Shown here: piece after piece, positions 1 to 64,000 of the stretch
How the letters are laid out: each line of letters begins with the position of its first letter
How positions within the stretch are numbered: position 1 is the first letter of the stretch
Assembly (NCBI GenBank): GCA_963695185.1
Contig: CAVOGH010000005.1
Span: 1,621,504 to 1,685,503 of the forward strand
DNA length: 64,000 nt
Direction of reading: 5' to 3'
From: an uncultured Gemmatimonadales bacterium
GTDB lineage: Bacteria; Gemmatimonadota; Gemmatimonadetes; Gemmatimonadales; GWC2-71-9
Program-made: the position numbers and the translations under genes
Notes under the pieces: generated by a model
Databases searched by the model: none
Seen by the model: the letters and a program-made list of their open reading frames with translations, nothing else
What the model was told of the DNA's origin: nothing

Positions 1-1
1 G

Positions 2-265
2 CTTCGCTCCACCGGCACCATCGGCCCAGGGTACCACGATGCCGCGAGCGCGTTCCTCGTGGGACATGGCGTCGCGGCCCGGCAGTCCATCGAGAGCTGC
101 GTGACCTGCCACACCGAGCGGGACTGCCTGCAGTGTCACTCCGCCCAGGGGGGCCGCCGCTTCAACCCGCACGGCCCGGGCTTCGACCCCGAGCGGCTCC
201 GCCGGCGCAACCCGCAGACCTGCGCCGCCTGCCACGGGCGGGCGATTCCCTCCGGCGACGACTAG
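2..265 (+). CDS. multihaem c-type cytochrome, C-terminal fragment (5' end outside window)
   Basis: The frame of ORF 59..265 stays open to the window edge. CVTCH, CLQCH and CAACH haem-binding motifs lie in the last ~70 codons. Confidence 0.7.
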   Translation, partial: LRSTGTIGPGYHDAASAFLVGHGVAARQSIESCVTCHTERDCLQCHSAQGGRRFNPHGPGFDPERLRRRNPQTCAACHGRAIPSGDD

Positions 266-369
266 GCGCGGTGACGGCGCCGCCTCGCCGGCTGGCTCCG
301 ACCGAAAGACAGCGCGGGCGGACCCGGTGAGGGTCCGCCCGCGTCTTGACTATCCGGCGTCGGTCCGGC

Positions 370-796
370 TCAGGCCTGCTTGCCCATCTCCTTGTATTGC
401 GCCTCGTAGCGAGATCCGCACTTGGCCAGCAGGGTGGTGGCCCGGAAGACGCCGTCCCGGCCGAGCCGGCCCTCCACGACGACCTCGATTTCCTGGGCGT
501 CGGTGAAGGTGTCCGGCGCCAGGCCGCGATAGGTGACCGGGTAGGTCTGGGCGCCGTCGGTCACCTGGAACTCGATCGTCTGGGTCGCGGCATCACGCTT
601 GACGGTACCCGGCACGACCTTGGCCTCCATCTTGAGGCCGGTTTCATACAGGCTCGGGATCGCGGGCGACCCGCTGGGCCAGCTCCGACGGCTTCATGGA
701 GTACTGCCCGAATTCCTTCACGCCCTGCGCCATGAGCACCGCGACGCTGGCGACGATGATTCCGGCTCCGAGGAGAAACTTGTGCCCCGCCTTCAT
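370..796 (-). CDS. ccmE: CcmE-like haem chaperone (System I), CxxxY variant; one apparent frameshift
   Basis: An N-terminal TM piece (MKAGHKFLLGAGIIVASVAVLMAQ, ATG at 796) joins ORF 370..630 (VPGTVKRD...VVVEGRL...LLAKCGSRYE). Together they align by eye with E. coli CcmE. The frame changes near 650. Confidence 0.7.
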
Positions 797-836
797 GATT
801 CGCTCCCTGGATTAAGCTGCTACCAATATAGCGTCG

Positions 837-2180
837 TCAGGCCACTTCGCGCCCCTCCCGGGCGGCCTCGGTCAGCTCCTGCCGGCCCATCCTGACCCCG
901 ATGGACTCCAGGAAGGCGTTCGGCGGGGTGCCGCCGGCAAAGACCCAGACGAAGTCGTTGGGCAGCTCCCGGTGGCCCCCAGGCACCTCGAGCGTGACGC
1001 TGTCCGGACGGATCTCGGAGGGCTGGGAGTTGAACAGCACCTCCAGCAGCCCCTTCCGCATGAACTCCCTGATCCGCTGGTCGTTGCGCTGCTTGAGGCG
1101 GGAGAAGACGTCCTTCCGGTAGGACAGGGTCACCTTGTTGCGCCGGTCGTGGGCCAGCCCCATGGCCGCTTCCACCGCGCTGTCTCCTCCGCCGACGATG
1201 AGGATCCGCTGGTCGCGATAGGCCTCCGCGTCCAGGAGGCTGTACATCACCTTGGGGAGCTCCTCCCCGGGGACGCCGAGCTTGCGCGGGGTCCCCCGGC
1301 GCCCGATGGCGAGGATCACGCTCAAGGCCCGGTAACGACCGGCCGTGGTGGTGATTGTGAAGGCATCATCAGGTTCCTTCTGGATGGCCTCCACCCGTTC
1401 CCGGGTCCGGACCTTGAGCCCCGCTTTCTTCGCGTGGCCCGCTGCCAGAACGCGAGCAGTTCCTCCTTGCCGATCTCGAGCTTGTTGAACTTCCCGCTCA
1501 GCGGAAACTCCACCGGGCTGGTCATGACCAGCTTCTGGCGCGGGTACTTGGCAACGGTACCACCGAGGTCCTCGGCCTCGAGCGTCAGGTAGCTCAGCCC
1601 CCGCTCCACCGCCCGCAGTGACGCCGACAGGCCGGCCGGACCCGCCCCGACGATGCACACATCCACGACCTCTCCCACCCGCCGCCGGCGCAGCGCCGGC
1701 AGCCGGCCGGCCAGCAGGTCCACGCAGTCGCGGCCCTGGTTGACGGCGTTCTTGATGAGGGCCAGCCCGCCCAGCTCTCCGACCACGAAGAGATTGCCGA
1801 GGTTGGTCTCGAGCTCGGGCGTAAGCGCCGGCAGGTCGGCACTCATGCTGGGCGGGCGCCATGACGATCTCGATGGCGCCCACCGGGCAGGCATCGGCGC
1901 AGAGCCCGTGGCCGATGCACTTCTCCGGCTGGACCAGGGCGGCCTTGCCGCCCAGCACCGCGAGCACCTCCCCCTCCGGGCAGACGCTCACGCAGGCGCC
2001 ACAGCCGATGCACCAGGTGACATCGATGTGCGGATGCTGGGCCTGGGGGCCGGTGGTCACCAGCTTGGCGTGCTCGGCGGAGATCCGGGCCTTCCGCTCC
2101 CGCCGGCGGAAGCCACGGATCTGCACGACGAGGGAAGCCGCGAGCAGGAGGCCGAAGGCCAGATAGAGCATGCTGTCCAT
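837..2180 (-). CDS. membrane-anchored 2x[4Fe-4S] ferredoxin domain fused to FAD/NAD(P) pyridine-nucleotide-disulfide oxidoreductase; at least 2 frameshifts
   Basis: N-terminal TM helix, then CIGCGACVSVCP and CIGHGLCADACP motifs. ORF 1322..1894 supplies the dinucleotide-binding motif VCIVGAGPAGLSA. The C-terminal part has ILIVGGGDSAVEAA. Confidence 0.7.
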   Translation of the reverse strand: MDSMLYLAFGLLLAASLVVQIRGFRRRERKARISAEHAKLVTTGPQAQHPHIDVTWCIGCGACVSVCPEGEVLAVLGGKAALVQPEKCIGHGLCADACPVGAIEIVMAPAQHECRPAGAYARARDQPRQSLRGRRAGRAGPHQERRQPGPRLRGPAGRPAAGAAPAAGGRGRGCVHRRGGSGRPVGVTAGGGAGAELPDARGRGPRWYRCQVPAPEAGHDQPGGVSAEREVQQARDRQGGTARVLAAGHAKKAGLKVRTRERVEAIQKEPDDAFTITTTAGRYRALSVILAIGRRGTPRKLGVPGEELPKVMYSLLDAEAYRDQRILIVGGGDSAVEAAMGLAHDRRNKVTLSYRKDVFSRLKQRNDQRIREFMRKGLLEVLFNSQPSEIRPDSVTLEVPGGHRELPNDFVWVFAGGTPPNAFLESIGVRMGRQELTEAAREGREVA

Positions 2181-2408
2181 GAGCGTCCTTCATCGGTGTG
2201 CATCGGATCGTTGCAGCTGCAACGCAATGGACCAACAGCCTGGAACGCGTCGTGCGCGCTCTCACATCTTCAAACACCTGTCGACAATAGAATGACTTAC
2301 GCCATCGTGCGCTGTGCCGAATCGCACCGAACTGCTTCTTGCAGTGTGCAGGCGCCGTGCCGCAGTGGCATCGCACATTGGCGAGTCGACCCTCATTCCC
2401 GATACGAC

Positions 2409-3391
2409 ATGTCCCAGATGCAGCAATCAACCGCCCGCAAGAGTTCGCCGTCCATTGCGGCGGGCACACACCCAGTCGCTCAGGATCGGCGGGCCGGCGC
2501 GGCCGCGGCCCCGGCGCGCCCGGGACCGCTCCCTCCGCGGCGTCTCCGCTCGACCATCGGGCTGACGCTGCTGGGCACCTTCGCCGGGCGCGGGGTACTA
2601 CTTCGCCCCGATGGCCGAGCGGGTGCGCTCGCCCCTGCATCCCTGGCTCCGGCCCTCGGGCTACGTGGGGCAGTCGGCCGGGATCCTGGCGCTGCTGATC
2701 TTCCTCTTCCTCTGGCTCTATCCGCTGAGGAAGCGGTTCCGCCGGCTGGCCTTTACCGGCTCCATGGCCCGCTGGCTGGACGTGCACGTGGCGCTGGCGC
2801 TGGTCCTCCCGTTCATCGGCGCCATCCACGCCAGCTGGCGGTTCGAGGGGATCATCGGGCTGGGATTCCTCTCCATGATGATCGTCTGGGCCAGCGGCAT
2901 CGCCGGCCGATACCTCTACGTCCACATCCCCCGCAGCGCGAGCGGCCTCGAGTTGAGCGCCGAGGAGATCGCGGAGGAGCGCCGGGGCCTGCTCGAGGAG
3001 CTCGCCGGGGTGTGCGGGCTGCCGGTCGGCACAGGTCGAGTCCCTGCTCCGCTCCGATCCGTCGCCCTGTGAAGGGCTGGGCTTCGGGCAGACCGCGGTC
3101 CGGATGGTCCGGGACGACGTGGACCGCTGGCGGGCGGCCCGGCGGCTGCGGCGGGTCTGCGCCGAGCGCACTGGGCGGCGGGCGGACTGGACCGGCGACG
3201 CCTGGGCCGGGTGCTGGCACTGGCCCGCCGGGAGATGTCGCTGACCCAGCAGGCCCGGATGCTGGAGGCCGTCCCACCGGATCTTCCGCTTCTGGCACGT
3301 GGTCCATCGCCCGTTCGCGGTCACCGCCCTGGCCGCCGTGCTGGTGCACGTCGGCGTGGTGGTGGCCATGGGCGCGACCTGGTTCTGGTGA
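2409..3391 (+). CDS. polytopic membrane protein with His in TM helices (function unknown); about 4 frameshifts
   Basis: Pieces from ORFs 1653..3524, 2611..3072 and 3211.. give hydrophobic helices, e.g. GILALLIFLFLWLYPL, HVALALVLPFIGAIHASW and FRFWHVVHRPFAVTALAAVLVHVGVVV. The stop TGA at 3389..3391 overlaps the next gene's GTG. Confidence 0.45.
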
Positions 3392-5420
3392 GCGCGTGCC
3401 CCGTCTCGGGAATCCTCCTCATGCTCCTGACCTGCCTCGCGGCCGCACCCCTTCAGGGCCAGATCTCCCCGGGACCCCTGGCCCGGGCCCACCGGACCCT
3501 CGAGGGGACGCGCCAACTGCGTGAAGTGCCACAGCGGAGGCCGCAACGCGCTGTCCGCGCAGTGCGCGTCCTGTCACCGGGACATCGGCTGGCTGGCCGA
3601 GCGGGAGCGCGGCTATCACGGAACCGCGGCGGTCCGGGCCCAGACCTGCGCCAGCTGCCACCCCGATCATGCCGGGAGCCGGCATTCGAGCTGGTGAAGT
3701 GGCCGGAGGGAAGCCCGGAACGGTTCGACCATCGCCGCGCCGGCTGGCCGCTGGAGCAGAGCCACGCCGACGCAAAGTGCGAGCGACTGCCACACCGCGC
3801 AATTCCAGGTAGGGCCCGGCCCGCGCACTGGCGGCCGGGCACGCAGGGCGGTCACTGGACCGGGCTGGAGTCGGGCTGCGCCAGCTGCCACGAGGACATC
3901 CACCGGGGCGCGCTGGGCGCCGACTGCCGTCAGTGCCACGATGCCGGGCGCTGGAAGGTGACGCCCGGGCTTCCGGCACGATACCACCAGCTATCCGCTG
4001 ACGGACAAGCATCGGCACCGTGGCCTGCGACAAGTGCCACCTCACCGCCGCGCTGGCCACCAAACGAGACCCCGCCGGCCATCCCGATTCCGGTCTATCG
4101 CCCGGTGCCACATCGGTCCTGCGCCAGCTGCCACCGGGACCCGCACGCGGGCCGCCTGGGTGAGTCCTGCACCGGGTGCCACACCACCCGAAGCTTCCAG
4201 GAGATCAACCGCGACAACTTCGATCACGACCGCACCCGGTACCCGCTGAAGGGCAAGCACGCCACGACGAAGTGCGCCGCCTGCCACGGCGACTTCTCCA
4301 CCGTGGCTCAGAAGAAGCCGGCCTACGCCACCTGCGCCAGCTGTCACGCCGACGCCCACAACAAGACCGGGACAGCTGGCGGGACAGGTCGAAGACTGCG
4401 GCACCTGCCACACCCTGGACGGCTTCTCCCCGGCCCGCCTGAGCCTGAGCACAGCATGCGCGGACCGCCTACCCGCTGGAGGGCAAGCACGCGCAGGTCC
4501 GCTGCGCCGCCTGCCACGGCAAGACGACCGGCACGCAGGCGGCGCGCTGGGGCAACGCCACGGGTGGTCCTGCAGCCCGCCTCGGCCACGTGCCGGTCCT
4601 GCCATGCCGACGATCACGGCACCCAGCTGGCCACCCGGCCCGATCGGGGAGAGTGCTCCGACCTGTCACACGCTGGCGGGGTGGACGCCCAGCCGATTCG
4701 ATGCCCAGGCCCACGCCCGGCTCAAGCTGCCGCTCGACGGCCGCCATGCGGAGGTTGGGTGCGCGGCCTGCCATGGGCCGTCGCGGCCCGGCCTGCCGCC
4801 GCTGGCCACCGGCCCCGCCATTGGCCGCGCGCAGTTCACCTTCCGGATCGCCGAGGTGGAGTGTGCCGCGTGCCACCAGGACCCTCACAGGTCGCGGTAT
4901 GCACCTGGGGGTGCCCTGCCAGTGGCGGGTGGCTGCGCCGCCTGCCACGACGCGCGGCAGTTCCGGCCCGCCAACGTCGCGGTCGCAGGCGCATGCCGAC
5001 TACGGCTTTGCGCTGGAGGGCGCCCACGGCGCCACGCCCGTGTGGCGGCTGCCACAAGGCCATCACCGCCACCGGAGCGCAGCCGCCCGGCCCTGCTGCG
5101 GCAGGCGGCGGTCCGACCGCTGGTGCTCGAGTCCACCCGCACCTGCGGCGAATGCCACAAGACGCCCCACGGCAGCCAGTTCGACTCGCGAGCCGATCGG
5201 CGGCCGCTGCGAGTCCTGCCACGGTACCGATCGCTTCAAGCCGGCGGACCGCTTCAACCACGACCGCGATGCCAGCTTCCGGCTCGGCGGCGGCCACGAG
5301 CGGGTGCCCTGCAATCGCTGCCACCCCACCGACGCGCCCGATGCCGGCGCTTCCCAGTTGCGATACCGCCCAGTCTCCGGCAAGTGCGAAAGCTGCCACG
5401 CCGGCAAGGAGGTCCGATGA
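3388..5420 (+). CDS. very large multihaem c-type cytochrome (~23 CxxCH by hand count), heavily frameshifted
   Basis: Signal-like N-terminus SGILLMLLTCLAAAPLQG. CxxCH motifs recur every ~25-30 codons but are spread over all three + frames (ORFs 3211.., 4590.., 4604..). Ends ...CESCHAGKEVR, stop at 5418..5420. Confidence 0.7.
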
Positions 5421-6667
5421 GAAACGCTCTGTGCGTCGCGCTGCTGCTCCTGTCGCCGGCCGGGCTCGCCGGTCAGGAGCGCACCCGATCTCCTCACGGC
5501 GAGCTGAGTGTCGCCTGCAACGTCTGTCACCGATCGGATAGCTGGACGGCGGTCCGAGTCGGCGGCAGCGGCGGATTTGACCACGGCCGGACGGGGATGC
5601 CGCTCACCGGCGCCCACGCCTCGGCCAGCTGCCGAGGCTGTCACGAGTCGCTCGACTTCAAGGGAACGGCAAGCACCTGTGCCAGCTGCCACCAGGACAC
5701 CCACCTCGGCGAACTCGGCGCCGACTGCAGCCAGTGCCACTCCACCCGGAGCTTCCTGGATCCCGGCGTCATGACCCGAGCGCATCAGCTCACCCGGTTC
5801 CCGCTGGTCGGCGCCCATCGAGCCGCCGACTGCACCGCGTGCCACTGCGCCCGCCGCCCAGGGACAGTTCCAGTTTGTCGGCCGGGCAACCGACTGCCTG
5901 AGCTGCCACCAGGCGGATTACCAGGGGGCCAGGGACCCCGATCACGCCGGCGGGGGATTCCCGACCGACTGCGCCCAGTGCCATGCCGTCACCGGTGGAA
6001 CCAGGCGCGGTTCAATCACGACCAGGCGGGCTTCCCGCTCACCGGCGCCCATCGGGCCACGCCCTGTGACCAGTGCCACGTCAACAGCCGCTTCACCGGC
6101 ACGCCGTCGGCCTGCGCCAGCTGCCACCAGGCCGACTACGACGGCACGACCGATCCGAACCACGCACAGGCCCAGTTCTCCACCGACTGCGTCGCCTGCC
6201 ACAGTACCACGTCCTGGAGCGGTGCCGCGTTCAATCATGCCCTGAGCGACTTTCCGCTCACCGGGGCACACCGCACCACGCCCTGCGACCAGTGCCATAC
6301 CAGCAACCGCTACACCGGCACCCCGACCGATTGTGCGGCCTGCCACCAGCAGGCCTACGACCAGACCAGCAACCCGGCCCACCAGCCGGCGGGCTTCCCG
6401 ACCGACTGCGCCTCGTGCCACACCACGACGCGCTGGGAGGGGGCCACCTTCGATCACGACGCACGCTTCTTCCGGATCTACAGCGGGAAGCACCGGAACG
6501 AATGGTCCAATTGCGCCACCTGCCACACGGAGGCCGCGGACTTCACCCAGTTCACCTGCCTGACGTGCCACGAGCACAACCAGACCAAGATGAACGACAC
6601 CCACAAGGGCAGGCAGGGATACCAGTACCTCAGCACGGAGTGCCTGCGATGCCATCCCCGGGTGTGA
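5417..6667 (+). CDS. 16-haem c-type cytochrome (doubled-CxxCH / cytochrome c7-like repeats)
   Basis: MRNALCVALLLLSPAGLAGQ signal. Sixteen CxxCH motifs counted. The ATG overlaps the upstream stop (ATGA). Two compensating frameshifts lie at about 5835-6000. Confidence 0.85.
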   Translation: MRNALCVALLLLSPAGLAGQERTRSPHGELSVACNVCHRSDSWTAVRVGGSGGFDHGRTGMPLTGAHASASCRGCHESLDFKGTASTCASCHQDTHLGELGADCSQCHSTRSFLDPGVMTRAHQLTRFPLVGAHRAADCTACHCARRPGTVPVCRPGNRLPELPPGGLPGGQGPRSRRRGIPDRLRPVPCRHRWNQARFNHDQAGFPLTGAHRATPCDQCHVNSRFTGTPSACASCHQADYDGTTDPNHAQAQFSTDCVACHSTTSWSGAAFNHALSDFPLTGAHRTTPCDQCHTSNRYTGTPTDCAACHQQAYDQTSNPAHQPAGFPTDCASCHTTTRWEGATFDHDARFFRIYSGKHRNEWSNCATCHTEAADFTQFTCLTCHEHNQTKMNDTHKGRQGYQYLSTECLRCHPRV

Positions 6668-8259
6668 TGAGGACGGGGCCCCGCCCCGCCTGGCTGCTCG
6701 GCGCGCGCCTCGTCGGGACACTGTTCCTGGGCCTGGTGCCTCGTCCCCGAGGCTACCGGCCAGGCAACGCCGGTCGAGCGCACCGCCAGCGTGGGGTACC
6801 TGGCCGGCCCGACGATCTACGTGAAAGCCGGCCGGGAGGACGGGCTGCGGGATGGGCAGCAGTTGATGGTGGTGCGGGCCGACTCGGTCGTCGCCACCCT
6901 CGTCGTGCAGTTCCTCTCTTCCCGCCAGGCGGCGTGCACCATTCTCAGCGGAACCGTCGAGGTTCGTCGTGGGCGACACAGTCCGATACACCGCCCGGCT
7001 CGACACGCTGCCGGCCCGGGCCAGCGCGGCGCCACGTCCTTCCCGCTCTCGCCGGGGGCCGGGCCTGCACGGACGGGTCGGCGCCCGCTACCTCGTCGCG
7101 GAGGAGGAAGGGCCCGGCGGCGGCTTCCGGCAGCCCTCCCTGGATCTCCGCCTCGATGGCTCGGCGCTGGGCGGGACACCCGTGGGCGCTGGCGCTCGAC
7201 CTCCGCACCCGGCGGACCACCAGCACCCGGGCGGAAGGCGCCAGCGAGGTGGACGGCAACACCCGCGTCTACCGCGCCGCCCTTTCGTACGGTCGCCCAG
7301 GATCACCGCTCGGGCTGACGGTTGGCCGCCAGTACCTCTCCGCCGTCACCGCCGTGAGCCTGTTCGATGGCGGACTGGTGGAATTGCGGTCCCGCCGGGT
7401 GGCGGCCGGCCTGTTCCTCGGCACCGAGCCCACACCCACCCTTGGGGTGAGCGGCAGACGTCCGCGAGGCCGGCGCGTATGTCCAGTGGAGCAACCGGGG
7501 CCGGCGGGCAGCCTTCATGGTCCCTTACTGCCGGCGGCGTAGGTTCGTATCAGGATGGCCGGTCCAACCGGGAGTTCGGTTTCCTGCAGGCCAGCCTGAA
7601 CAGCCGGACGGTCTCGCTGCAGGCGATGCAGGAAATAGATTACTACCGTCCCTGGAAGGTGGACCAGGGCGAGTCGTCGTGGTCCCTCACCAGCAGCTAC
7701 GTGAGCGGCGCCCTGCGGCCGGCGCGGTGGCTCAGCGTCCATGGGGCCTGGGACTCCCGCCGGCGGGTCCGGCTGTACCGGGACGCCACCAACCCGGCGG
7801 TGGCGTTCGACGACGCCTATCGCCAGGGTGTATGGGGTGGCGTCACCCTCCGGGGCGGCAGGGTATGGCTGGGCGGGAGATGCCCGGCGTTCCACCGGGG
7901 GAAGCGCCGGTGAGGCCACCGCGTGGACGACCACCGGAGGGATTGACCGGCTGACGCCGTTGCACCTCAGGCTGAGCGGTCGGGGTACCTGGTACCGGAC
8001 CCCTGCCGTGACCGGGCGGCTGTTCACCGGACGGGTGGCGGTGGAGGTCGCTACTCCGCTGCAGATCGAGCTCCAGGCCGGCACCCGGGTGGAGAACGCC
8101 CGGCTTGAGGGTCCCGCCGACCGGCGCTTTACGTGGTGGGGGGCGGACCTGGACCTGACCCTGGCGAGCTCCTGGTATCTTTCCCTCTCCGGCAACCGGG
8201 AGTACGGGCCGGAGGGTGCAATCACCCAGTGGTACAGCGGCCTCACCTGGCGCTTCTAG
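6667..8259 (+). CDS. putative outer-membrane beta-barrel protein; several frameshifts
   Basis: Start overlaps the cytochrome stop (TGATG) and the N-terminus is signal-like. Alternating-polarity strands throughout (e.g. RVYRAALSYG, WGADLDLTLASSWYLSLSG). C-terminal YSGLTWRF ends in an aromatic residue. Confidence 0.6.
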
Positions 8260-8302
8260 GACCGTGGAACCAGGCCATTTCGCGGGACGGAGAGGTACCG
8301 GT

Positions 8303-8689
8303 ATGACGGACGACAGCGAGCAGCGGGTCCCCTGGATCGCCTCGATCTTTCGGCCGGGCTACAAGGTGGCGCGGCCCACCATCCTGGCGCTTGGCCGCCT
8401 GCTGCGGGGTGAGGCGTCCCGCGACGGCTCTCCCGCGGCGCCTGCGTCCGAGGTATCCAGTAGCGAGGCCATCCCGCTCAGCGCGGTGCCGGGCCTGGCC
8501 GATATCGGCGGGGTGGCCAAGATCGAGACCGAGGACCACGCCGAACTGGGCATCGCCCGGGTGGGGCGGACCAGCTTCGTGGGATTCCGGCTGTCCGACG
8601 CGGAGCTGGAGGAGGTCGCCATTGATTATGACGACCAGACCGGCACTCTCCGCATCAGCGGGGCAGCCCCCAAGCCGCCGGCCATCTGA
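8303..8689 (+). CDS. hypothetical protein
   Basis: ATG inside ORF 8216..8689. The composition is non-repetitive and the acidic C-terminal half looks coding. I recognised no family. Confidence 0.4.
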   Translation: MTDDSEQRVPWIASIFRPGYKVARPTILALGRLLRGEASRDGSPAAPASEVSSSEAIPLSAVPGLADIGGVAKIETEDHAELGIARVGRTSFVGFRLSDAELEEVAIDYDDQTGTLRISGAAPKPPAI

Positions 8690-9669
8690 CCGGCGGCTCC
8701 TGACCTCCGCAGACCATCGGGCTGCACGCCCGCGAGCTCATCGCGCCGAGCAGGAACCCCGCCCCGCTCCCCACCGCATACAGCACGAAGGCCAGCAGGC
8801 TCATCGCCTGGGCCGGCACGATGCGCCGGGTCTCGGCCGGCGGCCTCGCAAGGACCCGCATCGCGCGCGTGGCCGGCACGGCGGCGATCAGACCGATCAG
8901 AATCGTCCCGGGCAGGCCGAACAGCGGCAGGGACAGCGTCAGCAGCAGCGCCGCCGGCCACCACCCCCACAAACAGCCGCCCGCCCCGTTCCCGGCCCAG
9001 GCGCACCACCAGCGTCCGCTTGCCACTCGCCTGGTCGGCGGAGAGGTCGGGAAACTCGTTGGCGAGCAGAAACGCCGCGATGAGGAGCCCAAGCGGGATG
9101 CGAGGCCAGCACCACCGCAGGATCCACTGACCCGCGCTGGACCAGGTAGGTGCCGGAAGCGATCAGCGGGCCGTAGCAGAGGGCGACCACCAGTTCCCCC
9201 CACCCACGGTAGGAGAGCCTGAGCGGCGGGGCGTGGTAGAAGAAGGCCCCGGCCGTGCCCGACCAGCCCGAGCCAGAGCACCTGCTCGGCCCGGAAGACC
9301 GCGAGCACGAGTCCCGCCGCGATGGCGATGACTATAGCCCGTGAGGGCGATCCCCCACGTCTCGCCCCGGCTCAGCAGTCCGTCCACCAGTACCCGCTTC
9401 CCTCCCGAGAAGGGGCTGCGATCTTCCGGCCCGACGGCGAGGTCGGTGCCCGAGTCGAAGTCGAAGATCTCCCCCGACGCGTTCTTGGCTACCTCCAGCG
9501 CGAAGATCCCGGCCACCGTGAGCGCCAGCCAGCCCCAGGCCAGCGGACCGGTGGCGGCCGCGGCGGCGGCGCCGAGGAACATCGAGGCGAAGGAGGCCAG
9601 CGAAATCTTCGGATCCGCCAGCCGCCACAGCCCGGCAGAGAAGCTGCGGCCGGTGGGCGCCCCGGTCAC
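8655..9669 (-). CDS. UbiA-family prenyltransferase (MenA-like); at least 3 frameshifts, 3' end uncertain
   Basis: [25 protein letters not shown] plus multiple TM segments across ORFs 9163..9693, 8939..9190 and 8655..9308. A GTG at 9669 overlaps the glpK stop (GTGA). Confidence 0.6.
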
Positions 9670-11167
9670 GTCGCGTCCCGGTGCCGGGCCCACGCCAGAG
9701 AGGTCGCGATGGCCCGCCGCCAGCCGGCCCAGCGGCGTTCCCGCTCGGCCGGGTCACCGGCGGGCTCGAACCGCTGGAACTTCCGGCCCGCCAGGAACTG
9801 GTCCACCGACGGCCACACGCCCAGGGCGAGTCCGGCCAGGCCCGCCGCGCCGAGCGCGGTGGTCTCGACGTTGTCCGGCCGCTCCACCGGCGCCCCCAGC
9901 AGGTCCGCCTGACACTGCATGAGCCAGTCGTTGGCGGCGGCCCCGCCGTCCACCCGGAGCACGGTGAGCGGCCGTCCCGGCATCGGCGGTCATGGCGCGG
10001 GCGAGGTCGGCGCTGGAGAAGGCCATCGCCTCGAGCGCGGCGCGGACCAGGTGGGCGCGGCTGGTCCCGCGGGTCAGGCCCACGATGGTGCCGCGCGCCT
10101 CGCTCTCCCAGTGGGGCGAGCCGAGCCCCACGAAGGCGGGCACGAAGTACACCCCGCCGGTGTCGGCGACACTCCGGGCCAGCGCCTCGGTCTCGGCCGC
10201 CGTGCCGACCAGCCCGAGCCCGTCCCGGAGCCACTGCACCGCGGCCCCGGCGATGAAGACGCTCCCTTCCAGCGCGTAGGCCGGCTCGCCCCGCGGGCCC
10301 GCCGCCGCCGTGACCAGCAGACCGTTCTGCGACTGCGCGGAATCTCCTGCCCCGTGAAGGTGAGCAGGAACGCCCCGGTGCCGTAGGTGTTCTTCGCCCA
10401 GGCCCGGCTGCGACGCACCCCTGGCCGAACAGCGCCGCCTGCTGGTCGCCGGCGATGCCGGCGATGGGCAGACTCCGGCCCAGGCACTCCGGCGTCGCTC
10501 TCGCCCGACCAGACCGCCGACGAGGGCACGATGCCGGGCAGCAGCGCCCGCGGGATTCCGAAGAGGGTGAGCAGCTCCGTCGTCCCAGTCGCGGGCACGC
10601 CAGGCCGTACAGCTGGGTGCGGGAGGCGTTGGTGTGATCGGTGACGTGCTGCCGGCCACCGGTGAGCCTGGCGATGAGCCAGGTGTCCATCGTCCCGGCG
10701 GCGAGTTCGCCCCGCTCCGCCCGGCGCCGGAGCGCCGGATCGCGGAGCAGCCACTCCAGCTTGGTGGCGGAGAAGTAGGGGTCCACCACCAGCCCGGTCC
10801 GCTCCCGGAGCATCGGCTCGAGCCCATCGGCCTGGAGCTGACGGCAGCGCTCCGCGGTGCGGCGGTCCTGCCAGACGATCGCCGGGGCCACCGGGCGCGA
10901 GACTCTGCCGGTCCCAGAGCACGACCGTCTCCCGCTGGTTGGTGATGCCGATGCCCACCGGCACCTCGCCCGCGCTGGGCGATCGCCTCGCGGGCCGCCT
11001 CGATGGTCACCCGGAAGATTTCTTCAGGATCGTGCTCCACCCAGCCGGGCTCGGGGAAATGCTGGGTGAACTCGCGATAGCCCCGTCCCAGAATCGCGGC
11101 CGTCCTGGTGGACGACTAGCGCGGTGGAACCGGTGGTGCCCTGATCGAGGGCGAGGATGGCGGACAT
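9666..11167 (-). CDS. glpK: glycerol kinase; multiple frameshifts
   Basis: [14 protein letters not shown]..., [61 protein letters not shown] and [13 protein letters not shown] lie in order across three minus-strand frames. Confidence 0.85.
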
Positions 11168-11232
11168 GGAGGGAAGGTGCAGCGAAACCACGGAGGGGAC
11201 AAGCGCAGCGGATCAGACCGCCAGCCGGCACC

Positions 11233-12847
11233 TCACTTTCCGGCACCGACCGTGCGCAGGAATCCCTCGAAGACGTCGGAGCGCCAGCTGGGTGGTCATG
11301 CCACCCATCAGCGTGATGGCCTCCTGGTGGGACATGGCCGCACGGTAGCTCCGGCTGGTGGTGAGCGCGTCGTAGACGTCCACGATGCCGATGATCTGCG
11401 CGCCGACGGGGATCTCGTCGCCGCGCAGCCGGTCGGGATAGCCGGTGCCGTCGTACTTCTCGTGGTGCCAGCGGATGATCGGCTTGATGTCCCACGGGAA
11501 CTCGATGGCCGCCGAGCAGCTCCACGCCCCAGACCGGATGCATCTGGATGACGGCGAACTCCTCCTCGGTCAGCGCGGCCCGGCTTGTTCAGGATCTCGT
11601 GCGGGACCTTCACCTTGCCCACGTCGTGGAGGTAGGCGCCCAGCCGAATGGTGGTCCGAGCATCGTCATCGAGGCCGAGTGCCCGCGCCACCTGGTCGGC
11701 GTAGCCGGCCACCCGTTCGCAGTGGCCGAAGGTGTAGCTGTCGGACGATTCGATCGACTGGCCCCAGTCGAGCACCACCGCGAAGTAGGTCCCTTCGAGG
11801 TCGCTGACCTTGGCCTCGACGTCCACCAGGTCGAGGTGGGCATCGAGCCGGTGGAACAGCCGGTAGGCGCTGTTCAGGAGGGTCAGCGCCTCCTGGTTGC
11901 GGGCCATGCTGCGATAGAGCCGCGCCAGCTCGCGTGAGGCTTCCGCCTCACTGAGGACCGAGCCGTTCTGCACCGCCGTGCTCGATGGCCACCTTGAGCC
12001 GCGCCTCCGCCAGCGCCGGGCGGCCGGTGTCGCGGTAGACCATGCCGATCACGCGATAGGCGTCCGCCTTGTCCATGCGGGAGCCCAGCTGATCGAAGAT
12101 GCCCAGTGCGACCTCGGCGCTCTGACGGGCCCGCTCGTAGTCCTGCCGGGCCAGCAGCACCTCGGCGTGGTTCAGCCGGCAGAGGCCCTGCAGGTGCACC
12201 TCGCCGGTGCGTTCCGCGATGGCCAGACTCTGCTCGTAGTAGCGCTCGGCCGCTTCCCACTCGGACCGGTCGGCGCTGATCATGCCCAGGTTGTGGTAGG
12301 CGATGGCGCAGCCCTTTTCGTCTCCCACCAGCTGGCAGGCTTCGAGCGACGCGGCGTAGTGCGCCAGGGCGCCGTCGTGATCGCCGTGGATGGTGGCGAG
12401 GATGCCGAGGTTCTGCTCGATCCGGCTGCGCAGGTCGGGACGGGCGCCACCCAGCACCAGCGCCTCGGTCAGAAACTCCCGGGCCCGCTGCATCGCGCCG
12501 CGCTCGAACTCGATCCCGCCGAGGGTGTTCAGCGCCTCCGCCGCCAGCTCCCGGTCGCCGTGTGCGAGCGCGCTCTCGTAGCTCCGGGTGCACAGATCGC
12601 GGGCCCGCTCGGGCTGGTTCTGGTGATGACAGATGACTCCCAGCCGCCGGCTCGCCTCGGCCACAACGGCAATCGCCCCAGCGGTCTCGCCCAGGGCGAT
12701 GGCGGTCTCGTATGAGGCGGAGGCCGGTCCCAGGCGGCCGCCTCGCTCGTGTACTCGGCCTTCCGCCAGATGATCGGCGGCGCCCGGCCGGTCCACCATG
12801 GGACCGCGCCGGGCGCCGCCAACCTTTGAACCGGAAGACCACAGCAT
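11233..12847 (-). CDS. TPR-repeat protein fused to HD-GYP phosphodiesterase domain; 2-3 frameshifts
   Basis: ORF 11948..12847 has TPR-like repeats. ORF 11308..11973 has HCERVAGYA...GAYLHDVGK. The next frame has IIRWHHEKYDGTGYP (HHExxDGxGYP). Confidence 0.75.
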
Positions 12848-12851
12848 TGCG

Positions 12852-13380
12852 CTACCAAGCCACCGCGTAGCGGGAGAAGTGATCGAGGCGGGTGGTAATC
12901 CGCATCGTGATCAGGTTATCCAGCGACGCCAGGAAGCTGATGATGTCCAGGCCGTCGGAGGTGTAGGCGATCCGCTTGAAGATGTTGAGACGGCCCGCCG
13001 GGCAGTGGGAATAGTCCAGGGTCAGGATCGCCGGCCGGGCGAACTCGAGGCCGTGGGGCGAGAAGGTCACCGAGGCGTAGGCATCGTGCGGCGCCACCCC
13101 GGTGATGCTGATCGGCGCGGCCAGCGCGCCCGGCGGTACGATCAGGAGGTGGCGGCCCACCTGCAGCAGGCCACCCGCGGGGCCGATGACGCGCGTGGCG
13201 CTGGCGGCCGGCTGCAGGTTGCAGCTCAGGAGCCCGCTCGAGCAGCGGCAGCCGCAGTTCCGCCGCCGGCGCAGCCGTGACCGGCCCCGTCGGGTTCTCC
13301 ATCCAGGTACAGCTGGTCAGCGTGAACGCCACCACCAGCAGCGCACCACACCAACGGGTGAACCGACGCGAGCGAGGCAT
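12852..13380 (-). CDS. lipoprotein, function unknown; one frameshift
   Basis: MPRSRRFTRWCGALLVVAFTLTSC lipobox. The C-terminal part comes from ORF 12852..13160. Confidence 0.55.
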
Positions 13381-13473
13381 AGCGAGCTCCTGCAGATGGA
13401 GGCGGCTTACCTCGGCGAGTCCGGGAATGCCGCTGCGCCATTCTCAGGGGCAACCCTGATGCCACAGCCCGGC

Positions 13474-13586
13474 TATCTGTGTAGACTAATTGTACATGTA
13501 AACTGCAAGTTGCTTTGTAACATATTGGTAATTAATGATTTACCTACGGAGTTTCATATAAGAGAACACCGACTCAGTAATTGACA
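13474..13586. other. AT-rich intergenic island (about one-third G+C by hand count)
   Basis: ttgtacatgtaaactgcaagttgctttgtaacatattggtaattaatgatttacc... sits in a ~70% G+C context. It contains the GGTAAT-N6-TTTACC imperfect inverted repeat and a minus-strand TACAAT (13489..13494). Confidence 0.5.
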
Positions 13587-13738
13587 GGCTACGGTGAGAT
13601 CCAGCCGCGCTTTTGTGCCCCAGCTCACACCCGCGGCACGCCCGGGCGTCGCGCCGGGACCCGCAGCCGTCGCAGGCTCGCCACAGCGCGGATGGGGAGC
13701 TGGCGGAATTTCAGCGGGGTCAGGGCCATCCGGGAACC

Positions 13739-14747
13739 TTAGCCGAGGGCGCCCAATTGGCGGCGCGCAAGCAATCCCGCGTCGGTGAGGTAGGCGGTGA
13801 TCAGCTCGGCGGGGGTGACATCGAAGGCGGGATTCCAGACACGAGGCGAGCGGGTGCCGCGACCGCGGTCCCCGCCATCTGCGCCACCTCCTCCGGACGG
13901 CGCTCCTCGATGGGGATCGCGGCGCCGGTGGCGGCGGCGGTATCGTAGGTGCTGCGAGGCGCAGCCACGTAGAACGGGACCCCATGGGCGCGGGCGGCCA
14001 GCGCCAGCGCGTAGGTCCCGATCTTGTTGGCGGTGTCGCCGTTGCGGGCGATCCGGTCGGCCCCGACGATGACGCAGGTGACCCCGCCCCGACGGAGTCG
14101 GCTGGCCGCCATGCCATCGGTGATGACCGTGACCGGCACGTCCGCCCGCGAGAGCTCCCAGGCGGTCAGCCGGCTGCCCTGGAGGAGCGGGCGGGTCTCG
14201 CAGGCCACCACGCTCACCTTGCCGTGCTGCTCGTGGGCCAGGTAGATGGGCGCCAGTGCGGTTCCGATGCCACCGGTGGCCAGTGCCCCGGCGTTGCAGA
14301 TCGTCATGACGGTCGCCCCGTCGGGAAGGAGCGGTAGTCCGGCCTCGCCGATGCGCTGGCACATTTCCCGGTCCTCGTCCCAGATGGCCTGGGCCTCCCG
14401 GAGCAGGGCCGCGGCGAGAGTCCCCCCGAAGCCGTCGCGGTGGCGTGGGCCACCCGACGCATCCTGCCCATGGCCCACGGGAGGTTCACGGCGGTGGGCC
14501 GGGTGGATTCCAGCTCATCGCAGGCCGCCAGCACCTCCCTCAGCCCGGCCGCCGGACGCCCGGCCGAGAGGGCCACGCCGAAGGCCGCCGTAATGCCGAT
14601 CAGGGGCGCACCGCGGACCCGCAGCTGCCGGATGGCCTCGGCGACGTCGGCCACGGTGGCCAGGTTCCGGTAGCACTCTTCCCCCGGCAGCAGGGTCTGG
14701 TCCAGGATGCGGAGCGCGCCGCCGGTGTACTCGATGGGTCGTAGCAT
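13739..14747 (-). CDS. mtnA: methylthioribose-1-phosphate isomerase (eIF-2B alpha/beta/delta family); 2-3 frameshifts
   Basis: [56 protein letters not shown] and [12 protein letters not shown]. Confidence 0.8.
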
Positions 14748-14901
14748 GAGCCCGGATTATACCGCCTCCCGGACCCGAACGGGCCGCCCTCCACGCACCG
14801 GCCGCCGCACCTCAGGTGTGGGACCTGACGCCAGCACCGGCTAAGATTCGGCGCCACCGTTTCCGCCACCTTCTCCTCCACGCGGCCCGGGCGCCGTCCC
14901 C

Positions 14902-15684
14902 ATGACCTACTCAACGCTGCTCCTCGACACACACGACGGGGTTGCCACGATCACCGTCAATCGCCCCGACAAGCTGAATGCCCTCAACGCGGCCGTCATC
15001 GGGGAACTTGGCGCCGTCGCCGAGTCGCTCGCAGCCGACCCTGCCGTTCGCGGGGTGATCCTCACCGGGGCCGGCCCCAAGGCCTTTGTGGCCGGCGCGG
15101 ACATCAGTGAGCTGGCCGGGCAAGGTCCGGCCCAGGCGCGAGCGAGGTCGCTCCGTGGCCAGGCCGCGTTCCGGCGATTCGAGGCCATGCGCAAACCGGT
15201 GATTGCGGCGGTGAACGGCTTCTGCCTCGGGGGTGGCTGCGAGCTGGCCATGGCGTGCCACATCCGCCTCGCGAGCGAGAACGCCAAGTTCGGCCAGCCG
15301 GAGGTCAAGCTCGGTCTGGGCCCCGGCTACGGTGGCACCGTCCGGCTGCCGCGGCTGGTGGGGCGCGGCCGGGCGCTGGAGCTGCTGTTGACCGGCGCCA
15401 CGATCGACGCCCAGGAGGCCTGGCGCATCGGCCTGGTTAATCGGGTGGTGCCGGCCGAGCAGCTGCTGCCCGAGGCGCAGAAGCTGGTCGGCGCGATCCT
15501 CGCCCAGGGGCCGCTGGCGGTGGCTGCCGTGCTGGAGGCGGTGGACGCGGGCCTCGAGACCGGTCAAGCCGAGGCGCTCCTCCTCGAGGCCAGCCATTTC
15601 GGGCTGTTGTCTTCCACGACCGACATGCGAGAGGGGGTGCAGGCATTTCTGGAGAAACGCACGCCGGCGTTCCAGGGCCGGTAG
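14902..15684 (+). CDS. enoyl-CoA hydratase/isomerase (crotonase) family
   Basis: Intact 260-aa ORF with ITVNRPDKLNALN, AFVAGADISE and AAVNGFCLGGGCELAMACH. Confidence 0.9.
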   Translation: MTYSTLLLDTHDGVATITVNRPDKLNALNAAVIGELGAVAESLAADPAVRGVILTGAGPKAFVAGADISELAGQGPAQARARSLRGQAAFRRFEAMRKPVIAAVNGFCLGGGCELAMACHIRLASENAKFGQPEVKLGLGPGYGGTVRLPRLVGRGRALELLLTGATIDAQEAWRIGLVNRVVPAEQLLPEAQKLVGAILAQGPLAVAAVLEAVDAGLETGQAEALLLEASHFGLLSSTTDMREGVQAFLEKRTPAFQGR

Positions 15685-15778
15685 GGGCTGCCCGGCAACG
15701 CCGGGGTCCGCAGGGCTAAGCAATCCTTCATCGCTCGTTCCGCCTCCTCTCATCCCCATCGAACAACCCTTCACAACC

Positions 15779-15800
15779 GGAGAGGCCGAGTGGCCTCTCC
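15779..15800 (+). terminator. hairpin downstream of crotonase gene
   Basis: GGAGAGGCC-gagt-GGCCTCTCC forms a perfect 9-bp stem. No U-tract follows. Confidence 0.4.
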
Positions 15801-15926
15801 GTCGCACACCTAGGGCGTCACTGAGCCGGCTACGTGTCCGCTGCGCTCCGTGACCCCGGAATCCGGCGTGGCCCCCGTGGGTGCTTGTCACGCCGGGCCG
15901 CCCTCTCTCTCACAGCGCAGAGCCAT

Positions 15927-18269
15927 ATGAGACGGGTCGATCGGAGGACGTTCCTCAAGGGGGTCGGAGTGGTCTCCGCGGCGACGGCCGCCTCGGCGGT
16001 GGTCCCGGGCATGGCGCTCCCGGCAACGAGCCCGGCCTTGCCGGGCGAGTCCGGCACCGCCTGGCACAAGACGCCCTGTCGTCTCTGCGGGGTGGGGTGT
16101 GGCCTCCTGGTCGGGATCCAGAACGGACGGGCGGTAGCCGTGAAGGGGGATCCCGACTCGCCGGTGAGCAGGGGATTGGCCTGCGTGAAGGGCTACAACT
16201 CGGTGCATGCCCTCTACGGGGCCGATCGGCTCACGCGGGCCAAGGTACGACGGGATGGTGTGCTGGTCGAGGTGCCGCTGAGCGAGGCGCTCGACCTGGT
16301 GGCGCGCAAGCTCCGCGACACGGCCCAGCGGCATGGCAAGAACAGCGTGGCGGTCTACGGCTCGGCCCAGTGGACCATCCCGGACGCCTATATCGCCTCG
16401 AAGCTGTTCAAGGGCGCGCTGGGGACCAATAACGTGGAGACCAGCACACGCCTGTACGCCGCCAGTGGCATGGCAGGCCTCCAGACCAGCTTCGGTCTCG
16501 ATGGCACGATCGGCTGCTACGAGGACATCGAGCACGCCGACTTCTTTGTGTTGTGGGACATCAACCTGGCCGAAACCGACCCTGTGCTGTTCTCCCGCAT
16601 GCTGGACCGCAAGCGGGCCAACCCGGCGGTTCGCATCATCGATATCGCCACCCGTACCACCCGCACCAGTTACGCCTGTGATCACTCGCTGCTGCACGCG
16701 CCGCACGCGGGGCCGGCCATCGCCAATGGGGTCTGCCACGAGATCGTGGCGCGGAAGTGGGCACAGCGCGAGTTCCTCGATCAGCACGTCGCATTCAAGC
16801 GCGGCAGGACCAACATCGGCGACGGTCTCGCCGACGATGCCCTCCTCGCGGACGAGGCCACCGACGCCACCTGGAACGAGTACGTCGCCTTCCTGGCCGA
16901 CTACCAGCCGGAGCGCGCCCAGGAGCTGTGCGGCATGTCGGCGGCCAGCATCCGCTGGCTGGCGTCGCTCTACGGCGACCCGTTGCGCAAGGTGATGTCC
17001 CTCTGGGGTCAGGAGGTGAACCAGGATGTGCGCGGCACCTGGATGAACAACCTGCTCTACAACATTCATCTGCTGGTGGGCAAGGTCGCGACCCCGGGCA
17101 ACAGCCCCCTCTGCCTCACCGGGCAGCCCGGCGGCGGCAGCGGGGTGCACGATGCCGGCAGCCTGACCCACACGCTGCCCCGTGGGTTCGTGCAGAAGGA
17201 GGAGGACCGCCGCCGGGCCGCCGACATCTGGGGCGTACCGGCGGAGACCATCGACCCCCAGCCCACCGGCCCGGCGCTCTCGATGTTTCGCCGGCTGGAA
17301 CGGGGCGATATCCGGTTCCTCTGGATCTCGGCCACCGATCCGATGGTCAGCCTCCCCAACCTGGACCGCTACCGCCGTGCGGCGCGCAGCGGGGACCGCT
17401 TCATCGTCGTCTCGGAAGCCTACCCGACGCCCACGACGGACGTGGCGGACGTCGTTCTTCCCGCGGCGATGTGGCTGGAACGCGAGGGCATCTACGCCAA
17501 CGCGGAACGGCGCCTGCAGCACTTCGCGCGGATCGTGACGCCCCCCGGGGACGCGACCAGCGACGCCTGGCAGATGATCGAGGTCGCCCGACGGCTCGGT
17601 TTCGAGAAGCTCTTCCCCTTCGATTCCCGCCGTCACGTCGAGCAGATCTGGGAGGAGTACGGCCGCTTCCACCGGGAGCCACCCAGCGCGCTCCCGCCCC
17701 TCGCCGAACTGCGCGCCCAGCCGGGGGTGCTGTGGCCGTATGCGGCAGGCCGGGGAACCCGGTGGCGCTACAACGCCGCGCAGGACCCCGCGGCCGACGG
17801 TTCCCGAGGTGCCTTCGACTTCTACGGCCACCCGGACCACCGCGCGTGGATCTGGCTCCGCCCCTACGAGCCCCCGGCGGAGTCGCCAGACCGGGAGTAT
17901 CCGGTGTGGCTCACGACCGGCGCCGTGCTGGAACAATGGGGCACGGGCTCGATGACCCAGCGCATCCCGACGCTGCACCGCGCCCTGCCCCATGCATATG
18001 TCGAGATCAACAAGGACGACGCTCGCGACCTGGGCGTCCGGAATCGCGAGGCCGTCCGGCTGCTGAGCCGGCGCGGCTCGATCGAGCTCGAGGCCCGTAT
18101 CGACTATCGCTCTCAGCCGCCCCGCGGCCAGGTCTTCGTCCCCTCGTTCGATGAGGCGCGGCCGGTGAATCGGCTCACCCTGGACGCCTGCTGTCCGCTG
18201 TCGGGGCAGCCCGATGGCGGCAAGTGTGCGGTGCGGGTGGAGCGGCTGCCGGGCCGGGGCGGCCCGTGA
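15927..18269 (+). CDS. NapA-like periplasmic molybdopterin (bis-PGD) oxidoreductase with non-canonical Mo-ligand position
   Basis: Tat motif RRTFLKG and CRLCGVGCG...C 4Fe-4S motif. Collinear by eye with E. coli NapA along its full length. RHCMAS is replaced by RLYAAS. Intact 780 codons. Confidence 0.9.
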   Translation: MRRVDRRTFLKGVGVVSAATAASAVVPGMALPATSPALPGESGTAWHKTPCRLCGVGCGLLVGIQNGRAVAVKGDPDSPVSRGLACVKGYNSVHALYGADRLTRAKVRRDGVLVEVPLSEALDLVARKLRDTAQRHGKNSVAVYGSAQWTIPDAYIASKLFKGALGTNNVETSTRLYAASGMAGLQTSFGLDGTIGCYEDIEHADFFVLWDINLAETDPVLFSRMLDRKRANPAVRIIDIATRTTRTSYACDHSLLHAPHAGPAIANGVCHEIVARKWAQREFLDQHVAFKRGRTNIGDGLADDALLADEATDATWNEYVAFLADYQPERAQELCGMSAASIRWLASLYGDPLRKVMSLWGQEVNQDVRGTWMNNLLYNIHLLVGKVATPGNSPLCLTGQPGGGSGVHDAGSLTHTLPRGFVQKEEDRRRAADIWGVPAETIDPQPTGPALSMFRRLERGDIRFLWISATDPMVSLPNLDRYRRAARSGDRFIVVSEAYPTPTTDVADVVLPAAMWLEREGIYANAERRLQHFARIVTPPGDATSDAWQMIEVARRLGFEKLFPFDSRRHVEQIWEEYGRFHREPPSALPPLAELRAQPGVLWPYAAGRGTRWRYNAAQDPAADGSRGAFDFYGHPDHRAWIWLRPYEPPAESPDREYPVWLTTGAVLEQWGTGSMTQRIPTLHRALPHAYVEINKDDARDLGVRNREAVRLLSRRGSIELEARIDYRSQPPRGQVFVPSFDEARPVNRLTLDACCPLSGQPDGGKCAVRVERLPGRGGP

Positions 18270-19075
18270 GTGGCGACCGGCACCCGACGGCGGTCGCGCT
18301 GGGACTCTTCCTGGCGGCGGCCGCCGCCACGGCGGTGGCCGCGGGGAGCGTAGCGCTGAAACGCGGCGCCCAAGCGCGGGCGCGGGCGCCCGTGCTCGTC
18401 CCGGTCGGCATCGTGGCCGCGCCGGAGGAGCCGATCCATGCGGAGGCGCAGGTGTTCCGTACCACCCCCGCGATGCTGGCGCTGGTACCCGCGACTCGCC
18501 GGGAACGCTCGGCCCACCCGCGCACCCTGAAGACGGTACGCTTCCTCCGCGCCTATGAGGGCGCGCCCCCACGCATCCCGCACCCCCTCACGGCCGACGA
18601 GTTCCGCACCGACGCCTGCCGGACGTGTCATGAGCGTGGTGGCTACTCGGTGCGCTTCTCCGCGTACGTGCCGCTGACGCCGCACCCGGAACGCGGCATC
18701 TGTCTCCAGTGCCATGTGGGCGAGGACGCCGTCCTGGGCGTGGCCGAAGCCAGCAGGAATCCCAACTCCCGGTGTCCGCTCTGTCACGGGCCCAGCGGCG
18801 GCCCGGTCCGGGCCGCCGCCTCGGCGACGTGGCCGACGACGGTCTGGCCAAGGCTCTCCCCGAAGACACCGGACCGCGCCCCTCCGCCGGTCCCGCACGA
18901 CCTGCAGTACCGGCAGAACTGCCTCACCTGCCATGCCGGCCCCGCGGCCGTCGCCGAGATCCGCACCACTCACCCGGAGCGGGCCAACTGCCGCCAGTGC
19001 CATGTCCTGCTGGATCCGGAAGCAGAGGCCTTTGTTCGTCCCGCGGGAGTGGTCGCCTACGGAGATGCACCATGA
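18266..19075 (+). CDS. membrane-anchored pentahaem cytochrome with two NapB-like modules
   Basis: The GTG overlaps the napA-like stop (GTGA). It has a TM helix and five CxxCH motifs. Two modules match the NapB signature: PPRIPH...CRTCH...CLQCH and PPPVPH...CLTCH...CRQCH. Confidence 0.75.
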   Translation: MSGDRHPTAVALGLFLAAAAATAVAAGSVALKRGAQARARAPVLVPVGIVAAPEEPIHAEAQVFRTTPAMLALVPATRRERSAHPRTLKTVRFLRAYEGAPPRIPHPLTADEFRTDACRTCHERGGYSVRFSAYVPLTPHPERGICLQCHVGEDAVLGVAEASRNPNSRCPLCHGPSGGPVRAAASATWPTTVWPRLSPKTPDRAPPPVPHDLQYRQNCLTCHAGPAAVAEIRTTHPERANCRQCHVLLDPEAEAFVRPAGVVAYGDAP

Positions 19076-19797
19076 ACCAGACACTGTACGGGAGCGCCGT
19101 GGTGTGCGTTGCAGCGGCATGGCTGGTCTCCAGTTGCCGTCCGACCGACCCGGCGCATGGAAGTCCCGCGCCGGGGGAGACGGTCGCGGTGACGATCGAC
19201 TCGGCGACCGCGGCCCGGAACGCGACCCTTGAGCCCGGCGCGCTCGCGACCGTGCCCGCGGTCCCGGTCGAACGCTGGAAGGGACCGGGCGAGCGCCCCT
19301 TCGAGGTGGCTCTTCGGAGTGCCGTTCCCGAGGCCGGACACGCGCGCATGTTCGGCACCATCACGCTGCCGATCGCGCTCCGCAGCCGCACGGCTGCCAT
19401 CAACCAGTATCCCTGCACGTCCTGCCACCTCGGCCGGAAGGTGATCATGGCCAACCGCCGGATCGGCGATGCCCACAACAACATCCAGCCGGTGCACCCG
19501 GAACAGACCGGGGCCGTGTGTTCGACCTGCCACTCGGACGGCGACGTGGCGCTGCTGACCCTCAAGGGCGGGGAGCGGGCGACGCTGGATGAAAGCTACC
19601 GGCTGTGCGCGCAGTGTCATTTCCCGGAGGCGAAGACGTGGGCGGGCGGGGCGCACGGGAAGCGACTCGATGGCTGGCAGGGACGGCGAGTCGTGATGGC
19701 CTGCACCGACTGCCACGACCCGCACATGCCCGCGGTCGAGGTGCGCATCCCCTTCCGCGCGCCGGAACTCGAGCGCAGCCGCGGTGGCAGCCGATGA
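19072..19797 (+). CDS. tetrahaem c-type cytochrome lipoprotein
   Basis: ATGA overlap with the upstream stop. Lipobox LVSSC. Haem motifs CTSCH, CSTCH, CAQCH and CTDCH. Confidence 0.8.
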   Translation: MNQTLYGSAVVCVAAAWLVSSCRPTDPAHGSPAPGETVAVTIDSATAARNATLEPGALATVPAVPVERWKGPGERPFEVALRSAVPEAGHARMFGTITLPIALRSRTAAINQYPCTSCHLGRKVIMANRRIGDAHNNIQPVHPEQTGAVCSTCHSDGDVALLTLKGGERATLDESYRLCAQCHFPEAKTWAGGAHGKRLDGWQGRRVVMACTDCHDPHMPAVEVRIPFRAPELERSRGGSR

Positions 19798-20772
19798 CGG
19801 CCGAGCGATCACCCGGCGAGCCGACCGGCGCCGGAGACGCCAGCCTCCTGCAGAAGTGCGTCGACCGGCGCGGGGCACTGGGCATCCTCGCCGGGGGCAT
19901 GGCCGCCGGGATGCAGGCGGTGAGCGCGTGTACACCGCTCAGCGCCGAGACGGACGAGGAGCGCGAAGTCAAGCTCCTGGCCTGGCGGGAGTACATCAAG
20001 GGCAACTACCGCTTCATGACGGAGGCCGAGCGAGCGGAGACGATCGCCCGCCTCGAGCGCCTCGCCCAGCTGCAGCACGGCGTGGACGTTTCCATCCAGT
20101 CCACCGGCGCCCAGCCCGGCGTGGTGTTCGGCTACGCCTTCAACATCTCGAAGTGCAAGGGGTTCCGTCGCTGCATCGAAGCCTGCATCAACGAAAACAA
20201 CCTCGACCGCAATGCCGACACCCAGTACATCCGGATCTTCGAGATCGAGGACGGCAACGTGGATCTCGACGAGGGGGACGCGACCTTCCAGCACGAGGTG
20301 CCGGCGGAGGGCCACTTCTACCTGGGAACCCAGTGCTTCCAGTGCGCCAACCCGCCCTGCGTGAAGGTCTGCCCCGTCGGCGCCACCTGGCAGGAGCCCG
20401 ACGGCATCACGGTCGTCGACTACGACTGGTGCATCGGATGCCGCTACTGCATGGCCGCCTGCCCCTACTGGGCCCGGCGCTTCAACTGGGGCGATCCCGA
20501 GGTGCCGCCGGAGGAGGTCAACCCCAACCAGCACTACCTGGGGAATCGCGCCCGCATGAAGGGACGGGTCGAGAAGTGCACCTTCTGCATCCATCGCACC
20601 CGGCAGGGCCGCCTGCCCGGCCTGCGCCGAGGCGTGCCCCACCGGGGCGCGGGTCTTCGGCAACCTGCTGGATCCCGACTCGGAGATCCGGTGGGTGCTC
20701 GCCAACAAGCGGGTGTTCCGGCTGAAAGTGGATCTGAAGACCGAGCCGCGCTTCTGGTACTTCAGCGATTGA
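19794..20772 (+). CDS. NrfC/DmsB-type 4x[4Fe-4S] protein, copy 1; one frameshift near 20618
   Basis: ATGA overlap with the upstream stop. Tat-like DRRGALGILAGG. Four Cys clusters (CKGFRRCIEAC, CFQCANPPCVKVCP, CIGCRYCMAACP, CTFC...ACAEACP). Confidence 0.85.
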
Positions 20773-20779
20773 GGTAACG

Positions 20780-22069
20780 GTGCATCTGCGGCCTTTCCTC
20801 GCGAACGCCCTGGAGTCGGCCACCAACGGTGGCCGGCGCTACCACCTGTGGATGGCACTGCTCACGCTGATCATGCTCGTCGGCGCCTATGCGTACTCGG
20901 TCCAGTGGCGGTATGGACTCAGCGTCACCGGTATGAACGACCATGTGAGCTGGGGGCTCTACATCTCCAACTTCACGTTCCTGGTCGGGCTGGCCGCCGC
21001 CGCGATGATGCTGGTCCTGCCGGCGTACATCCTGGAGGACGTGGATTTCGGCCGGGCCGTGCTCATGGCGGAAGCCGTCGCCGTGGCCGCGCTGGTCATG
21101 TGTCTCGGCTTTGTGGTCGTGGATCTGGGCAACCCGCTGGGGTCCTGGCACCTGACGCCCGGCATCGGCTATCTCAACTGGCCCCGGTCGCTCCTGGCCT
21201 GGGACGTGATCGTGCTGAACGGCTACCTGGCGCTCAACCTGGCCATCCCGTTCTACATCCTCTACACCCGCTATGCCGGCCGCTCGCCGGCCAAGCACAA
21301 GTACCTGCCGTGGATGTACATCTCCGCGATGTGGGCGGTGAGCATTCACCTGGTCACGGCGTTTCTCCTGGCGGGGCTGCCGTCCCGGCCATTCTGGAAC
21401 ACGGCGCTGCTGGGACCCCGCTTCCTGGCCTCGGCCTTCACCGCCGGCCCGGCATTCGTGATCCTCCTCCTGTATTTCATCCGGCGGACCACGAGGTATC
21501 CCATCACCGACGGCGCGTTCGCCAAACTGGCCCTGATCACGACCGTCGCCTCGCAGGTCAACATCATGATGCTGATCTCCGAGTTGTTCTACAAGTTCTA
21601 CTCCCCGACGCATCACGGCATCAACGCCAAGTATCTCTTCTTCGGGCTGGGCGAGCACCACGCGCTGGTCCCGTGGATCTGGACCGGGATCGGGCTGAGC
21701 ATCGTGGCCACGATCATCCTCATGATGCATCCCCTGCGGCGCGATCCCCGCTGGCTGATGCCGGCCTGTGCCATGCTGTTTGTCGGGATCTGGATCGAGA
21801 AGGGGATCGGCCTGGTGGTGCCCGGCTTCATCCCCTCGCCCCTGGGAGAGATCGTCGAGTACACCCCGACCTGGGTGGAGCTGTGCGTGACCGCCGGGGT
21901 CTGGGCGCTGGGCCTGTTCGTCCTGACCATCCTGGTGCGGGTCGCCCTGCCGATCGAGCTGGGGGACGTGCGAAGCCCGTACCTGGAAGCCCCGCCGCCC
22001 GCCCGGGGCCTCCGCCCGCGCGCCGTCCGCGCCCGGTATGAGGACATCCGGCCGGTCCGGAAACGCTGA
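20780..22069 (+). CDS. NrfD/PsrC-family polytopic quinol-interacting membrane subunit, copy 1
   Basis: Intact 429 codons with about 10 hydrophobic helices, 8 nt after nrfC-like copy 1. Family call made from overall pattern. Confidence 0.8.
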   Translation: MHLRPFLANALESATNGGRRYHLWMALLTLIMLVGAYAYSVQWRYGLSVTGMNDHVSWGLYISNFTFLVGLAAAAMMLVLPAYILEDVDFGRAVLMAEAVAVAALVMCLGFVVVDLGNPLGSWHLTPGIGYLNWPRSLLAWDVIVLNGYLALNLAIPFYILYTRYAGRSPAKHKYLPWMYISAMWAVSIHLVTAFLLAGLPSRPFWNTALLGPRFLASAFTAGPAFVILLLYFIRRTTRYPITDGAFAKLALITTVASQVNIMMLISELFYKFYSPTHHGINAKYLFFGLGEHHALVPWIWTGIGLSIVATIILMMHPLRRDPRWLMPACAMLFVGIWIEKGIGLVVPGFIPSPLGEIVEYTPTWVELCVTAGVWALGLFVLTILVRVALPIELGDVRSPYLEAPPPARGLRPRAVRARYEDIRPVRKR

Positions 22070-22121
22070 TTGCGACCGCCGGCGCCGCGCCGGCTGACTT
22101 TTCTTCTGCGAGGTAAGACAC

Positions 22122-23097
22122 ATGACCAGACATCGGCCCAACGACACCCGGTATTCGTTCGCCGCTCTCGCCGCCGGGCTGGTGGGGGCGGCCGGGCTGG
22201 CGGGCGGACTGTTCCTCGCGGGCATCGCCCGCCCGGTCGCGGCCGTGGCGGGCCTGGCCCTGGGCGTGCTGCTCGCCGCCTCGATCAAGTACACGGACCA
22301 GTGGGAGAAGGCCGTCGTGCTGCGGCTGGGCCGGTACCAGGGCCTGCGCGGTCCCGGCTCTTCGGCGTCGTGCCGATCATCGACCGGGTGAGCTACCACA
22401 TCGACCAGCGGATCCGGACGACCGCGTTCGGCGCCGAGTCGTGCCTGACGCGGGACACGGTGCCGGTGAACGTGGATGCCATCGCGTTCTGGATCGTGCG
22501 CGACGCCGAGCGGGCGGCGCTCGAGGTGCAGGACTACGAGCAGGCCGTCATGCTCGCCGGCGCAGACCGCGCTCCGCGACGCCATCGGCAAGCACGACCT
22601 GGCGGAGCTGATCCAGTCGCGCGAGGAGCTCGGCCACGGGCTCGAAGATGGCGCTGGACCAGAAGATGCACGACTGGGGGATCCAGGTGCAGTCGGTGGA
22701 GATCCGCGACGTCATCATCCCGGAGGCGCTCGAGGACGCCATGTCCCGCCAGGCGCAGGCGGAGCGGGAGCGGCAGGCGCGCATCATCCTCGGCACCGCC
22801 GAGACGGAGATCGCCTCACAAGTTCGTCGAGGCGGCGAACGGCTACCGCGACCACCCGGTCGCCATGAACCTGCGCGCCATGAACATGCTGTACGAGAGC
22901 ATCGTGAAGCGGGGCTCGCTCATGGTGGTGCCGTCGGGGCTGGCCGACTCGCTCAACGTCCCCTCCATGATGGGCATGATGGGCGCCGGCGGCCTGGTGC
23001 CGCGAGACGGCGAGGGCCGCGCGGCCCTTACGCATGGCGGCGAGGGTGCCGGACCGGCAAGGGGACGGCCCCGCATGTGGCCAGTGAAGCACCCTAG
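22122..23097 (+). CDS. SPFH/band-7 (stomatin-like) membrane protein, copy 1; about 4 frameshifts
   Basis: TM helix followed by YTDQWEKAVVLRLGRY..., VDAIAFWIV and QAERERQARII. The tail GKGTAPHVASEAP in the frame of ORF 22648..23097 parallels the copy 2 tail GHGKEPEVTGRK. Confidence 0.75.
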
Positions 23098-23211
23098 GGA
23101 CCGCCGGCCGCGAGGCAGGCGGCCCCGCTTGCCGAGCGTCAGGCTGGCGCGGCATCCAGCCGCGAATGCCCTACGGGCGCCGGGACTCGAACGAACCAGG
23201 AGCCCTGACCG

Positions 23212-24192
23212 ATGAGCACGAGCCGCACACCGAGGTGCCCGACAGCGCCGATGACGGCACGGTGCTGCAGAAACGGGTCGATCGGCGCGAAGGCGATGGG
23301 CCTCCTGCTGGGCGGGCGTGGCCACCGGCGCGGCCGCGGTAAGCGCGTGTACGCCGCTCTCTGCGGCGACGCCCGAAGAGCGCGAACTGAAGCTGCTCGA
23401 ATGGCAGCAGTTCTTTCAGAAGCACTATCGCCGCATGACCGCGGAGGAGCGTGCCGAGACCGTCCAGCGGCTCGAGCGGCTGGCCAAGCTCCACCACGAT
23501 CAGGACGTCACCATCGCCACATCTGACGCCATACCCGGAGTGCTCTTCGGTTATGCCTTCAACATCTCGAAGTGCAAGGGGTACCGGCGCTGTGTCGAGG
23601 CCTGCATCAATGAAAACAACCTCGACCGGGAAGCCGACACGCAGTACATCCGGATCTTCGAAAAGGAAAGTGGTGTTGTCGATCTCAACCACGCGGACGC
23701 GACCTACCAGCACGAAGTGCCGGCGGAGGGCCACTTCTATATCGGGACCCAGTGCTTCCAGTGCGCCAACCCGCCCTGCGTTCCGGTCTGCCCGGTGGGC
23801 GCCACCTGGCAGGAGCCCGACGGCATCGTGGTCATCGACTACAACTGGTGCGTTGGATGCCGCGCCTGCATGGCCGCCTGCCCCTACTGGGCCCGGCGCT
23901 TCAACTGGGACGTGCCCGAAGTGCCCCTGCAGGAGGTCAACCCCGACCAGCATTACCTCGGGAATCGCGCCCGCAAACAGGGCTGCACCGAGAAGTGCAC
24001 GTTCTGCATCCATCGCACCCGGCAGGGCCGTCTGCCGGCGTGCGTCGGAGGCGTGCCCCACCGGGGCGCGGATCTTCGGCAACCTGCTGGATCCCGATTC
24101 CGAGATCCGCTGGGTGCTGGCCAACAAGCCGGTCTTCCGCCTGAAGGAAGGATTGCGGGACGGAACCGCGCTTCTGGTACTTCACCGACTGA
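23212..24192 (+). CDS. NrfC/DmsB-type 4x[4Fe-4S] protein, copy 2; about 4 frameshifts
   Basis: ORF 23318..24241 is collinear with copy 1 and has the same four Cys clusters. The N-terminus (MSTSRTP.. / TVLQKRVDRR / KAMGLLLGG) is split over three frames. Another shift lies near 24047. Confidence 0.75.
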
Positions 24193-24199
24193 GGCGATC

Positions 24200-25496
24200 A
24201 TGCACCTCAGAGCCTTCCTCGTGAGTGCGCTGGGGCGGTGACCTCAGGCGGACCGCCGCTACCACCTCTGGATGGGCGGGCTGACGGCCATCATGCTCCT
24301 CGGGGGCTACGCGTACTTCGTTCAGGTCACCGACGGGCTCGGCGTCACGGGCATGAACGACCACGTGAGCTGGGGGTTGTACATCTCCAACATGGCGTTC
24401 CTCGTCGGGGTCGCGGCCGCGGCGGTGATCCTGGTGATGCCGGCATACGTCCTGCACGACGTCGACTTCAGCAAGGCGGTGCTCATCGCGGAGGGGGTCG
24501 CGGTCTCCGCCCTGGTCATGTGCCTCGGCGTTCGTCATGGCCAACAGCCCCGGCCTCCCGTTGCAAGTGGTGGCGCCTCACACCGGTCGTCGGACTGCTG
24601 AACTGGCCCGACTCGATGCTGGCGTGGGACGTGATCGCCCTGAACGGCTACCTGGTGCTGAACCTCGCCATCCCGTTCTACATCCTCTACAGCCACTATG
24701 TCGGGCGGGAGCCGGCGAAGCACAAGTACGTGCCCTTCATCTACCTGTCGGTCGCGTGGGCGGTGAGCATTCACCTCATCACCGCGTTCCTCTTCGCCGC
24801 CCCGCCGGCGCGGCCCCTGTGGAACTCGCCGCTGCTCGGTCCCCGTTTCCTGGCCTCGGCCTTCACGGCCGGGCCCGCCTTCATGATCCTGCTGCTCGGG
24901 TTCATCAGGTCCAACAGCCGTTACCCGATTTCGGACGTGGCGATCAGCCAAGCTGGCCACCGTCACCACCGTCGCTGCGCAGATCAACCTGGTGATGCTC
25001 TTTTCCGACCTGGTGTTCGAGTTTCGCTTTCCCGACGCATCACAGCCTGAGCGCCCGGTATCTCTTCTTCGGCCTGGGCGAGCACCACGCGCTGGTCCCG
25101 TGGATCAGGACGGCGATCGCGCTCAACGTCACCGCCACGGTCATCCTCATGATGCATCCCCTGCGGCGCATCCCGCGCTGGTTGATGCCGGCCTGCGCCA
25201 TGCTGTTTGTCGGGATCTGGATCGAGAAGGGGATCGGCCTGGTCATTCCCGGCTTCATCCCGTCGCCCCTGGGGGAGATCGTCGAGTACACCCCGACCTG
25301 GGTGGAGCTGTGCGTGACCGCGGGCATCTGGGCGCTGGGCCTGTTCGTCCTGACCATCCTGGTGCGGGTCGCCCTGCCGATCGAACTGGGGGACGTGCGA
25401 AGCCCGTACCTGGAAGCCCCGCCGCCCGCCCGGGGCCTCCGCCCGCGCGCCGTCCGCGCCCGGTATGAGGACATCCGGCCGGTCCGGAAACGCTGA
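24200..25496 (+). CDS. NrfD/PsrC-family membrane subunit, copy 2; at least 4 frameshifts
   Basis: Pieces in ORFs 24272.., 24238.., 24992.. and 25149..25496 are collinear with copy 1. The last ~60 codons are identical to copy 1. Confidence 0.7.
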
Positions 25497-25548
25497 TTGC
25501 GACCGCCGGCGCCGCGCCGGCTGACTTTTCTTCTGCGAGGTAAGACAC

Positions 25549-26475
25549 ATGACCAGACATCGGCCCAACGACACCCGGTATTCGTTCGCCGCTCTCGCCG
25601 CCGGGCTGGTGGGGGCGGCCGGGCTGGCGGGCGGACTGTTCCTCGCGGGCATCGCCCCCCCGGTCGCGGCCGTGGCGGGCCTGGCCCTGGGCGTGCTGCT
25701 CGCCGCCTCGATCAAGTACACCGACCAGTGGGAGAAAGCCGTCCTCCTGCGGCTGGGCCGCTACCGGGGCCTGCGCGGTCCCGGCTACTTCGGCATCGTG
25801 CCGATCATCGACCGGGTGGCCTACACCATCGATCAGCGGATCCGGACCGCGGCGTTCGGCGCCGAATCGTGCCTGACCCGGGACACGGTGCCGGTGAACG
25901 TCGATGCCATCGCGTTCTGGATCGTGCGCGACGCCGAGCGGGCGGCGCTGGAGGTGCAGGACTACGACGAGGCAGTCATTCTCTCGGCCCAGACCGCCCT
26001 CCGCGACGCCATCGGCAAGCACGACCTGGCCGAGCTGATCCAGTCGCGCGTGGAGCTCGGCCATGGGCTCGAGATGGCGCTGGAGCAGAAGATGACGAAC
26101 TGGGGCATCCACGTGCAGTCGGTGGAGATCCGCGACGTCATCATCCCCGCCGCCCTCGAGGACGCCATGTCCCGGCAGGCGCAGGCCGAACGGGAACGGC
26201 AGGCCCGCATCATCCTCGGCACAGCCGAGACGGAGATCGCCCACAAGTTCGTCGAGGCGGCCGCCGCCTACCGCGACCACCCCGAAGCCATGAACCTGCG
26301 GGCCATGAACATGCTGTACGAGAGCATCGTCAAGCGGGGCTCGCTCATGGTGGTGCCGTCGGGCCTGGCCGACTCGCTGAACGTCCGCTCGGTGATGGGA
26401 GCCGTGGGGAATACGGCGCTGCTGCCGCCGGTGGCAGGGCATGGCAAGGAGCCGGAGGTGACCGGCCGAAAGTAG
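25549..26475 (+). CDS. SPFH/band-7 (stomatin-like) membrane protein, copy 2
   Basis: Intact 308 codons with the same 52-nt spacer after nrfD-like as in copy 1. Confidence 0.85.
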   Translation: MTRHRPNDTRYSFAALAAGLVGAAGLAGGLFLAGIAPPVAAVAGLALGVLLAASIKYTDQWEKAVLLRLGRYRGLRGPGYFGIVPIIDRVAYTIDQRIRTAAFGAESCLTRDTVPVNVDAIAFWIVRDAERAALEVQDYDEAVILSAQTALRDAIGKHDLAELIQSRVELGHGLEMALEQKMTNWGIHVQSVEIRDVIIPAALEDAMSRQAQAERERQARIILGTAETEIAHKFVEAAAAYRDHPEAMNLRAMNMLYESIVKRGSLMVVPSGLADSLNVRSVMGAVGNTALLPPVAGHGKEPEVTGRK

Positions 26476-26729
26476 CCAAACCGATCGGATAGAACCGACC
26501 CTGCCGGGGTGGCCGAACACGGCCCCCCCCCGCCTGGCGGTGCCGCGTCCCGGCCTGGCTCAGACCAGCCTGTTCCCGGTTGGGCTCACCCCGACCATCG
26601 GGTTCCCGTTGGAGGCGTGTCCTGCAGCCGCCCAGGGCGGTCCTTGAGGCTCCTTGAGGGTCCGACCCCCTTCGTCCAGCCCGACCTCTCCCAATGCAAT
26701 TCTCCCCTCCGGGCGGCTAGATTTCCCCC

Positions 26730-27155
26730 ATGAAAAACGTCCGCCCGACCCCCATTCCTCATGGACTCCGGGGGGTGCTTGGGGCGGCCCTCCTGCTGCT
26801 AGCGGTCGCCTGCGACCAGCGGGACCGGCTGACGTTCACCGGTCCCCCGGTGCCGGGCGCAGGCCCGGTCACGACGGTCTACCGGCCTGCCGGAGACACC
26901 ACCGTTCCAGCTGGCCCGGGACTGGTAGTCCAGGGCAACTCCAGGGATCCCGACGGGATTGACACCTTCTATGCCGAGGTCGAGGGAGGGGTCACCACCT
27001 TCCCGCCGTTCCCGGGAGACGACTCGCTGTTCATTTTCGACCTGCCGGTGACGACCAATGGCCAGTCGGGGCAGACGATCACGGTGCGGCTGTTCGCCAC
27101 CGATGAGCGGGGCAACCGCGGCGACACGGCGACCCGCCGGATCACGGTGCAGTAG
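26730..27155 (+). CDS. lipoprotein, Ig-like/beta-rich, function unknown
   Basis: Intact ORF with lipobox LLLAVAC. Its stop overlaps the recF GTG (TAGTG). Confidence 0.6.
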   Translation: MKNVRPTPIPHGLRGVLGAALLLLAVACDQRDRLTFTGPPVPGAGPVTTVYRPAGDTTVPAGPGLVVQGNSRDPDGIDTFYAEVEGGVTTFPPFPGDDSLFIFDLPVTTNGQSGQTITVRLFATDERGNRGDTATRRITVQ

Positions 27156-28240
27156 TGCGGCTGGCCCGACTGACGGTGCGCAGCTTCCGGAACCTGGCCG
27201 ACAGCGACTACGAGATCCCGGCGGCCGGCATGGTGTTGCTGGGCCACAACGGGCAGGGCAAGACCAGCCTGCTGGAGGCGATCGCCTACCCGGTCCTGTT
27301 CCGCTCGTTCCGGACCCCCCTCGAGGCCGAGGTGGCGCGCTTCGGCGCGCCGGGGTTCCACACCGGCCTCGAATTCGTGCGGGGAGACCGGCTCCGGTCA
27401 GTAGCCGCGACCTTCCGCCTGGCCGGCCGCAAGAAGCAGCTCCAGCTGGACGGGGCCCCGGTGGACCGGGTGGTGGATGCGGCTGGGGCCTGGCTGGCGG
27501 TGGTGTTCTCGCCAGAGGATGTGCGGCTGGCGGGCGGGCCGGCGCAGGCTCGGCGGCTCTACCTCGACCGCACCCTGTCGCTCGCCGACCGGCACTACCT
27601 GCTGGCGCTGACGCGCTACCGGGCGGCCTTGGCGCAACGCAACGCCGCCCTCCGCCAGGGCCGGCTGGACCTGGCGGCGGCCTTCGACCGGCCGCTGGCC
27701 GAAGCCGGTGCCCAGGTGGTGTCCCGGCGGGTGGCGTGGACGGCCGGAGCGGCGGAGCCGTTCCGGCGGGCGCTGGTGTCGCTCGGCGAGCACGGCGGTG
27801 AACCCGACCTCGAGTACACCGGCCACCTGGAGCTGGCCGATGCCGGGGCGTGGCCGGCCAGACTGGAGGCGGCGCGGGGTCGGGATCAGGCGCGGGGAAG
27901 CACCTCGGTGGGCCCGCATCGCGACGACCTGACGTTGCGGCTGGGCGGCCGCCCGCTCCGGGACTACGGCTCGACCGGGCAGCATCGCAGCGCCGCTATC
28001 GCCCTCAAGCTGCTGGAGCTCGACAGCCTGACCGGCCCCGCCGGCGAACCACCGGCGCTGTTGCTGGACGATGTCTTCGCCGAGCTGGACCCGGACCGGC
28101 AGGCGCGGCTGGCGGAGCAGCTCTTTGATGGCCGGGGCGCGCAGGTGTTCCTGACGTCCCCCCGGGTCGATGAACTGCCGGCCGGCCTCTCGCTGGAGCG
28201 GTGGGGGGTCCGGGACGGAAAGGCAGCGGCCGAGCGATGA
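27155..28240 (+). CDS. recF: DNA replication and repair protein RecF
   Basis: Intact ORF with FRNL, Walker A GHNGQGKTSLLEAI, signature GSTGQHRSAAIALKL and Walker B LLLDDVFAELD. Confidence 0.9.
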   Translation: MRLARLTVRSFRNLADSDYEIPAAGMVLLGHNGQGKTSLLEAIAYPVLFRSFRTPLEAEVARFGAPGFHTGLEFVRGDRLRSVAATFRLAGRKKQLQLDGAPVDRVVDAAGAWLAVVFSPEDVRLAGGPAQARRLYLDRTLSLADRHYLLALTRYRAALAQRNAALRQGRLDLAAAFDRPLAEAGAQVVSRRVAWTAGAAEPFRRALVSLGEHGGEPDLEYTGHLELADAGAWPARLEAARGRDQARGSTSVGPHRDDLTLRLGGRPLRDYGSTGQHRSAAIALKLLELDSLTGPAGEPPALLLDDVFAELDPDRQARLAEQLFDGRGAQVFLTSPRVDELPAGLSLERWGVRDGKAAAER

Positions 28241-28274
28241 CTCACGATGGCTGGGAGACCGGGAACCCCCGCTG

Positions 28275-28574
28275 ATGTCGGACACACCGCGACCGGTACC
28301 TCTGGCCGAGGCGCTGCAGGCGTACCTGAAGCGCGCCGGGCTGGTGCGCCGGATCGGGCAGGCGGGCGTGCTGGAGGAATGGTCCGAGCTGGTCGGCCCC
28401 CAGATCGCCCGGGTCACCAGCCCCGAGTCGGTAAGTCAGGACGGGCTGCTTCGGGTCAAGGTCCAGACGGCGGCGTGGGCAGCGGAACTGTCCATGATGA
28501 CCCCGCAGATTCTGGCCAGAGTCAACGCGGGGCGGACGGGACGCATCAAGGGCATTCGCTGGATCGCAGGATAG
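28275..28574 (+). CDS. DUF721 / DciA-like protein
   Basis: Small ORF between recF and gyrB, the conserved position. Contains LAEALQAYLKRAGL...W..LVGPQIA...S.......L.V.V.....A.EL. Confidence 0.65.
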   Translation: MSDTPRPVPLAEALQAYLKRAGLVRRIGQAGVLEEWSELVGPQIARVTSPESVSQDGLLRVKVQTAAWAAELSMMTPQILARVNAGRTGRIKGIRWIAG

Positions 28575-28620
28575 CACCCCGCGGCACAGGCACTATCTCC
28601 TACCACGAAGGCACCTATTC

Positions 28621-30562
<1,942 letters not shown>

Positions 30563-30570
30563 TGAACGGA

Positions 30571-30642
30571 GCCATCCGCTATCGCTATCCGGGCGGCGAA
30601 GTCCCGCTCCGTGCACTCGGATAGCTCATAGCGGATAGCGGC
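30571..30642. repeat. heptad-based palindromic intergenic element (GCTATCG/CGGATAGC family), copy A
   Basis: gccatCCGCTATCGCTATCCG...CGGATAGCtcatAGCGGATAGCGGc lies immediately after the gyrB stop. Related to the element at 44191..44248. Confidence 0.6.
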
Positions 30643-30647
30643 TCCCC

Positions 30648-30856
30648 TCATCCCCCCGCGCCCGGCCCCCAGTCGTCTTCCGCTGCCTCATCCAGGGTGG
30701 TGCCCTGGGCGCCGTCGCTGAGGTCCCGCTCCGCCTCCGCGAGCGCGGCCTCATCGACCGGCTCGATCGGCATCCCCCGGCTCCACCGCCTGCGACGGAC
30801 CGGGACAGCCAGACCGCCACCACGACCACCAGGACCAGACCGAGCAGGAGCAGCAC
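30648..30856 (-). CDS. small membrane-anchored acidic protein (tentative; needs one frameshift)
   Basis: The hydrophobic N-terminus LLLLGLVLVVVVAVW (ORF 30626..30856) joins the acidic tail PIEPVDEAALAEAERDLSDG... (end of ORF 30648..31112). Confidence 0.3.
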
Positions 30857-30858
30857 GG

Positions 30859-32188
30859 CTACTCCGACAGCGGCTCGACGCCGCCGGCACTGACCCGATA
30901 GAGCAGCAGCGGCGAGACCGGCACCGGCGGCCCGATGCGGATTGCCGCGCTGAGCGCCGCGAGGCCCACCTCGATGCCGGCGCGGTCGGCGGCGAAGACG
31001 GAGGCGATGGGCTCGTCCTTCTGGACCTTCGCCCCCGGCCGGGCCGACACCACGAACCCCACGCTGTGATCGATGGGATCGCCCAGGCGCCGCCGCCCGC
31101 CCCCCATCGCAATCACGGCCTCACCCAGGGCACGGGGATCCACCGACTGGACGGTGCCGGCGGCCGGCGCCTCGAACAGCTCCACCTCCTGGGCCTGGGG
31201 CAAGGCGGCGGGGTCGTCCACGATGGCGGGATTGCCGCCCTGGGCTTCGATGAGCGCGGCGAACTTGTCGCGGGCGCCTCCGGCCATGAGGCCGTCGGCC
31301 ACCAGCCGCTCCGCCTCCGCGGTACTGTCGGCCACCCCGGAGAGCCGCAGCATCTCGACGCCAAGCGCACCGGTCACCTGCAGCAGGTCGGCGGGCCCCT
31401 GCCCCTCCAGAGCGAGCAGCGCCTCCTCCACCTCGAGGGCGTTGCCGATGGCCCGCCCCAGGGGGCGGTCCATGGCGGTCACCAGCGCCACAGTCGGGCA
31501 GCCGTGGGCCGCACCGATATCCACCATGGTCCGGGCCAGTTCCAGCGCCTGGGCCGGCTCGGTCATGAAGGCCCCGCTGCCGGTCTTCACGTCGAGCACC
31601 AGCCCGGTCAGGCCTTCGGCGAGCTTCTTGGACATGATGCTGGCGGCGATGAGGGGGATGGAGGGCACCGTGCCGGTCACGTCACGCAGGGCGTACAGAC
31701 GGCGATCGGCCGGCACGATGCGCTCGGTCTGGCCGAACATCGCCACGCCGATGCGCTCGAGCTGGGCCTCGACCTCCTCGCAGGGTGAGGTCGGTCCGGA
31801 ACCCGGGAATGGCCTCGAGCTTGTCGGTGGTGCCGCCGGTGTGGCCCAGCCCGCGGCCGGACATCATCGGCACTTCGACGCCGCAGCTGGCCACCAGCGG
31901 GGCGAGGACCAGCGACGTCTTGTCGCCCACCCCGCCGGTGGAGTGCTTGTCCACCCGGGAGCGGCCCGGCGCAGCGGGGAGCAGCCGGTCGCCCGACTCG
32001 AGCATCGCCCGGGTGAGTTCCGCCAGTTCGGCCGGTGCCAGCCCGCGCCAGACGACCGCCATGAGGAGTGCCGCCATCTGGTAGTCCGGAACCCGGTCCG
32101 CAAGGTAATCCGCGAGGGCGCCGGTCCAGGCTCCGACCGGGAGGGGATAGCCGTCCCGCTTGGTTTCGATCAGTCGGGTAAAGTGCAC
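30859..32188 (-). CDS. deoA: thymidine / pyrimidine-nucleoside phosphorylase; one frameshift
   Basis: IETKRDG, MAALLMAV, DKHSTGGVGDKTSLVLAP, MMSGRGLGHTGGTTDKLE, RDVTGTVPSIPLIAASIMSKK and LDVKTGSGAF. Confidence 0.85.
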
Positions 32189-32331
32189 GGAGCTGGGGCC
32201 GAAGGCTGCCGGATCAGTGGGACGCGAGTAGATTCCGGGTGGAGTCTCCACTTTCCCGGACCGTCCGCAAGTGGGGCACCTCCCTGCCCGGCCGCCGGCC
32301 ACCCTCCCGAGACCCTTGACCTCGAGCCGTC

Positions 32332-33117
32332 ATGATCCGATCACTCCTCCTGCTGACCTGCCTCGCCGCCCCGCTCAGCGCACAAGCGTTGAACGACCAG
32401 GTCGCGGCCGGCATCGGGTCGCAGCTCGCGCGCGATCCCCACACCGCGCTTGGCCATTTCGAGGCGGCGCTGCGGGACGATCCCAGGTCATATGAGGCCA
32501 ATTGGCGGGCGGCGGAAGCGCTCATGGACATCGGGAAGCAGACCCCGGACTCGGTCAAGAGCCCTGCCCGTGACTCGCTCTACGCCCGGGCGGAGTCTCT
32601 GGCCCGGGTGGCGGTCGAGGTGAACCCGCAGGGTACCGACGGCTATTACGCCCTCTCGGCGGCCATCGGACGGGCGTCCCTTACCAAGAGCAAGAAGGAG
32701 CGGGTGCGGCGGGCGGGAGAGATCCGGGAGGCGGCGCTCCGGTCGCTGGAGCTGCAGCCGGAGCATCATAAGACGCTGCATGTCCTGGGACGCTGGAACG
32801 CCGAGATCATGCGGCTCTCGGGCTTGGAGCGGTTCTTCGCCAAGAACTTTCTCGGCGGCAAGATCTTCAACGCGGCCGCGTGGGACAGCGCCCTGGTCTA
32901 CATGGACCGGGCGGTGGCGGCCAGCCCGGACAACATCTACCACCGGCTCGACCTGGCCGAGGTGCTGATAGACCGCAAGCGCTACAGCGAGGCGCGGACC
33001 CAGCTGGAGCTGATCGGCACTCTGCCGGTATACGACGTCATGGACCCGGCCTATCAGGAACAGGCGGCGGCCCTGCTCCAGAAAATCGAAGGGAAGAAGG
33101 ACGACCCGAAGACCTAG
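32332..33117 (+). CDS. secreted TPR-like helical-repeat protein
   Basis: Intact 261 codons with signal MIRSLLLLTCLAAPLSAQA and helical-repeat character. Confidence 0.6.
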   Translation: MIRSLLLLTCLAAPLSAQALNDQVAAGIGSQLARDPHTALGHFEAALRDDPRSYEANWRAAEALMDIGKQTPDSVKSPARDSLYARAESLARVAVEVNPQGTDGYYALSAAIGRASLTKSKKERVRRAGEIREAALRSLELQPEHHKTLHVLGRWNAEIMRLSGLERFFAKNFLGGKIFNAAAWDSALVYMDRAVAASPDNIYHRLDLAEVLIDRKRYSEARTQLELIGTLPVYDVMDPAYQEQAAALLQKIEGKKDDPKT

Positions 33118-33380
33118 CCGTTGCGGAGCCGCTCCCGGAGCGCCGCCTTCTTCTCCCGGAACACCTCCCGGGCCTGGTCCCGGGCCGAGTCGAGCCCCTC
33201 GCCGGCGTCCTCGATGAGGTCCTCTGCGCCGCGGCGGAGCCGGCGGCGGATCTTGCGCCCCGAGGCCGGGGCAAAGAGCAGCGCGATCCCGGCGCCGACG
33301 GCGGCGCCCAGCAGCAGGCCAGTGGCAAAGCTGCCGGCATCCCAGCCGGCCCCGCCAACCTCGTCCTGATCATCGGTCAT
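33114..33380 (-). CDS. YtxH-like small membrane protein
   Basis: An 88-codon sub-ORF of 33114..34355, with a Gly/Ala-rich TM (GLLLGAAVGAGIALLFAP) and a charged helical tail. Confidence 0.55.
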   Translation of the reverse strand: MTDDQDEVGGAGWDAGSFATGLLLGAAVGAGIALLFAPASGRKIRRRLRRGAEDLIEDAGEGLDSARDQAREVFREKKAALRERLRNG

Positions 33381-33470
33381 GGCGTCCTCCTCAGGTGACA
33401 TGGCAAGGTACCCCGGCTTGACCGCCCTTCGCCACCTCACGAAACTTCGGCGTCCCTCCACAGGCCATTC

Positions 33471-34250
33471 ATGACCGCCACGACCGCCGTACCCGAAGAG
33501 ACCGGCCGCCTGCAGGCCCGCATCGCGGAGCTGGAGCAGGAGCGCCGGAACCTGCTGGCCATCATCGAGATCCTGCAGGAGATCGCGGGATCGCTGCACT
33601 TCGTGGACATCATGCAGTCCATCGCGAGGCGACTGGGCGAGGCGTTCGGCCTGGACCGGTCCTCGATCTTCCTGGCCGAGCGGGACGGCCAGACCGCCCG
33701 GCTGGTGGCGAGCTTCGAGGATCCCAGCATTCGCAATTACGTGGTGGACCTGGACCGCTACCCGGAACTCCGCCGGGCGCTCCGCGACGGCGAGACCGTC
33801 TTCATCCCCGACGTGGAACTCGATCCGGCCCTGACGCACCTGCGCGGCACCTTCGAGTCCCGGCGAGTGCGCACCCTGACGGTGATTCCCATTACCTGGC
33901 GGGGCGCGGCCATCGGCGCCATCATGCTGCGCACCTTCCGGGACGGACCGGCCTTCTCCGAGGCCGACCTGCGCTTCTGCCAGGTGGTGGCCGGGCTCAC
34001 GGCCAAGGCGCTGCGCAACGCCCACCGCTTCGAGCGGCTGCAGCACCGCGTGGGGGTGCCCTCCGGCAGCCACACCCGTGAGCGGGAGCGGGTGGCGCTG
34101 ATCGGGTTCCTGCGGCGCCTGGTGGACGAATTCGTGGCCCGCGACGGCCCGTGGAGCGAGGGCAGCCTGGCCCGCGCCAGCGCCGAGGAGATTGACCGCC
34201 TGGTGGGCGTGGCGCTCACGGTCATCTCCCAGGAAGCCTCGGCCCGATAG
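33471..34250 (+). CDS. GAF-domain protein
   Basis: Intact 259 codons with an N-terminal coiled coil and a GAF-like core (LQEIAGSL...SSIFL...LTVIPI...GAIML). Confidence 0.6.
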   Translation: MTATTAVPEETGRLQARIAELEQERRNLLAIIEILQEIAGSLHFVDIMQSIARRLGEAFGLDRSSIFLAERDGQTARLVASFEDPSIRNYVVDLDRYPELRRALRDGETVFIPDVELDPALTHLRGTFESRRVRTLTVIPITWRGAAIGAIMLRTFRDGPAFSEADLRFCQVVAGLTAKALRNAHRFERLQHRVGVPSGSHTRERERVALIGFLRRLVDEFVARDGPWSEGSLARASAEEIDRLVGVALTVISQEASAR

Positions 34251-34345
34251 CGGGCGGGTGCGCAGCGGGCTCGGCGCCGGTGGACGATCGCCCGCCCGCC
34301 ACGCCCGGCCCCGACTCCCGGCCACCGTTCCCCATCCACGCTTCC

Positions 34346-36352
<2,007 letters not shown>

Positions 36353-36423
36353 GCGACGGTCCCGCTTGCTCCCTGCACCGTCATCCCCTAACCTTCCAGC
36401 TACCCTTCATCGAGACGCCCGCC

Positions 36424-36981
36424 ATGGCCTCAGTCGCCCCATCCACGCCCGCCCGCTGCCTGGTCCTTGGCTGGCAGAGCATCCAGCACCTGAGGCAGGT
36501 GCTGGAGCGCGACGTGAGCGGGCAGGCGGCGGGCTGGCTGCAGGAAGCGGGATTTGCCGGGGGTGAGGCGCTGTTCGAGGCCTACACCGAATGGCTGGGA
36601 GACCGCTACCAGGTGGGGCGCCCCGCCTCACTGGACGTGCGGCATCTGGGGGAGACCCTGTCCGGCTTCTTCCGCGAATCAGGCTGGGGCGGCCTCGGGG
36701 TCACGCCGCTCGCACCGGCGGTCATTGCGCTGGATTCCACCGACTGGTGGGAGTCTGACCCCGCTGCCGGGGCGAGCTACCCCTCGTGCCATCTGTCCAG
36801 TGGCTTGCTCGCGGAGTTCCTGAGCCGGGTGTCGGGGACCCCGCTGGGGGTCATGGAGGTGGAGTGCCGCTCGCGCGGTGATGCCCGCTGCCGCTTCCTG
36901 GCGGGATCGCCGGAAACGCTGCAGATCGTCTACGGCCGCGTCGCCGAGGGGGCGCCCTACCTCGACGCCCTGACGAGCTGA
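36424..36981 (+). CDS. V4R-domain protein
   Basis: Intact 185 codons. C-terminal C...VECRSRGDARCRF is typical of 4-vinyl-reductase (V4R) domains. Confidence 0.55.
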   Translation: MASVAPSTPARCLVLGWQSIQHLRQVLERDVSGQAAGWLQEAGFAGGEALFEAYTEWLGDRYQVGRPASLDVRHLGETLSGFFRESGWGGLGVTPLAPAVIALDSTDWWESDPAAGASYPSCHLSSGLLAEFLSRVSGTPLGVMEVECRSRGDARCRFLAGSPETLQIVYGRVAEGAPYLDALTS

Positions 36982-36985
36982 CGCC

Positions 36986-37144
36986 ATGTGCGCCTACAAT
37001 GTCCGCCAGAACAAGAGCCTGGACCATGAGCCGGCCAAGGGCCCGGCGCGCATGGCCAACACCCTGCGCGAGGCCGGCGCGTGGGCGCTGGGGCTGGCGG
37101 TGATGTACGCCGTCTACTGGCTGGTGAAGCGGGTGCTGTTCTAG
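36986..37144 (+). CDS. 52-aa membrane micro-protein (tentative)
   Basis: ATG lies 5 nt after the V4R stop. C-terminal TM AWALGLAVMYAVYWLV. Not in the supplied ORF track because it is under 60 aa. Confidence 0.3.
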   Translation: MCAYNVRQNKSLDHEPAKGPARMANTLREAGAWALGLAVMYAVYWLVKRVLF

Positions 37145-37167
37145 CCCGCCCGGGCTCGATTCACCGC

Positions 37168-38458
37168 CTAGAACACCGACACGCCGTCGATAACCACCGG
37201 CTGGCGCAGCCCGAGCCCCCAGCCAGACCTGGTCCCGGCCCACTGCGACGACGCGTGCCAGCAGGTCATGGGCGTTGCCGGCGACCGTCACCTCGGGCAG
37301 CAGGCCCACGATCTCCCCGCCGCTCACCCGCCAGGCCAGCGACGCCGCCTGCGCGAAGGTCCCGCCGGCGGCGTTGGCCGGAAACGGTCCGCGCAGTCCC
37401 TCCAGAACCATCCCGTCTCCTACCTGGCCCAACAGCTCATCCCACGCCGACGCTCCCGGCTCCAGGACCACATTGGTGCACGCCGGCTGGGGCTTCCCGA
37501 AGGTGGTGCGACGACCGTGGCCGGTCGGTGACACCCCCACCCGACCGGCGGTCTCCAGATCGTACATCAGTCCCTCCACCACGCCAGACTGGATCAGGGT
37601 CAGCGCCCGGCTCGGAACCCCCTCGTCGTCCAGGGGACGCGAGCCGGGCCGGCCGGCCGCGAGCGGATCATCGCGCAGGGTAACCAGGTCGCTGAAGACG
37701 GCGGTTCCGCGGCGGCGGGCCAGCGGCGAATTGCCGATGAGCACCGCCTTGCCGGTGAGCGCCTGCTCCACCGGCACCAGCAGGACCGGCAGCGCCGCCG
37801 GCAGGAAGGCAATGCGCTGCCGCCCCGTTGTGGCGTCGACGGAGCGTTCCGACCAGGCCAGCTGGCGCCGGAGGTCGGCGGTGAGCCGCTCGACCTCCGG
37901 CAGGGACGGCAGGTCGGCGCCGCCGATCCGGCTCCCCACCACGATGCGGCGCCCGTCCTGGACCCGGCTGGCCTCGGCCGCGAGGGTCACCAGCGAGACA
38001 TCGTAGCCGGCGTTGAGTCCCTGCGTGTTGGCGATCCGCACGGCGCCCAGGGAGCGTTCCACGACCAGGTCGAGGTCCACTCGGTCGCCGCCGAGCCGGT
38101 CCCGCACCATGTGGCCCAGCTGGGCCAGGTCCGCGACGGTAGCGGCGGCGGCACGTGGCACATGGGTGAGCACGGAGGGGAGGCGGGAGAGGCGCGGGAG
38201 CGCGAGCTGGCTGAGTTCGCCTTCGCGGGCGGAGGCGATGGCCCGGGCGAGCAGCTCCTCCGGATCATCCCCAGAACTGCCGGCCACCCCCGAGCGCGAG
38301 TCGGCCACGACCCGGAGGTTGACGCCGTGGTGGGTGGTGGTCGTGGCCGCCACCAGGCGGCCGCTGGTAAAGCGGAGGGTAGTCGTCTCATCCGATTTCT
38401 GGACGATGTCGGCTTCGGAGACCCGCCGACCGGCCAGTTCCAGGAGCGCGGCGATCAC
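37168..38458 (-). CDS. TldD/PmbA-family metalloprotease subunit (PmbA/TldE-like); one frameshift near 37215
   Basis: ORF 36851..38458 shows the family pattern (PLDDEGVPS, GHGRR). The true C-terminus ..LRQPVVIDGVSVF* lies in another frame. Confidence 0.75.
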
Positions 38459-39825
38459 GCCGGGTCCCCGCTGATGGCGAGCCGGTCAAAGCGCAGATGC
38501 GGGGCACCCTCGGCCACGGGAATGTGGGCAAAGCCGTCGCGACTGCAGGCGCTGGCCAGCTGGCTCCAGTGGAAGTCGCCGGCGACGCCATCCAGGCGGT
38601 GGAGGGTCTCGCTCACCTCGCCGGACAGGGTGACGGGCTTGACCAGCTCGGCGAGATGGCCATCGCGGATCACCTGGCCCCAGCCGGAGGTGAGTGAGAA
38701 CCGGCCCATCCAGGCGTGGCCCGCGATGGCATCGGCCAGGTAGATGCCGAAAGGAATCCCCCGAATCAGCTCCTCGAGGGTGCCCTTGCCATTGGAGACA
38801 TAGACATTGGTCAGCCGGGCGGACGGGGCGTGAGCCAGCTTGGGGGTACGGGCGTTACCGGTCGCGGGCACGCCGGCGCGGGCCGCGGTCTCGCGGGTGT
38901 GCAGTCGCCCCACCACCGCGCCGTGCTGCACCAGCAGGGTGTTCTGGGTCGGGGTGCCTTCATCGTCGAAGGGCCGGGCGCCAGTGAGCCCCGAGGCGCT
39001 GCCGTCATCGCCCACGGTCAGCAGGTCCGACGCGATCCGCTGGCCGGGGTGGAGCCCGGCATCGGCATCGCGGGCCGCCCGGCCCGCCTCACACAGGTGG
39101 CCGACGGTCTGGTGCATGAGGGCCCCGGCGGCGCGGGGATCGAGGACCACGGGGTAGCTGCCCGCACGCACGCGGGCTGCGGCCAGCAATGCTACCGCCC
39201 GGCGGGCCGCGGCGCGGAAGGGAACCTCGGCCGCCAGCACGGAGTGCCAGCCACCCGGCACCGCCCAGGACTCGAAGGCACGCTCCAGGAAGTTCTCCTC
39301 CCGCGCCATGACCCCGGCCGCCAGCCGAACCGTGGGGCGCAGGTCGTGGAGCTGGACCCCCTCAGAGGTGGCGATCCAGCGTTCCGTCACTGCGTCCCGG
39401 TAGCCGGCCCAGGACTCGGTGATACGCCGGTCTGTGGCCAGCATCTCCTGGTTGAGCTGATCCAGGAACCGGCGCTTCTCCGCCAGCGAAATGCCGCGCA
39501 CGTCGCCATCGAGATCGGCCGCGTGATCGGCATCCTGCACCGGGATGTCCGCCAGCCGTACGGAGGCGGGCATCGGCACCACCAGAGAGAGCTCGTGGGC
39601 GCGGGCCACGGCGGCGCGGACGCTGGTGAGCCCCTGGAACCCGGCTACGCCCCAGCCCCGGCCCCGATTGATGCAGCGCACTACCCCGCCCTCTTCGAGC
39701 GCGGTGGTGGCGCCCTCGAGCCGGCTGCCGCGGAAGGCGATCGCGGTGCTCCACACCCGCTCCAGCCGGATGTCGGTGTAATCGGCCCGGGAGGAGCGGA
39801 TGGCGTCGTGCAGGAGGTTCTTCAT
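38455..39825 (-). CDS. TldD/PmbA-family metalloprotease subunit (TldD-like)
   Basis: Intact 456 codons with ADYTDIRLE, PFDDEGTPTQ and ATGNAR. Overlaps the partner gene by 4 nt. Confidence 0.8.
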   Translation of the reverse strand: MKNLLHDAIRSSRADYTDIRLERVWSTAIAFRGSRLEGATTALEEGGVVRCINRGRGWGVAGFQGLTSVRAAVARAHELSLVVPMPASVRLADIPVQDADHAADLDGDVRGISLAEKRRFLDQLNQEMLATDRRITESWAGYRDAVTERWIATSEGVQLHDLRPTVRLAAGVMAREENFLERAFESWAVPGGWHSVLAAEVPFRAAARRAVALLAAARVRAGSYPVVLDPRAAGALMHQTVGHLCEAGRAARDADAGLHPGQRIASDLLTVGDDGSASGLTGARPFDDEGTPTQNTLLVQHGAVVGRLHTRETAARAGVPATGNARTPKLAHAPSARLTNVYVSNGKGTLEELIRGIPFGIYLADAIAGHAWMGRFSLTSGWGQVIRDGHLAELVKPVTLSGEVSETLHRLDGVAGDFHWSQLASACSRDGFAHIPVAEGAPHLRFDRLAISGDPA

Positions 39826-39846
39826 GGCTGGCCGGGTGCCCGCCCC

Positions 39847-40371
39847 TCAGCCGTTACCCTTCAGCCACTGGACGTAATCCGGCCGGGTGACCAGCTCGCC
39901 GTCGGCGATGATCTCCCGATCCCACGGAAGGATGATGAGCCTGTCGGTTTCGAAGGCATGGAAATCCGGCTGGAAGGGACCGGTGCGGAAGGAGACCGCG
40001 GTCCGGACCTCCGCCGGTTTGAGCGCCCGCACCTCGTTGAGCGCCAGCTTCAGGGTGGACCCGGTGTCGCAGGTCTCGTCCACCAGCAGCACCCGGCGCC
40101 CGCGGATGGTGCCCGGCGGGCCGGTGACGAGGATCGGATCGCCGCCGGCGTCCTGCCGGGTCACCGCCATGGAGGCGAATTCCAGCTGCAGGATGGACGC
40201 CACCACCACGCCGGGGATGACCCCGGCCTTGGCGATGCCGAGGACCACCTCCGGCTGGTACTCGCGGGCCACCTTGAGCGCGAGCGCGCGGCACAGCTCG
40301 CCGAAGAACGGCCAGTCGATTTCGAGAATGCCGCGCGGAGCGGGAGATGAAGGGCGTTTCATGGGTCGCAA
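39847..40371 (-). CDS. phosphoribosyltransferase (purine PRTase-like)
   Basis: Intact ORF with the PRPP-binding motif VLLVDETCDTGST. Confidence 0.75.
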   Translation of the reverse strand: MRPMKRPSSPAPRGILEIDWPFFGELCRALALKVAREYQPEVVLGIAKAGVIPGVVVASILQLEFASMAVTRQDAGGDPILVTGPPGTIRGRRVLLVDETCDTGSTLKLALNEVRALKPAEVRTAVSFRTGPFQPDFHAFETDRLIILPWDREIIADGELVTRPDYVQWLKGNG

Positions 40372-40508
40372 GCCTCGGTGGCTGTGAACCTTCTAACCTA
40401 CCGGCCCACGGGGTCCGCAACAACTGGTGGGGCACGTTGCGGCCCCTTCCGGCCGGGGGTATCTTGCAGGATAATTCCCTCCCGATTCGAGAAGGACGTT
40501 GTTCCCCG

Positions 40509-40952
40509 ATGAGTCTCTGGCGGCGGTTGTTCGGCGGCGGCAAGTCCGAGAGCCTCAAGCCGCAACGGCTCGACTACCTCAATGAAGCGCTCGCTCTGGA
40601 GCGTCAGGGGGATTACGAGGCGGCTCTGACGTCCTATCGGCTGGCCATGCGGGACAATCCCAACGACCCGCGCATTCTCCAGAACATGGCCATTGCCTTC
40701 ACCAAGACCGGCCAGCATGATGAGGCGATCCGGCATTACCGGCGGGCGCTGCAGCTGGACCCCAGCCTGGTCGGCGCCCACTATGGACTGGCCTTCCGCC
40801 TCAAGGAAAAGGGAGAACTGGGGCAGGCCGCCGAGCACCTGCGCGCCTTCCTGGCCAAGCCCCCCCGGGGCCCCGACGCCGAGCGCTGGGTGCGGCACGC
40901 GGAGGCCGCCCTGGGCGAGCTGGTGAGCGGATCACCACCGGAACCGTCGTGA
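40509..40952 (+). CDS. TPR-repeat protein
   Basis: ATG inside ORF 40347..40952. Contains three TPR-like units (EALALERQGDYEAALTSYRLAMRDNPND...). Confidence 0.65.
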   Translation: MSLWRRLFGGGKSESLKPQRLDYLNEALALERQGDYEAALTSYRLAMRDNPNDPRILQNMAIAFTKTGQHDEAIRHYRRALQLDPSLVGAHYGLAFRLKEKGELGQAAEHLRAFLAKPPRGPDAERWVRHAEAALGELVSGSPPEPS

Positions 40953-41630
40953 CCCGGCTCGTCCCCGCCCTGGGCATGCTGCTGCCTGGGCTGCAGCTCG
41001 CTGGGAGAGGGAGACGGCGTGGTGGCGCTGGAGGTCTCCACTCCGCGGCCGGCGGTGGTGGAGCAGCACGACACGATCCGGCTGCGGGCCCGCGCCCTGA
41101 ACCTGCAGGGCGACAGTGTCGCCGCGGCGATCGTTTGGGCGGCGGCGGACACGACGGTCCTGGTGAGCGGCGCCGACTCGCTGACCACTCCCTACGTCTC
41201 CGGCACCGGGCGGGTCCAGGCACGGACCGGGAGCCTGCGTTCGGAGCTTGTGAGCTTCACCTTGCGGCGGCGGTCCGACAGTCTGGCGCTGACCGGCCCC
41301 GCCGCCGACACGGTCAGCGCGGCGGACAGCGCCAGCGCTCCGCTGGTGGCCGCAGTTCTGTCGCTCACCCCGGACACGGCCGGCATCGGGGGCACCGTGA
41401 TCCACTATGCCATCGAGCCGGCGGCCATCGGCCTGGTGCGCTTTGCGGGAGATGCGAGCGAGCTGTTTGCCGCCACCGGCAGCACCGGCGCCCCATCGGT
41501 CCCGGTGACGCTCAGACGGGTACCCGGCACGACCCAGCCGGCCAGCGTCGTGGTGACGGTGGATGCAGTCCGGCCCAGCGGCCGGACGGTGCCCGGATCG
41601 GGGCAGAGCTTCACGGTAGTGTTCGAATAG
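40949..41630 (+). CDS. lipoprotein with Ig-like (BIG2-like) repeats; one frameshift near 40985
   Basis: Removing one C from ctgctgcctggg restores MTRLVPALGMLLLGCSS (lipobox), joined to ORF 41019..41630. Confidence 0.55.
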
Positions 41631-41701
41631 CCGCAGCCAGCGGTCCATCACGGCAGGCGGCCCACACCAAGCGAAGGACCGTCCCTCCACGGGAGGTTCC
41701 C

Positions 41702-43515
41702 ATGGCAGCACCTACCACCCTGAACGAACTCTTCCTCGGCGCCCTCGATCGGTACGCCGATCGCCCGGTTGCCATGCGGGTCAAGCGCAATGACGCCTGG
41801 CAGGATATCTCCTACGCGGACGTGCGAGACAGTGTCCTGGCCATCGCCTTCGGCCTGCGGGAGCTGGGCGTGACCGCGGGGCAGCACGTGGCGCTCCTGT
41901 CGGAGAACCGGCCGGAGTGGGCGTTTGCGGACTACGCCTGCCTGCTCAACCGCTGCGCCGACGTCCCGGTCTATCCCACCCTCCCGTCGGGCCAGATCGC
42001 CTACATCCTCCGGGACTCCGCCGCGGTGGCGATCTTCGTCTCCAGCCGGGCACAGCTCGACAAGATTCTCGACATCCGCAGCCCGGACGTCACGCCCGCG
42101 CTGCGCACATCATCGCCATGGACCCCGACGCCACCGGGCCCGGGGTCATGCCGCTCAGCGAGCTGATGGACCGGGGCCGCGCGGCCGCGGCCAAGTATCC
42201 CCGCTGGAAAGAGGAGGCCTTGCAGGTCAAGCCGGGTGACCTCGCCACCCTGATCTACACTTCGGGCACCACCGGCGACCCCAAGGGCGTCATGCTGACG
42301 CATGGCAACCTGACCAGCAACGTGGTGACGGCCAGCGGCTGCATCGCCCTGGTAGACGGCGACGAGGCCCTCTCCTTCCTGCCGCTCTCGCACGTCTTCG
42401 AGCGGATGGCCGGGCACTACCTGCTGTGGCACGCCGGCACGCTGGTCAACTACGCCCAGAGCATCGACACGGTGTCGGCCGACATGCTCGAGCGGCGGCC
42501 CACCGTGGTGCTGTCGGTGCCCCGGCTGTACGAGAAGATCTATGCCCGGGTGCTGGAGGGATCGGCCAAGTCGCCGGTGAAGAAGAAGATCTTCGCCTGG
42601 GCGCGACGCTGGGGGGAGCAGTGGACCGACCTGGTGCTGGCCAAGCAGCCGGTGCCCGGAAGCATTGCGCTTCGCAAGGCCATCGGCGACAAGCTGGTCT
42701 TCTCCAAGCTGCGGGCCCGCACTGGCGGCCGGCTCCGGTTCTTCGTGTCGGGCGGCGCACCGCTTTCGGCGGAGATCGCCAAGTTCTTCTATACCGCAGG
42801 ACTGCCGATCTTCGAGGGATACGGCCTGACGGAGACCTCGCCGGTGATCTCGGTCAACACGCCAGACGCGATCCGGATGGGCACGGTGGGCCGGCCGATC
42901 CCGGGGGTCGAGGTCAAGATCGCAGGAGACGGCGAGATCCTCTGCCGCGGCCCCAACGTGATGAAGGGGTACTACAACAAGCCCGAGGCCACCCGGGAGG
43001 TGCTCGATGCCGATGGCTGGTTCCACACCGGCGACATCGGCGAGCTCGACCCCGCGGGCTTCCTGCGGATCACCGACCGCAAGAAGGACATCATCGTCAC
43101 CGCCGGCGGCAAGAACATCGCCCCGCAGCCGATCGAGAACCGGGTCAAGACCAACCCGTTCATCGTCAACGCAGTCATGATCGGCGACAAGCGCAAGTAC
43201 CCCGTGATGCTGATCGTCCCCAACCTCGAGGCCCTCCGCGGGTGGGCCGCCGAGCGGCAGATGAGCGTCGGCGATGACGCTGCCCTGATCGCCGATCGGG
43301 AGGTCAACGACAAGATCGAGCGGGAGGTGAAGCGGGCGCTGCGGGACCTGGCCCACTTCGAGATGCCCAAGAAGGTGCTGCTGATCGAGCGGGATTTCTC
43401 GATCGAGAGCGGCGAGCTCACACCCACGCTCAAGGTCAAGCGGCGGATCGTCGAGAAGAACTACCAGAAGCAGATCGACGCCCTCTACGCCGAGCCAGCC
43501 CCCGCGGGGGCCTAA
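41702..43515 (+). CDS. long-chain-fatty-acid-CoA ligase (AMP-forming); one frameshift near 42100
   Basis: AMP-binding motif LIYTSGTTGDPKGVMLTH, plus GYGLTETSP, WFHTGDIG and GGKNIAP. Confidence 0.85.
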
Positions 43516-43539
43516 CCGGCGCCAGGCAGGCAGCACCAC

Positions 43540-43573
43540 ACACGGCCCTCCGGATCCGTCCGGGGGGCCGTGT
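43540..43573. terminator. hairpin between convergent genes
   Basis: ACACGGCCC-N16-GGGCCGTGT lies between the acyl-CoA ligase stop (43515) and the minus-strand gene end (43584). Confidence 0.5.
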
Positions 43574-43583
43574 CGTTCCCGGT

Positions 43584-44183
43584 TCAGGCGGTCCGGCCCA
43601 CCCACCAGCCCGCGGCGCTGGCCAGCAGCTCGAACCCCGCCTCATCCGGCACCGGGCCCTGCCCGCTGATCCTGAGGCCCGGAAGCACCGCCGCCAGCGC
43701 CCGGCGGCGCCAGAGGGCGTCCTCGCCCTCGGGCAGTCCCAGCACCACCCCGCGCTGGGAACGGGCCTTGAGCGGAAAGCTGGGCGAGTAGAGCACGGTG
43801 ACCCCAGGGACGCCGGCCAGGTCCGCTACGGGATTCACCGCCGCGAAGTGGACCCCGGGAAGCAGCGGCCGCAGGTCCGGCGCGAATCCGGCCGCGCTCC
43901 CTACCAGGGTCAGATACCCGCCGGGACCCTCCAGCTCCAGGAAGCTCAGGATCGCGGCAGCGTCGGGAACCCCGCCGCCGGGCGCCACCGCCGGGGCGTG
44001 CTGCCCCGGCCGGATGCCGAAGTGCACCACCCCTGCGGTCACCGGATACTCCCGATTACAGACCGGACAACCCAGGAACCCGCGCTCCACCTCCCGACCG
44101 GTGACGGCGTCGGGGATGAGAACGAGGTACGCCTCATCATGCTCGGCGGGACAGCGAAGATGGTCGGTGAGTTCGATGAACAT
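43584..44183 (-). CDS. Trm112-like zinc-ribbon protein with C-terminal extension
   Basis: Intact 199 codons with a split ribbon (LRCP...GCPVCNREYPV..GVV.F). Confidence 0.5.
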   Translation of the reverse strand: MFIELTDHLRCPAEHDEAYLVLIPDAVTGREVERGFLGCPVCNREYPVTAGVVHFGIRPGQHAPAVAPGGGVPDAAAILSFLELEGPGGYLTLVGSAAGFAPDLRPLLPGVHFAAVNPVADLAGVPGVTVLYSPSFPLKARSQRGVVLGLPEGEDALWRRRALAAVLPGLRISGQGPVPDEAGFELLASAAGWWVGRTA

Positions 44184-44190
44184 TGATGGG

Positions 44191-44248
44191 GAGCTATCAG
44201 CGATCAGCTATCGGCTATCGGCTATCGGCGTCGGATAGCGGATAGCTC
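44191..44248. repeat. heptad-based palindromic intergenic element, copy B
   Basis: GAGCTATC-AGCGATC-AGCTATC-GGCTATC-GGCTATC-GGCGTC-GGATAGC-GGATAGC-TC. The outer 8 bp are perfectly complementary. The element fills the gap between two minus-strand genes. Confidence 0.65.
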
Positions 44249-45853
44249 TCACGGCCGGAACACCACCCACGTCAGCTTCCCCTCTTCCACCGTGACGCGG
44301 CGAAACACCTTCTTCCCGCCGATCTCGGTGCCGAGGATATAGCTGCCGGGCGGGACGTCGCTCACGGCGAAGTGCTCGCCGTAGAGCGGGTGCGGGTGGG
44401 CACGATCGCCATACGTCTCGGCGAAGGAGAACGGCGTCTCCACCGGATCGGGCTTGACCAGCCCGTAGATCCGCGCCTGCGGCACGGGCTTGCCGGCGGC
44501 ATCGAAGACCTGGCCGGCCACCAGGCCGGTCCCCGGCAGGGGATCGATCCACAGCTCCGGGTTGGTGGTGTATGCGGGATAGCGCTGCAGGGAGTCCACC
44601 ACCAGCGCGACATCGTCCCCGGGAGCGGCGTGCACCTCGAGGTGCAGGTGATCGTTGGTGGCCCGGCCGGTGTTACCGACCCGCGCGATTCGCTGCCCGG
44701 TGCTCACCAGTTCGCCGACCGAGACATCCAGTTCGGAGTTGTGGTAGTAGACGCTATAGACCGTGAGCGGCCCGTCGGGACCGGCCACGGTGGTGTCGTG
44801 GCGGATCGCCACGGTGAGCGCCCCCTGCTCGGCCCGGCCGGCGTAGACCACCTTGCCCGGGCCGATGGCCAGCACCGGGGTGCCGTCGGGATTGTTGAAC
44901 TCGACCCCCTGGTGCTGCTGGAAGTTGCCGCCCATCGTGGAGCCGTAGCGATAGGTCTGGTCGACGAAGGCGTTGTCGGAGCGGTCGATGGGGCGGCGGA
45001 ACCAGGTAGTGCGCGGGGCCTGGCGGCTCGCCGGCCGCCGCCGAGGCGCGCTTGAAGCAGGGCGTGGTGTCGGCCGCGATGCGGAGTCCGCAGGGCGAGC
45101 CGCGCCACGGGCGCCCGCCCAGCAACAGCTGGTTGCGGGGCGCGAACCGGGGAAAGGCGACGGCTTCCCGCCGGCGCTCGTTCGGAGTGAGCACCAGCCG
45201 CTCGTTGCCGCGCAGGGTGGAGATGATGACGCCCTGCCGGTCGAAGCCGATCCGGCGGACGTATTCGCTGCTGAGCAGCGGCGAAGGCGGTGTCGGCCGG
45301 GCCCCGGGCAAGCGGACCCACGCTGTCGCCCAGGGCGACCCAGTGTGCGCCGTCGTCGGCGGTCATCTGGATGCCGTCGGCGGTGGCCACCCAGACCGTG
45401 TCCCCGCGGACGACGATCCCGTCCGGCGCCACGTACTGCCACTCGGGGCCCAGCTGGCTGAAGGTCCAGTTGGTCCAGGTCTCCCCGCCGTCGCGGCTTA
45501 CTCCCCAGCCGTTGCCCAGGGTGCCGTACCAGATCTCGCCCCGCTTGCCGAAGGCGAAGGCATGGACGAAGTCCCAGGAGATGCTGGTCCCGGTGGTGTC
45601 ACGGCGGAGCTGCTCCCAGGCGGTGGCGTCCGGGGGGAGACGGAAGATCCCGCGGCCGTAGGTCCCGACCCACACGCGTTCCGCGGGGATCACGGCTCAC
45701 GGCCAGGACGTGGGTGCCGAAGCCGGAGGAATCGGGAAGCGGCGGAAGGGTCTGGGCCCAGAGCACCGCGCCACGGTGGCCCGCGGTCCCCGGCGGGGCC
45801 CCAGGCAGCAGCGCGAGGGCGAGGACGGCCGTGACGATCGTGCGGAGGGTCAT
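44249..45853 (-). CDS. secreted multidomain M23 peptidase (beta-propeller-like N-terminus, M23 core, CarboxypepD_reg-like C-terminus); about 3 frameshifts
   Basis: Signal MTLRTIVTAVLALALL and propeller-like W/G-rich repeats. M23 core HQGVEF...YYHNSEL...GNTGRATNDHLHLEV. Beta-sandwich-like tail. Confidence 0.7.
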
Positions 45854-45905
45854 GGAGTGGCGACTCGCACCAGTGGTCGTGGGTGAGCGGCGCAGGCCGA
45901 TCCGG

Positions 45906-46610
45906 TCAGCTCAAGGAAGTGGGCGACAGCCGGAGCCATTCCACGTTGGCATGAGGCGGGCGGGTGGCCGCGAACAGGACGGCGTCCGCCACGTCGCTGG
46001 GGCGCAGCATCAGTGCCCGGCGCAGGAACCCGGGGCGGGCATCGGGATCGAACGGATCCCAGATGGGGGTGTCGGTGGAGCCGGGCGAGATCAGGGAGAA
46101 GCGTACGCCGGTGCCCTGGTACTCCGCGCTGAGCGCCTCATGCAGGCCGCGCACCGCAAACTTGCTGGCGGTGTAGGCGCTGTTCTCGGAAAACCCCAGG
46201 TGGTCGCAGGTGCTGCCGATGGTGATGTGGATGCCCGCGCCGGCGCCCCGCATGGCCGGCAGGAGGCCCTGGGCCAGCACGAACGGAGCGCGGACGTTCA
46301 GGGCCAGCTGCCGGTCCAGGTCGGCGGGGTCGGTCTCCTCGAAGGGCCTGAGCAGGAACAGCCCGGCGTTCTGCACCACGATGGCGGGAGTGCCCCACTC
46401 GGTGAGGATGCGAGTGGTGGCTCGCACGATGCCGGCGGTCTGGGAGAGATCGCAGGTGAGGTCCCGGAACGCCCCATGGGTTCCATCGGGCAGCGAGCGG
46501 GACAGCCGCACCACCGTGGCGCCCGCCCCGGCCAGCGCCCCGGCCACGGCCTCCCCGATGCCGCGGGAGGCACCGGTGACCACGGCGAGCGACCCTTCGA
46601 GCGGGTTCAT
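45906..46610 (-). CDS. short-chain dehydrogenase/reductase (candidate sepiapterin-reductase-type)
   Basis: [12 protein letters not shown] and YTASKFAV (YxxxK). The start overlaps the folE stop by 4 nt. Confidence 0.75.
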
Positions 46611-47209
46611 TCGCCCCCGCGACCGTGGACCAGTCGCAGGAACTCCTCGCGGGTGCGGATGTCGCTGCGGAAGATCCCCCGCACCCCGCTGGTGACGGTA
46701 CGGCTGTTCTGCTTCTCGACGCCCCGCATCGCCATGCACAGGTGGGTGGCCTCGATCAGGACCCCCACGCCGTGCGGCTCCAGCACGTCCATGATGGCGT
46801 CCGCGATCTGGTCGGTCAGGCGCTCCTGCACCTGCAGGCGGCGGGCGAAGACCTCCACCAGTCGGGGCAGCTTGGAGAGCCCCACGATCCGGCCGTTGGG
46901 GACGTAGGCCACGTGCGCGCGGCCGAAGAACGGCAGCAGGTGATGCTCGCAGAGCGAGTACAGCTCGATGTCCCGGACCAGGATCATGCTGCTGTGCTCT
47001 TCCTCGAACAGCGCATCTCCGACCGCGTCCATGACCGACAGGCCGTAGCCGCGGGTGAGCCAGCGGAGCGACTTCTCCACCCGCTCCGGGGTCTTGACCA
47101 GGCCCTCGCGGTCGGGATCCTCGCCGAGGGCCTCGAGGATCCGGCGCACCTCGTCCTGGAATCCCACCGGCACCGTGGCAAGGGTATCAGCGCCCATCGT
47201 AATCGACAT
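46607..47209 (-). CDS. folE: GTP cyclohydrolase I
   Basis: Intact 200 codons with [19 protein letters not shown] and HLCMAMRGV. Confidence 0.9.
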
Positions 47210-47600
47210 AGTTCCTCGGGGTCTCCCACAGGCGCAGGCGCAGCAGCCGTCCCGACGGAATCGCGGGCGCGAGCACCTGCCAGCAGTACGCCGCGATGTT
47301 CTCCGCGGTAGGGATGTGGTTGGCGAAGTGGGGCACGTCGAGATTGAGGTTCTTGTGGTCGAGGTGCGCCAGCAGCTTCTCCTCGACCAGATGTTTCAGT
47401 ACGTTCATGTCCACCACGTAGCCGGTCTCGGGGTCGATCTCCCCCTCCACGGCCACGTCCAGCTCGTAGTTGTGGCCATGAAAGTTGGGATTGGCACATA
47501 CCCCGAAGATCCGGGCGTTCCATTCATCGGAACGGCCGGGGTGGTAGAGTCGGTGCGCGGCATTGAAGTGCACGCGGCGGGTGACGGTACAGGTCGGCAT
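47187..47600 (-). CDS. 6-pyruvoyl-tetrahydropterin synthase (animal-type PTPS-like; QueD superfamily)
   Basis: Intact 137 codons. [26 protein letters not shown] and [13 protein letters not shown] closely parallel mammalian PTPS as I recall it. Confidence 0.8.
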
Positions 47601-47930
47601 GCGAAACCGGTCGATTCGAGTGGCTGGAAGATCGCCGGTGCCCCGCCACGGTCAAGCCGTGCACCCAAGAGTGTCAAACAAACGGGCACCCGGCGTCCGG
47701 CCGGTGCCCCGGGGGATGGCGAGGCGACGCCGAAGAGGTTTATTGAAGCCCGACGAAAAAGATGGCGCCCTCACCACAACTTCTGTCTTCCCCCGAGGGG
47801 CATGGCATCAGTCGCAGTATCTGGGCCCTTCACCGGACCTGTTGGCTCAATAACGTGGTTCCTCGACGCCGCTTTCCTCGAAGATAGGACGCGGCGCACC
47901 CACCGTCAACGCAGCAACGGAGTCCCGACC

Positions 47931-48089
47931 ATGTCGCTCACCCTGCTCGGCGCCGTCCTCGCCCTGCTCCTGTGGATCCTGGTAACCTTCGTGATGCCCC
48001 TGGGCCCGGCCGGCGCCAGCCTGCACCTGCTCCTGGGGGTCGCGGGCGTGCTGTTCGTCCGCTGGTGGGCGCTGCGCCGGCCGGCGTAG
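47931..48089 (+). CDS. 52-aa two-TM membrane protein (tentative)
   Basis: MSLTLLGAVLALLLWILVTFVMPLGPAGASLHLLLGVAGVLFVRWWALRRPA, a sub-ORF of 47055..48089. Confidence 0.4.
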   Translation: MSLTLLGAVLALLLWILVTFVMPLGPAGASLHLLLGVAGVLFVRWWALRRPA

Positions 48090-48148
48090 CCGCACCGCAG
48101 CCCCGCCACCATCCCCGGACCCGCCCCTTCGACGGCCGAGACCACCCG

Positions 48149-49373
48149 ATGCCCGAACCGACCAACCGCGACCTGATGCCGGGCCTGCTGGCGGGCCTCC
48201 TGTACCTGCTCCTGCTGGCCTCGGTGCGCGAGATCCTCACCCCGCCGCTACTCCTGCCGCTGGTGGTGGTGGCGCTCTGGCCACTCCGGGCCCGGCCGGG
48301 AGTGAAGCCCGGCCATGGTGATCGCCGGGGTGCTGACGCTGTTCTGGGGCCTCAAGCTCTACGGCGGCCTGCTGGGACCCTTCCTGCTGGCGCTGGCGGT
48401 CGCGTACCTGCTCGCACCGCTGGTGGCGCGGCTGGAGCGGCGCGGCATCGGTCGCGGCCTCGCCATCGTGATCGTCACCCTCCCCCCGGTGCTCGGGGGC
48501 ATCGCCTTCCTGGTCTACGCCGGTCCGGAGGTGTGGCGCCAGGCGATCACCCTGGTCAACACCCTGCCCCGGTTCGCCACCACGATCTTCGACTTCCTCT
48601 CCGGTCTCCGCAGCCGGATCGAAGGGCTGGCCTTCCTGACCGACCAGCAGCGGAGCTGGGTCCATGGGCTGGACGCCGAGCAACTGGGTGTCCTGCTGCG
48701 GCAGAACGCCGACGCGCTGCTCGGCGAGCTGGCCGACTGGGGGCTGGCGCTGCTGCACCGCCTGGGCACGATCGTCGGCTTCCTGGGGTACCTCGTCGTG
48801 ACCCCGGTGGTCGCCTTCTACCTGCTGCGGGACTGGTCACCCCTGCTCAGCTTCACCGAAGGGCTCATCCCCCGGGCACAGCGCGGTCCCGCCGTGGCGT
48901 TCATCGAGGAATACGATCAGGCCCTGGGCAAGTTCGTGCGGGGGCAGCTCATCGAGGCCACCCTGGTGGGTACCCTGACGGGGGTGGGCCTGGCGGTCCT
49001 GGGGGTGCCCAGCGCGCTCCTCCTGGGCGTCATCGCCGGCATCTTCAACCTGATCCCCTACATCGGGCTGGCCATCTCGATCGTCCCGGCCATTATCGTG
49101 GCGCTCACCATGCCGGCGCCGCTGGCGGGACTGCTCCGGGTGGGCGCCGTCTTCCTGGTGGTGCAGTTCATTGACGGGTCGGTGACCGGGCCCCGGATCG
49201 TGGGCGGCTCGGTAGGACTGCACCCGGTGGTGACCATGCTGGCGCTGGCGTTCGGCGGGGCGATGCTGGGCTTCGCGGGGCTGCTGCTGGCGGTGCCCAT
49301 CGCGGTGCTGATCAAGATGATCGGGGCCCGGGTGCTGGCGAGCTACCGGACATCGGCGGTGTACGCGGGGTGA
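48149..49373 (+). CDS. AI-2E family transporter (PerM-like); one frameshift near 48300
   Basis: ORF 48315..49373 is polytopic and contains GIFNLIPYIGLAIS. The N-terminus MPEPTNRDLMPGLLAGLLYLLLL lies in another frame. Confidence 0.75.
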
Positions 49374-49382
49374 GGCGGGGGT

Positions 49383-49431
49383 GGAGTTGGGAGTTGGATC
49401 CAGACTTCGGCACCTTCCAAATCGCAACTCC
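49383..49431. terminator. hairpin between convergent genes
   Basis: GGAGTTGGGAGTTGGA...TCCAAATCGCAACTCC gives a 16-bp stem with 2 mismatches. It lies between the transporter stop (49373) and the GNAT stop (49431). Confidence 0.5.
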
Positions 49432-50400
49432 TAGATCTCCCAGTTGGACCAGACCACCGCGCCGGGCTGGGGCTCGACCTCCTCGAACCCTGACAGCGAC
49501 ATCCGGAGGTCGGTCCAGTGGGCCCGGTAGCCCAGCCGAACCGCCCGGAGGTAGGCATCGCCCAGGCCGGTCTGACTGCGGAGCGTGACTCGCCGGATGT
49601 TCTGGGCCAGCGCCGCCGACTCCAGCGCGGCGATCACGCGTTCGAACTCCTCGCCATCGACTGCGGCCAGTTTGAGCACCCGGAGTTCATCCGCCGGGCG
49701 GCCAGCAGCCAGCGGCGCGGTGTGGAACAGCGCGAAGCCGGCGAGCGCCCCGGCCGCATCCCGCACCAGCAGGGTATCGCCGATGCGGAGGTCCGCCGTG
49801 GTCTGCAGTTCGCGGGTATAGTCGGCTGCCGGGCAGCAGCCGGCCGGTGAGTTCGGCGCAGGCCCTCAGCCGCTCCGCCCGCGCGGCGCCGGCCGCGGAG
49901 AGGAGCTCCGGCTGGCGTACCGGCCGACGTTCGAGGTCGCGCACCAGGGTAACCGTCAGATGCCCGGGGACGAACCCGAGCCGGCTGTAGAAGCCGATGT
50001 TCTCCACCGTGCGCGGCATGGTTTCGAGGCCGATCGTGCGCGCCCCGCGCTGGCGGAGCCAGTGGATCCCCGCCTGAATCATCTCCTTGCCGAGCCCGGC
50101 GCCCTGGCGATCGGGCTGTACCGCGAGCGGGCCCATCCAGCCTTCCCGCCCCGACAGGTGCACCATGTTGAAGCCACAGATCTGGCCGTCGCCGTCGCGC
50201 CAGATCATCGCGCCGTCGCCGGCATCCTCGAGCGCGTAGCGCCAGATGATGGGGTTGAGGTGGGGCACCCGGACGCCGGTCATGCCGTCGCGGCGATAGC
50301 GGTCGGTGAAGGAGTCCGCGAAGACCCGGTTGAGCGGATCGATGTCGCGAAGGGTCGGCCGCTCGGGGCCGTGGATCGCCCGATCAGGCAGCCAGGCCAT
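49431..50400 (-). CDS. GNAT-family N-acetyltransferase with C-terminal extension; one frameshift
   Basis: The acetyl-CoA motif region PDRQGAGLGKEMI lies in ORF 49687..50439. The C-terminal domain comes from ORF 49431..49766. Confidence 0.7.
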
Positions 50401-52807
50401 CGCCGGCTCCAGGTTGTTCGTCCCGCACCCGTGCGGCACCGCGCTGCTGGTCGAACTCGACCCGGAGCACCCGGTCGAACCCCTCCCGCACGGTGTCGAT
50501 GTGAGTGATGAGAATGACCTGCGGGAAGCGATCGGCCAGACTGCGGAGCAGGTCCACCACTGCGGTGCGCCGCTCCTCGTCCAGCGAGCCGAAGATCTCG
50601 TCCAGCACCAGCAGGGAGAGTGGCTGGCCGGCCCGGTCGGCGATCATCTGGCTGATGGCCAGCCGGAGCGCGAGGTTGGCGACATCTTCCTCGCCGCCGG
50701 AGATGACCGGCTTGGGCTCGCCGCCTTCCATGATGGTGGCCTCGTAGGCCTCATCCAGCTCCAGTTCGGTGTAGCGGCCGTTGGTGAGGTCGCGGAGGAA
50801 GGTGCTGGAGATGTCCGACAGGTCGGGCCGGAGCTGCTGGTTGAGGTCGGTCCGGAGATCGGTGAAGGCCCGGTCCAGCTCGTTGTGCAGCGCGAGGTCC
50901 CGGGCCGCCACCCGGGCCTCCTCCTCGCGCCGGGCCCGTTCCTCCCGGCGTCGGAGCATGGCCCGGTCGGCCTCCTCCGCGGCAGCCAGCTCCGCCCGGG
51001 CCCGCACCACTCCCACCGCCGCCTGCTGGCCGGCGCCTTCGGCCTCTTCCCACTCGTCCCGCGCCGTGGTCCAGGCTGCATCCGAGTACCCCAACCCGGT
51101 CAGCTGCTCCTGCAGCCGGCGCAGTTCGGCTTCCATGTCCGACAGGCCGCGCTCGGCTGATTCCGCCTGGGACACGAGCGCCTCCGCCATGCCGGCACGT
51201 TCCCGCAGCCGCTCGGCCTGCCGGTCCAGCGGCTCCAGTTCGGCGATCCGTTTCTTGACCTGGGTGTGGCGGGCGGGGTCGTACTGCGGGGCCGCCGCGC
51301 CCACCTGTTGCTCGAGCAGCTGCACCTGCCTCTCCAGCCGGGCCTGCTCGTCGCGCAACCGGGGCGCCTCCTGCAACTGGGCCTGGAACCGGGCGAGTTC
51401 GGCCCGGACCGCGTTGAGCCCGCGCTCCAGCTCGGTGCGGCGGCGGGCCAGGTCGCCGAGCTCCGGGGGCTCGGTAGCCAGCTGCTCGATCCGCGACTTG
51501 TAGTAGTTGCCGTTGAAGCGGACCTCTTCCAGCTGGCGGTCCAGCATGCCCAGCACGGTGGGGAACTCACCGCCCAGCGGACGGGCGCAGGTGGGACAGG
51601 CGCCCGCGGCCCCCGCCTGCTGGATCCGTTCCACCTGTTCCTTCAAGTCGCGATACTGGTCGCGCAGCGTATCCCGCTTGGTGGTGGCCTCCTGCAGGTC
51701 GCGGTCCCAGGCGGAGCGGCGCTCCCTGGCCTGCTCATCGAGCGCGTCGAGCTCCTGCTCTGCACGCTCGACCTTGCCCCGGGTCGCTTCGACGGCGTCG
51801 GCGGGCGGCAGGCGGCCGGCCTGGGCCCGGACGGTCTGGAGGCCTGTCCGGGTGTGTTCGAGTTCCGCCACCAGACCCTGGCGCCGGATGTAGGCGGTCA
51901 TCTGCTCGTCGAGGTGGACCAGCTCGCGGCGCAGCGCTTCCAGCGGCTCCAGCTCGGGCCCCAGCGCCTCGAGCTTGCTCTTCGCCTCGTTCGCGAGGAC
52001 CAGCTGCCGGTCGAGCTGCTGGAAACTCTCCCTGGCGTTGCTCACCTTGTGCTCGGCCAGCCGGAGGTCCGACTGGAGCGCACCCACCCGTTCGCGCAGC
52101 TGCTGCAGCGCCTGCCAGCGCGGCAGCACCAGCTGTCGGCGGGCCAGGGCGGTCGTCTCCAGGCCCGATGCCCGGGTGACGCCCTCCCCCGCCAGCACCA
52201 GACGCTCGCGGACCGTCTCGGCCTCGCGGTCGAGCTCGGCGACGTCGGGCAGCAGCTGCTGCAGCGCCTTGAGGCGGGCGGCGACCTCCTGGCGTCCTTC
52301 ACGCAGCCGTTCCTGCGCCCGCCGCAAGCGGTCGTAGCCCAGCACCCGGGAGAGGAACTGGGCCCGGGCCACTCCGGTCATGGCCCCCATCACCGCCAGC
52401 TGCTTCTGGCCGGTGAAGTAGGTGTTGAAGAATTCCTCGCGGTTCATGCCCAGGAGGCGCGCCACCTTGTCGGTCACGCTGACAAGGCTGTTGGCGACGG
52501 GCGCCGGGTCCGAATCCTGGAACAGCTCGGCGTTGTTGAGCGAGCGGACGATGTTGTAGCGATGGGTACCCAGCGAGAAGTCGAGCTCGACCCGGACCGG
52601 GACCCGTGCTCCCGCGCCCCGGCGGCGAATGGTATCGCGAGTGCCCCGGGCGGCATCACTGCCATACAGCGCCCAGGCGATCGCCTCGAGCAGCGTCGTC
52701 TTCCCGGCGCCGTTGGGGCCGATGATACCGGTGAGCCCCGCGCCGAGGACCAGTTCGGTGTCCTCGTGCTGGCGGAAGTTGATGAGCCGAAGGCGGTCGA
52801 TCTGCAT
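50384..52807 (-). CDS. sbcC: SbcC/Rad50-family DSB-repair ATPase
   Basis: Intact ORF with Walker A GPNGAGKTTLLEAI, long coiled coils, zinc hook CPTC, signature SGGE and Walker B LLVLDE. The start overlaps the sbcD stop. Confidence 0.9.
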   Translation of the reverse strand: MQIDRLRLINFRQHEDTELVLGAGLTGIIGPNGAGKTTLLEAIAWALYGSDAARGTRDTIRRRGAGARVPVRVELDFSLGTHRYNIVRSLNNAELFQDSDPAPVANSLVSVTDKVARLLGMNREEFFNTYFTGQKQLAVMGAMTGVARAQFLSRVLGYDRLRRAQERLREGRQEVAARLKALQQLLPDVAELDREAETVRERLVLAGEGVTRASGLETTALARRQLVLPRWQALQQLRERVGALQSDLRLAEHKVSNARESFQQLDRQLVLANEAKSKLEALGPELEPLEALRRELVHLDEQMTAYIRRQGLVAELEHTRTGLQTVRAQAGRLPPADAVEATRGKVERAEQELDALDEQARERRSAWDRDLQEATTKRDTLRDQYRDLKEQVERIQQAGAAGACPTCARPLGGEFPTVLGMLDRQLEEVRFNGNYYKSRIEQLATEPPELGDLARRRTELERGLNAVRAELARFQAQLQEAPRLRDEQARLERQVQLLEQQVGAAAPQYDPARHTQVKKRIAELEPLDRQAERLRERAGMAEALVSQAESAERGLSDMEAELRRLQEQLTGLGYSDAAWTTARDEWEEAEGAGQQAAVGVVRARAELAAAEEADRAMLRRREERARREEEARVAARDLALHNELDRAFTDLRTDLNQQLRPDLSDISSTFLRDLTNGRYTELELDEAYEATIMEGGEPKPVISGGEEDVANLALRLAISQMIADRAGQPLSLLVLDEIFGSLDEERRTAVVDLLRSLADRFPQVILITHIDTVREGFDRVLRVEFDQQRGAARVRDEQPGAGDGLAA

Positions 52808-53985
52808 CAGCCCTCCGCCCACTCCCGCTCGACCGACTCCATCAGCTCCCGCCCCCGCTGGACCAGGGCCGCCCGATCCACCCCGGCGGGGAGCGGGCGA
52901 CCCTCCAGGAACTCCTCCACCAGCTCCGGCAGAGTGCGCCGGCGTCCGGGTGCACCCGAGGCGCTGCGGCGTTGCAGGTCGGGGCGGCGAAGGTCGAGCT
53001 GATAGTGCAGCGCCTGCGACTTGAGCGCGCGCACCGCGGTGTGGTTGATTTCGCGACCGATGTGACGGGGCGTGTTGCGCACCACCTGCCGGACGATCTG
53101 ATCGGCGTGTCCACCGGGCACCGCGGCGACGGCATCGGCAATGAGCTGATCGAGGTCGGCCGCGGTCCTGCCGTGCGCGTCAATCGCCGGGAGGTCATAC
53201 AGCCGCCGGGCTGGCGGCACCGCGTACCGCTCCACCCGGCCGGTGGCGAGATCCGCCAGCAACCAGCCCTTTCCGCCCAGGCCCTCCTCCCGCTCCTCGG
53301 TCAGTTCCCCCCACGGGTTGGGACTGACGTACTCGAGCGAGCCGCTGTACCAGACGCGGGGCGCCACTTCGCGCTGCACGTGATAATGCCCCAGGGCAAC
53401 GTAGCCCCACCCGCCCCGGGCGAGATCGGCCTGGGTCACCACTGCGCCGCCGTACTCCAGCCCGGAACGGTCCGCAGGAAAGATGCCCTCGACCTCGCCG
53501 TGCAGGGTCAACACCTGGTACGGCTCGTCGCCGGCGGGCTCCAGGACCGGCCGCTCCGGGGCCACAAGGGCGTTGTGCGGCACCGCCAGCACGCTCAGCC
53601 CGAGTCGCGGATAGGCCAGGCGGCGGGCTTCGTCGGCGACAACGTCCGCCCCGAGCGACTCGAACAGGGTCAGGATCGAGCCGGTCTCGACCGAGCGGGG
53701 TGTGTCGTGATTGCCGGCGATGATGACGACTGGGGCATCGGGCAGCGCCTCCCGTAGCCGGTGCACCTGCTGGAAGGCGAAGAGAATAGCCGGATTGGTC
53801 GGACGCACGGAGTGGAACAGGTCTCCCGCCACCACGACGGCGTCGGGGCGAGCCTGGATGACCTGGTCCACCGCCCGGCGGAAGGCGGCCGCCACATCCG
53901 CTTCACGCTGGTTCAGGCCGTTGGGCGTCTGCCGGTGATACTGCCGAAAGCCGAGATGCAAGTCGGCGAGGTGTGCGAGTTTCAC
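52807..53985 (-). CDS. sbcD: SbcD/Mre11-family nuclease
   Basis: Intact 392 codons with DLHLG, GDLFH, GNHD and GHYH phosphoesterase motifs. Confidence 0.9.
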   Translation of the reverse strand: MKLAHLADLHLGFRQYHRQTPNGLNQREADVAAAFRRAVDQVIQARPDAVVVAGDLFHSVRPTNPAILFAFQQVHRLREALPDAPVVIIAGNHDTPRSVETGSILTLFESLGADVVADEARRLAYPRLGLSVLAVPHNALVAPERPVLEPAGDEPYQVLTLHGEVEGIFPADRSGLEYGGAVVTQADLARGGWGYVALGHYHVQREVAPRVWYSGSLEYVSPNPWGELTEEREEGLGGKGWLLADLATGRVERYAVPPARRLYDLPAIDAHGRTAADLDQLIADAVAAVPGGHADQIVRQVVRNTPRHIGREINHTAVRALKSQALHYQLDLRRPDLQRRSASGAPGRRRTLPELVEEFLEGRPLPAGVDRAALVQRGRELMESVEREWAEG

Positions 53986-54150
53986 GAGAGGGGAATCTGG
54001 CGGGGGGAGGGGATGGAAGTAAGAGGCGGCGGCGGATGCTGATTTCGGGGTTACCTCTTTGCCTCGACCCCATTGCCCAGAGCGCAGCTGACCGGCGGGC
54101 TCCTCCCGGGCCAGCTACCAGTGCACCTATGACTACTCTCCGGTGGAAGG

Positions 54151-54218
54151 GGTGCGGTCTCGGTCGGACCGCACCTGGACGGCAGGGCGGATCGTGGAAG
54201 TGCGCGGAGCCCGCGCAC
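54151..54218 (-). terminator. two GC-rich hairpins downstream of herA-like gene
   Basis: GGTGCGGTC-N7-GACCGCACC (54151..54175) and GTGCGCGG-agc-CCGCGCAC (54200..54218) lie in the 252-nt gap before sbcD. Confidence 0.4.
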
Positions 54219-54237
54219 GAGCAACCAGCATCAGGCC

Positions 54238-56179
54238 TCAGGCATAGGGGTCGCCGCCGCTGCGCTTGAGCGGTGCGACGCCCCGCCGGGCGGTCACCTC
54301 CCGCTCCACCCGCTTGCCCAGCTGGGCGGTGAAGAACGCCAGCGGATGGTCCGGCCGGACCCGGCGGGTGGCGTGGAGCGCCCGCCGCACATCCTCCTCA
54401 CGCCGGCCCTCGATGAGCGGCTCCAGCCGCGCCAGCGTGATCGCCGGATCCAGCGCCCGGAGCTGCCGCGCCACCGCCGGCGCGAAGGCCACGTCCACGG
54501 CCGGCGGGAACCGCTCGACCCCGAGCCGACCGGTGAGCACCGGTGGCCGGGGGAACTTGACGAACAACGGCTGGGTGAAGTGCGGGTGCCGTACCATCAG
54601 CTCGCCCTTGGGCAGCGCCGCCAGCTTGGCCCGGGTGGCGGGCGAGAGAATGCCGTACCCCGGCGTGGCCAGCTCGTCCATGTCCATCCGGCCGAAGAAC
54701 GCCGTGCCGGCGTTCCCGACGATCCGCCGCGGAGCACCTGGCTGCGGAACTGCTGGGCGCTGAAGAGCACCAGCCCGAGATAGCGGCCCCGCTCGGACAG
54801 GTCGAGCAGCATCCGCCTGACGTAGGTGTCGGCACCGTCGGCGGGAGCGTACTTGTTCAGCTCATCCACGAAGACCACCACGTGGTCCACGCCCAGGTCG
54901 CGCCGCTCCAGGTGTTCCCGCAGCTGGGAGACCAGCCGGGCAAAGACCAGGTCCTGCACCAGCGGGTCGAGGCCGGCCACGTCCACGACGTGGAGGCTGC
55001 GATCCTCGAACTTCCCCCACGGCAGGTCGCTGGCGTGGCCATCGTCGGTGACCAGCCCCTTGGCGCGGACGCTGATGTTGCCCAGCCGGTTGCGCACCTT
55101 GCGGATGGTGGCCACGTGGTGGGTGCGCCAGACCTCCGCCCCGCGCGCCTGCGACCTCCAGGAACTCGAAGATCCGGCGGAAGAAATCTTCCAGGTCGGC
55201 GAAGCTCCGCACTTCGAGCGGGCGCTCGGAGAGGGTGATGTCGTGGAACTCGCGCCCCACCACGCGCTCCTTGAGGAAATCGATCAGCGCGCCCGGCCTT
55301 GGCATCCACGTCATCCCGGTTGAGCAGTACCTCGGCGTAGTCGAGCACCTCGCGGAGGCCCCAGATGAGCGGCACCGTGTTGCCCGCCAGCGACTCGTTG
55401 GTCCTGAGGGTGTTCAGGTTGACCCCGTCCGCCTTGTACGGGGCGTAGTAGCGCACGTTGGCGAACGGCTCCGGGGCCACGCCGAGACGGGCGTACAGCC
55501 GCCGGTCCTCCTCGGACAGCTCCGCGGGCTGGTCCAGGAAGCAGAGGTCGGGGCCCTTCACGTTGAAGCAGACCGCCGCCACGCTGCCCCGGTGCGCCGG
55601 GAAGGTCTGGAAGATGCTGGAAAGGAGGAACTGCGCGGCGCTGGTCTTGGTGGCCAGGCCGGAGACCCCGGTGATGTTGAGGTGGGCCGCCTCGGGACCC
55701 AGCAGGAAGTCGGCGTCGAGATAGATCGGCGCCTCCAGCCCGCCGGCCGCATACACCCCGATGGGAATGCCGGTCGGCGCCTCGCCGTCCAGGAAGGCGT
55801 CCATCCGGAGCGCGGTGCTCACGTCGGCATCCGCCGCCAGGAAGACCGTGCCGAGCGGTACGGGCTGCAGCGGCTGTTCGGGGATCTGCCGCAGCACGGC
55901 GGCGGTGTACAGCCGGATCTCGGCGCGCTCGGTCGGGGCTGCTCCGGCCAGCGCCGGGTCGCCGTCGGCGCCGATCACGTCATGGATCGGCCGGTCCAGG
56001 TCGGAATAGGCGAACCCGTCGGTGACGATCCCCAGCACGCTCCGCCCTGGGGCATCCACCCGCACGATGGCGCCGATACCCACCGGCGATTCCCGGGCGG
56101 TCCAGAAGTGGAACTGATGCGGCGTGGCAGGCTTGAGTTCGGTGGCGACGACGCGGCCGACGGGGGGGAGAGCGGACAT
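54238..56179 (-). CDS. herA: HerA-like (DUF87) ATPase/helicase; about 3 frameshifts
   Basis: N-terminal barrel-like domain, P-loop-like NITGVSGLATKTSA and Walker B HVVVFVDELNKYAP. It is adjacent to a NurA-like gene. Confidence 0.7.
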
Positions 56180-56266
56180 GCGGGGAAGATAAGCGGCAGG
56201 CGAACGGCGCGGACCGGAGGGCATCACGCCCCGTTCGGCGCGCTCCGGGCGTGTCGGGCAGGCGGG

Positions 56267-57200
56267 CTACCGCGCGCCCGAGGCCCGCAGATACTCCTCC
56301 ACCGCCCGAATGCCGTAGAGCAGGCGGTCCCACCGGGCGTCGGGGGTGCTGACCGGGGCCCGTTCGGCCAGCAGCCAGCGGGAGAGTTGATCGGCCTGGG
56401 CCAGCGAATCCAGCGTCGGGGCCACCTCCACCCGGATGAGCCCGTGCAGCAGGTCTTTCCCCTCCCAGGGCCACAGCCTCAGGGCCCACGAGTAGACCGG
56501 GGCCACTTCGTGGCCCGCTGGCAGGAACACCGGCGAGCGTGCTCCGGCCGGGAGCCTGAGATAGGCCTCCAGGTCGGCATCGGCGAACGGTAGCGTCGAG
56601 TGGCTCTTGCAAACACCAATCATGTGCGGGTCCAACGCCCACTGGGGGCTCTCGGCGAGCGAGCCATCGATGATCAGCCACGCCGCGGAGATCTCACGGT
56701 AGCGGTGCCCGATCTCCACCTCCAGCCGGCCCCGCGCACCGGTCCACTTCCCGCCGGGCCAGCATGAAATCGTGCACCGGATGCGGCGGGCCATCCTCGG
56801 GCAGGGCCACCGCCTGGTGGCCCGCGGCGGTGTCCCCCAGTTCCAGCAGCACCTCCGGGCGGGCGATCAGGAGCCGGCGTCGGGCCACCACCGCCACGTG
56901 CAGCTGGCGATCTCGCCGTTCCAGCACCGCCGCGCCGATCTCGGCCACCACCACGGGGCTCGAGCCGGCGTAGGCCATCACTTCATAACGCTGGGTGCCG
57001 TCGAGGAAGGCCACAACGCCGGGCCACGGCTCGGGCACGCCCACCGGGGTACCGCCCACCGGCCGGTCCTCCAGCAGCCGGGCCGGCCGAATGGTCGCCT
57101 CCTCGGCGCGACCCTCGCTCGCGGCGGGAATCCAGGTCGCGGGGGTGAACCCACGTGCCGCCACCGCGCGGCGCAGGCGGGTCCAGGACGGCGAGGTCAT
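56267..57200 (-). CDS. nurA: NurA-domain nuclease; one frameshift near 56750
   Basis: VAFLDGTQ and WLIIDGSL (NurA D..DGS-type motifs) across ORFs 56694..57200 and 56267..56794. Confidence 0.65.
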
Positions 57201-57258
57201 GCCCGGCGACCCGGCCAGCCGGCGACTGGGCGGCGTGCTGGCCGGGTGAGTCCTTGCC

Positions 57259-58488
57259 TCACGCGCGGGCTCCGCTGCCCGTCGAGGCCGGCGCCGCGCC
57301 GAGGCGGGTGATCAGGGCCAGGATCCGGTCCAATGCCATCTCCAGGTCCTTGTCACTGGCAGCATAGCTCATGCGCACCCAACGATCGTCCCCGAACGCG
57401 GCGCCCGGAACCATGGCAACGCCGGCGCTCATGGCCTGCTCGCAGAAGGCGCTCCCGGTGTGGGCCAGCCCCGGGGTGACCCCATCCACCCGAAAGAAGA
57501 AGTAGAACGCGCCGGTCGGCTCCACAAACTCGACCCCGGGGGCCTCGGCCCGAAACCGCTCGACCACCCGGTCGCGGCGACGACGGAACGCGGCCACCAT
57601 CTTCTGGACGTCCTGTTCCACCCGCTCGTCCATGAAAGCCGCCGCCGCGGCCCACTGGGCCGGGTGGTTGGCGCCGGTGGTGGTGTGCGACTGCAGCGCG
57701 GCCATCGCCTTGGCCACCGGCATGGGCGCATAGGCAGAACCGATCCGCCAGCCGGTCATGGCATAGGCCTTCGAGGCCCCGTAAATGAGCACCACGCGCT
57801 CGCACAGCTCTTCCGGCAGATCCAGGAACGACGGCGCCGGGCCGTTGCCGTAGTAGATCCGGCGGTAGATCTCGTCGGCGATGATCCAGACCTTGTTCCG
57901 AGCCGCCCACTCGGCGATGGCCCGGATTTCGGTGGCGGAGTAGGTCGCGCCCGTCGGATTGCAGGGGGAGCAGAGAATCAGGCCCTTCACCAGCTTGTCG
58001 GTGCGCTGCTCCAGGTCCTTCACGCTCACCTTGAGGCCCCATTCGGGATCTCCCGGGACGGCCACCGGTTCGGCGCGGCAGAGCGAGACGATCTGGGGAT
58101 AGGAAACCCAGGCCGGGGAGGGGATCAGCACCTTGTCCTTCGGTCCGAACAGCGAGAAGCAGGCGTTGAAGATGGACTGCTTGGACCCGCTGCTGACCAC
58201 GATCTGGTCGGGGTTGATGGCCCGACCGCCCGACATGAGCGAGAGGCTCCGGCCGATGGCGGTGCGCAGCTCGGGAATGCCGATGTTGGCGGGGTAGCGG
58301 GTCATGCCGCGCTCGATGGCCTGGATCCCCGCATCCGCGATGGGCCTGGGCGTATCGAAGTCGGGTTCACCCACGCTGAGGTCCACCACGTCCTCGCCCG
58401 CCGCGCGGCGGCGCTTGGTTTCGGCGCCGATGGCGACTGTCTCGGAGGGCTTGAGGTACGCCAGGTTGGGGGAGAGGCTGTCCGGCAT
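57259..58488 (-). CDS. class I/II pyridoxal-phosphate aminotransferase (aspartate aminotransferase-like)
   Basis: Intact ORF with GEPDFDTP, NPTG and the PLP lysine context YGASKAYAMTGWRIG. Confidence 0.85.
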   Translation of the reverse strand: MPDSLSPNLAYLKPSETVAIGAETKRRRAAGEDVVDLSVGEPDFDTPRPIADAGIQAIERGMTRYPANIGIPELRTAIGRSLSLMSGGRAINPDQIVVSSGSKQSIFNACFSLFGPKDKVLIPSPAWVSYPQIVSLCRAEPVAVPGDPEWGLKVSVKDLEQRTDKLVKGLILCSPCNPTGATYSATEIRAIAEWAARNKVWIIADEIYRRIYYGNGPAPSFLDLPEELCERVVLIYGASKAYAMTGWRIGSAYAPMPVAKAMAALQSHTTTGANHPAQWAAAAAFMDERVEQDVQKMVAAFRRRRDRVVERFRAEAPGVEFVEPTGAFYFFFRVDGVTPGLAHTGSAFCEQAMSAGVAMVPGAAFGDDRWVRMSYAASDKDLEMALDRILALITRLGAAPASTGSGARA

Positions 58489-58698
58489 GCACGGATCCAG
58501 GGCAAAGGAGGGTCTCAGGGCAATAACCAGCGCGGCCGGCACAACCGATTGCCGACCTCCGGTGCGGCGGGTGCAGCACTGCGCGGGAGGGTAAAGTCCT
58601 CCCTCCTGCAGGCGATGTCAACTGGTCCGGAGCCAGCCGCCCGGTTAGCTTCCCGCCTCGTGCTGGATCGTTTCGCTGTTTGACAACCGAGGTTGGCG

Positions 58699-60196
58699 AT
58701 GTCGGGACTTGTGGAGCTGCATCTCTCGCCGGCGGTGGCCGGCGCACTGGAGTCTTTCGGCCATGCCGCCGAAGACGCCCTGGTCCGTGACCAGGTGCCG
58801 ACCGCGGCCCGGGGTCACAACCTGGTCCTGGCTGCGCCACCCTCTGCCCGCTACGCCGCACCGGTCCTGGCCGGGATGGTCAGCGCGCTGGCCGCCACCG
58901 AGGCCCGGGGGCTGGTGCTGGTGCCGGCCCAGGCGCTGGCCGAGTGGGCGGCCGTCCTCCTCCCCCTGGCCGACGCCGCCGGGCTGCCGGCCCTGGCCGC
59001 GCTGGCGCCCGGCCGCGCCACCCGGGCGCTCCGGGAGGGCCGCCTCCGCCTCCTCCTCACCACCCCGGACACCGCCCTCACCCTGCTCGAGCGCAGCGCC
59101 CTGAAGACCGATCAGGTCGGTCATCTGGTGCTGGGCTGGCCCGAGCACTTCGAATCCGACGAGCCGCTCAGCGCCCTGATGCAGGACGTCCCGGCCGAGG
59201 CCCAGCGGATCATCGTCCCCGCTCAGCCTCGGGTGGGGCACCCACTGGTCGAGCGCTACGCCCGCCGCGCCCACGCCTGCGGTCCGTTGGCACAGCCACC
59301 TGGGGCGGCGCTGCCGGAGGCCAAGCCCGCGCGGGTGGCCACGGTCAGCTGGAGCCAGCGGGGCCAGGCGCTGGCATCGCTCCTGGAGATGCTGGACCCC
59401 GGAAGCCTCGGCGTCTGGTGCGCCGACCGGCGCAGTGCCGCTCAGGCCCGGGGAGCGCTCCCGGTCGCCGACGGCACCGTGGCGGTGACCACCGGCGACG
59501 TCCACCCCGCCGACCTGATCGTTGCGTGGGACCTGCCCACTCCCGAGCGCCTGAGTCAGCTGCAGGCCGCGGGAGAGGTGATTCTGCTGGCCCCGGTCGC
59601 ACGCGGCCGCCTATTTGGCCACCCTGGTTCCCCGCCAGCACCCGCTGCGCCCGACCGGCGCCCTGGAGGAAGTCCGGCGCGAAAGCGCCCGCCGGCGGCA
59701 GCAGGTGCAGGGAGACCTCGATCGGGGCGAGCTCGACGGTGAGCTGCTGGCGCTGGCCCCGCTGTTCGAACGGGAGGACCCCAGCCGGGTGGCGGCGGCG
59801 CTGTACCGGCTGTGGCGAGCCGCCGGGGCGCTGGCGCCCGCCGCCGGATCCACGGCGCAACGGCCGGCGGTGGGCTCCACGCCGGCGGTGAGCCGGATCT
59901 GGATCGGTGCCGGCAAGAAGGACGGAGTCACCCCGGCAGACCTGGTCGCCGCGCTCAGCCGGGACGTGGGCATGGACGCCTCGCGCATCGGCAAGATCGA
60001 GGTCCGGGAGATGTTCTCGCTGGTGGAGGTGCCGGCCGCCGAGGCCGAAGAGATTGCCCGCCGGCTGACCGGCAAGACGGTCCGGCGCCGCGAAGTGACC
60101 GCGCGGCTGGACCGGGGTGGGGCGGCGGGCCGGCCGGAGGGTCGCAGCGGCGGGAAGCCGGTGCGCCGCAGCGGCGGACCCAGCGGTCGGCGCTGA
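58699..60196 (+). CDS. DEAD-box-helicase-like protein with degenerate ATPase motifs and DbpA-type RNA-binding C-terminal domain; one frameshift near 59610
   Basis: The fold-level pattern is retained (LSPAV..AL...G; LVLVPAQALAEW; LLLTTPDT) but there is no GKT or DEAD motif. C-terminal RIWIGAGKKDGVTPADLVAAL...IGKIEVRE.FSLVEVP matches the DbpA domain. Confidence 0.6.
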
Positions 60197-60212
60197 GCCC
60201 GGGGAGCAGCGC

Positions 60213-60515
60213 CTACTTCCGGTTGACCGCCTGCTTGAGGCCGCTCCCCGCCCGGAACACCGGGGCGATGGCGGCCTTGATGGTCATGGCCCGGCCGGTC
60301 CGTGGGTTCCGCCCGGTACGGGCCTTGCGCTTGCGGGCCTCGAAGCTGCCGAATCCGCTGATCTGGACCTTGCGGCCGCGCCTGAGCTCGCCACCGATCA
60401 GCCCCTCCGTGCCAAAGAGGGCCTCAACGACCCGGGTCATTTCGGCCTTGGGCTTGCCCAGCCGGGCGGCCAGGGCGACTACCAGCTGCTGCCTGTTCAC
60501 GTGAGACTCCGACAC
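60213..60515 (-). CDS. hup: HU-family DNA-binding protein
   Basis: Intact 100 codons with GFGSFEARKRKARTGRNPRTG. Confidence 0.9.
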   Translation of the reverse strand: MSESHVNRQQLVVALAARLGKPKAEMTRVVEALFGTEGLIGGELRRGRKVQISGFGSFEARKRKARTGRNPRTGRAMTIKAAIAPVFRAGSGLKQAVNRK

Positions 60516-60653
60516 TCAGGGGGCGGGACGGGGCGCTCAATATGGCCCGGCGTTCCGAGCCACCGCAAGTTCTTGCGGCACGCTTGACCGTCCCTCTCCG
60601 GCACCGTATCGTCACCGCCCTGCCCCTTTTCATTCCAACCGAGGCCCACCGGC

Positions 60654-61259
60654 ATGTACCATGGCACGCGCCCAGGCTGGATCGAGGTCATCACCGGCGT
60701 GATGTTCAGCGGCAAGAGCGAGGAGCTCATCCGCCGGGTGCGTCGGGGGATCATCGGCCGGCGCCGGGTGCAGGTCTTCAAGTCCCACCTCGACTCGCGC
60801 TACACCGGTGTGCTCAGCGTCTCTACCCACGACGGCCGGGAGATCGAAGCCACACCGGTGGACGCCGCCAGCGAGATATTCCGGCAAGTGCGCCCCGACA
60901 CCGAATTGGTGGCGATTGACGAGGCCCAGTTCCTCGACCCCGAGATCGTCACGGTGGCCAGCGCGCTGGCCGCCCGTGGGGTGCGGGTGATCCTGGCCGG
61001 CACCGACACCGATTTCCGGGGAGAGCCCTTCGGGGCCATGGGAGACCTGCTGGCCATCGCGGAGTCGGTGGACAAGCTGCAGGCGATCTGTGTCATTTGT
61101 GGCGACCTGGCCACTCGCAACCAGCGGCTGGTCAACGGCAAGCCGGCGCGCTACGACTCGCCCACCATCCTCGTCGGCGGGCAGGAGGCCTACGAGGCCC
61201 GCTGCCGACACTGTCACCGGGTGCCGCGCCGGGACGAGGACCAGACGGCGCTGCTGTAG
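60654..61259 (+). CDS. tdk: thymidine kinase
   Basis: Intact ORF with P-loop [17 protein letters not shown] and Zn sites CVICG...CRHCH. Confidence 0.9.
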
Positions 61260-61331
61260 CGGAGGGGCGGAGGAATGCTCCACCTGCCTGCAGCGCAGCG
61301 CCGCCAACCCTGACGCCTCGACACCGCCTCC

Positions 61332-61946
61332 ATGATCCGCATCGCCCTCACCGGCAACGCCGCCGCGGGAAAGTCCACCGTGGCCCGCCTGCTCGAGTCC
61401 TGGGGCGTCACAGTGGTCGACGCCGACCGCATCGTGCATGAACTCCAGGCCCCCGGCACGCCGCTCCTGGCCCGAATCGTCCAGCGCTTCGGGCCATCGG
61501 TGCTCTCCCCTTCCGGGGCGCTGGACCGGGCCCGGCTCCGGGCGCTGGTGCTGGCAGATGCCGGCGCTCGCGGCGATCTCGAGGCGCTGGTGCATCCGGC
61601 CGTGGAGCGGCAGAGTCTGGGGCTGGAAGCGGAGGCCCGCCAGCGCGGCGCCGAGGTCATCGTCCACGACATCCCGTTGCTCTTTGAAGCGATGGATCCC
61701 GGGGCGTTCGACGCGGTCATTCTGGTAGACGCCCCGGAACCGGTCCGCCTGGCACGGTTGCGGGAACGGGGCCTGGGCCGGGAGGAAGCCCAGGCCCTGC
61801 TCGCCACCCAGCGCCCGTCGTCGTTCAAACGGGCCTGGCGGGGGGGGCCGCGCGATCGACCGGCGTACCTGATCGAGAACGCTGGCAGCATGGCGGCGCT
61901 CGAGGAACGGCTGCGGGAGGTCTGGCGGGAGATCGCCAACGGGTGA
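61332..61946 (+). CDS. coaE: dephospho-CoA kinase
   Basis: IALTGNAAAGKST, VVDADRI and HP.V. A local frame disturbance is possible around the G8 run near 61840. Confidence 0.8.
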   Translation: MIRIALTGNAAAGKSTVARLLESWGVTVVDADRIVHELQAPGTPLLARIVQRFGPSVLSPSGALDRARLRALVLADAGARGDLEALVHPAVERQSLGLEAEARQRGAEVIVHDIPLLFEAMDPGAFDAVILVDAPEPVRLARLRERGLGREEAQALLATQRPSSFKRAWRGGPRDRPAYLIENAGSMAALEERLREVWREIANG

Positions 61947-62030
61947 GGCGGCCTTCATAATAATTCAGCACTTGCCCCCATACCGCTCGCTGTCTATCCT
62001 CCCCCGCGCACCGACTTTCCGGAGCTCCCT

Positions 62031-62420
62031 GTGGCCAACATCCCCGCCGACCTGCTCTACACCCCCGAACACGAGTACGTCCGGCGGACCGCCGATCCGG
62101 CGGTCGTGGAGATCGGTATCACCGACTACGCCCAGGGCGAACTGGGAGACATCGTCTTCGTGGAGCTCCCCAAGGCCGGCGCCCGCTTCGACCGGATGGG
62201 CGTCTTCGGCACCGTGGAAGCGGTGAAGGCGGTGTCGGAGCTCTTCTGCCCGGTGGCCGGTGAGGTGGTCGAGTCCAACGCCGCGCTGGACGGCGATCCC
62301 GGACTGATCAATCGTGATCCGTACGGCGCGGGCTGGATGGTGCGCCTCAAACTGGCTGCGCCGGCAGAACTGGACACCCTGCTGAAGGCCGCGGCCTACC
62401 AGGCCAAGCTGGACGGATGA
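62031..62420 (+). CDS. gcvH: glycine cleavage system H protein
   Basis: Intact 129 codons with the lipoyl-lysine context VEAVKAVSEL. Confidence 0.9.
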   Translation: MANIPADLLYTPEHEYVRRTADPAVVEIGITDYAQGELGDIVFVELPKAGARFDRMGVFGTVEAVKAVSELFCPVAGEVVESNAALDGDPGLINRDPYGAGWMVRLKLAAPAELDTLLKAAAYQAKLDG

Positions 62421-62475
62421 CCGGTCGCGCGGTCTCCGTCGCCCGTGGTCCGTCGCCCGCCTCCCAACTCTCCCG

Positions 62476-64000
<1,525 letters not shown>

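Follow-up and report, generated by a model that had tools for sequence, protein, structure and literature searches.

Comparable known and predicted porin-cytochrome systems

The closest known system to the locus described here, matched by shared features, is the predicted PCC3 of iron-oxidising Proteobacteria, found in Sideroxydans lithotrophicus ES-1 (Slit_0867-0870 and Slit_1446-1449), Leptothrix cholodnii SP-6 and other Proteobacteria (PMC5566968; PMC9900912). Reports of PCC3 are confined to Alpha-, Beta- and Gammaproteobacteria. Its inner-membrane protein (IMP) has about 300 aa, five transmembrane (TM) helices, an SGxxG motif and two W-x3-H-x13-H motifs. A periplasmic multihaem cytochrome (MHC) carries 21-27 haems in trihaem repeats of about 60-66 aa (26-27 aa per haem), and a second, extracellular MHC is variable, with 10-35 or more haems. 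The porin of L. cholodnii is predicted to have 22 strands; many others in PCC3 clusters are much bigger, predictions for them reaching 42 strands. The W-x3-H-x13-H and SGxxG motifs were defined as the signature of PCC3 and PCC4 IMPs by He et al. 2017 (PMC5566968), who likened these proteins to the di-haem FRD/NOX core and drew the IMP as cytochrome-b-like and quinone-active, linked to the quinone pool and not to NAD(P)H. Accounts of PCC3 name no flavoprotein partner and assume a link to quinone.

More distant parallels exist. MtrCAB, MtoAB and PioAB, of Shewanella, Sideroxydans and Rhodopseudomonas, move electrons across the outer membrane through a multihaem cytochrome inserted in a barrel, and the two-component Mto and Pio versions, like the present locus, have no lipoprotein cytochrome. 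Geobacter Pcc (OmbB-OmaB-OmcB) and Ext co-encode a porin-like protein with periplasmic and outer multihaem cytochromes (PMC4282303, PMC4245776); unlike the present locus, Pcc has cytochromes of 8 and 12 haems, the outer one a lipoprotein, and no dedicated IMP or flavoprotein. On the input side, MsrQ with Fre in Escherichia coli and the bacterial and eukaryotic NOX/FRE ferric-reductase-domain proteins use a haem-b membrane protein, whose His pairs lie on two helices, to bring electrons from a cytoplasmic NAD(P)H flavoreductase to an acceptor in the periplasm or outside; MsrQ and its reductase Fre are two distinct proteins (PMC12525009; PMC5676040). PCC group 1 of karst MAGs resembles the present locus in placing a porin of about 20 strands beside a large multihaem cytochrome, and 7 of its 11 clusters have a ‘ferredoxin-NADP+ reductase’ gene in the neighbourhood, for which the authors noted possible functional coupling (FEMS Microbiol Ecol 2026, fiag047, PMC13264449). 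This group can be compared by description, in which one 4-5 kb ‘decahaem’ gene is given and an IMP is not mentioned (PMC13264449).

Sequence quality and haem motifs

The window analysed is a 64-kb stretch of DNA from an uncultured Gemmatimonadales bacterium. Single-base frameshifts occur about once per 200 nt and affect all of its genes, leaving none of the long genes of the region as an intact ORF; its proteins were therefore read through an intact relative, L001, with which they share 82-99% identity. The roughly 27 frameshifts within 3388-8259 (4.9 kb of plus-strand genes) could be taken as genuine, the mark of a decaying pseudogene array in this organism. Such decay is extremely improbable, as the housekeeping genes glpK, ubiA and ccmE and the flavoprotein gene are broken at similar density, the frame segments are stop-free and GC3 stays at about 0.85-0.95 throughout. 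Together with the identity to L001, these features point to read or assembly error, and the frameshifts are taken here as sequencing errors.

In a six-frame scan, 40 intact CxxCH motifs lie on the plus strand over 98-6641: three in a partial cytochrome (98, 125 and 221), 21 from 3518 to 5385, and 16 from 5516 to 6641. Frameshifts interrupt two further motifs in the 23-haem gene, and restoring both brings the total to 42, in agreement with the count of about 42 in an earlier note on this DNA. The intact L001 orthologues of the three cytochromes carry 16, 23 and 16 motifs, which likewise bears out the cytochrome of about 23 haems named there. Elsewhere the window holds a second cluster of nine motifs (18.6-19.7 kb) and two isolated ones, so that the enrichment at the cassette is far beyond chance.

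Cytochromes and predicted outer-membrane barrel

Four plus-strand genes, encoding the IMP, the cytochromes MHC1 and MHC2 and a barrel protein, follow one another with stop and start codons that overlap or lie no more than 8 nt apart. Two of the overlaps proposed earlier are sound: at 5417 (ATGA) the MHC2 start overlaps the MHC1 stop, as it also does in L001, and at 6667 (TGATG) the start of the barrel gene overlaps the MHC2 stop. The third, GTGA at 3388, is present as sequence, and MHC1 may start there. Comparison with L001 suggests that the true start may instead be GTG 3396, 4 nt past the IMP stop and followed by a 1-nt indel.

MHC1 (3388..5420, plus strand; about 660 aa, with some 14 frameshifts in the window) is a 23-haem c7-repeat cytochrome, whose intact orthologue matches Pfam Cytochrome_C7 over nine stretches (E 2e-32). 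It has 28.7 aa per haem, and its haem number is 23, in keeping with the PCC3 pattern, in 39 of 44 loci, 20 in the other five, and again 23 in Emticicia. MHC2 (5417..6667, plus strand; 414 aa) contains 16 CxxCH motifs and is made up of trihaem units some 74 aa long, at 25.9 aa per haem. Like the extracellular MHC of PCC3 it varies in length, from 13 to 36 haems across relatives and up to 40 in Emticicia. Both proteins have a Sec signal peptide and enough additional His for bis-His ligation of every haem. They differ from the DmsE-family decahaems of Mtr systems, the TIGR03508 model scoring 51 bits where its cutoff is 192. MHC1 is proposed to be a wire spanning the periplasm, and MHC2 a barrel-associated or distal wire. 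Both lack a lipobox, and the genes around the cassette include no secretion system, so that MHC2 may, but need not, be exposed at the surface.

The last gene encodes an outer-membrane protein of about 530 aa (6667..8259, plus strand; some six frameshifts in the window). Once the frame is corrected, the ORF ending in YSGLTWRF that had been picked out before proves real; its product has a signal peptide, and its last residue is aromatic. In the family the consensus ends in LTWRF, with R531 and F532 invariant. The beta-barrel suggested for it models confidently: AlphaFold2, run on an 82%-identical orthologue with an 81-sequence alignment, predicts a 22-strand barrel (pLDDT 84.6) at residues 136-531, preceded by a six-strand N-terminal beta domain (about 39-112) and a disordered linker. 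The strand number equals that predicted for L. cholodnii. It falls short of the 26 strands of Mtr-type barrels, and the C-alpha radius is estimated at about 20 A, compared with 23.5 A when there are 26 strands. No sequence match was found in Pfam, NCBIfam or the PDB, MtrB/PioB included, and homology of the cassette to Geobacter Pcc or Ext was not detectable with the libraries searched. Foldseek returned generic large barrels only, with no Mtr entry among the best 50 matches. The nearest, all with low TM-scores, were substrate channels and ushers, OprD, AlgE and PapC among them.

All five components, the fifth being a flavoprotein described below, occur together in each of the 51 informative Gemmatimonadales loci, that is, those with enough flank. 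Homologues of all five are also encoded on plasmid pEMTOL02 of Emticicia oligotrophica, a Bacteroidota isolate, in a KSB1 MAG and in two other MAGs, in each case with permuted gene order. The barrel is thus strictly co-inherited with both cytochromes and the IMP, in Gemmatimonadales and in other phyla; its homologues extend to five other lineages, MAGs of Zixibacteria, Calditrichaeota and Latescibacterota included. Whereas PCC3 is proteobacterial, the cassette belongs to Gemmatimonadota, Bacteroidota, KSB1 and allied phyla.

These data also bear on a function confined to the periplasm, in which the cytochromes would store electrons or reduce soluble substrates and the barrel would be merely a substrate porin that travels with them. 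The missing lipid anchors and the channel-like Foldseek neighbours would suit such an arrangement. It is nevertheless very unlikely, given that the barrel family is unrelated to any nutrient-porin family in Pfam or NCBIfam. Moreover, barrel and cytochromes have stayed together through gene rearrangement in at least five lineages, the barrel gene is translationally coupled to MHC2, and a range of 13-40 haems is hard to fit to a periplasm of fixed width.

Neighbouring genes

The partial cytochrome at 2..265 (plus strand) is the 3′ end, the last 87 codons and stop, of a 16-haem protein of 481 aa. It shares 99% identity with residues 395-481 of L001 2227-3672 and has three CxxCH motifs that match Pfam Paired_CXXCH_1. 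In relatives it closes a separate upstream module of a cytochrome, a 508-aa putative outer-membrane protein and this 481-aa cytochrome. The earlier note had grouped it with MHC1 and MHC2 as a cluster of three. The two downstream cytochromes do form a unit, but the partial one is set apart by two opposite-strand genes and by a terminator-like hairpin (313..343, minus strand; 13-bp stem with 12 G-C pairs) between its convergent tail and ccmE, the only such site in 1-9400.

CcmE, a haem chaperone of 141 aa (370..796, minus strand), is identified by Pfam CcmE (E 2e-23) and the NCBIfam CcmE models; its gene has one frameshift near 656, with tblastn matches in two frames. It is a variant in which Cys replaces the haem-binding His (KCGSRYE, 403-423). 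The gene was rightly recognised before, without its strand, as part of the cluster; however, it is present in 26 of 51 Gemmatimonadales loci, making it an optional neighbour of the cassette and not a core part. On the other side, a conserved 128-aa protein (8303..8689, plus strand), 95% identical to L001 11642-12028 and without a match in Pfam or NCBIfam, lies 3′ of the barrel gene. It adjoins the cassette in many, not all, Gemmatimonadales loci and is a possible accessory.

Inner-membrane protein and flavoprotein

The His-bearing polytopic membrane protein noticed at 2409..3391 (plus strand; about 321 aa) has five TM helices, according to topology prediction and an alignment of 39 homologues. 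Invariant in all 39 are W118-x3-H122-x13-H136 in TM3, S158-G-x-x-G162 in TM4 and W290-x3-H294-x13-H308 in TM5, the same signature as in PCC3. The predicted topology places one His pair at each membrane face, and a conserved K/R-rich helical insert of 127 aa between TM4 and TM5 faces the cytoplasm. Homologues are numerous (2417 cluster representatives at E<=1e-3), and one relative has a weak cytochrome b561 match. The protein itself has no match in Pfam or NCBIfam, the Ferric_reduct and cytochrome b families of Pfam being absent at E<=1, and its AlphaFold model, of moderate quality (pLDDT 69.8), has no fold match in the PDB. It is not CymA, CbcL or ImcH, and is proposed to be a transmembrane electron carrier that would bind two haems b. 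Compared with the NOX-like systems, it has five helices instead of six and lacks the Ferric_reduct match; its putative reductase partner is membrane-anchored with two [4Fe-4S] clusters, and the acceptor would be a 39-haem wire instead of MsrP or O2.

That partner is a flavoprotein of about 450 aa (837..2198, minus strand), with matches to Pfam Fer4 families and Pyr_redox_3 (E 4e-31). A TM helix (residues 10-28) and a K/R-rich stretch are followed by a 2x[4Fe-4S] ferredoxin domain and an FAD/NAD(P)H domain of YpdA/TrxR type; in the PDB it comes closest to YpdA/Bdr (7a7b) and to ferredoxin-NADP reductases of TrxR type. It had been correctly described before, its opposite strand unstated. Its gene diverges from that of the IMP in 51 of 51 loci and is a core, divergently transcribed part of the cassette. 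The region between the two (2199..2408), where the GC3 signal is lost, is presumably a shared promoter region; it has no match to the sigma-70 consensus, which is uninformative for Gemmatimonadota.

The flavoprotein is proposed to be the cytoplasmic subunit for electron input. In other phyla it adjoins the IMP or is fused to it; P0266, for instance, joins IMP, Fer4 and Pyr_redox, although such fusions could be gene-calling artefacts. One locus (L084) keeps the pair with no cytochromes in view, and in an Acidobacteria MAG (L085) the IMP is partnered by a non-homologous reductase with FAD_binding_6, NAD_binding_1 and Fer2 domains.

Alternatively, the same conduit could be coupled to quinone, the IMP acting as quinol oxidase or quinone reductase, while the flavoprotein would have a separate job, either NAD(P)H:quinone reduction or supply of reductant for maturing 39 haem sites. 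A quinone-active IMP is what He et al. 2017 (PMC5566968) proposed for PCC3 and PCC4, MsrQ, another FRD-type protein, binds ubiquinone, and in two phyla the cassette has a gene for cytochrome c maturation next to it (CcmE here, CcsA in Emticicia). Yet the invariant neighbour is the flavoprotein and not CcmE, and loci L086-L088 have no maturation gene. The fusion, the exchange for a different NAD(P)H reductase in Acidobacteria and the cytoplasmic insert, which looks like a docking surface, also tell against it, and quinone coupling appears rather unlikely.

The direction of flow is a related matter. The multihaem wires of Mtr and Mto systems are reversible, and uptake of electrons from Fe(II), Mn(II), minerals or cathodes outside the cell would be conceivable here. 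PCC3 was first found in neutrophilic Fe(II) oxidisers, for which uptake was then proposed (He et al. 2017, PMC5566968), and L088 adjoins cbb3 oxidase genes. Against this, the partner conserved on the cytoplasmic side is an Fe-S flavoprotein of NAD(P)H type, while reduction of NAD(P)+ by Fe(II) should be strongly uphill and inward movement of electrons would oppose the membrane potential. On Fe(II), S. lithotrophicus ES-1 expressed both of its PCC3 clusters at a lower level (Hoover et al. 2023, PMC9900912). The hosts, too, are mostly heterotroph-like soil and sediment MAGs, as was likewise inferred for the PCC-bearing MAGs of the 2026 karst survey (PMC13264449). An inward conduit is therefore decidedly unlikely; outward flow is favoured by the input partner being an NAD(P)H-type reductase.

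Proposed electron path

The region is read here as a five-component, PCC3-like conduit that spans the whole envelope, is fed by NAD(P)H and runs outward, with a probability of roughly 0.6. This reading draws on which genes are present, on their homology and conserved motifs, on the topology and barrel fold predicted for them, on strict co-inheritance, on fusions and on the pattern of haem counts. NAD(P)H would reduce the membrane-anchored flavoprotein at its cytoplasm-facing FAD/NAD(P)H domain, and its two [4Fe-4S] clusters could hand electrons to the five-helix IMP, across which they would pass by two b-type haems, held between the two His-x13-His pairs, one near each membrane face. On the periplasmic side MHC1, of fixed length, would act as the wire across the periplasm and deliver to MHC2, which may sit in, or pass through, the 22-strand barrel. 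Electrons might finally reach metal oxides, humic substances or possibly O2 outside the cell.

The earlier note's view of a porin-cytochrome conduit with the same logic as MtrCAB and Geobacter Pcc but different parts is upheld by the barrel model, its lack of similarity to MtrB/PioB and the unbroken co-inheritance. The logic is indeed shared with those reference systems; nearer than either is PCC3, whose exact defining motifs the IMP bears.

Most likely, then, this five-gene kit wires the cell interior to the outside, and it is probably fed from NAD(P)H. Conduits of this kind have already been predicted as PCC3; the part previously unreported is the flavoprotein proposed for electron input.

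Gene order and reading frames

Five genes are treated here as one cassette. They encode a Fer4 + Pyr_redox flavoprotein (837-2198, minus strand) and, on the plus strand, an inner-membrane protein (IMP; 2409-3391), two multihaem cytochromes of 23 and 16 haems (MHC1, 3388-5420; MHC2, 5417-6667) and a predicted outer-membrane barrel (6667-8259). The window has a G+C content of about 70%. In a six-frame scan, the CxxCH motifs of this region lie on the plus strand in three groups (98, 125 and 221; 21 motifs at 3518-5385; 16 motifs at 5516-6641). The enrichment is not due to chance, as the rest of the 64-kb window holds only one nine-motif cluster at 18.6-19.7 kb and two isolated motifs.

Frame-specific GC3 and stop-to-stop segments reveal that the motifs switch reading frame along the genes and that every long gene is split by single-base indels, glpK, ubiA, ccmE and the flavoprotein gene included. 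Indels occur at about one per 150-400 nt throughout the window and in essentially every gene (e.g. ubiA at 8745-9669, glpK at 9332-11040, ccmE at 370-796). Raw window ORFs are unusable because of these frameshifts. A codon-bias Viterbi frame corrector was written; over 3388-8259 it had to shift frame about 14, 3 and 6 times in the successive genes. All protein work was then done on L001, a contig of 87 kb from an uncultured Gemmatimonadaceae MAG; its genes are unbroken, and it bears an 82%-identical homologue of the 6667-8259 product. That the cassette genes are genuine pseudogenes in the source organism is contradicted by indels that run window-wide with the coding signal preserved. The frame segments are free of internal stops, GC3 is high throughout, protein identity to the unbroken relative is 82-99%, and the indels are mainly 1-nt insertions relative to the related MAG, independent of homopolymers. 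For these reasons the frameshifts look like read or assembly errors of an uncorrected, error-prone assembly.

L001 carries, in order, a partial cytochrome (plus strand), a 508-aa protein, a 481-aa cytochrome (16 CxxCH), CcmE (minus), the 453-aa Fer4 + Pyr_redox flavoprotein (minus), a 321-aa membrane protein (plus), a 660-aa cytochrome (23 CxxCH), a 414-aa cytochrome (16 CxxCH), a 532-aa protein, a 128-aa protein, UbiA (minus) and GlpK (minus). The window is collinear with this contig and begins within the 481-aa cytochrome. An earlier count of about 42 haems holds as 3 + 23 + 16, the 23-haem gene showing 21 motifs with two more cut by frameshifts. The stop/start overlaps reported at 5417 (ATGA) and 6667 (TGATG) are both there. 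The GTGA reported at 3388 is likewise present in the sequence, but, judged against L001, MHC1 may start at the GTG at 3396. Whichever start holds, the four plus-strand cassette genes are spaced no more than 8 nt apart. The partial cytochrome at 2-262, which the earlier note had counted into the cluster, belongs instead to a separate unit, as a hairpin at 313-343, the sole terminator-like site in 1-9400, lies between it and ccmE. Scanning the sequence between the divergent genes for sigma-70 promoters gave no match, a negative that carries no weight in the host phylum.

Conservation and distribution

With one genome scanned per species, 157 species have a relative of the barrel, and the best 80 of the 157 are all Gemmatimonadota MAGs. 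In every one of the 51 loci where 6.5 kb or more precedes the barrel gene, the flavoprotein (divergent), the IMP and both cytochromes accompany the barrel; CcmE does so in 26.

Outside Gemmatimonadota, homologues of the same five proteins occur together in other orders. Plasmid pEMTOL02 of the cultured Bacteroidota species Emticicia oligotrophica DSM 17448 (L083) encodes CcsA, IMP, flavoprotein, a 23-haem and a 40-haem cytochrome and a 538-aa barrel homologue; Emticicia was the sole match in a search of plasmids. A KSB1 MAG (L086) has flavoprotein, IMP, 20-haem cytochrome, 22-haem cytochrome and barrel. Two other MAGs have IMP, two 19-haem cytochromes, barrel and flavoprotein (L087) or barrel, IMP, 19-haem and 15-haem cytochromes and, on the opposite strand, flavoprotein (L088). 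That the gene set stays the same while its order changes is strong evidence for a joint function of the five proteins. With a profile of the distant barrels, further members turn up in MAGs of Zixibacteria, Calditrichaeota and Latescibacterota.

Variant architectures occur within Gemmatimonadales (L027, L028, L036 and L037; also L029, L072 and L077). One of them runs IMP, 23-haem cytochrome, barrel, 20-haem cytochrome, 13-haem cytochrome, placing the barrel mid-cluster among three cytochromes, and the barrel homologues in such loci include some 650-720 aa long. The Emticicia cassette is plasmid-borne (NC_018749.1, 81299-89995) with the gene of a 1028-aa CcsA (System II) ahead of it, and the same plasmid holds a further small redox and outer-membrane cluster at 73203-77251.

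Neighbouring genes

The CcmE domain is recognized by Pfam at E 2e-23. Its motif at 403-423 (minus strand) reads KCGSRYE, with Cys in place of the canonical haem-binding His of HxxxY. The same LLAKCGSRYE, a C-x-x-x-Y variant of the System I chaperone, is found in L001 and in another relative, L003, where the molybdoenzyme of the second redox cluster described below directly adjoins ccmE. The Cys variant of CcmE is known from archaea and Desulfovibrio.

In many Gemmatimonadales an additional module lies immediately 5′ of the cassette (L001 1-3672; the window keeps its tail, 2-262). It consists of a multihaem cytochrome (9 haems or more), a protein of 508 aa with a signal peptide, and a 16-haem cytochrome whose CxxCH motifs are paired. 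The 508-aa protein has no Pfam or NCBIfam match beyond a weak OMP_b-brl hit at E 0.13, and as a paralogue of the cassette barrel it was rejected (hhalign probability 2.6%). Judged from its parts, the module may be a second porin-cytochrome unit.

Downstream of the barrel gene, a conserved 128-aa protein without a signal peptide is encoded at 8303-8689 (plus strand). This position, 3′ of the barrel gene, is common but not universal among Gemmatimonadales loci, L008 and L010 having the gene near ccmE. The protein has no Pfam or NCBIfam match, and a C-terminal stretch of 12 residues may faintly recall small heat-shock proteins.

A second redox cluster at about 15800-20800 (plus strand) encodes a molybdopterin oxidoreductase, a Tat-signal 4Fe-4S NrfC/DmsB-like protein and two cytochromes, one membrane-anchored with five CxxCH (18617-18989) and one with four (19414-19702). 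It resembles the alternative-complex-III-like or NrfD-type modules of KSB1 and Planctomycetota MAGs (PMC10732223).

The two cytochromes

MHC1 packs 23 CxxCH into 660 aa (28.7 aa per haem) and contains nine Cytochrome_C7 stretches. MHC2 has 16 CxxCH at 25.9 residues per haem, arranged in trihaem repeats of about 74 aa each. The two proteins are strings of cytochrome c7-like units, and each protein has at least one spare His per haem, sufficient for bis-His ligation. Both carry Sec signal peptides that are not followed by a lipobox Cys, and a sequence search of the PDB detected no solved relative of either.

The two differ in how far their haem number varies. In the 44 Gemmatimonadales loci with two intact cytochrome ORFs, MHC1 has 23 haems in 39 and 20 in the other five, while MHC2 has 13, 15, 16, 17, 19, 20, 21, 22, 24, 26, 27, 30, 32, 33, 34 or 36. 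In Emticicia the first cytochrome again has 23 and the second 40. A constant MHC1 length fits a wire bridging a constant gap, the periplasm; a free MHC2 length fits a part that reaches beyond the cell or is under no distance constraint. An MHC1 fixed at 23 haems against an MHC2 of 13-40 offers a natural test of whether haem number measures the distance bridged.

Right after its signal peptide, MHC1 bears the motif (Q)-x-SPG-x-L-x-x-x-H-x-x-L-E-G-x-x-N-C-x-x-CH (window about 3460-3530; L001 6796-6900). It is found in Gemmatimonadota, Emticicia, Acidobacteria, L087 and L088, and is a candidate docking end for the IMP. In an Acidobacteria MAG (GCA_022340775.1; L085, 9958-12474) both cytochromes are apparently fused in a single ORF, truncated where the contig stops, that covers at least 839 aa and at least 33 haems and has an MHC1-like N-terminal and an MHC2-like C-terminal part.

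The predicted outer-membrane barrel

More than 326 homologues of the frame-corrected 6667-8259 product were found; those with names are all called ‘hypothetical protein’, and the named organisms are all Gemmatimonadales or Gemmatimonadota MAGs. The earlier assignment of this product as a β-barrel is borne out by an AlphaFold prediction from an 81-sequence alignment, which gives 22 strands at a mean pLDDT of 84.6. The model consists of a signal-peptide helix, a predicted six-strand N-terminal β domain (39-112), a disordered linker and 22 antiparallel strands (136-531). By standard barrel geometry, 22 strands correspond to a C-alpha radius of about 20 Å, compared with 23.5 Å for 26. The family consensus ends in LTWRF, with R531 and F532 invariant.

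No Pfam family matches the barrel, MtrB_PioB (PF11854) included (E ≤ 1 for the unbroken orthologue, E ≤ 0.1 for the window fragments), nor does any NCBIfam model. Searched with the 81-sequence profile, the PDB gave nothing at E ≤ 10, and Foldseek returns generic large barrels alone (PapC, the OprD family, AlgE) at TM 0.3-0.5, with no specific relative. The gene adjoins that of MHC2 and overlaps its stop codon. A periplasm-only system in which the porin is a passenger is hard to square with this translational coupling, with the co-inheritance of barrel and cytochromes, and with a cytochrome of variable length.

The inner-membrane protein and its flavoprotein partner

The IMP (321 aa) matches no Pfam family at E ≤ 1, Ferric_reduct (PF01794) included, and no NCBIfam model. 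Hydropathy and the positive-inside rule give five TM helices and an N-in topology, with a 127-aa K/R-rich helical insert on the predicted cytoplasmic side. Invariant in 39 homologues are W118-x3-H122-x13-H136, S158-G-x-x-G162 and W290-x3-H294-x13-H308, and both W-x3-H-x13-H motifs are kept in 82 of 98 full-length family representatives. Given the N-in topology, one His of each H-x13-H pair (H122/H136 on TM3, H294/H308 on TM5) would be at each membrane face. The AlphaFold model (pLDDT 69.8) finds nothing in Foldseek below E 0.5 and no PDB relative, a moderate model that is not evidence against a haem-b role. The IMP profile reaches 2417 cluster representatives at E ≤ 1e-3, including Fidelibacterota and Acidobacteriota MAGs; this family, like that of the barrel, is without any annotation.

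In every context inspected an NAD(P)H-type Fe-S flavoprotein adjoins the IMP. The same Fer4 + Pyr_redox protein stands beside it in L084, L086, L087, L088 and Emticicia, and in one protein, P0266, IMP, Fer4 and Pyr_redox are fused. In the Acidobacteria MAG (L085) the place is taken by a non-homologous FAD_binding_6/NAD_binding_1/Fer2 reductase, followed by the cytochrome with at least 33 haems. The closest solved relatives of the flavoprotein are YpdA/Bdr and TrxR-type ferredoxin-NADP reductases. In the window protein an N-terminal TM helix is trailed by K/R residues, and the catalytic domains would therefore face the cytoplasm.

Non-orthologous replacement and fusion of the partner point to the membrane haems being reduced directly by NAD(P)H, and the constant pairing suggests that the quinone pool is bypassed. 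As a fifth core component, the Fe-S flavoprotein would imply NAD(P)H rather than quinol as the input. A quinone-coupled IMP beside a flavoprotein of unrelated role, as He et al. assumed, is weakened by the same fusion and replacement data.

Comparison with known systems

PCC3 and PCC4, two predicted porin-cytochrome clusters defined by He et al. (2017; PMC5566968), share a hallmark IMP. That protein has about 300 aa and five TM helices, the fourth bearing SGxxG and the third and fifth W-x3-H-x13-H, and was compared to the di-haem core of ferric reductases (NOX). In PCC3 the IMP is joined by a periplasmic cytochrome with 21-27 haems, whose repeats are about 60-66 aa long, by another cytochrome with 10-35 or more haems and by a porin, for which 22 strands are predicted in Leptothrix cholodnii. 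PCC3 has been reported from Proteobacteria alone, as a purely predicted system, and both PCC3 clusters of Sideroxydans lithotrophicus ES-1 are down-regulated on Fe(II).

The cassette fits all testable descriptive features of PCC3, a likeness at the level of description. Its IMP has the five TM helices, SGxxG and W-x3-H-x13-H on TM3 and TM5. MHC1 corresponds to the repeat-built periplasmic cytochrome of about 21-27 haems with few residues per haem. The second PCC3 cytochrome is of variable haem number and predicted to be extracellular; MHC2 fits in haem number (16, with 13-40 in relatives) and has a Sec signal and no lipobox, so that its place outside the cell would be putative. The gene of the predicted 22-strand barrel is adjacent. 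PCC4, with three periplasmic cytochromes of 4, 5 and 10 haems, a porin and an IMP, was rejected, as the cassette has two cytochromes of 23 and 16 haems.

The defining features of other conduits fail. The barrel is not of the MtrB_PioB family (PF11854) of MtrCAB, MtoAB and PioAB. Their decahaem MtrA/DmsE is absent (TIGR03508 reaches 51.5 bits against a cutoff of 192, with MHC1 only), as is the surface decahaem lipoprotein MtrC/OmcA of MtrCAB (no lipobox; TIGR03507 reaches 29 bits against a cutoff of 209). Geobacter Pcc (OmbB-OmaB-OmcB) combines an octahaem periplasmic cytochrome, a dodecahaem lipoprotein cytochrome and an OmbB-type porin, unlike the 23 and 16 haems found here without a lipoprotein. 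Cyc2, a fused monohaem porin, was rejected on a barrel that lacks CxxCH. The cassette is thus not Mtr/Mto/Pio, Geobacter Pcc, PCC4 or Cyc2. Compared with the FRD/NOX/MsrQ family, the IMP lacks a Ferric_reduct (PF01794) match and has five predicted helices instead of six, yet its sequence shares the pattern of two H-x13-H pairs on two TM helices that would place one haem near each face. Together, IMP and flavoprotein resemble the split NOX-like pair MsrQ-Fre.

The searchable literature yielded no description of the cassette in Gemmatimonadota, Emticicia or KSB1. The nearest is a survey of karst MAGs whose authors briefly mention a ‘ferredoxin-NADP+ reductase’ close to some of the porin-cytochrome clusters (FEMS Microbiol Ecol 2026; PMC13264449). 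As far as that literature shows, the host range (Gemmatimonadota, Bacteroidota, KSB1 and allied phyla), the Fe-S flavoprotein as fifth core component, the contrast between a fixed 23-haem and a variable 13-40-haem cytochrome, and the cultured carrier are new.

Proposed mechanism and its meaning

The proposed mechanism rests on observed components, homology, motifs, predicted folds, co-inheritance, fusions and haem-number patterns; from these we infer cofactor binding, protein contacts, the exposure of MHC2, the acceptor and the direction of flow. Electrons would pass from NAD(P)H to the FAD and then the 2x[4Fe-4S] of the flavoprotein, and from these clusters to the cytoplasmic-side and on to the periplasmic-side haem b of the IMP. 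The periplasmic-side haem would feed the 23-haem wire and then the 16-haem wire, and MHC2, in or through the 22-strand barrel, whose lumen would accommodate a c7-type haem chain, would deliver to an external acceptor. Outward flow is favoured because reduction of NAD(P)+ from Fe(II) would run uphill and against the membrane potential. An inward, iron-oxidizing conduit is accordingly awkward on thermodynamic grounds with an NAD(P)H-type partner.

The reading put forward is tentative, with a probability of roughly one in three. The cassette would be a quinone-independent, split ‘NOX-like’ trans-envelope oxidoreductase, in which a membrane-tethered NAD(P)H Fe-S flavoprotein docks on a new family of five-helix di-haem-b proteins and the pair feeds a wire of about 39 haems through a new family of 22-strand barrels, cytoplasmic NAD(P)H being oxidized directly by extracellular minerals, humics or O2. 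A path from NAD(P)H to the outside would dissipate, not build, proton-motive force. Its role, speculatively, would be disposal of reducing equivalents or cell-surface reduction, not classical respiration.

To our knowledge, mechanistic understanding of extracellular electron transfer is confined to the Mtr and Geobacter-type systems of a few Proteobacteria and Desulfobacterota. The cultured carrier, E. oligotrophica DSM 17448 with pEMTOL02, makes the hypothesis testable and offers a handle on the PCC3 of iron oxidizers as well. The cassette would carry a complete wire from the inner membrane to the outside into Gemmatimonadota and allied phyla, abundant in soils and sediments, and a bypass of the quinone pool would shift the view of conduit energetics and role from respiration to redox balancing. 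If the NOX-like reading is true, O2 as acceptor would yield extracellular superoxide, and the system would be widespread in the group of Gemmatimonadota, Bacteroidota, KSB1, Zixibacteria, Calditrichota and Latescibacterota and in Acidobacteriota, candidate hosts that are abundant soil and sediment phyla without known extracellular electron transfer.

Follow-up and report, generated by a model that had tools for sequence, protein, structure and literature searches.

The window analysed here is a 64,000-nucleotide stretch of the genome of a soil bacterium of the Gemmatimonadota. Between positions 15927 and 26475 it carries nine gene-equivalents, all on the + strand and in the order that had been predicted for them (Table 1). 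The start/stop overlaps named in the original prediction (GTGA at 18266, ATGA at 19072 and ATGA at 19794) are all present, as are the short nrfC-nrfD gaps, which measure 7 and 8 nt in the two copies. HMM searches of the products returned the expected content, i.e., Molybdopterin, Molydop_binding and Fe4S4 domains plus a Tat motif in the NapA-like product, and Fer4, NrfD and Band_7 domains in the remaining ones (Pfam). Compared with its relatives, the whole block has been relocated in this genome as one unit. These observations support a coherent, co-oriented and translationally coupled respiratory cluster.

Table 1. Features of the respiratory block (positions within the window).
Feature	Position	Strand	Evidence
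NapA-family Mo-bisPGD-type subunit, 780 aa	15927..18269	+	Pfam and NCBIfam scores; alignment to 3ML1_A, 2NYA_A; orthologue column
Membrane-anchored pentahaem cytochrome c (cytochrome 1)	18266..19075	+	five CxxCH; N-terminal TM helix; NapB profile matches
Tetrahaem c-type lipoprotein (cytochrome 2)	19072..19797	+	signal peptide, lipobox VSSC22; four CxxCH
FeS protein copy 1 (nrfC1), DsrO/NrfC-like	19794..20772	+	Tat motif; 15 Cys in cluster motifs; frame broken
NrfD-family membrane subunit copy 1 (nrfD1), DsrP/ActC-like	20780..22069	+	~10 TM helices; intact
GC-rich hairpin then T-run, nrfD-SPFH spacer copy 1	22078..22094	+	
SPFH/Band-7 protein copy 1 (SPFH1)	22122..23097 (end approximate)	+	4-5 single-base indels
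FeS protein copy 2 (nrfC2)	23212..24191	+	5 single-base indels
NrfD-family membrane subunit copy 2 (nrfD2)	24200..25496	+	6 single-base indels
Same hairpin and T-run, nrfD-SPFH spacer copy 2	25505..25521	+	
SPFH/Band-7 protein copy 2 (SPFH2), 308 aa	25549..26475	+	PF01145 122.9 bits; one N-terminal TM helix; intact

The two rounds of nrfC, nrfD and SPFH genes had been recognized before, though not as a tandem duplication. The last six genes form two tandem copies, paralogous to each other, with a period of ~3.42-3.43 kb and 65-100% identity. The duplication goes back to the ancestor of a Gemmatimonadales subclade, and relatives carry it unbroken. The reading frames, whose breaks the original prediction overlooked, are interrupted in five of the nine genes in the sequence as given. 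The ~17 single-nucleotide indels involved are specific to the window; one of them, an insertion at 20616, breaks nrfC1, and the others lie in SPFH1, nrfC2 and nrfD2. They sit outside homopolymers, and the NapA-like gene, both cytochrome genes, nrfD1 and SPFH2 are free of them. This pattern would suit real frameshifts, by which the duplicated part, and through the broken nrfC1 the whole system, would be turning into pseudogenes here. We regard such decay as very improbable. The window contains ~57 apparent frameshifts, against none in relatives L002, L003 and L012, and the essential single-copy genes gyrB and ligA are split in the same way, as are mtnA-like and many other genes. Once the indels are removed, the genes have no premature stops and a dN/dS of 0.12-0.18, equal to that of intact genes. 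The orthologous copies are unbroken in L002, L004 and L006, and two further long-read MAGs, L005 and L011, likewise have their frame breaks concentrated in the duplicated region. The splitting of gyrB and ligA, together with the dN/dS of the repaired genes, makes it almost certain that the frameshifts are errors of long-read metagenome assembly. The cell itself thus probably carries nine unbroken genes.

The FeS/NrfD pair had been called NrfCD-type. On model scores it is instead DsrOP-like and unlike the E. coli-type NrfCD. Copy 1 of the NrfD subunit scores 107.6 bits with PF03916 and 403 bits with the NCBI DsrP model (cut-off 350). The best model for the FeS protein is DsrO (191 bits, cut-off 200), the E. 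coli-type NrfC model giving 119.5 bits against a cut-off of 377.6, and its nearest relatives are ArrB, PsrB and ActB. The DsrP match is a family resemblance by which automatic annotation would be misled. Among solved structures, the nearest chains to the NrfD subunit are ActC of alternative complex III (ACIII; 6F0K_C, 6LOD_C and 8K9E_C), which makes the comparison with ACIII and Qrc drawn in the original prediction an apt one. The SPFH protein is found only in Gemmatimonadota versions of the cluster; our guess is that it might act as a membrane scaffold or stabiliser of the complex.

Both cytochromes had been presented as novel. The first is made of two NapB-like dihaem modules, as had also been proposed, and is therefore a NapB duplication. 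Its profile matches the NapB chains 1OGY_B (2.6e-8) and 3ML1_B in the PDB, and its two halves align with 34% identity (E = 4e-8). The fifth haem lies on a Gemmatimonadota-specific insert; in other phyla this cytochrome has four haems. In the tetrahaem lipoprotein, the four CxxCH motifs and Cys22 are invariant, and no sequence relative was found among solved structures.

Recurrence of the block around related NapA-like genes is seen for a five-gene core, which is therefore not specific to the window. The order is NapA, cytochrome 1, cytochrome 2, FeS protein and NrfD, and the core is complete in ~65 of the 80 loci, several others being truncated by contig ends. These loci come from at least eight phyla, with hosts in the Gemmatimonadota, Bacteroidota, Desulfobulbales, Rokubacteria, Acidobacteriota, Ignavibacteria, Planctomycetia and Oligoflexia. 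None of napC, napGH and napF accompanies the core. Their predicted absence from the window also stands: there is no other NapC-like tetrahaem protein, no NapF/G/H-type ferredoxin motif and no nap accessory domain in the larger ORFs searched, a search that a NapD of ~90 aa could escape. Neither the window nor the regions flanking the cluster in two relatives yielded a NapD. As predicted, an NrfD-family module, its FeS partner and nine c-haems occupy the place of NapC/NapGH.

The Nap systems set for comparison (napEDABC, napFDAGHBC, napAGHBFLD and napCMADGH) use NapAB with NapC or NapGH. The cluster resembles them in its periplasmic location, in the Tat export of a NapA-type subunit that carries an N-terminal [4Fe-4S] cluster, and in the use of NapB-type dihaem modules as that subunit's direct redox partner. 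It differs in having no NapC, NapG, NapH or NapF, in a NapB doubled in tandem within one membrane-anchored protein, in the additional tetrahaem lipoprotein and in a quinone module that pairs an NrfD-family protein with a DsrO-like FeS protein. The locus analysed here lacks, in addition, the Mo-ligand Cys and the residues of the nitrate channel. Our literature searches turned up no account of this architecture, and the review of NrfD complexes by Calisto & Pereira lists no Nap-linked complex. The claim of an undescribed Nap architecture holds for the relatives in other phyla, where the cluster probably represents a new Nap variant. It fails at this locus, where the Mo-ligand Cys is missing and the NapA HMM cut-off is not reached; here we are probably dealing with a derivative that is either repurposed or catalytically silent.

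The NapA-like subunit is closest to heterodimeric NapA (620 bits to 3ML1_A and 603 bits to 2NYA_A), and its N-terminal [4Fe-4S] motif and Tat signal are intact. It nevertheless fails on two features that define NapA: it carries Tyr177 at the position of the Mo-ligand Cys and scores 740 bits with the NCBIfam NapA model NF010055, whose cut-off is 904. Relatives L002 (726) and L021 (700) also fall below this cut-off, whereas Cys-type relatives score 924-975, and the Pfam pterin-binding domain scores are ~25% lower than in the Cys-type relatives, which weighs against the reading favored below. We compared the ligand column across 78 orthologues, using the residue numbers of C. necator NapA. Cys152 is replaced by Tyr, Phe, Ala or His in all 30 members of a monophyletic Gemmatimonadota clade (the window and 29 relatives), whereas the 46 other cluster-linked orthologues all have Cys there, as do E. 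coli and C. necator NapA. M153, E168, R392 and H700 are lost too in 30/30 of the Gemmatimonadota sequences. Between the Cys-less and Cys-type groups, 14 neighbouring sites are fixed differently, the crown clade having mostly smaller or acidic residues there. Because residues that bind Mo and nitrate are lost, the subunit here probably does something other than nitrate reduction. The gene is nevertheless under strong purifying selection, with a dN/dS of 0.11-0.17, the lowest in the block.

We tentatively favor one membrane-bound periplasmic redox complex in which, at this locus, the NapA-like subunit keeps its pterin cofactor but has ceased to be a canonical nitrate reductase. In the crown Gemmatimonadota, including the window, the catalytic pocket would be rebuilt, with the FeS cluster, the Lys relay and the majority of the family-conserved columns retained. 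We infer the rebuilt pocket and kept cofactor from a handful of residues whose roles are given by the CjNapA structure paper (PMC12769810). The substrate would be different, probably uncharged or larger, and the Mo centre would have no protein ligand, as in arsenite oxidase. That enzyme, AioA, shows that a Mo-bisPGD enzyme of this superfamily can work although the residue at its ligand position does not coordinate Mo. It differs in having a [3Fe-4S] cluster and a Rieske partner, and there is no specific sequence relationship (arsenite_ox_L 98 bits, cut-off 359).

Within the Cys-less clade, positions 152 (Y/A/F/H), 153 (A/G/S/H) and 392 (H/N/Q/E) are not only changed but variable, and relaxed constraint at a dead site fits this equally well as new chemistry. 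The subunit could then resemble QrcB or the ActB1 domain in being catalytically silent, and the complex would be an ACIII/Qrc-like quinol:cytochrome c (or cytochrome:quinone) oxidoreductase, linking the quinone pool by electron transfer to the large multihaem cytochromes whose genes lie alongside in Gemmatimonadota. The component set and the ActC-like NrfD subunit agree with this, as does the greater root-to-tip length of the Cys-less clade (0.50 vs 0.39). So does the linkage of a ~485-aa multihaem cytochrome in ~25 Gemmatimonadota loci, with two giant multihaem genes (~37 CxxCH motifs) near the block in the window. However, the ~485-aa gene also adjoins the Cys-type L030 cluster and is thus not restricted to Cys-less clusters. 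Features such as the [4Fe-4S] Cys and the Lys relay have been lost from QrcB and ActB. Here the four FeS Cys are kept in every clade sequence covering the column, the pterin-relay Lys (K88), R175 and Q400 in 30/30 each and D192 in 29/30. Two thirds of the NapA-invariant columns are retained under the low dN/dS given above, and the replacements are mostly smaller, not the bulky fillers expected for an empty cofactor cavity. We consider a silent subunit rather unlikely.

Alternatively, the enzyme could still reduce nitrate in respiration, the cluster being no more than the Gemmatimonadota form of the new Nap architecture, with Mo working without Cys or with another residue as substitute. It has the same partners as the enzymes of Cys-type clusters, among them those of the sister lineages L027 and L030, in which the Cys is present. 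Databases label such proteins NapA, as do genome surveys (PMC11316326), and the C176D variant of CjNapA keeps partial activity (PMC12769810). We hold this to be unlikely, because Phe and Ala are unable to coordinate Mo and the nitrate-channel residues Glu168, Arg392, Lys/Arg400 and His700 are lost along with the Cys. In addition, the scores are 160-200 bits under an NCBI NapA cut-off that relatives in seven other phyla pass.

For the favored complex, we suggest an order of electron carriers by analogy with NapAB, NrfBCD and ACIII. The cofactor-free NrfD-family subunit would trade electrons with the quinone pool, and the Tat-exported four-cluster FeS protein would relay them from it. The tetrahaem lipoprotein and the anchored double-NapB cytochrome would then pass them to the NapA-type [4Fe-4S] cluster. 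Outside the crown Gemmatimonadota, the catalytic subunit is a bona fide NapA and the complex probably a quinol:nitrate oxidoreductase with the NrfD/FeS pair in place of NapC/NapGH. E. coli NrfABCD, with its NrfCD quinol dehydrogenase and NrfB pentahaem relay, has the same succession of NrfD-family subunit, periplasmic four-cluster FeS protein, multihaem relay and soluble periplasmic reductase, but here the terminal enzyme is NapA-type rather than NrfA, and the cytochromes are unrelated to NrfB. ACIII (ActABCDEF) and Qrc (QrcABCD) share the molybdopterin-family, FeS, NrfD-like and multihaem parts, and QrcB and ActB, like the subunit in the window, have no catalytic ligand. The cluster differs from both in a NapA-derived Mo-family subunit that retains the FeS Cys and Tat signal. 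Its genes are separate, unlike the fusion in ActB, and it has no second NrfD-like subunit, ActD or ActE; the QrcB, QrcC and QrcD models score 67, 153 and 64 against cut-offs of 440, 400 and 570. With DsrMKJOP it shares an NrfD subunit that passes the DsrP model and an FeS protein closest to DsrO. It has no DsrM, DsrK, DsrJ or other dsr genes, and its hosts include aerobic flavobacteria and Gemmatimonadota. The hairpin in the nrfD-SPFH spacer is kept in 17 loci, with some covariation.

The nine-gene block at 15927-26475 on the plus strand of the window is headed by a gene whose product, judged from its sequence, is not a canonical NapA. Nine gene-equivalents were found (Table), as the original prediction had it, but the reading frames of nrfC1, SPFH1, nrfC2 and nrfD2 (the digit giving the copy) are broken. 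The start/stop overlaps (GTGA at 18266, ATGA at 19072 and ATGA at 19794) and the gaps of 7 and 8 nt between the FeS and NrfD genes proved exact on re-reading. The two rounds of nrfC-nrfD-SPFH do contain six genes; what had been overlooked is that they are a tandem duplication, repeating every 3.42-3.43 kb. The stated absence of napC, napGH and napF also holds, as the rest of the window encodes no NapC-like tetrahaem protein and no NapF/G/H-type ferredoxin. A domain scan of the larger ORFs there found no other nap domains, a scan that a NapD of about 90 aa could escape. No sigma-70-like promoter was detected at the block, and at 70% G+C, the value for the whole window, this absence carries little weight. 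Overall, the original observation was confirmed in part and its interpretation supported in part.

Table. Features of the window and of one related locus (L002), with positions in each sequence.
Feature	Position	Strand	Remarks
NapA-like molybdopterin-family protein		+	780 aa; twin-arginine motif; Pfam and NCBIfam
Cytochrome 1		+	269 aa; one N-terminal TM helix; five CxxCH motifs; Pfam and NCBIfam
Cytochrome 2		+	241 aa; lipoprotein signal; four CxxCH motifs; Pfam and NCBIfam
Ferredoxin-type FeS, NrfD-family membrane and SPFH/Band-7 proteins		+	set present twice; Pfam and NCBIfam
ligA	34102-36349		frame-switched
Pyrimidine-nucleoside phosphorylase gene	30862-32329	-	frame-switched
mtnA-like gene	13801-14747	-	frame-switched
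Two very large c7-type multihaem genes	3400-6660	+	together about 37 CxxCH motifs
Ferredoxin-fused FAD/NAD(P) oxidoreductase gene	840-2225	-	with CcmE-like gene, precedes the large multihaem genes
Homogeneous segment, window	21730-22930 vs 25160-26400
Homogeneous segment, L002	15820-17020 vs 19360-20560		same pattern as window
GC hairpin (five pairs), then T-run	22078-22094 and 25505-25521		in the 52-nt nrfD-SPFH spacer of both copies

Set against three orthologous loci, the window shows about 17 single-base indels of its own within the four broken genes, and a Viterbi scan of codon usage detected about 57 places in the 64 kb where the frame switches with no stop codon close by. The apparent frameshifts are densest at 2.5-12 kb and 22.3-25.1 kb. 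They extend well beyond the block: gyrB (28621-30600) is split, with its HATPase and GyrB domains in one frame and Toprim in another, and the multihaem genes of the window carry frame switches as well. The same scan found none in the related loci L002, L003 and L012, and 11 and 18 in two other long-read MAGs, L005 and L011, where they again cluster in the duplicated part. Once the window-specific indels are removed, nrfC2, nrfD2 and SPFH1 contain no premature stops, and their dN/dS against the L002 orthologues (0.12-0.18) is indistinguishable from that of intact genes. Because essential genes are split too, relatives are clean and the repaired genes are under normal constraint, we judge the indels almost certainly to be assembly or polishing errors, and we conclude that all nine genes are probably intact in vivo. 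Real gene decay in this genome, the other way to read these indels, is very unlikely; a pseudogene cluster was rejected on the splitting of gyrB and ligA, the lack of premature stops and these dN/dS values. The window looks like an imperfectly polished long-read MAG, and gene calls from it therefore need frameshift-tolerant methods.

The nearest structures to the NapA-like protein are those of heterodimeric NapA (3ML1_A, 620 bits; 2NYA_A, 603 bits). Like NapA, the protein has a Tat motif (RRVDRRTFLK), the Cys-x2-Cys-x3-Cys...Cys motif for a [4Fe-4S] cluster (C51, C54, C58 and C86) and the relay lysine (K88), all conserved clade-wide wherever the column is covered. The Cys thiolate that binds Mo in NapA (Cys152 in C. 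necator) is absent. In CjNapA, cryo-EM identified the Mo ligand as Cys176 and the relay residue as Lys79, with a channel lined by Arg174, Asp191, Glu192, Arg463, Arg471 and His715 (PMC12769810). An ungapped, well-flanked alignment sets STRLYAAS of the window against NARHCMAS of C. necator, with Tyr177 (codon TAC) at the ligand position. Among 78 orthologues, 30 sequences have another residue in this column (Tyr in 24, Ala in 3, Phe in 2, His in 1); the remaining 46 cluster-linked orthologues, like E. coli and C. necator NapA, all have Cys. The channel has changed too: the window keeps the equivalents of CjNapA Arg174 and Asp191, and has Gly, His and Gly for Glu192, Arg463 and His715 and Thr for Arg471. 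In the Cys-less clade, as we call the 30 sequences, Cys152, Met153, Glu168, Arg392 and His700 (C. necator numbering) are lost, as is Lys/Arg400, where Thr now stands. The four FeS cysteines, Lys88, Arg175 and Gln400 are kept in 30 of 30 (all sequences covering the column), and Asp192 in 29 of 30. The NCBI equivalog models for NapA have cut-offs of 904 bits (NF010055) and 930.55 bits (TIGR01706), and the window protein scores 739.6 and 722.0. With NF010055, L002 and L021 reach 726 and 700, and five relatives of the Cys-bearing type from five phyla 924-975. General pterin-domain Pfam scores are about 25% lower in the Cys-less form, yet still strong.

Neighbour joining groups the 30 sequences in a single clade, and all but two are labelled Gemmatimonadota, the exceptions being bins named Acidimicrobiaceae and Zixiibacteriota (L010 and L017). 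Its sister is a pair of Cys-bearing lineages, a Gemmatimonadales MAG (L030) and one labelled 'uncultured bacterium' (L027), which already carry the pentahaem and, in L030, the SPFH gene. Root-to-tip distances are longer in the Cys-less clade (0.50 vs 0.39), and dN/dS of the NapA-like gene within it (0.11-0.17) is the lowest in the block. The Cys group has 295 columns conserved at 95% or more; the Cys-less clade retains 195 of these and has lost 42, with the other 58 intermediate. Fourteen positions are fixed differently between the groups, H193D, G186D, C388G, E393D, V394A and H700G among them, with new residues that are mostly smaller or acidic. The crown clade comprises at least 120 clusters at 90% identity. 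None of the 14 proteins sampled from the top 120 database matches has the Cys. Their identity to the window protein is 73-86%, and most bear the name 'nitrate reductase NapA' in their source. That the window subunit is still a nitrate reductase, as such names imply, is unlikely.

We tentatively favour a window subunit that would retain the pterin cofactor, with a pocket remodelled and enlarged for another substrate and no protein ligand to Mo. This reading is preferred because the FeS cysteines and the Lys relay are invariant, the replacements are small and dN/dS is very low. Arsenite oxidase is a precedent for a Mo enzyme of the superfamily without a protein ligand. Alternatively, the subunit could be catalytically silent and belong to an electron-transfer complex like ACIII or Qrc, one that perhaps serves the multihaem cytochromes encoded nearby. 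Positions 152, 153 and 392 do vary within the Cys-less clade, which favours a silent subunit; however, the same four features that favour a ligand-free Mo enzyme count against silence, which we consider somewhat unlikely.

Scanning genomes with the NapA-like protein gave 80 loci, in which partner genes were located by tblastn. The neighbourhood survey called for by the original prediction bears out recurrence of a five-gene core: NapA, cytochrome 1, cytochrome 2, FeS and NrfD genes stand in the same order in about 65 of the 80 loci, and several more end at contig edges before the full cluster. The hosts are Gemmatimonadota (with the Gemmatimonas MAGs L021 and L023), Bacteroidota (with cultured Polaribacter, Tenacibaculum, Mariniflexile, Flavivirga and Pontimicrobium), Desulfobulbales (with a Desulfurivibrio isolate), Rokubacteria, Bryobacterales, Ignavibacteria, Planctomycetia and Oligoflexia. 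Only in Gemmatimonadota does an SPFH gene follow the NrfD gene within this set. In the Pontimicrobium locus (L071) moeA and a mobA-like gene adjoin the cluster, and no NapD was found in the flanks of L071 or L056. The clusters that keep the Cys probably encode quinol:nitrate oxidoreductases, with the NrfD/FeS pair in place of NapC or NapGH.

A profile of 54 cytochrome 1 orthologues matches the NapB chains, each a two-haem CxxCH protein, of R. sphaeroides (1OGY_B, E = 2.6e-8), C. necator (3ML1_B, 2.7e-7) and H. influenzae (1JNI_A, 4.9e-6); the single window sequence scores 21.9 with Pfam NapB, below the cut-off of 25.1. The two halves of the window protein align with 34% identity (E = 4e-8), the second module being homologous to the first. 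By these alignments, cytochrome 1 is a membrane-anchored tandem NapB. It has four haems outside Gemmatimonadota; the fifth lies in a Gemmatimonadota-specific insert between the modules. Of the 'two novel cytochromes' claimed, only cytochrome 2 thus lacks a relative among solved structures: its family profile gave only marginal haem-motif matches against PDB sequences (E of at least 1e-3), and an AlphaFold2 model of this tetrahaem lipoprotein from a 58-sequence alignment (mean pLDDT 43.8) is too poor for a fold search. The SPFH/Band-7 protein scores 122.9 bits with PF01145 and has a TM helix at residues 35-53.

The proposed NrfCD-type quinol module stands as a member of the NrfD family (PF03916, 107.6 bits, about ten predicted TM helices) with an FeS partner (Fer4_11 and related domains, 15 Cys in cluster motifs, a DRRGAL Tat motif), but not as the E. 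coli type: the FeS protein scores 119.5 against 377.6 bits with the NrfC model TIGR03149, and the block has no NrfA or NrfB. The closest model to the FeS protein is DsrO, whose cut-off it just misses (191 vs 200 bits); among solved structures, ArrB, PsrB and ActB come nearest. The NrfD protein passes the DsrP model (403 vs 350 bits), and the solved proteins nearest to it are ActC subunits, in three structures of ACIII. A Dsr complex was rejected, as DsrM, DsrK and DsrJ are absent from the window and the 80 related loci by synteny and domain scans. The DsrP model is passed at 359-420 bits by window 20780-22069, L071 14702-15973 and L002 18397-19686; the hosts passing it without dsr genes include flavobacteria, and its success in non-sulfate reducers is a likely source of 'DsrP' misannotation. 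Both FeS proteins (19794-19940 and 23212-23360) have a twin-arginine motif (DRRGAL / DRRE...) and a lipobox-like AVSAC after a hydrophobic stretch, and may therefore be Tat-exported lipoproteins. Their first cluster motif has three Cys only (C-x5-C-x3-C), as in subunits with a [3Fe-4S] cluster.

By analogy with NapAB, NrfBCD and ACIII, we infer an order of electron carriers. The NrfD-family subunit would oxidise quinol or reduce quinone. The four clusters of the FeS protein would come next in the chain, followed by the tetrahaem lipoprotein and then the tandem-NapB cytochrome, which would pass electrons on to the [4Fe-4S] cluster in the NapA-type subunit. The component set resembles that of Qrc and ACIII in separate genes, as had been suggested, and the resemblance is one of parts only. 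ACIII is defined by a fused ActB (Mo-like and FeS), two NrfD-like subunits (ActC and ActF), ActD and ActE, whereas the cluster has separate Mo-like and FeS genes, one NrfD-type gene per unit and no further subunits. Membership of ACIII or Qrc was rejected, as the defining subunits are absent.

All parts are of known kinds, and the combination appears to be the new element; the Cys-less Gemmatimonadota clade is more surprising. The claim that the architecture is undescribed stands against the open-access literature, where no match appears among nap operon types or in the NrfD-complex catalogue, and no description of the Cys-less clade was found in open-access text. The closest published remarks are the D. 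alkaliphilus Nap termed a 'novel type' without NapB (Thorup et al. 2017, PMC5516251), which may differ in locus type from L056, and the mention of two Planctomycetota MAGs in which a multihaem/4Fe4S/NrfD/ActD cluster lies downstream of nap genes (Suarez et al. 2023, PMC10732223). Cable bacteria have a classical napFDDAGHB operon. Gemmatimonadota surveys, PMC11316326 among them, treat napAB as nitrate reductase genes.

It is possible, if on balance doubtful, that the crown Gemmatimonadota 'NapA' is an evolutionary intermediate, a quinol:nitrate oxidoreductase minus its catalytic Mo ligand that now works either as a ligand-free Mo enzyme with a new substrate or as an ACIII/Qrc-like complex of independent origin, and that the wider five-gene architecture is an unrecognised Nap system, possibly energy-conserving via its ActC/DsrP-like subunit. 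Periplasmic nitrate reduction is usually seen as coupled to the non-electrogenic NapC or NapGH, and ion translocation has been proposed for the class of ActC/DsrP-like NrfD subunits. A widespread Nap type that relies on such a subunit would change the bioenergetic accounting of nitrate respiration in groups such as flavobacteria, Desulfobulbales and Rokubacteria. Gemmatimonadota rank among the commonest bacteria of soils, and nitrate-reducing potential is inferred from their 'napA'. Soil surveys routinely count the abundant Cys-less clade among the nitrate reductase genes. Should the crown-clade protein turn out not to be a nitrate reductase, inferences from Gemmatimonadota napA are wrong, and a check of the ligand column would correct them. 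The clade is also a natural experiment on the loss or change of the metal ligand in Mo-bisPGD enzymes, which bears on the origin of cofactor-less subunits in ACIII and Qrc.

The tandem duplication predates these species, because each window copy is orthologous to its like-numbered counterpart: copies 1 and 2 are 84-86% identical to the same-numbered copies of L002, L004 and L006, where both are intact, and 79-80% identical in cross-comparison. Between the copies, identity is 65-89% over nrfC and most of nrfD and 90-100% over the 3' end of nrfD, the spacer and SPFH. As this tract recurs in the window and L002, gene conversion seems to keep the SPFH copies alike. The spacer hairpin is conserved in 17 loci, and five sequences show covariation at one pair (C-G to U-A). 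The hairpin could set the SPFH:NrfD ratio as an attenuator, a partial terminator or an element that stabilises the mRNA.

Relatives L001-L005, L011 and L022 carry the block between a CcmE-domain gene and a gene for a multihaem cytochrome of about 485 aa. In the window these two genes are adjacent (2-250, plus strand, and 373-802, minus strand), and the 10.5-kb block is found 15 kb from them, flanked by an enoyl-CoA hydratase gene and recF-dciA-gyrB; therefore either the block moved as a unit or the contig is misjoined. Mobile-element cargo was rejected: though the block has moved, there is no tRNA gene, and neither an integrase nor repeats on its flanks were noticed. A conserved hypothetical gene follows the large multihaem genes, and the whole set, syntenic in the same seven relatives, may be an extracellular or periplasmic electron-transfer module.

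Another duplication occurs in the Gemmatimonadota locus L033 (5775-6014), which reads nrfC-nrfD, a tetrahaem gene fragment and nrfC-nrfD-SPFH; the quinone module of the cluster has thus been duplicated more than once. One Gemmatimonadaceae MAG (JBBDYA01) holds two complete Cys-less clusters on different contigs (L019 and L040), so whole-cluster paralogy exists beside the nrfC-nrfD-SPFH tandem duplication.

Follow-up and report, generated by a model that had tools for sequence, protein, structure and literature searches.

What does a NapA-type protein do once the cysteine that coordinates its molybdenum has been replaced by tyrosine? The question is raised by a NapA-like gene in a stretch of 64,000 nt (the window) from an uncultured Gemmatimonadales bacterium (GCA_963695185.1, contig CAVOGH010000005.1, positions 1,621,504-1,685,503, forward strand). 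The gene and its landmarks up to the former ligand loop are as follows.

15927..18269, + strand: intact NapA-like gene, 780 aa (ORF, Pfam domains, best PDB match NapA)
15939..15959, + strand: twin-arginine motif DRRTFLK (residues 5-11) of a Tat signal (Pfam TAT_signal, sub-gathering)
16077..16190, + strand: [4Fe-4S] (FS0) site, Cys51, Cys54, Cys58 and Cys86, plus Lys88 (clade conservation; roles from PMC13223375)
16449..16469, + strand: former Mo-ligand loop, RLYAAS in place of R(L/H)CMAS, with Tyr177 encoded by TAC at 16455..16457 (HMMER alignment, clade columns)

The ORF opens with ATG at 15927 (MRRVDRRTFLKG...) and reaches its stop codon at 18267..18269 without a frameshift. Pfam recognized Molybdop_Fe4S4, Molybdopterin and Molydop_binding domains and, weakly, TAT_signal (E=4.4e-4, 20.5 bits, short of the gathering cut-off of 22.7). 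When the protein was searched against the PDB with phmmer, the top match was NapA (3ml1, E=5.8e-185; the E. coli protein, 2nya, gave E=6.1e-180). Identity to canonical NapA proteins of solved structure is 40-47% over the full length, and the four-domain architecture is kept. Among the features that mark membership in the NapA family, CxxCxxxC...C, the bridging Lys88 and the Tat signal are present. The scores on the NCBIfam NapA equivalog models lie below threshold (NF010055, 739.6 bits versus 904; TIGR01706, 722 bits versus 930.55).

The best 120 database clusters all belong to a single group, monophyletic in an NJ tree and comprising more than 100 sequences from Gemmatimonadales and Gemmatimonadaceae, that we refer to as the Tyr clade. 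The closest relatives of the window protein are encoded in Gemmatimonadales MAGs. Residues R6, R7 and F9 of the Tat motif do not vary among 50 members of the clade. The four FS0 cysteine columns are kept in 116-123 of 117-123 sequences and Lys88 in 122/123; Tyr90, just past position 16190, shows almost no variation. Lys88 and Tyr90 match Lys56 and Tyr58 (Cn/Rs numbering), which belong to the electron-entry path in NapA (PMC13223375). The gene is under purifying selection (dN/dS 0.11-0.23), and hence is not decaying.

HMMER aligned residues 141-243 of the window protein with residues 107-209 of 2nya without a single gap, setting RLYAAS over RHCMAS and Tyr177 over the ligand Cys of E. coli NapA (mature Cys143, UniProt Cys179). 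The original prediction had reached the same residue and codon by hand, using a stretch of E. coli NapA that is identical to the 2nya sequence. It had also noted the change of MDEP to LDGT, which the alignment to 2nya reproduces, and had described a gene free of frameshifts that retains its Tat signal and N-terminal cluster site, as observed above. The profile alignment leaves Tyr, and not Cys, Ser or Asp, at the ligand position. Indeed, the ligand column of 125 close homologues contains no Cys (113 Tyr, 6 Phe, 3 His and one each of Thr, Gln and Ala), and Tyr was found in 35/46 members of a second sample of the clade, while Cys occupies this column in 104/104 full-length Cys-type NapA, Nas and Fdh representatives. 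The motif has thus diverged, as predicted, rather than suffered a single-base error; a sequencing error at codon 177 was rejected because the change is common to more than 100 independent assemblies. Tyr itself, whose conservation among orthologues had been put forward as a check, predominates without being strictly conserved. The replacement of both neighbours of the ligand had been claimed as well. The Met to Ala change stands; Cys-bearing sister proteins (below) always have Cys-Met here. The His to Leu change was dismissed as a sign of divergence, Leu being common in canonical enzymes: their NapA, Nas and Fdh representatives most often read RLCMAS.

Phe occupies the ligand column at loci L002, L016, L019 and L070, and Ala at L043, L045 and L046; all of these loci have the same operon and are otherwise intact. 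Several of the ligand-column changes within the clade are independent in origin on the NJ tree. Since Tyr, Phe, His, Ala, Thr and Gln are all found, we conclude that the position is not chemically constrained in the clade.

Replacements in the rest of the pocket map to the following segments.

16497..16508, + strand: LDGT in place of (M/L)DEP; channel Asp kept (Asp192), Glu replaced by Gly193 (alignment, clade columns)
16554..16583, + strand: pterin patch 1 (EcNapA 212-219 plus HP), WDINLAETDP in place of WG(S/A)NMAEMHP (patch per PMC13223375; gap-free alignment)
16695..16718, + strand: HAPHAGPA in place of FxP(Q/G)(T/S)DLA; column 262 Asp gone (alignment, clade columns)
17112..17159, + strand: active-site loop, CLTGQPGGGSGVHDAG in place of SLTGQPSACGTAREVG (alignment, clade columns)
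17916..17951, + strand: pterin patch 2 (EcNapA 718-729), TGAVLEQWGTGS in place of TGRVLEHWH(T/S)GS (PMC13223375, alignment, clade columns)
18219..18221, + strand: column 765, superfamily Lys (FKKCAV) replaced by Gly; S, G, T, A, R or P in the clade (clade and superfamily columns)

In EcNapA the pterin is hydrogen-bonded by the conserved residues Gly213, Asn215, Glu218, Arg720, Val721, His724, Trp725 and His726 (PMC13223375); at these positions the window protein has Asp, Asn, Glu, Ala, Val, Gln, Trp and Gly, i.e., four of the eight are lost. Asp155 and Glu156 of DdNapA, which correspond to the (M/L)DEP segment, are substrate-channel residues, and DdNapA Arg354 is placed above the catalytic pocket (PMC13223375). 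In the active-site loop of the window protein this Arg has become His408 (His in 83% of the Tyr clade, otherwise N, Q, E, S or A), the Glu has become Asp409 and Ala-Cys-Gly has become Gly-Gly-Ser, with Gln400 unchanged. Patch 1 has lost Gly213 (now Asp211) and His220 (now Asp218) and has kept its Trp, Asn and Glu; patch 2 has exchanged Arg720 for Ala, His724 for Gln and His726 for Gly, and the Arg720 column (666) varies within the clade (A/P/V/S/T/G). Column 262, the Asp of the PGTD-type motif that presumably binds the nucleotide ribose in canonical family members, holds A, E, G, T, S or V in the Tyr clade.

We also scored, after a full realignment that included the sister clade, the 84 columns that are conserved among 79 diverse representatives of NapA, Nas and Fdh. 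Departures from these columns number 5.5 +/- 4.2 in the references, 8.1 (range 7-9) in the Cys sister clade and 20.2 (range 17-24) in the Tyr clade. Twelve losses are specific to the Tyr clade (N81, C177, G211, H218, D262, G363, G405, R408, N471, R666, H672 and K765), and many of these columns now vary within it; the exchange of His724, a named patch residue, for Gln is not among the twelve. By contrast, the type II substitutions G211D, H218D and E409D are fixed at 96-100%, and the canonical near-cofactor residues Asn213, Glu216, Trp210, Gln400, Lys88 and the GNxERR region (N525, R528) are almost invariant. Strictly relaxed columns were not clearly enriched in the two pterin patches (~22% versus ~17% of all conserved columns), and this count was not used as evidence, as it is only a weak difference obtained roughly by hand. 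An AlphaFold2 model of the window protein with 49 close homologues (mean pLDDT 47.5, pTM 0.36) was unusable for pocket geometry.

The Tyr-clade case can be interpreted by comparison with a sister clade that shares the operon and still bears the Cys. Its NapA proteins are 56-67% identical to that of the window and every canonical residue is invariant in them. Members include sequences from Gemmatimonadota (L053, L064 and L067), Rokubacteria (L087), Desulfobulbales and other deltaproteobacteria (L079-L085) and Saprospiraceae (L078 and L083); Longimicrobiales are among the Gemmatimonadota that have the system, and it occurs in further groups as well. L053 passes one NapA equivalog threshold (NF010055, 933.5 bits versus 904) and scores 905.7 on the other (TIGR01706, cut-off 930.55). 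The sister operon consists of napD, napA, genes of a 5-haem and a 4-haem cytochrome, a 4-cluster FeS protein and NrfD; the Tyr-clade operon has the same order minus napD. Partner subunits are 52-74% (FeS) and 56-76% (NrfD) identical to those of the window. A napD-like ORF lies directly upstream of napA in 24/26 Cys sister loci (Pfam NapD 1.2e-5, 25.8 bits, gathering cut-off 28), and the classical nap operon of P0124 has napD too. A tblastn search that still picked up napD homologues at only 28-39% identity found napD in 0 of ~60 Tyr-clade loci (+/-10 kb each) and nowhere in the 64-kb window; the gene could sit elsewhere in these genomes, beyond the loci and the window. No other maturation chaperones were seen in the Tyr-clade operon. 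The ligand change and the losses of the active-site Arg, the pterin residues, other superfamily-conserved residues and napD all fall on the same branch.

Downstream of the NapA-like gene, the window encodes the following.

18266..19075, + strand: cytA, 269-aa pentahaem cytochrome c; 5 CxxCH motifs, N-terminal membrane anchor, weakly NapB-like region
19072..19797, + strand: cytB, 241-aa tetrahaem cytochrome c; 4 CxxCH motifs, lipoprotein-like signal (LVSSC)
19794..20772, + strand: FeS1, four-cluster ferredoxin-like subunit of ActB2 / DsrO / QrcC type (Pfam Fer4_11)
20780..22069, + strand: NrfD1, 429-aa integral membrane quinone-interacting subunit of ActC / DsrP / QrcD type (Pfam NrfD 1.3e-30)
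22122..23056, + strand: Band_7 / SPFH (HflK-like) gene a, split between three frames in this assembly
23345..26475, + strand: second copy of the module, with FeS2 (~23345-24189), NrfD2 (24200-25490) and Band_7 b (25549..26475)

The GTG start of cytA overlaps the stop of the NapA-like gene (GTGA) and the ATG of cytB overlaps the stop of cytA (ATGA); both cytochrome genes are kept in the Tyr clade as well as in the Cys clade. When cytA and cytB were searched against the PDB, they gave no informative match and no detectable similarity to ActA. FeS1, whose reading frame is shifted near 20630 in this assembly, found its best PDB match in ActB of Alternative Complex III (ACIII; 6f0k_B, 2.6e-21), and its orthologue in L001 reached 192 bits on the DsrO model, whose cut-off is 200. 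NrfD1 has ~10 hydrophobic segments in a rough hydropathy scan; its top PDB match was ActC (6f0k_C, 3.8e-11), and it passed the NCBIfam DsrP cut-off (403 bits versus 350). FeS2 and NrfD2 are interrupted by several frameshifts each, and Band_7 b is intact. The tandem duplication is also present, and intact, in L001 and L002. The operon is conserved in L001, L002, L006 and ~50 further loci.

We consider it rather probable that the Tyr-clade gene encodes a NapA-derived pseudo-enzyme, a cofactor-less subunit analogous to QrcB and ActB. With the Mo ligand, cofactor-binding residues and chaperone gene lost, the protein probably has no catalytic role and serves as an iron-sulfur subunit in a membrane electron-transfer complex, and we infer that it contains neither Mo nor PGD. 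Its ancestor would have been the subunit responsible for catalysis in an unusual Nap system made of napD, napA, the 5-haem and 4-haem cytochromes, a four-cluster FeS protein and an NrfD-type protein. On one Gemmatimonadales/Gemmatimonadaceae branch the Mo-bisPGD site would have been abandoned, with Cys, the substrate Arg, several pterin contacts and NapD lost together. The protein itself would have been retained, with predicted Tat export, [4Fe-4S] binding and the NapB-like cytochrome neighbour kept. The present-day complex may be a quinol:cytochrome c (or cytochrome c:quinone) oxidoreductase that passes electrons between the quinone pool, at the NrfD/FeS module, and nine haems. The NapA-like subunit would be structural or would carry FS0, performing no oxo-transfer chemistry, like QrcB in Qrc or the N-terminal domain of ActB in ACIII.

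The original prediction had offered such an electron-transfer scaffold alongside a new coordination or substrate chemistry. The latter, in its literal form, would make the Tyr177 phenolate a new direct Mo ligand in the bis-PGD superfamily. Tyr is indeed the majority residue in both clade samples (113/125 and 35/46), but close relatives with the same operon have Phe or Ala, which cannot ligate a metal, and others have His, Thr or Gln. Considering also that the Arg, the pterin contacts and napD were lost on the same branch, and that all the erosion of the cofactor site counts against a bound Mo here too, we regard Tyr-O-Mo coordination as very improbable. It is hardly credible that the gene is an artefact or is dying, through a codon error or as a pseudogene. 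Assembly indels do affect the neighbouring FeS1, Band_7a, FeS2 and NrfD2, but the ORF in question is intact, the same substitutions recur in more than 100 independent assemblies, and the dN/dS values are those given above.

The readings in which the pocket is still active deserve more weight. A ligand-free Mo (or W)-bisPGD as in arsenite oxidase, with His408, Asp409, Asp211, Asp218 and Tyr177 remodelling the pocket for a new substrate, would leave the complex a terminal reductase or a substrate oxidase connected to the quinone pool. The four-domain architecture, the 40-47% identity to canonical NapA and the purifying selection are consistent with this, as is the retention of FS0, Lys88 (the FS0-to-pterin bridge), Gln400, Asn213, Glu216 and Trp210/Trp671; near-invariant canonical pocket residues would be unexpected if the pocket were simply empty. 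The new Asp211, Asp218, His408 and Asp409 are themselves conserved and could mean a new pocket function rather than mere loss. Arg720, His724 and His726 have gone, however, Gly213 has become Asp, and the Asp of column 262, Lys765 and others have given way to variable columns instead of being fixed anew. Moreover, napD is gone from the operon of every clade member examined, no other chaperone was seen there, and His408 varies (N, Q, E, S, A). A retained ligand-free cofactor is therefore unlikely in our view. Alternatively, the cavity may have been rebuilt as a different site with a new catalytic activity, e.g., one for mononuclear Fe, Mn, another metal or a small molecule. Its ligands would be Asp211, Asp218, His408 and Asp409, perhaps joined by Tyr177, and FS0 would supply it. 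The near-fixation of G211D, H218D and E409D, with His408 at 83%, the preserved FS0 and electron-entry residues and purifying selection speak for such a site. Against it, the convergence of these residues has no structural support, the model being unusable, His408 and Tyr177 vary, and the new acidic residues could equally replace the negative charge of the lost pyrophosphates; we judge it decidedly unlikely. That the pocket is active in either manner, rebuilt as a redox site with a chemistry not yet known from proteins of the bisPGD fold or holding a ligand-free Mo-bisPGD that acts on a substrate other than nitrate, we find doubtful, though worth keeping in mind. A rebuilt redox site would be wired to the retained [4Fe-4S] cluster and the nine haems.

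We compared the system that we favour, a NapA-derived pseudo-enzyme in a membrane complex, with known ones. NapA (E. coli, 2NYA; C. necator, 3ML1; R. sphaeroides, 1OGY; D. desulfuricans, 2NAP) shares with it the four domains, Tat signal, [4Fe-4S] Cys motif and electron-entry Lys/Tyr, and cytA is weakly NapB-like; the window protein differs in lacking the Mo-ligand Cys and the active-site Arg and in the replacement of half of the named pterin residues, and its operon lacks napD, napG, napH and napC. AioA resembles the window protein in having no Cys, Ser, Asp or SeCys at the ligand position. It retains bis-MGD and has a [3Fe-4S] cluster and a Rieske partner subunit, whereas the window protein has four FS0 cysteines and eroded pterin contacts, and no Rieske domain is encoded in the window operon. 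AioA is also a remote match (E about 1e-10 to 1e-11; TIGR02693, 98 bits versus a cut-off of 359).

ActA of ACIII is a pentahaem cytochrome with a membrane anchor. ActB and ActC of the same complex (6F0K, 6BTM, 6LOD) were the top PDB matches of the FeS subunit (to the C-terminal part of ActB) and the NrfD subunit, respectively, but the bisPGD-like protein of the window is encoded by a separate gene, unfused to the FeS subunit. Equivalents of ActD, ActE and ActF were not identified at the window operon. ACIII includes a cofactor-less bisPGD-like module, and QrcB, from the QrcABCD menaquinone reductase of sulfate reducers, is a homologue of Mo/W-bisPGD catalytic subunits that has no cofactor; its partners are a multihaem cytochrome c anchored in the membrane, an FeS protein with four clusters and a subunit of NrfD type (PMC6303296). 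The window protein is a homologue of bisPGD catalytic subunits too, with multihaem cytochrome c, four-cluster FeS and NrfD-type partners. It is not orthologous to QrcB (67.3 bits on NF041783, cut-off 440), has an independent and much more recent origin from NapA, and is accompanied by two cytochromes, of 5 and 4 haems; that QrcB lacks the cofactor is proven, while for the Tyr clade the lack is deduced from sequence only. Consistently, this NrfD group goes with non-standard "catalytic" subunits that include the cofactor-less QrcB and ActB (Duarte et al., 2018; PMC6303296). Given the QrcB score below cut-off and the separate genes, the resemblance to QrcB and ActB is an analogy of independent origin and not membership.

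Our literature search turned up neither a description of a Cys-less NapA nor, for Gemmatimonadota, one of a nap operon that includes a module of NrfCD/DsrOP type. Qrc and ACIII contain cofactor-less molybdoenzyme relics whose origin is too ancient to reconstruct. In the Tyr clade a similar transition seems to be recent, with a functional sister (56-67% identical, same operon, napD) surviving; the living sister makes the order of events, i.e., ligand loss, pterin-site erosion, chaperone loss and FS0 retention, directly comparable. The pair is a natural experiment in the role that a bisPGD-fold subunit plays within an NrfD-type complex after catalysis ends. On the strength of homology searches, metagenomic surveys assign Nap-type nitrate reduction to Gemmatimonadota (e.g., PMC11316326). 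If the Tyr clade is unable to reduce nitrate, napA-based inferences for these soil and sediment bacteria are too high. A test of one column, Cys versus Tyr, Phe or His, would fix such annotation; the IMG label for these proteins is "nitrate reductase NapA".

The NapA-like ORF extends from an ATG at 15927 to a stop codon at 18267..18269 and encodes 780 amino acids in an unbroken frame; as originally predicted, it contains no frameshift, and the indels that hit neighbouring genes in the assembly have spared it. Its product matches the Pfam domains Molybdop_Fe4S4, Molybdopterin and Molydop_binding, with a weak TAT_signal match under the gathering cut-off. When all PDB chains were searched with phmmer, NapA was the top match (3ml1, 5.8e-185; E. 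coli 2nya, 6.1e-180). The alignment pairs window residues 141-243 with 2nya residues 107-209 without a gap, thus placing RLYAAS over RHCMAS and Tyr177, encoded by TAC at 16455..16457, over the Mo-ligand Cys. This bears out the predicted substitution; the E. coli NapA stretch quoted for that prediction agrees with the 2nya sequence, and LDGT indeed stands in place of MDEP. The adjacent His-to-Leu change, also taken at the time as divergence, is not one, because RLCMAS is the usual sequence in canonical enzymes.

The 120 top-ranking database clusters (74-100% identity) all have the ligand change, and many of them are named "nitrate reductase NapA" in IMG. With fragments included, the ligand column reads Y113, F6, H3, T1, Q1 and A1. 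A genome scan with one genome per species, in which key columns were read by tblastn, yielded 80 loci that split cleanly into two groups. Loci of the first (the Tyr clade, 66-84% identity) come from Gemmatimonadales, Gemmatimonadaceae and Gemmatimonas MAGs, and column 177 is Y, F, H or A in them. Those of the second (the Cys sister clade, 56-67% identity to the window protein) come from Longimicrobiales and other Gemmatimonadota, Rokubacteria, Archangiaceae, Desulfobulbales and Saprospiraceae, and carry Cys-Met plus all other canonical residues without exception. In an NJ tree rooted with classical NapA, 46 non-Cys sequences are monophyletic and sister to 25 Cys sequences, and Tyr has been replaced by His, Phe or Ala repeatedly within the Tyr clade. 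The motif has thus diverged as proposed, rather than through a single-base error; conservation of Tyr among orthologues holds for the majority, with the five other residues also occurring. Cys is also missing from the ligand column in unrelated NapA/Nas/Fdh branches (database proteins P0265, P0249, P0264 and P0270); the Fdh-like P0265 (894 aa) reads RLYSAS, P0249 RLSMAS and P0264 RLGMAS. The ligand may have been lost or exchanged several times over in this superfamily.

Residues beyond the ligand were compared at 84 columns at least 85% conserved among 79 diverse Cys-type NapA, Nas and Fdh representatives.

Departures from the 84-column consensus
Reference representatives: 5.5 ± 4.2
Cys sister clade: 8.1 (range 7-9)
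Tyr clade: 20.2 (range 17-24)
Window protein: 21

Twelve losses are specific to the Tyr clade: N81S, C177Y, G211D, H218D, D262G, G363E, G405S, R408H, N471D, R666A, H672G and K765G. In E. coli NapA the conserved residues that hydrogen-bond the pterin are Gly213, Asn215 and Glu218 (patch 212-219) and Arg720, Val721, His724, Trp725 and His726 (patch 718-729) (PMC13223375). In the numbering of the 2nya alignment, the window protein has Asp, Asn, Glu and Ala, Val, Gln, Trp, Gly at these positions, so four of the eight are gone, the Arg and both His among them. The substrate-channel residues Arg354, Asp155, Glu156 and Asp355 of D. desulfuricans NapA (PMC13223375) correspond to His408, Asp192, Gly193 and Asp409. 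At several of the lost columns the residue differs among clade members, the mark of relaxed constraint.

Residues at lost columns now variable in the Tyr clade
Column 262: A/E/G/T/S/V
Column 363: E/D/N/S/G/Q
Column 405: S/C/G/A/N
Column 666: A/P/V/S/T/G
Column 765: S/G/T/A/R/P

Other changes (G211D, H218D, E193G, H672G and E409D) have been re-fixed. Of 370 columns with conservation of 96% or more in the sister clade, the Tyr clade keeps 241; at 15 a different residue has become conserved, and constraint is somewhat relaxed at 114; symmetric thresholds give 49 columns vs 16 in the reverse direction. We speculate that the two new conserved Asp of the first pterin patch could stand in for lost pyrophosphate charges.

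The twin-arginine motif and the four cysteines of the N-terminal [4Fe-4S] cluster (FS0) are kept in the Tyr clade, in agreement with the original prediction, as are Lys88 and Tyr90, equivalent to Lys56 (C. necator and R. sphaeroides numbering), which bridges FS0 and the pterin, and to Tyr58, which faces NapB haem II (PMC13223375). Gln400, Asn213, Glu216, Trp210 and the GNxERR region are also retained.

Genes downstream of the NapA-like ORF, in order
Gene 1: pentahaem cytochrome, 269 aa, membrane-anchored, with a weak NapB-like region
Gene 2: 241-aa tetrahaem cytochrome, lipoprotein-like
Gene 3: four-cluster FeS protein
Gene 4: 429-aa NrfD protein
Gene 5: Band_7 protein (HflK-like)
Then: second FeS-NrfD-Band_7 copy

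Stop and start codons overlap (GTGA between the NapA-like ORF and gene 1, ATGA between genes 1 and 2). The top PDB matches of the FeS and NrfD subunits are ActB and ActC of Alternative Complex III (ACIII), and NCBIfam scores them as DsrO/DsrP and QrcC/QrcD-like. The operon is conserved throughout the Tyr clade and in the sister clade, which has an additional NapD-like ORF immediately 5' of napA (Pfam NapD 1.2e-5, 25.8 bits; gathering cut-off 28). By tblastn this ORF was found in 24/26 Cys loci, down to 28% identity, and in no Tyr-clade locus (±10 kb) nor in the 64-kb window. The gene for the nearest classical NapA (P0124, 46% identity) lies within a napA-G-H-D operon. The FeS subunit of the sister clade has an N-terminal extension of about 100 residues relative to that of the Tyr clade (Cys locus L053, 13858..15144; 428 aa vs ~325 aa). 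A multicopper oxidase gene (L053, 16457..17941, minus strand) lies immediately 3' of the canonical nap-type operon.

The dN/dS values of 0.11-0.23 within the Tyr clade vs 0.07-0.12 in the sister clade therefore indicate purifying selection with modest relaxation, and judged in this way the window protein is not a pseudogene. Indeed, these values and the phylogenetic breadth of the change exclude an artefact or a decayed gene. The new Tyr coordination of Mo raised in the original prediction conflicts with the occurrence of Phe and Ala at the ligand column. A ligand-free Mo-bisPGD enzyme resembling Aio is possible, given that part of the pocket and Lys88 are still conserved, but the eroded, variable pterin contacts and the loss of napD speak against it. 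A new non-Mo site, built from Asp and His residues that have become fixed in the clade, appears improbable.

The simplest account of these sequences would be a single loss of the Mo-bisPGD site, in an ancestor of this Gemmatimonadales group, from a working Nap complex that carried a quinol module of the ActBC/DsrOP type. Ligand, substrate Arg, pterin contacts and chaperone would have been lost jointly, and the NapA-like subunit would have persisted as an FS0-bearing, Tat-exported component. Qrc and, in part, ACIII have the same inventory of a cofactor-less bisPGD-like protein (the cofactor's absence being our reading here), multihaem cytochrome c, four-cluster FeS protein and NrfD, and absence of the cofactor from their molybdopterin-like subunit is established (PMC6303296). 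We therefore propose that the complex may act as a quinol:cytochrome c oxidoreductase, or in reverse, in which the NapA-like protein would be structural or a side-branch FeS carrier; we infer that the cofactor is absent, and likewise which way electrons flow and what the physiological partner is.

The window protein descends from NapA, yet by the tests applied it is not a NapA: its ligand position, pterin residues and active-site Arg differ, no napD was found in the 64 kb around its gene, and it falls below both curated model cut-offs. By analogy it may function like QrcB or the ActB N-domain, although it is an orthologue of neither (QrcB model, 67 bits vs a cut-off of 440). We class it provisionally with the cofactor-less bisPGD relics of NrfD-type complexes. 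No description of such a NapA-derived protein was found in the searchable literature. The special value of the Tyr clade is that its functional sister clade is still extant.

Some Tyr-clade genomes carry the FeS-NrfD-Band_7 module as a tandem pair (the window and loci L001/L010, L002, L015 and L024) and others a single copy (L009, L021 and L048); L052 is the only Cys sister locus with a detected Band_7.

Duplicated FeS-NrfD-Band_7 module
Window: 19794..26475
L001: 13874..20647
L002: 13880..20421

In the first copy, the FeS gene has a frameshift near 20630: the C-terminal 45 residues, CAEAC cluster motif included, lie in another frame (20600..20772) and match orthologues at 84%, while the called frame continues to 20777 with unrelated sequence. 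The first Band_7 gene and the second FeS and NrfD genes (22122..25490) are each in 3-4 reading-frame pieces, vs intact L001 orthologues, with about seven indels in 3.3 kb vs one in the preceding 6 kb; either these are indel errors of the assembly, or the duplicated module is decaying in this genome. A gene with Fer4 and pyridine-nucleotide-disulfide oxidoreductase domains (837..2180, minus strand) and large multihaem cytochrome c ORFs (3211..6667, plus strand) lie ~9-15 kb upstream in the window and directly flank the operon in L001; this region looks broken up, with ORFs that overlap, and probably contains more indels. A GyrB-like ORF (28621..30087; HATPase_c and DNA_gyraseB) has just 488 aa, and its apparent shortness suggests further assembly indels. 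The first NrfD protein (20780..22069) scores 403 bits on the NCBIfam "DsrP" equivalog model, above its cut-off of 350, with no dsr context, and automated annotation would misname it on that model.

Follow-up and report, generated by a model that had tools for sequence, protein, structure and literature searches.

The window (the whole stretch of DNA that was analysed, 64,000 nt) belongs to a soil Gemmatimonadales MAG of 9 contigs. A NapA-like MopB gene and two multihaem cytochrome c genes were followed by two NrfC–NrfD–SPFH modules in tandem, which were designated type A (19794–23215) and type B (23212–26475). The features of the locus were as follows.

15834..18269, + strand: NapA-like MopB subunit with a TAT signal (Pfam Molybdopterin, Molydop_binding and Fe4S4)
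18224..19075, + strand: cytochrome c with five CxxCH motifs (from the translation; weak NapB-like and cytochrome c7-like Pfam matches)
19072..19797, + strand: cytochrome c with four CxxCH motifs (from the translation; Pfam paired-CXXCH and cytochrome c3-like matches)
19794..20772, + strand: NrfC type A, TAT-exported 4Fe-4S subunit, DsrO-like; frame shifted by one extra base at ~20616
20780..22069, + strand: NrfD type A, intact, 429 aa, integral membrane quinone-interacting subunit (Pfam NrfD, 1.3e-30)
22122..23215, + strand: SPFH (Band 7) copy 1; four 1-nt indels (22360, 22559, 22645 and 22816)
23212..24192, + strand: NrfC type B; about five 1-nt indels (near 23232, near 23290, 23314, 24047 and 24156)
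24200..25496, + strand: NrfD type B; six 1-nt indels (24233, 24252, 24527, 24561, 24945 and 25034)
25549..26475, + strand: SPFH (Band 7) copy 2, intact, 308 aa (Pfam Band_7, 1.9e-35)
21703..22303, + strand: putative latest gene-conversion tract, matching 25130–25730 (NrfD 3′ end, 52-nt spacer and SPFH 5′ end)

The families of the modules were confirmed by Pfam (4Fe-4S dicluster, NrfD PF03916 and Band_7 PF01145). NrfD-A scored 107.6 bits on PF03916 (cut-off 25.8) and SPFH-2 scored 122.9 bits on PF01145 (cut-off 23.6), on which a piece of SPFH-1 reached 34.1 bits. The pieces of NrfD-B aligned to residues 1–429 of NrfD-A, and each NrfD was directly preceded by a 4Fe-4S dicluster protein carrying a twin-arginine motif. 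The homology of SPFH-1 to SPFH-2 stopped near 23020, and the 3′ end of SPFH-1 was uncertain; the start ATG of NrfC-B overlapped the 3′ end of the SPFH-1 open frame. The five-CxxCH cytochrome c was kept in 60+ related loci.

The extent of the repeat was evaluated via blastn. Positions 19828–22974 matched 23245–26399 at 84.1% identity over 3166 aligned nt, with a repeat period of 3417–3428 nt, and this was the sole large self-repeat both in the window and in the whole 4.04-Mb genome. The gene order (NrfC, NrfD and SPFH) was equal in both units, as were the NrfC–NrfD spacer of 7 nt and the NrfD–SPFH spacer of 52 nt. This pairwise alignment, which the original prediction had proposed as a check, confirmed the tandem duplication with the same proteins, order and spacers, but the earlier estimate of 85–90% identity over most of the unit was too high. 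The identity between the units was 75–83% in NrfC and the first ~1000 nt of NrfD, i.e., over about two thirds of the unit. The value was 93–100% across 21703–22303, from the NrfD 3′ end into SPFH, including 150 nt (22004–22153) without any difference, and 89–93% over the rest of SPFH (about 89–99% for the whole gene). In the promoter and terminator scan of 22900–27200, no sigma-70-like promoter was found between the units. The only notable hairpin in the same scan was in the NrfD–SPFH spacer.

The distribution and age of the modules were explored in related genomes. Of 78 related loci from Gemmatimonadales MAGs, at least 10 had two NrfC–NrfD modules in tandem, among them short-read assemblies and contigs of both MEGAHIT and SPAdes style. 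G020, a genome of another species in the same genus, contained this array with none of its six genes broken. Between G020 and the window, the identity was 82% for unit 1 against unit 1 and 84.7% for unit 2 against unit 2, whereas the cross comparisons gave 78.8%. In the trees, NrfD and NrfC each split into two well-supported clades, A and B; for NrfD, clade B (SH-aLRT 100%) contained every second copy together with single-copy loci; NrfD-A of the window fell in clade A and NrfD-B in clade B. The same A/B split was obtained in the NrfC tree, in which NrfC-B of the window was placed in clade B (SH-aLRT 100%). The amino acid identity between A and B within a genome was 70–78%, whereas that between orthologues of different genomes was 82–87%. 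Moreover, A-only, B-only and A+B arrays all occurred among the related loci, and in the genome G007 the sole NrfD was of type B, being the single NrfD match in the whole genome. The unit was not uniform, since the second SPFH was missing from some arrays (L054, L056 and L081). The dN/dS of the window copies against their orthologues was 0.11–0.19, which was in the same range as that among intact genes. As judged from the trees and substitution patterns, it was shown that the NrfC–NrfD pairs A and B split before these Gemmatimonadales species diverged, that each pair was inherited as a unit and that both types are under purifying selection. A recent duplication was ruled out by the trees and the identity pattern, which correspond to old paralogy plus conversion. 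The phylogeny that had been called for hence gave two old clades, each also found alone, and the earlier view of diverged paralogues rather than an assembly stutter was upheld, because both clades also occur singly in other genomes. The arrangement had been regarded as unusual, but it is an old and recurrent architecture and not a peculiarity of one genome.

The SPFH genes behaved in a different manner. The two SPFH copies were 96–99% identical within a genome but only 85–90% identical between genomes; in the SPFH tree, the within-genome pairs were sisters with 96–99% support, and the copies did not cluster by the A/B label. In the nucleotide identity profiles, the same high-identity tract appeared in six genomes, the one containing the window included, and in the five others it reached over nearly the whole SPFH gene. 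SPFH and the NrfD 3′ end were 93–100% identical within each of the six genomes vs. 74–91% between genomes, whereas NrfC and the NrfD 5′ part had the opposite pattern, with orthologues closer than within-genome copies. The grouping of SPFH copies by genome points to recurrent gene conversion over the NrfD 3′ end and SPFH, which best explains the near identity of SPFH and the last ~250–350 nt of NrfD in each genome. The array thus fits a set of tandem paralogues with apparent partial concerted evolution, homogenised over one tract only. A sharp border separates the homogenised DNA, which comprises SPFH and the 3′ end of NrfD, from the protected NrfC and 5′ part of NrfD, and it makes the array a clean case of selection limiting conversion.

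As assembled, only NrfD-1 (20780–22069) and SPFH-2 (25549–26475) were open frames, whereas NrfC-1, SPFH-1, NrfC-2 and NrfD-2 were broken by 1-nt indels. Two complete modules had been described originally, and the frameshifts in four of the six genes had been overlooked. All 15 resolved indels of the array were 1 nt long (13 insertions and 2 deletions), and the insertions often repeated the neighbouring base. According to a codon-usage Viterbi scan, ~750 frameshift-like switches occurred genome-wide, at a rate of about 1.9 per 10 kb vs. 0.05 per 10 kb in the short-read relatives that served as a control. In addition, the frame of gyrB was broken into four pieces and that of ligA into two, both genes lying a few kb from the array. 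The dN/dS and the terminal branch lengths of the broken copies were equal to those of intact orthologues. Because gyrB and ligA are broken alike, the events are genome-wide and the dN/dS of the broken copies is normal, the frameshifts are attributed to consensus errors of a noisy long-read MAG, matching the 1-nt pattern seen across the assembly. The Microflora Danica MAGs, the set to which the relatives with "MFD" names appear to belong, were produced from Nanopore data only with one round of Medaka polishing (PMC12313526). The case shows that, in Nanopore-only MAGs, the state of essential genes should be consulted before apparent pseudogenes are given a meaning.

Programmed +1 frameshifting in NrfC was another option, given that the shifts in the two copies lie no more than ~10 nt from a shared motif. 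This option was discarded since the G020 and G007 orthologues lie in one frame and the surplus bases also match the genome-wide error type.

The alternative that the array is real but decaying in this genome, with the frameshifts as true mutations and only NrfD-A and SPFH-2 functional, agrees with the interruption of four of the six genes, with the seemingly reciprocal pattern of the two intact ones and with a local frameshift density that only 3% of the genome windows reach (8 switches detected by the scan vs. a mean of 1.3). However, with both NrfC copies dead, NrfD would have no partner, and the essential genes gyrB and ligA are broken likewise. Real gene decay is expected to give deletions of varied length, whereas the indels here are all 1 nt with a 13:2 bias to insertions. 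GC3 is kept at 0.9–0.97 in every shifted frame, the dN/dS and terminal branches are those of intact orthologues, and the false positives of the frameshift detector were ~40× lower on short-read relatives. Hence, decay is considered very unlikely. An even smaller chance is given to an assembly artefact in which two strains or haplotypes, or two species of the metagenome, were joined head to tail, and this reading is regarded as highly improbable. The many consensus errors of the 9-contig MAG and the 150-nt stretch of complete identity would be compatible with such a join, but the inter-unit difference of 16–25% over NrfCD is far above strain variation, the flanks are unique and no third copy exists in the genome. 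Furthermore, the A-then-B order recurs on single contigs in at least 10 other MAGs from differing studies and assemblers, and the clades A and B are each also found alone. According to the preferred explanation, which is considered probable on these comparative data, the tandem array is genuine and comprises two membrane modules of old paralogous origin, preceded by a NapA-derived MopB and two multihaem cytochromes c; the SPFH genes are homogenised, the frameshifts are errors, and the A and B types would be specialised.

The MopB subunit was examined with regard to its active site. In the alignment to 3ML1 (E 7e-185), the Mo-ligand Cys was replaced by Tyr, the RHCMAS motif reading RLYAAS, and this position was Y, H, A, F or Q but never C in the relatives (23 loci). 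Furthermore, the NCBIfam cut-offs for the NapA equivalog were not reached (NF010055, 739 bits vs. 904; TIGR01706, 722 vs. 931). The NapA-like subunit is therefore probably non-catalytic and probably cofactor-less, like ActB and QrcB, in contrast to the "single catalytic subunit" that had been placed upstream of the modules. The protein is clearly NapA-derived, and in this it resembles periplasmic nitrate reductase NapAB, from which it differs in the Mo-ligand residue and in its sub-cut-off score. Because the Mo-ligand Cys is absent from MopB, the whole assembly would operate in a manner similar to Qrc or alternative complex III (ACIII) rather than as a nitrate reductase.

The locus was compared with its closest known systems, the map of the loci covering six proteins. 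ACIII (ActABCDEF, e.g., Rhodothermus marinus 6F0K) likewise combines a cytochrome rich in haem, a MopB-like part without cofactor and an Fe-S part of the NrfC type with two NrfD-like membrane paralogues encoded in one operon, which correspond here to NrfD-A and NrfD-B, and ActC was the best PDB match of NrfD-A (E 3.8e-11). In ACIII, however, ActB fuses the MopB-like and Fe-S parts and is shared by both NrfD-like subunits, whereas these are separate genes here, with one NrfC and one SPFH gene per NrfD, the quinone-site Ser in both NrfD types, and arrays with A or B only. The architecture of QrcABCD of sulfate reducers corresponds to that of the locus (PMC13059093): its cytochrome c is multihaem, its MopB-like subunit has no active Mo site, its Fe-S subunit carries four clusters, and its NrfD-like subunit is the one reacting with menaquinone. 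The present locus differs in its two cytochromes instead of one, the duplicated CD module, the SPFH partner and the phylum, and the NCBIfam scores were far under the cut-offs (QrcB 67 vs. 440, QrcC 153 vs. 400 and QrcD 64 vs. 570). NrfD-A passed the NCBIfam DsrP model (403 bits, cut-off 350), and the intact NrfC-A orthologue of G020 was just under the DsrO cut-off (192.5 bits vs. 200). Unlike in DsrMKJOP, the modules adjoin multihaem cytochromes and a MopB of NapA-like type; by gene content, the operon consists only of MopB, two cytochromes, NrfC, NrfD and SPFH, with no DsrM, DsrK or DsrJ in the cluster. NrfABCD of E. coli, in which the NrfCD quinol dehydrogenase passes electrons to pentahaem NrfB, also couples an NrfC/NrfD pair to multihaem cytochromes, but the present cluster is without NrfA.

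The quinone site of NrfD was evaluated according to the residue roles described in PMC8076601 and PMC13059093. At the TMH2 position that aligns with the protonatable residue ActC His139/QrcD Asp120, Asp was found in every type A (47) and basal (12) sequence, whereas all 18 intact type B sequences had Asn; the equivalence was derived from phmmer alignments to two ActC chains at low identity. None of the 47 sequences of type A, the 19 of type B and the 12 basal ones lacked the quinone-pocket Ser (ActC Ser164/QrcD Ser138). NrfD-A of the window had Asp at the His139 position and Ser at the Ser164 position. The Asn fixed in clade B hints at subfunctionalisation. The effect of this change may be small, given that the QrcD D120A mutant retains 68% activity (PMC13059093). 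The earlier suggestion of subfunctionalised paralogues was upheld in spirit, as both types are under purifying selection, the NrfCD pairs stay distinct despite the homogenisation of SPFH, and type B carries the Asp-to-Asn change.

The two modules might alternatively be the halves of one complex with two NrfD-like subunits (cf. ActC/ActF of ACIII), type B being a non-quinone, ion-translocating partner. The ActC chains of ACIII are the closest solved structures to NrfD-A, one of the two NrfD-like paralogues of ACIII, ActF, is without the quinone-site residues (PMC8076601), the acidic quinone-site residue is absent from type B, and MopB is probably cofactor-less like ActB and QrcB. However, every NrfD is accompanied by an NrfC, and in most cases by an SPFH, of its own, and A-only and B-only loci occur on single-module contigs, with type B as the one NrfD of G007. 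Type B also retains the Ser on which QrcD depends and which only ActF lacks (PMC8076601, PMC13059093). Hence, this arrangement is thought to be unlikely, although less so than decay or a misjoined assembly.

Under the preferred explanation of two old and specialised modules, each NrfCD pair would be a quinone-pool module, in which the membrane subunit NrfD would bind quinone or quinol, the periplasmic NrfC would pass electrons via its Fe-S clusters, and the cytochromes would bring electrons to or from the periplasm. The modules A and B may be specialised for a different quinone, direction of electron flow or proton coupling, and selection would keep NrfCD-A and NrfCD-B apart while the interchangeable SPFH scaffold genes homogenise. 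A bolder and rather tentative proposal is that NrfCD-A and NrfCD-B are functionally distinct quinone gates of one Qrc/ACIII-like complex, which might run in opposite directions, use different quinones or differ in their proton coupling. The Asp-to-Asn change would mark this difference, selection would act against the homogenisation of NrfCD alongside continual conversion of SPFH, and SPFH would serve this NrfD lineage as a dedicated partner.

The literature searches yielded reviews of NrfD-like subunits and Qrc, but neither this Gemmatimonadales cluster nor an NrfD–SPFH pairing was found to be described. If the proposal is true, SPFH scaffolds would be linked to a respiratory module, a link for which no description was found. 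The NrfD family is widespread but poorly understood as a link between periplasmic redox proteins and the quinone pool. Old paralogue pairs in one operon with a fixed change in the quinone site are a natural comparison for what tunes the NrfD modules.

The tandem repeat was evaluated via a direct-repeat search and blastn of the 64-kb window. Positions 19828-22974 and 23245-26399 were 84.1% identical over 3166 nt, with a start-to-start period of 3417-3428 nt. No second large self-repeat was found in the window by these searches, and a third copy of the unit was absent from the whole genome (4.04 Mb, 9 contigs). According to Pfam, each unit encoded an NrfC-type 4Fe-4S dicluster protein, NrfD (PF03916) and an SPFH/Band 7 protein (PF01145), and the spacers were equal in units 1 and 2 (NrfC-NrfD, 7 nt; NrfD-SPFH, 52 nt). 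The tandem repeat of a three-gene unit claimed in the original prediction was therefore borne out, and its boundaries were sound, being the ATG of NrfC-1 (19794), the ATG of NrfC-2 (23212) and the stop of SPFH-2 (26475). However, the claimed identity of 85-90% over most of the unit had to be corrected because the profile was bimodal: 75-83% across NrfC and the 5' ~1000 nt of NrfD, 93-100% at 21703-22303 (with no difference in 22004-22153) and 89-93% in the remainder of SPFH.

A 7-bp hairpin rich in GC, with a T-rich tail behind it (25505-25521), lay within the 52-nt NrfD-SPFH spacer and the 100%-identical core, and its counterpart in unit 1 was expected at ~22078-22094 by the 3427-nt unit offset; it could be a candidate attenuator or RNA-processing site. 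The open frame that continued out of SPFH-1 closed at a TGA overlapping the ATG of NrfC-2 (ATGA, 23212-23215), at most a putative translational coupling given the indel noise there. Both NrfC N-termini carried a twin-arginine motif (VDRRGAL / VDRRE..) and then a lipobox-like A-V-S-A-C (19860-19935 and 23290-23345), and both may be TAT-exported lipoproteins.

Only NrfD-1 and SPFH-2 were open as written among the six module genes. The frame pieces (module genes, tblastn with intact relatives; other genes, Pfam) were as follows:

From 19794, NrfC-1, 2 frame pieces
20780-22069, NrfD-1, open as written
SPFH-1, about 5 frame pieces
From 23212, NrfC-2, about 6 frame pieces
NrfD-2, about 5 frame pieces
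25549-26475, SPFH-2, open as written
28618-30556, gyrB (essential), four frame pieces
34426-36331, ligA, two frame pieces
41714-43494, AMP-binding enzyme, two frame pieces

Real gene decay was weighed as the alternative to assembly error. The 15 indels resolved by alignment to intact orthologues of a sister species were all of 1 nt (13 surplus bases, 2 missing), and many duplicated an adjacent base, e.g., ctgC|ccgg, gtcG|gagg and ctcG|gcg. Whole-genome segmentation by codon usage (Viterbi) gave ~750 same-strand frame switches without a bounding stop (~1.9 per 10 kb). On 830 kb of related loci in assemblies of short-read style, taken as a control, the same detector gave 0.05 per 10 kb, and on related "MFD" long-read MAG loci it gave 0.55 per 10 kb. 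The switches were unevenly spread: of the 100-kb bins along its contig, the one with the window was the worst, and hot spots with 16-18 switches in 6.7 kb occurred in this genome at ~265 kb of contig C1, ~175 kb of C2, ~2.5 kb of C3 and ~2.008 Mb of C5. After the frame pieces were joined in frame, dN/dS of the broken genes against orthologues was 0.11-0.19, indistinguishable from intact genes. Moreover, GC3 was 0.9-0.97 throughout every shifted frame, and the terminal branches of the broken copies were normal on the tree. From the genome-wide switch rate, the splits in gyrB and ligA, and the normal dN/dS, GC3 and terminal branches, we conclude that the evidence favours 1-nt consensus errors of the assembly over decay. 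The "MFD" relatives, so called from their record names, are apparently part of Microflora Danica, a set of MAGs assembled with Flye from Nanopore reads alone and polished in a single Medaka round (PMC12313526). MopB, NrfD or SPFH was also in frame pieces at four MFD long-read loci (L045, L050, L067 and L068), indicating the same error type in other Nanopore-only MAGs of the set.

The array was then compared with those of other genomes. NrfD was found in 6 same-genus genomes, the window's included, among 40 relatives. G020 held two full-length copies 3.3 kb apart on a single 443-kb contig, G019 and G013 had both types on small contigs, and G007 and G017 had one copy apiece. The gene order of G020 was that of the window (MopB, cytochrome, cytochrome, NrfC, NrfD, SPFH, NrfC, NrfD, SPFH), with all six module genes open. 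Identity between the window and G020 was 82% for unit 1 and 84.7% for unit 2, whereas cross comparisons gave 78.8%. A wider scan with one genome per species yielded 78 loci, nearly all from Gemmatimonadales/Gemmatimonadaceae MAGs and a few labelled Longimicrobiales, Latescibacterota or Zixiibacteriota. Mapping of the six proteins onto these loci revealed a conserved cluster of MopB, two cytochromes, NrfC, NrfD and usually SPFH. Tandem two-module arrays occurred in at least 10 of the 78, a lower bound as contig edges end many loci. With A and B denoting the two NrfC-NrfD clades and S denoting SPFH, the arrays were A-S-B-S (L016, L017, L018, L020, L067, L078), A-S-B without the second SPFH (L054, L056, L081) and B-A-S with a single SPFH (L041). 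Given these varied architectures, modules seem to be rearranged especially often at this locus. In L082, SPFH sat ahead of NrfC-B.

A phylogeny of the copies, proposed with the original prediction, placed the A/B split early. In the NrfD tree, clade B (19 rows, 100% SH-aLRT support) comprised all second copies, the first copy of L041 and the single-copy loci L060 (= G007), L066, L068, L070-L073 and L082; the other group comprised the remaining first copies and most single copies. The NrfC tree repeated the split with 100% support, indicating that NrfC and NrfD were inherited as a pair. Amino acid identity was 70-78% for A versus B within a genome and 82-87% between orthologues. By these trees and identities, the duplication therefore predates the divergence of these species, among whose loci A-only, B-only and A+B states were all present. 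Several two-module loci lay on k141 or NODE contigs, i.e., short-read assemblies; such orthologous arrays and the trees support the earlier view of paralogues instead of an assembly stutter.

SPFH showed the opposite pattern. Its copies were 96-99% identical within L016, L018 and L078 and 85-90% identical between genomes (the window's own pair was 87.5% identical, a value carrying error noise), and within-genome pairs were sisters in the SPFH tree (96-99% support), unclustered by A/B label. A nucleotide profile of six genomes delimited the homogenised tract to the last ~250-350 nt of NrfD and almost all of SPFH. A single old event was insufficient because the SPFH sequences were species-specific; recurrent gene conversion is the simplest reading. 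The escape of NrfC and the 5' part of NrfD suggests that selection keeps A and B different. Sequence comparison thus supports a two-module architecture that is old and recurrent and evolves partly in concert.

The quinone site of NrfD-like subunits has two pocket positions, namely, a Ser (ActC Ser164, QrcD Ser138) and a protonatable TMH2 residue (ActC His139, QrcD Asp120); only ActF lacks both (PMC8076601). phmmer alignments to two ActC structures identified the NrfD-A equivalents as the Ser in PRSLLAWD and the Asp in VVVDLGNP. Across 78 NrfD sequences of type A, type B and basal origin, the Ser was invariant. The TMH2 position was Asp in 47/47 type A and 12/12 basal sequences and Asn, adjoining a one-residue insertion, in 18/18 intact type B sequences. 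In QrcD, S138A kills activity and D120A retains 68% (PMC13059093); hence, Asn is compatible with a working type B module, which B-only genomes also fit. The Asp-to-Asn change is plausibly tuning rather than loss of function and is a lead towards a possible functional difference between A and B.

The original prediction had placed both modules behind a single catalytic subunit, a premise that is doubtful. The upstream MopB was clearly NapA-derived (E 7e-185 to 3ML1) and scored under the NCBIfam NapA cut-off (739 vs 904 bits). Aligned with C. necator NapA, it had RLYAAS (16449-16469, residues ~206-212) in place of RHCMAS, the motif with the Mo-ligand Cys, and in 23 relatives the ligand position was never C but Y, H, A, F or Q. 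MopB is probably non-catalytic and cofactor-less, like ActB or QrcB, the latter having neither cofactor nor enzymatic activity (PMC13059093). NrfC-A and NrfD-A resembled DsrO and DsrP of DsrMKJOP by NCBIfam score: NrfD-A passed the DsrP model (403 bits, cut-off 350), and the intact NrfC-A orthologue of G020 was just under the DsrO cut-off (192.5 vs 200). However, no DsrMKJ genes were in the cluster. With multihaem cytochromes, a MopB that probably lacks a cofactor, an Fe-S protein of four clusters and an NrfD-like subunit in the membrane, the cluster was similar in components to QrcABCD and also to ACIII, of which ActC was the best PDB match of NrfD-A; by model score or gene organisation, it was outside both. 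We infer that the complex would pass electrons between the quinone pool and cytochromes of the periplasm.
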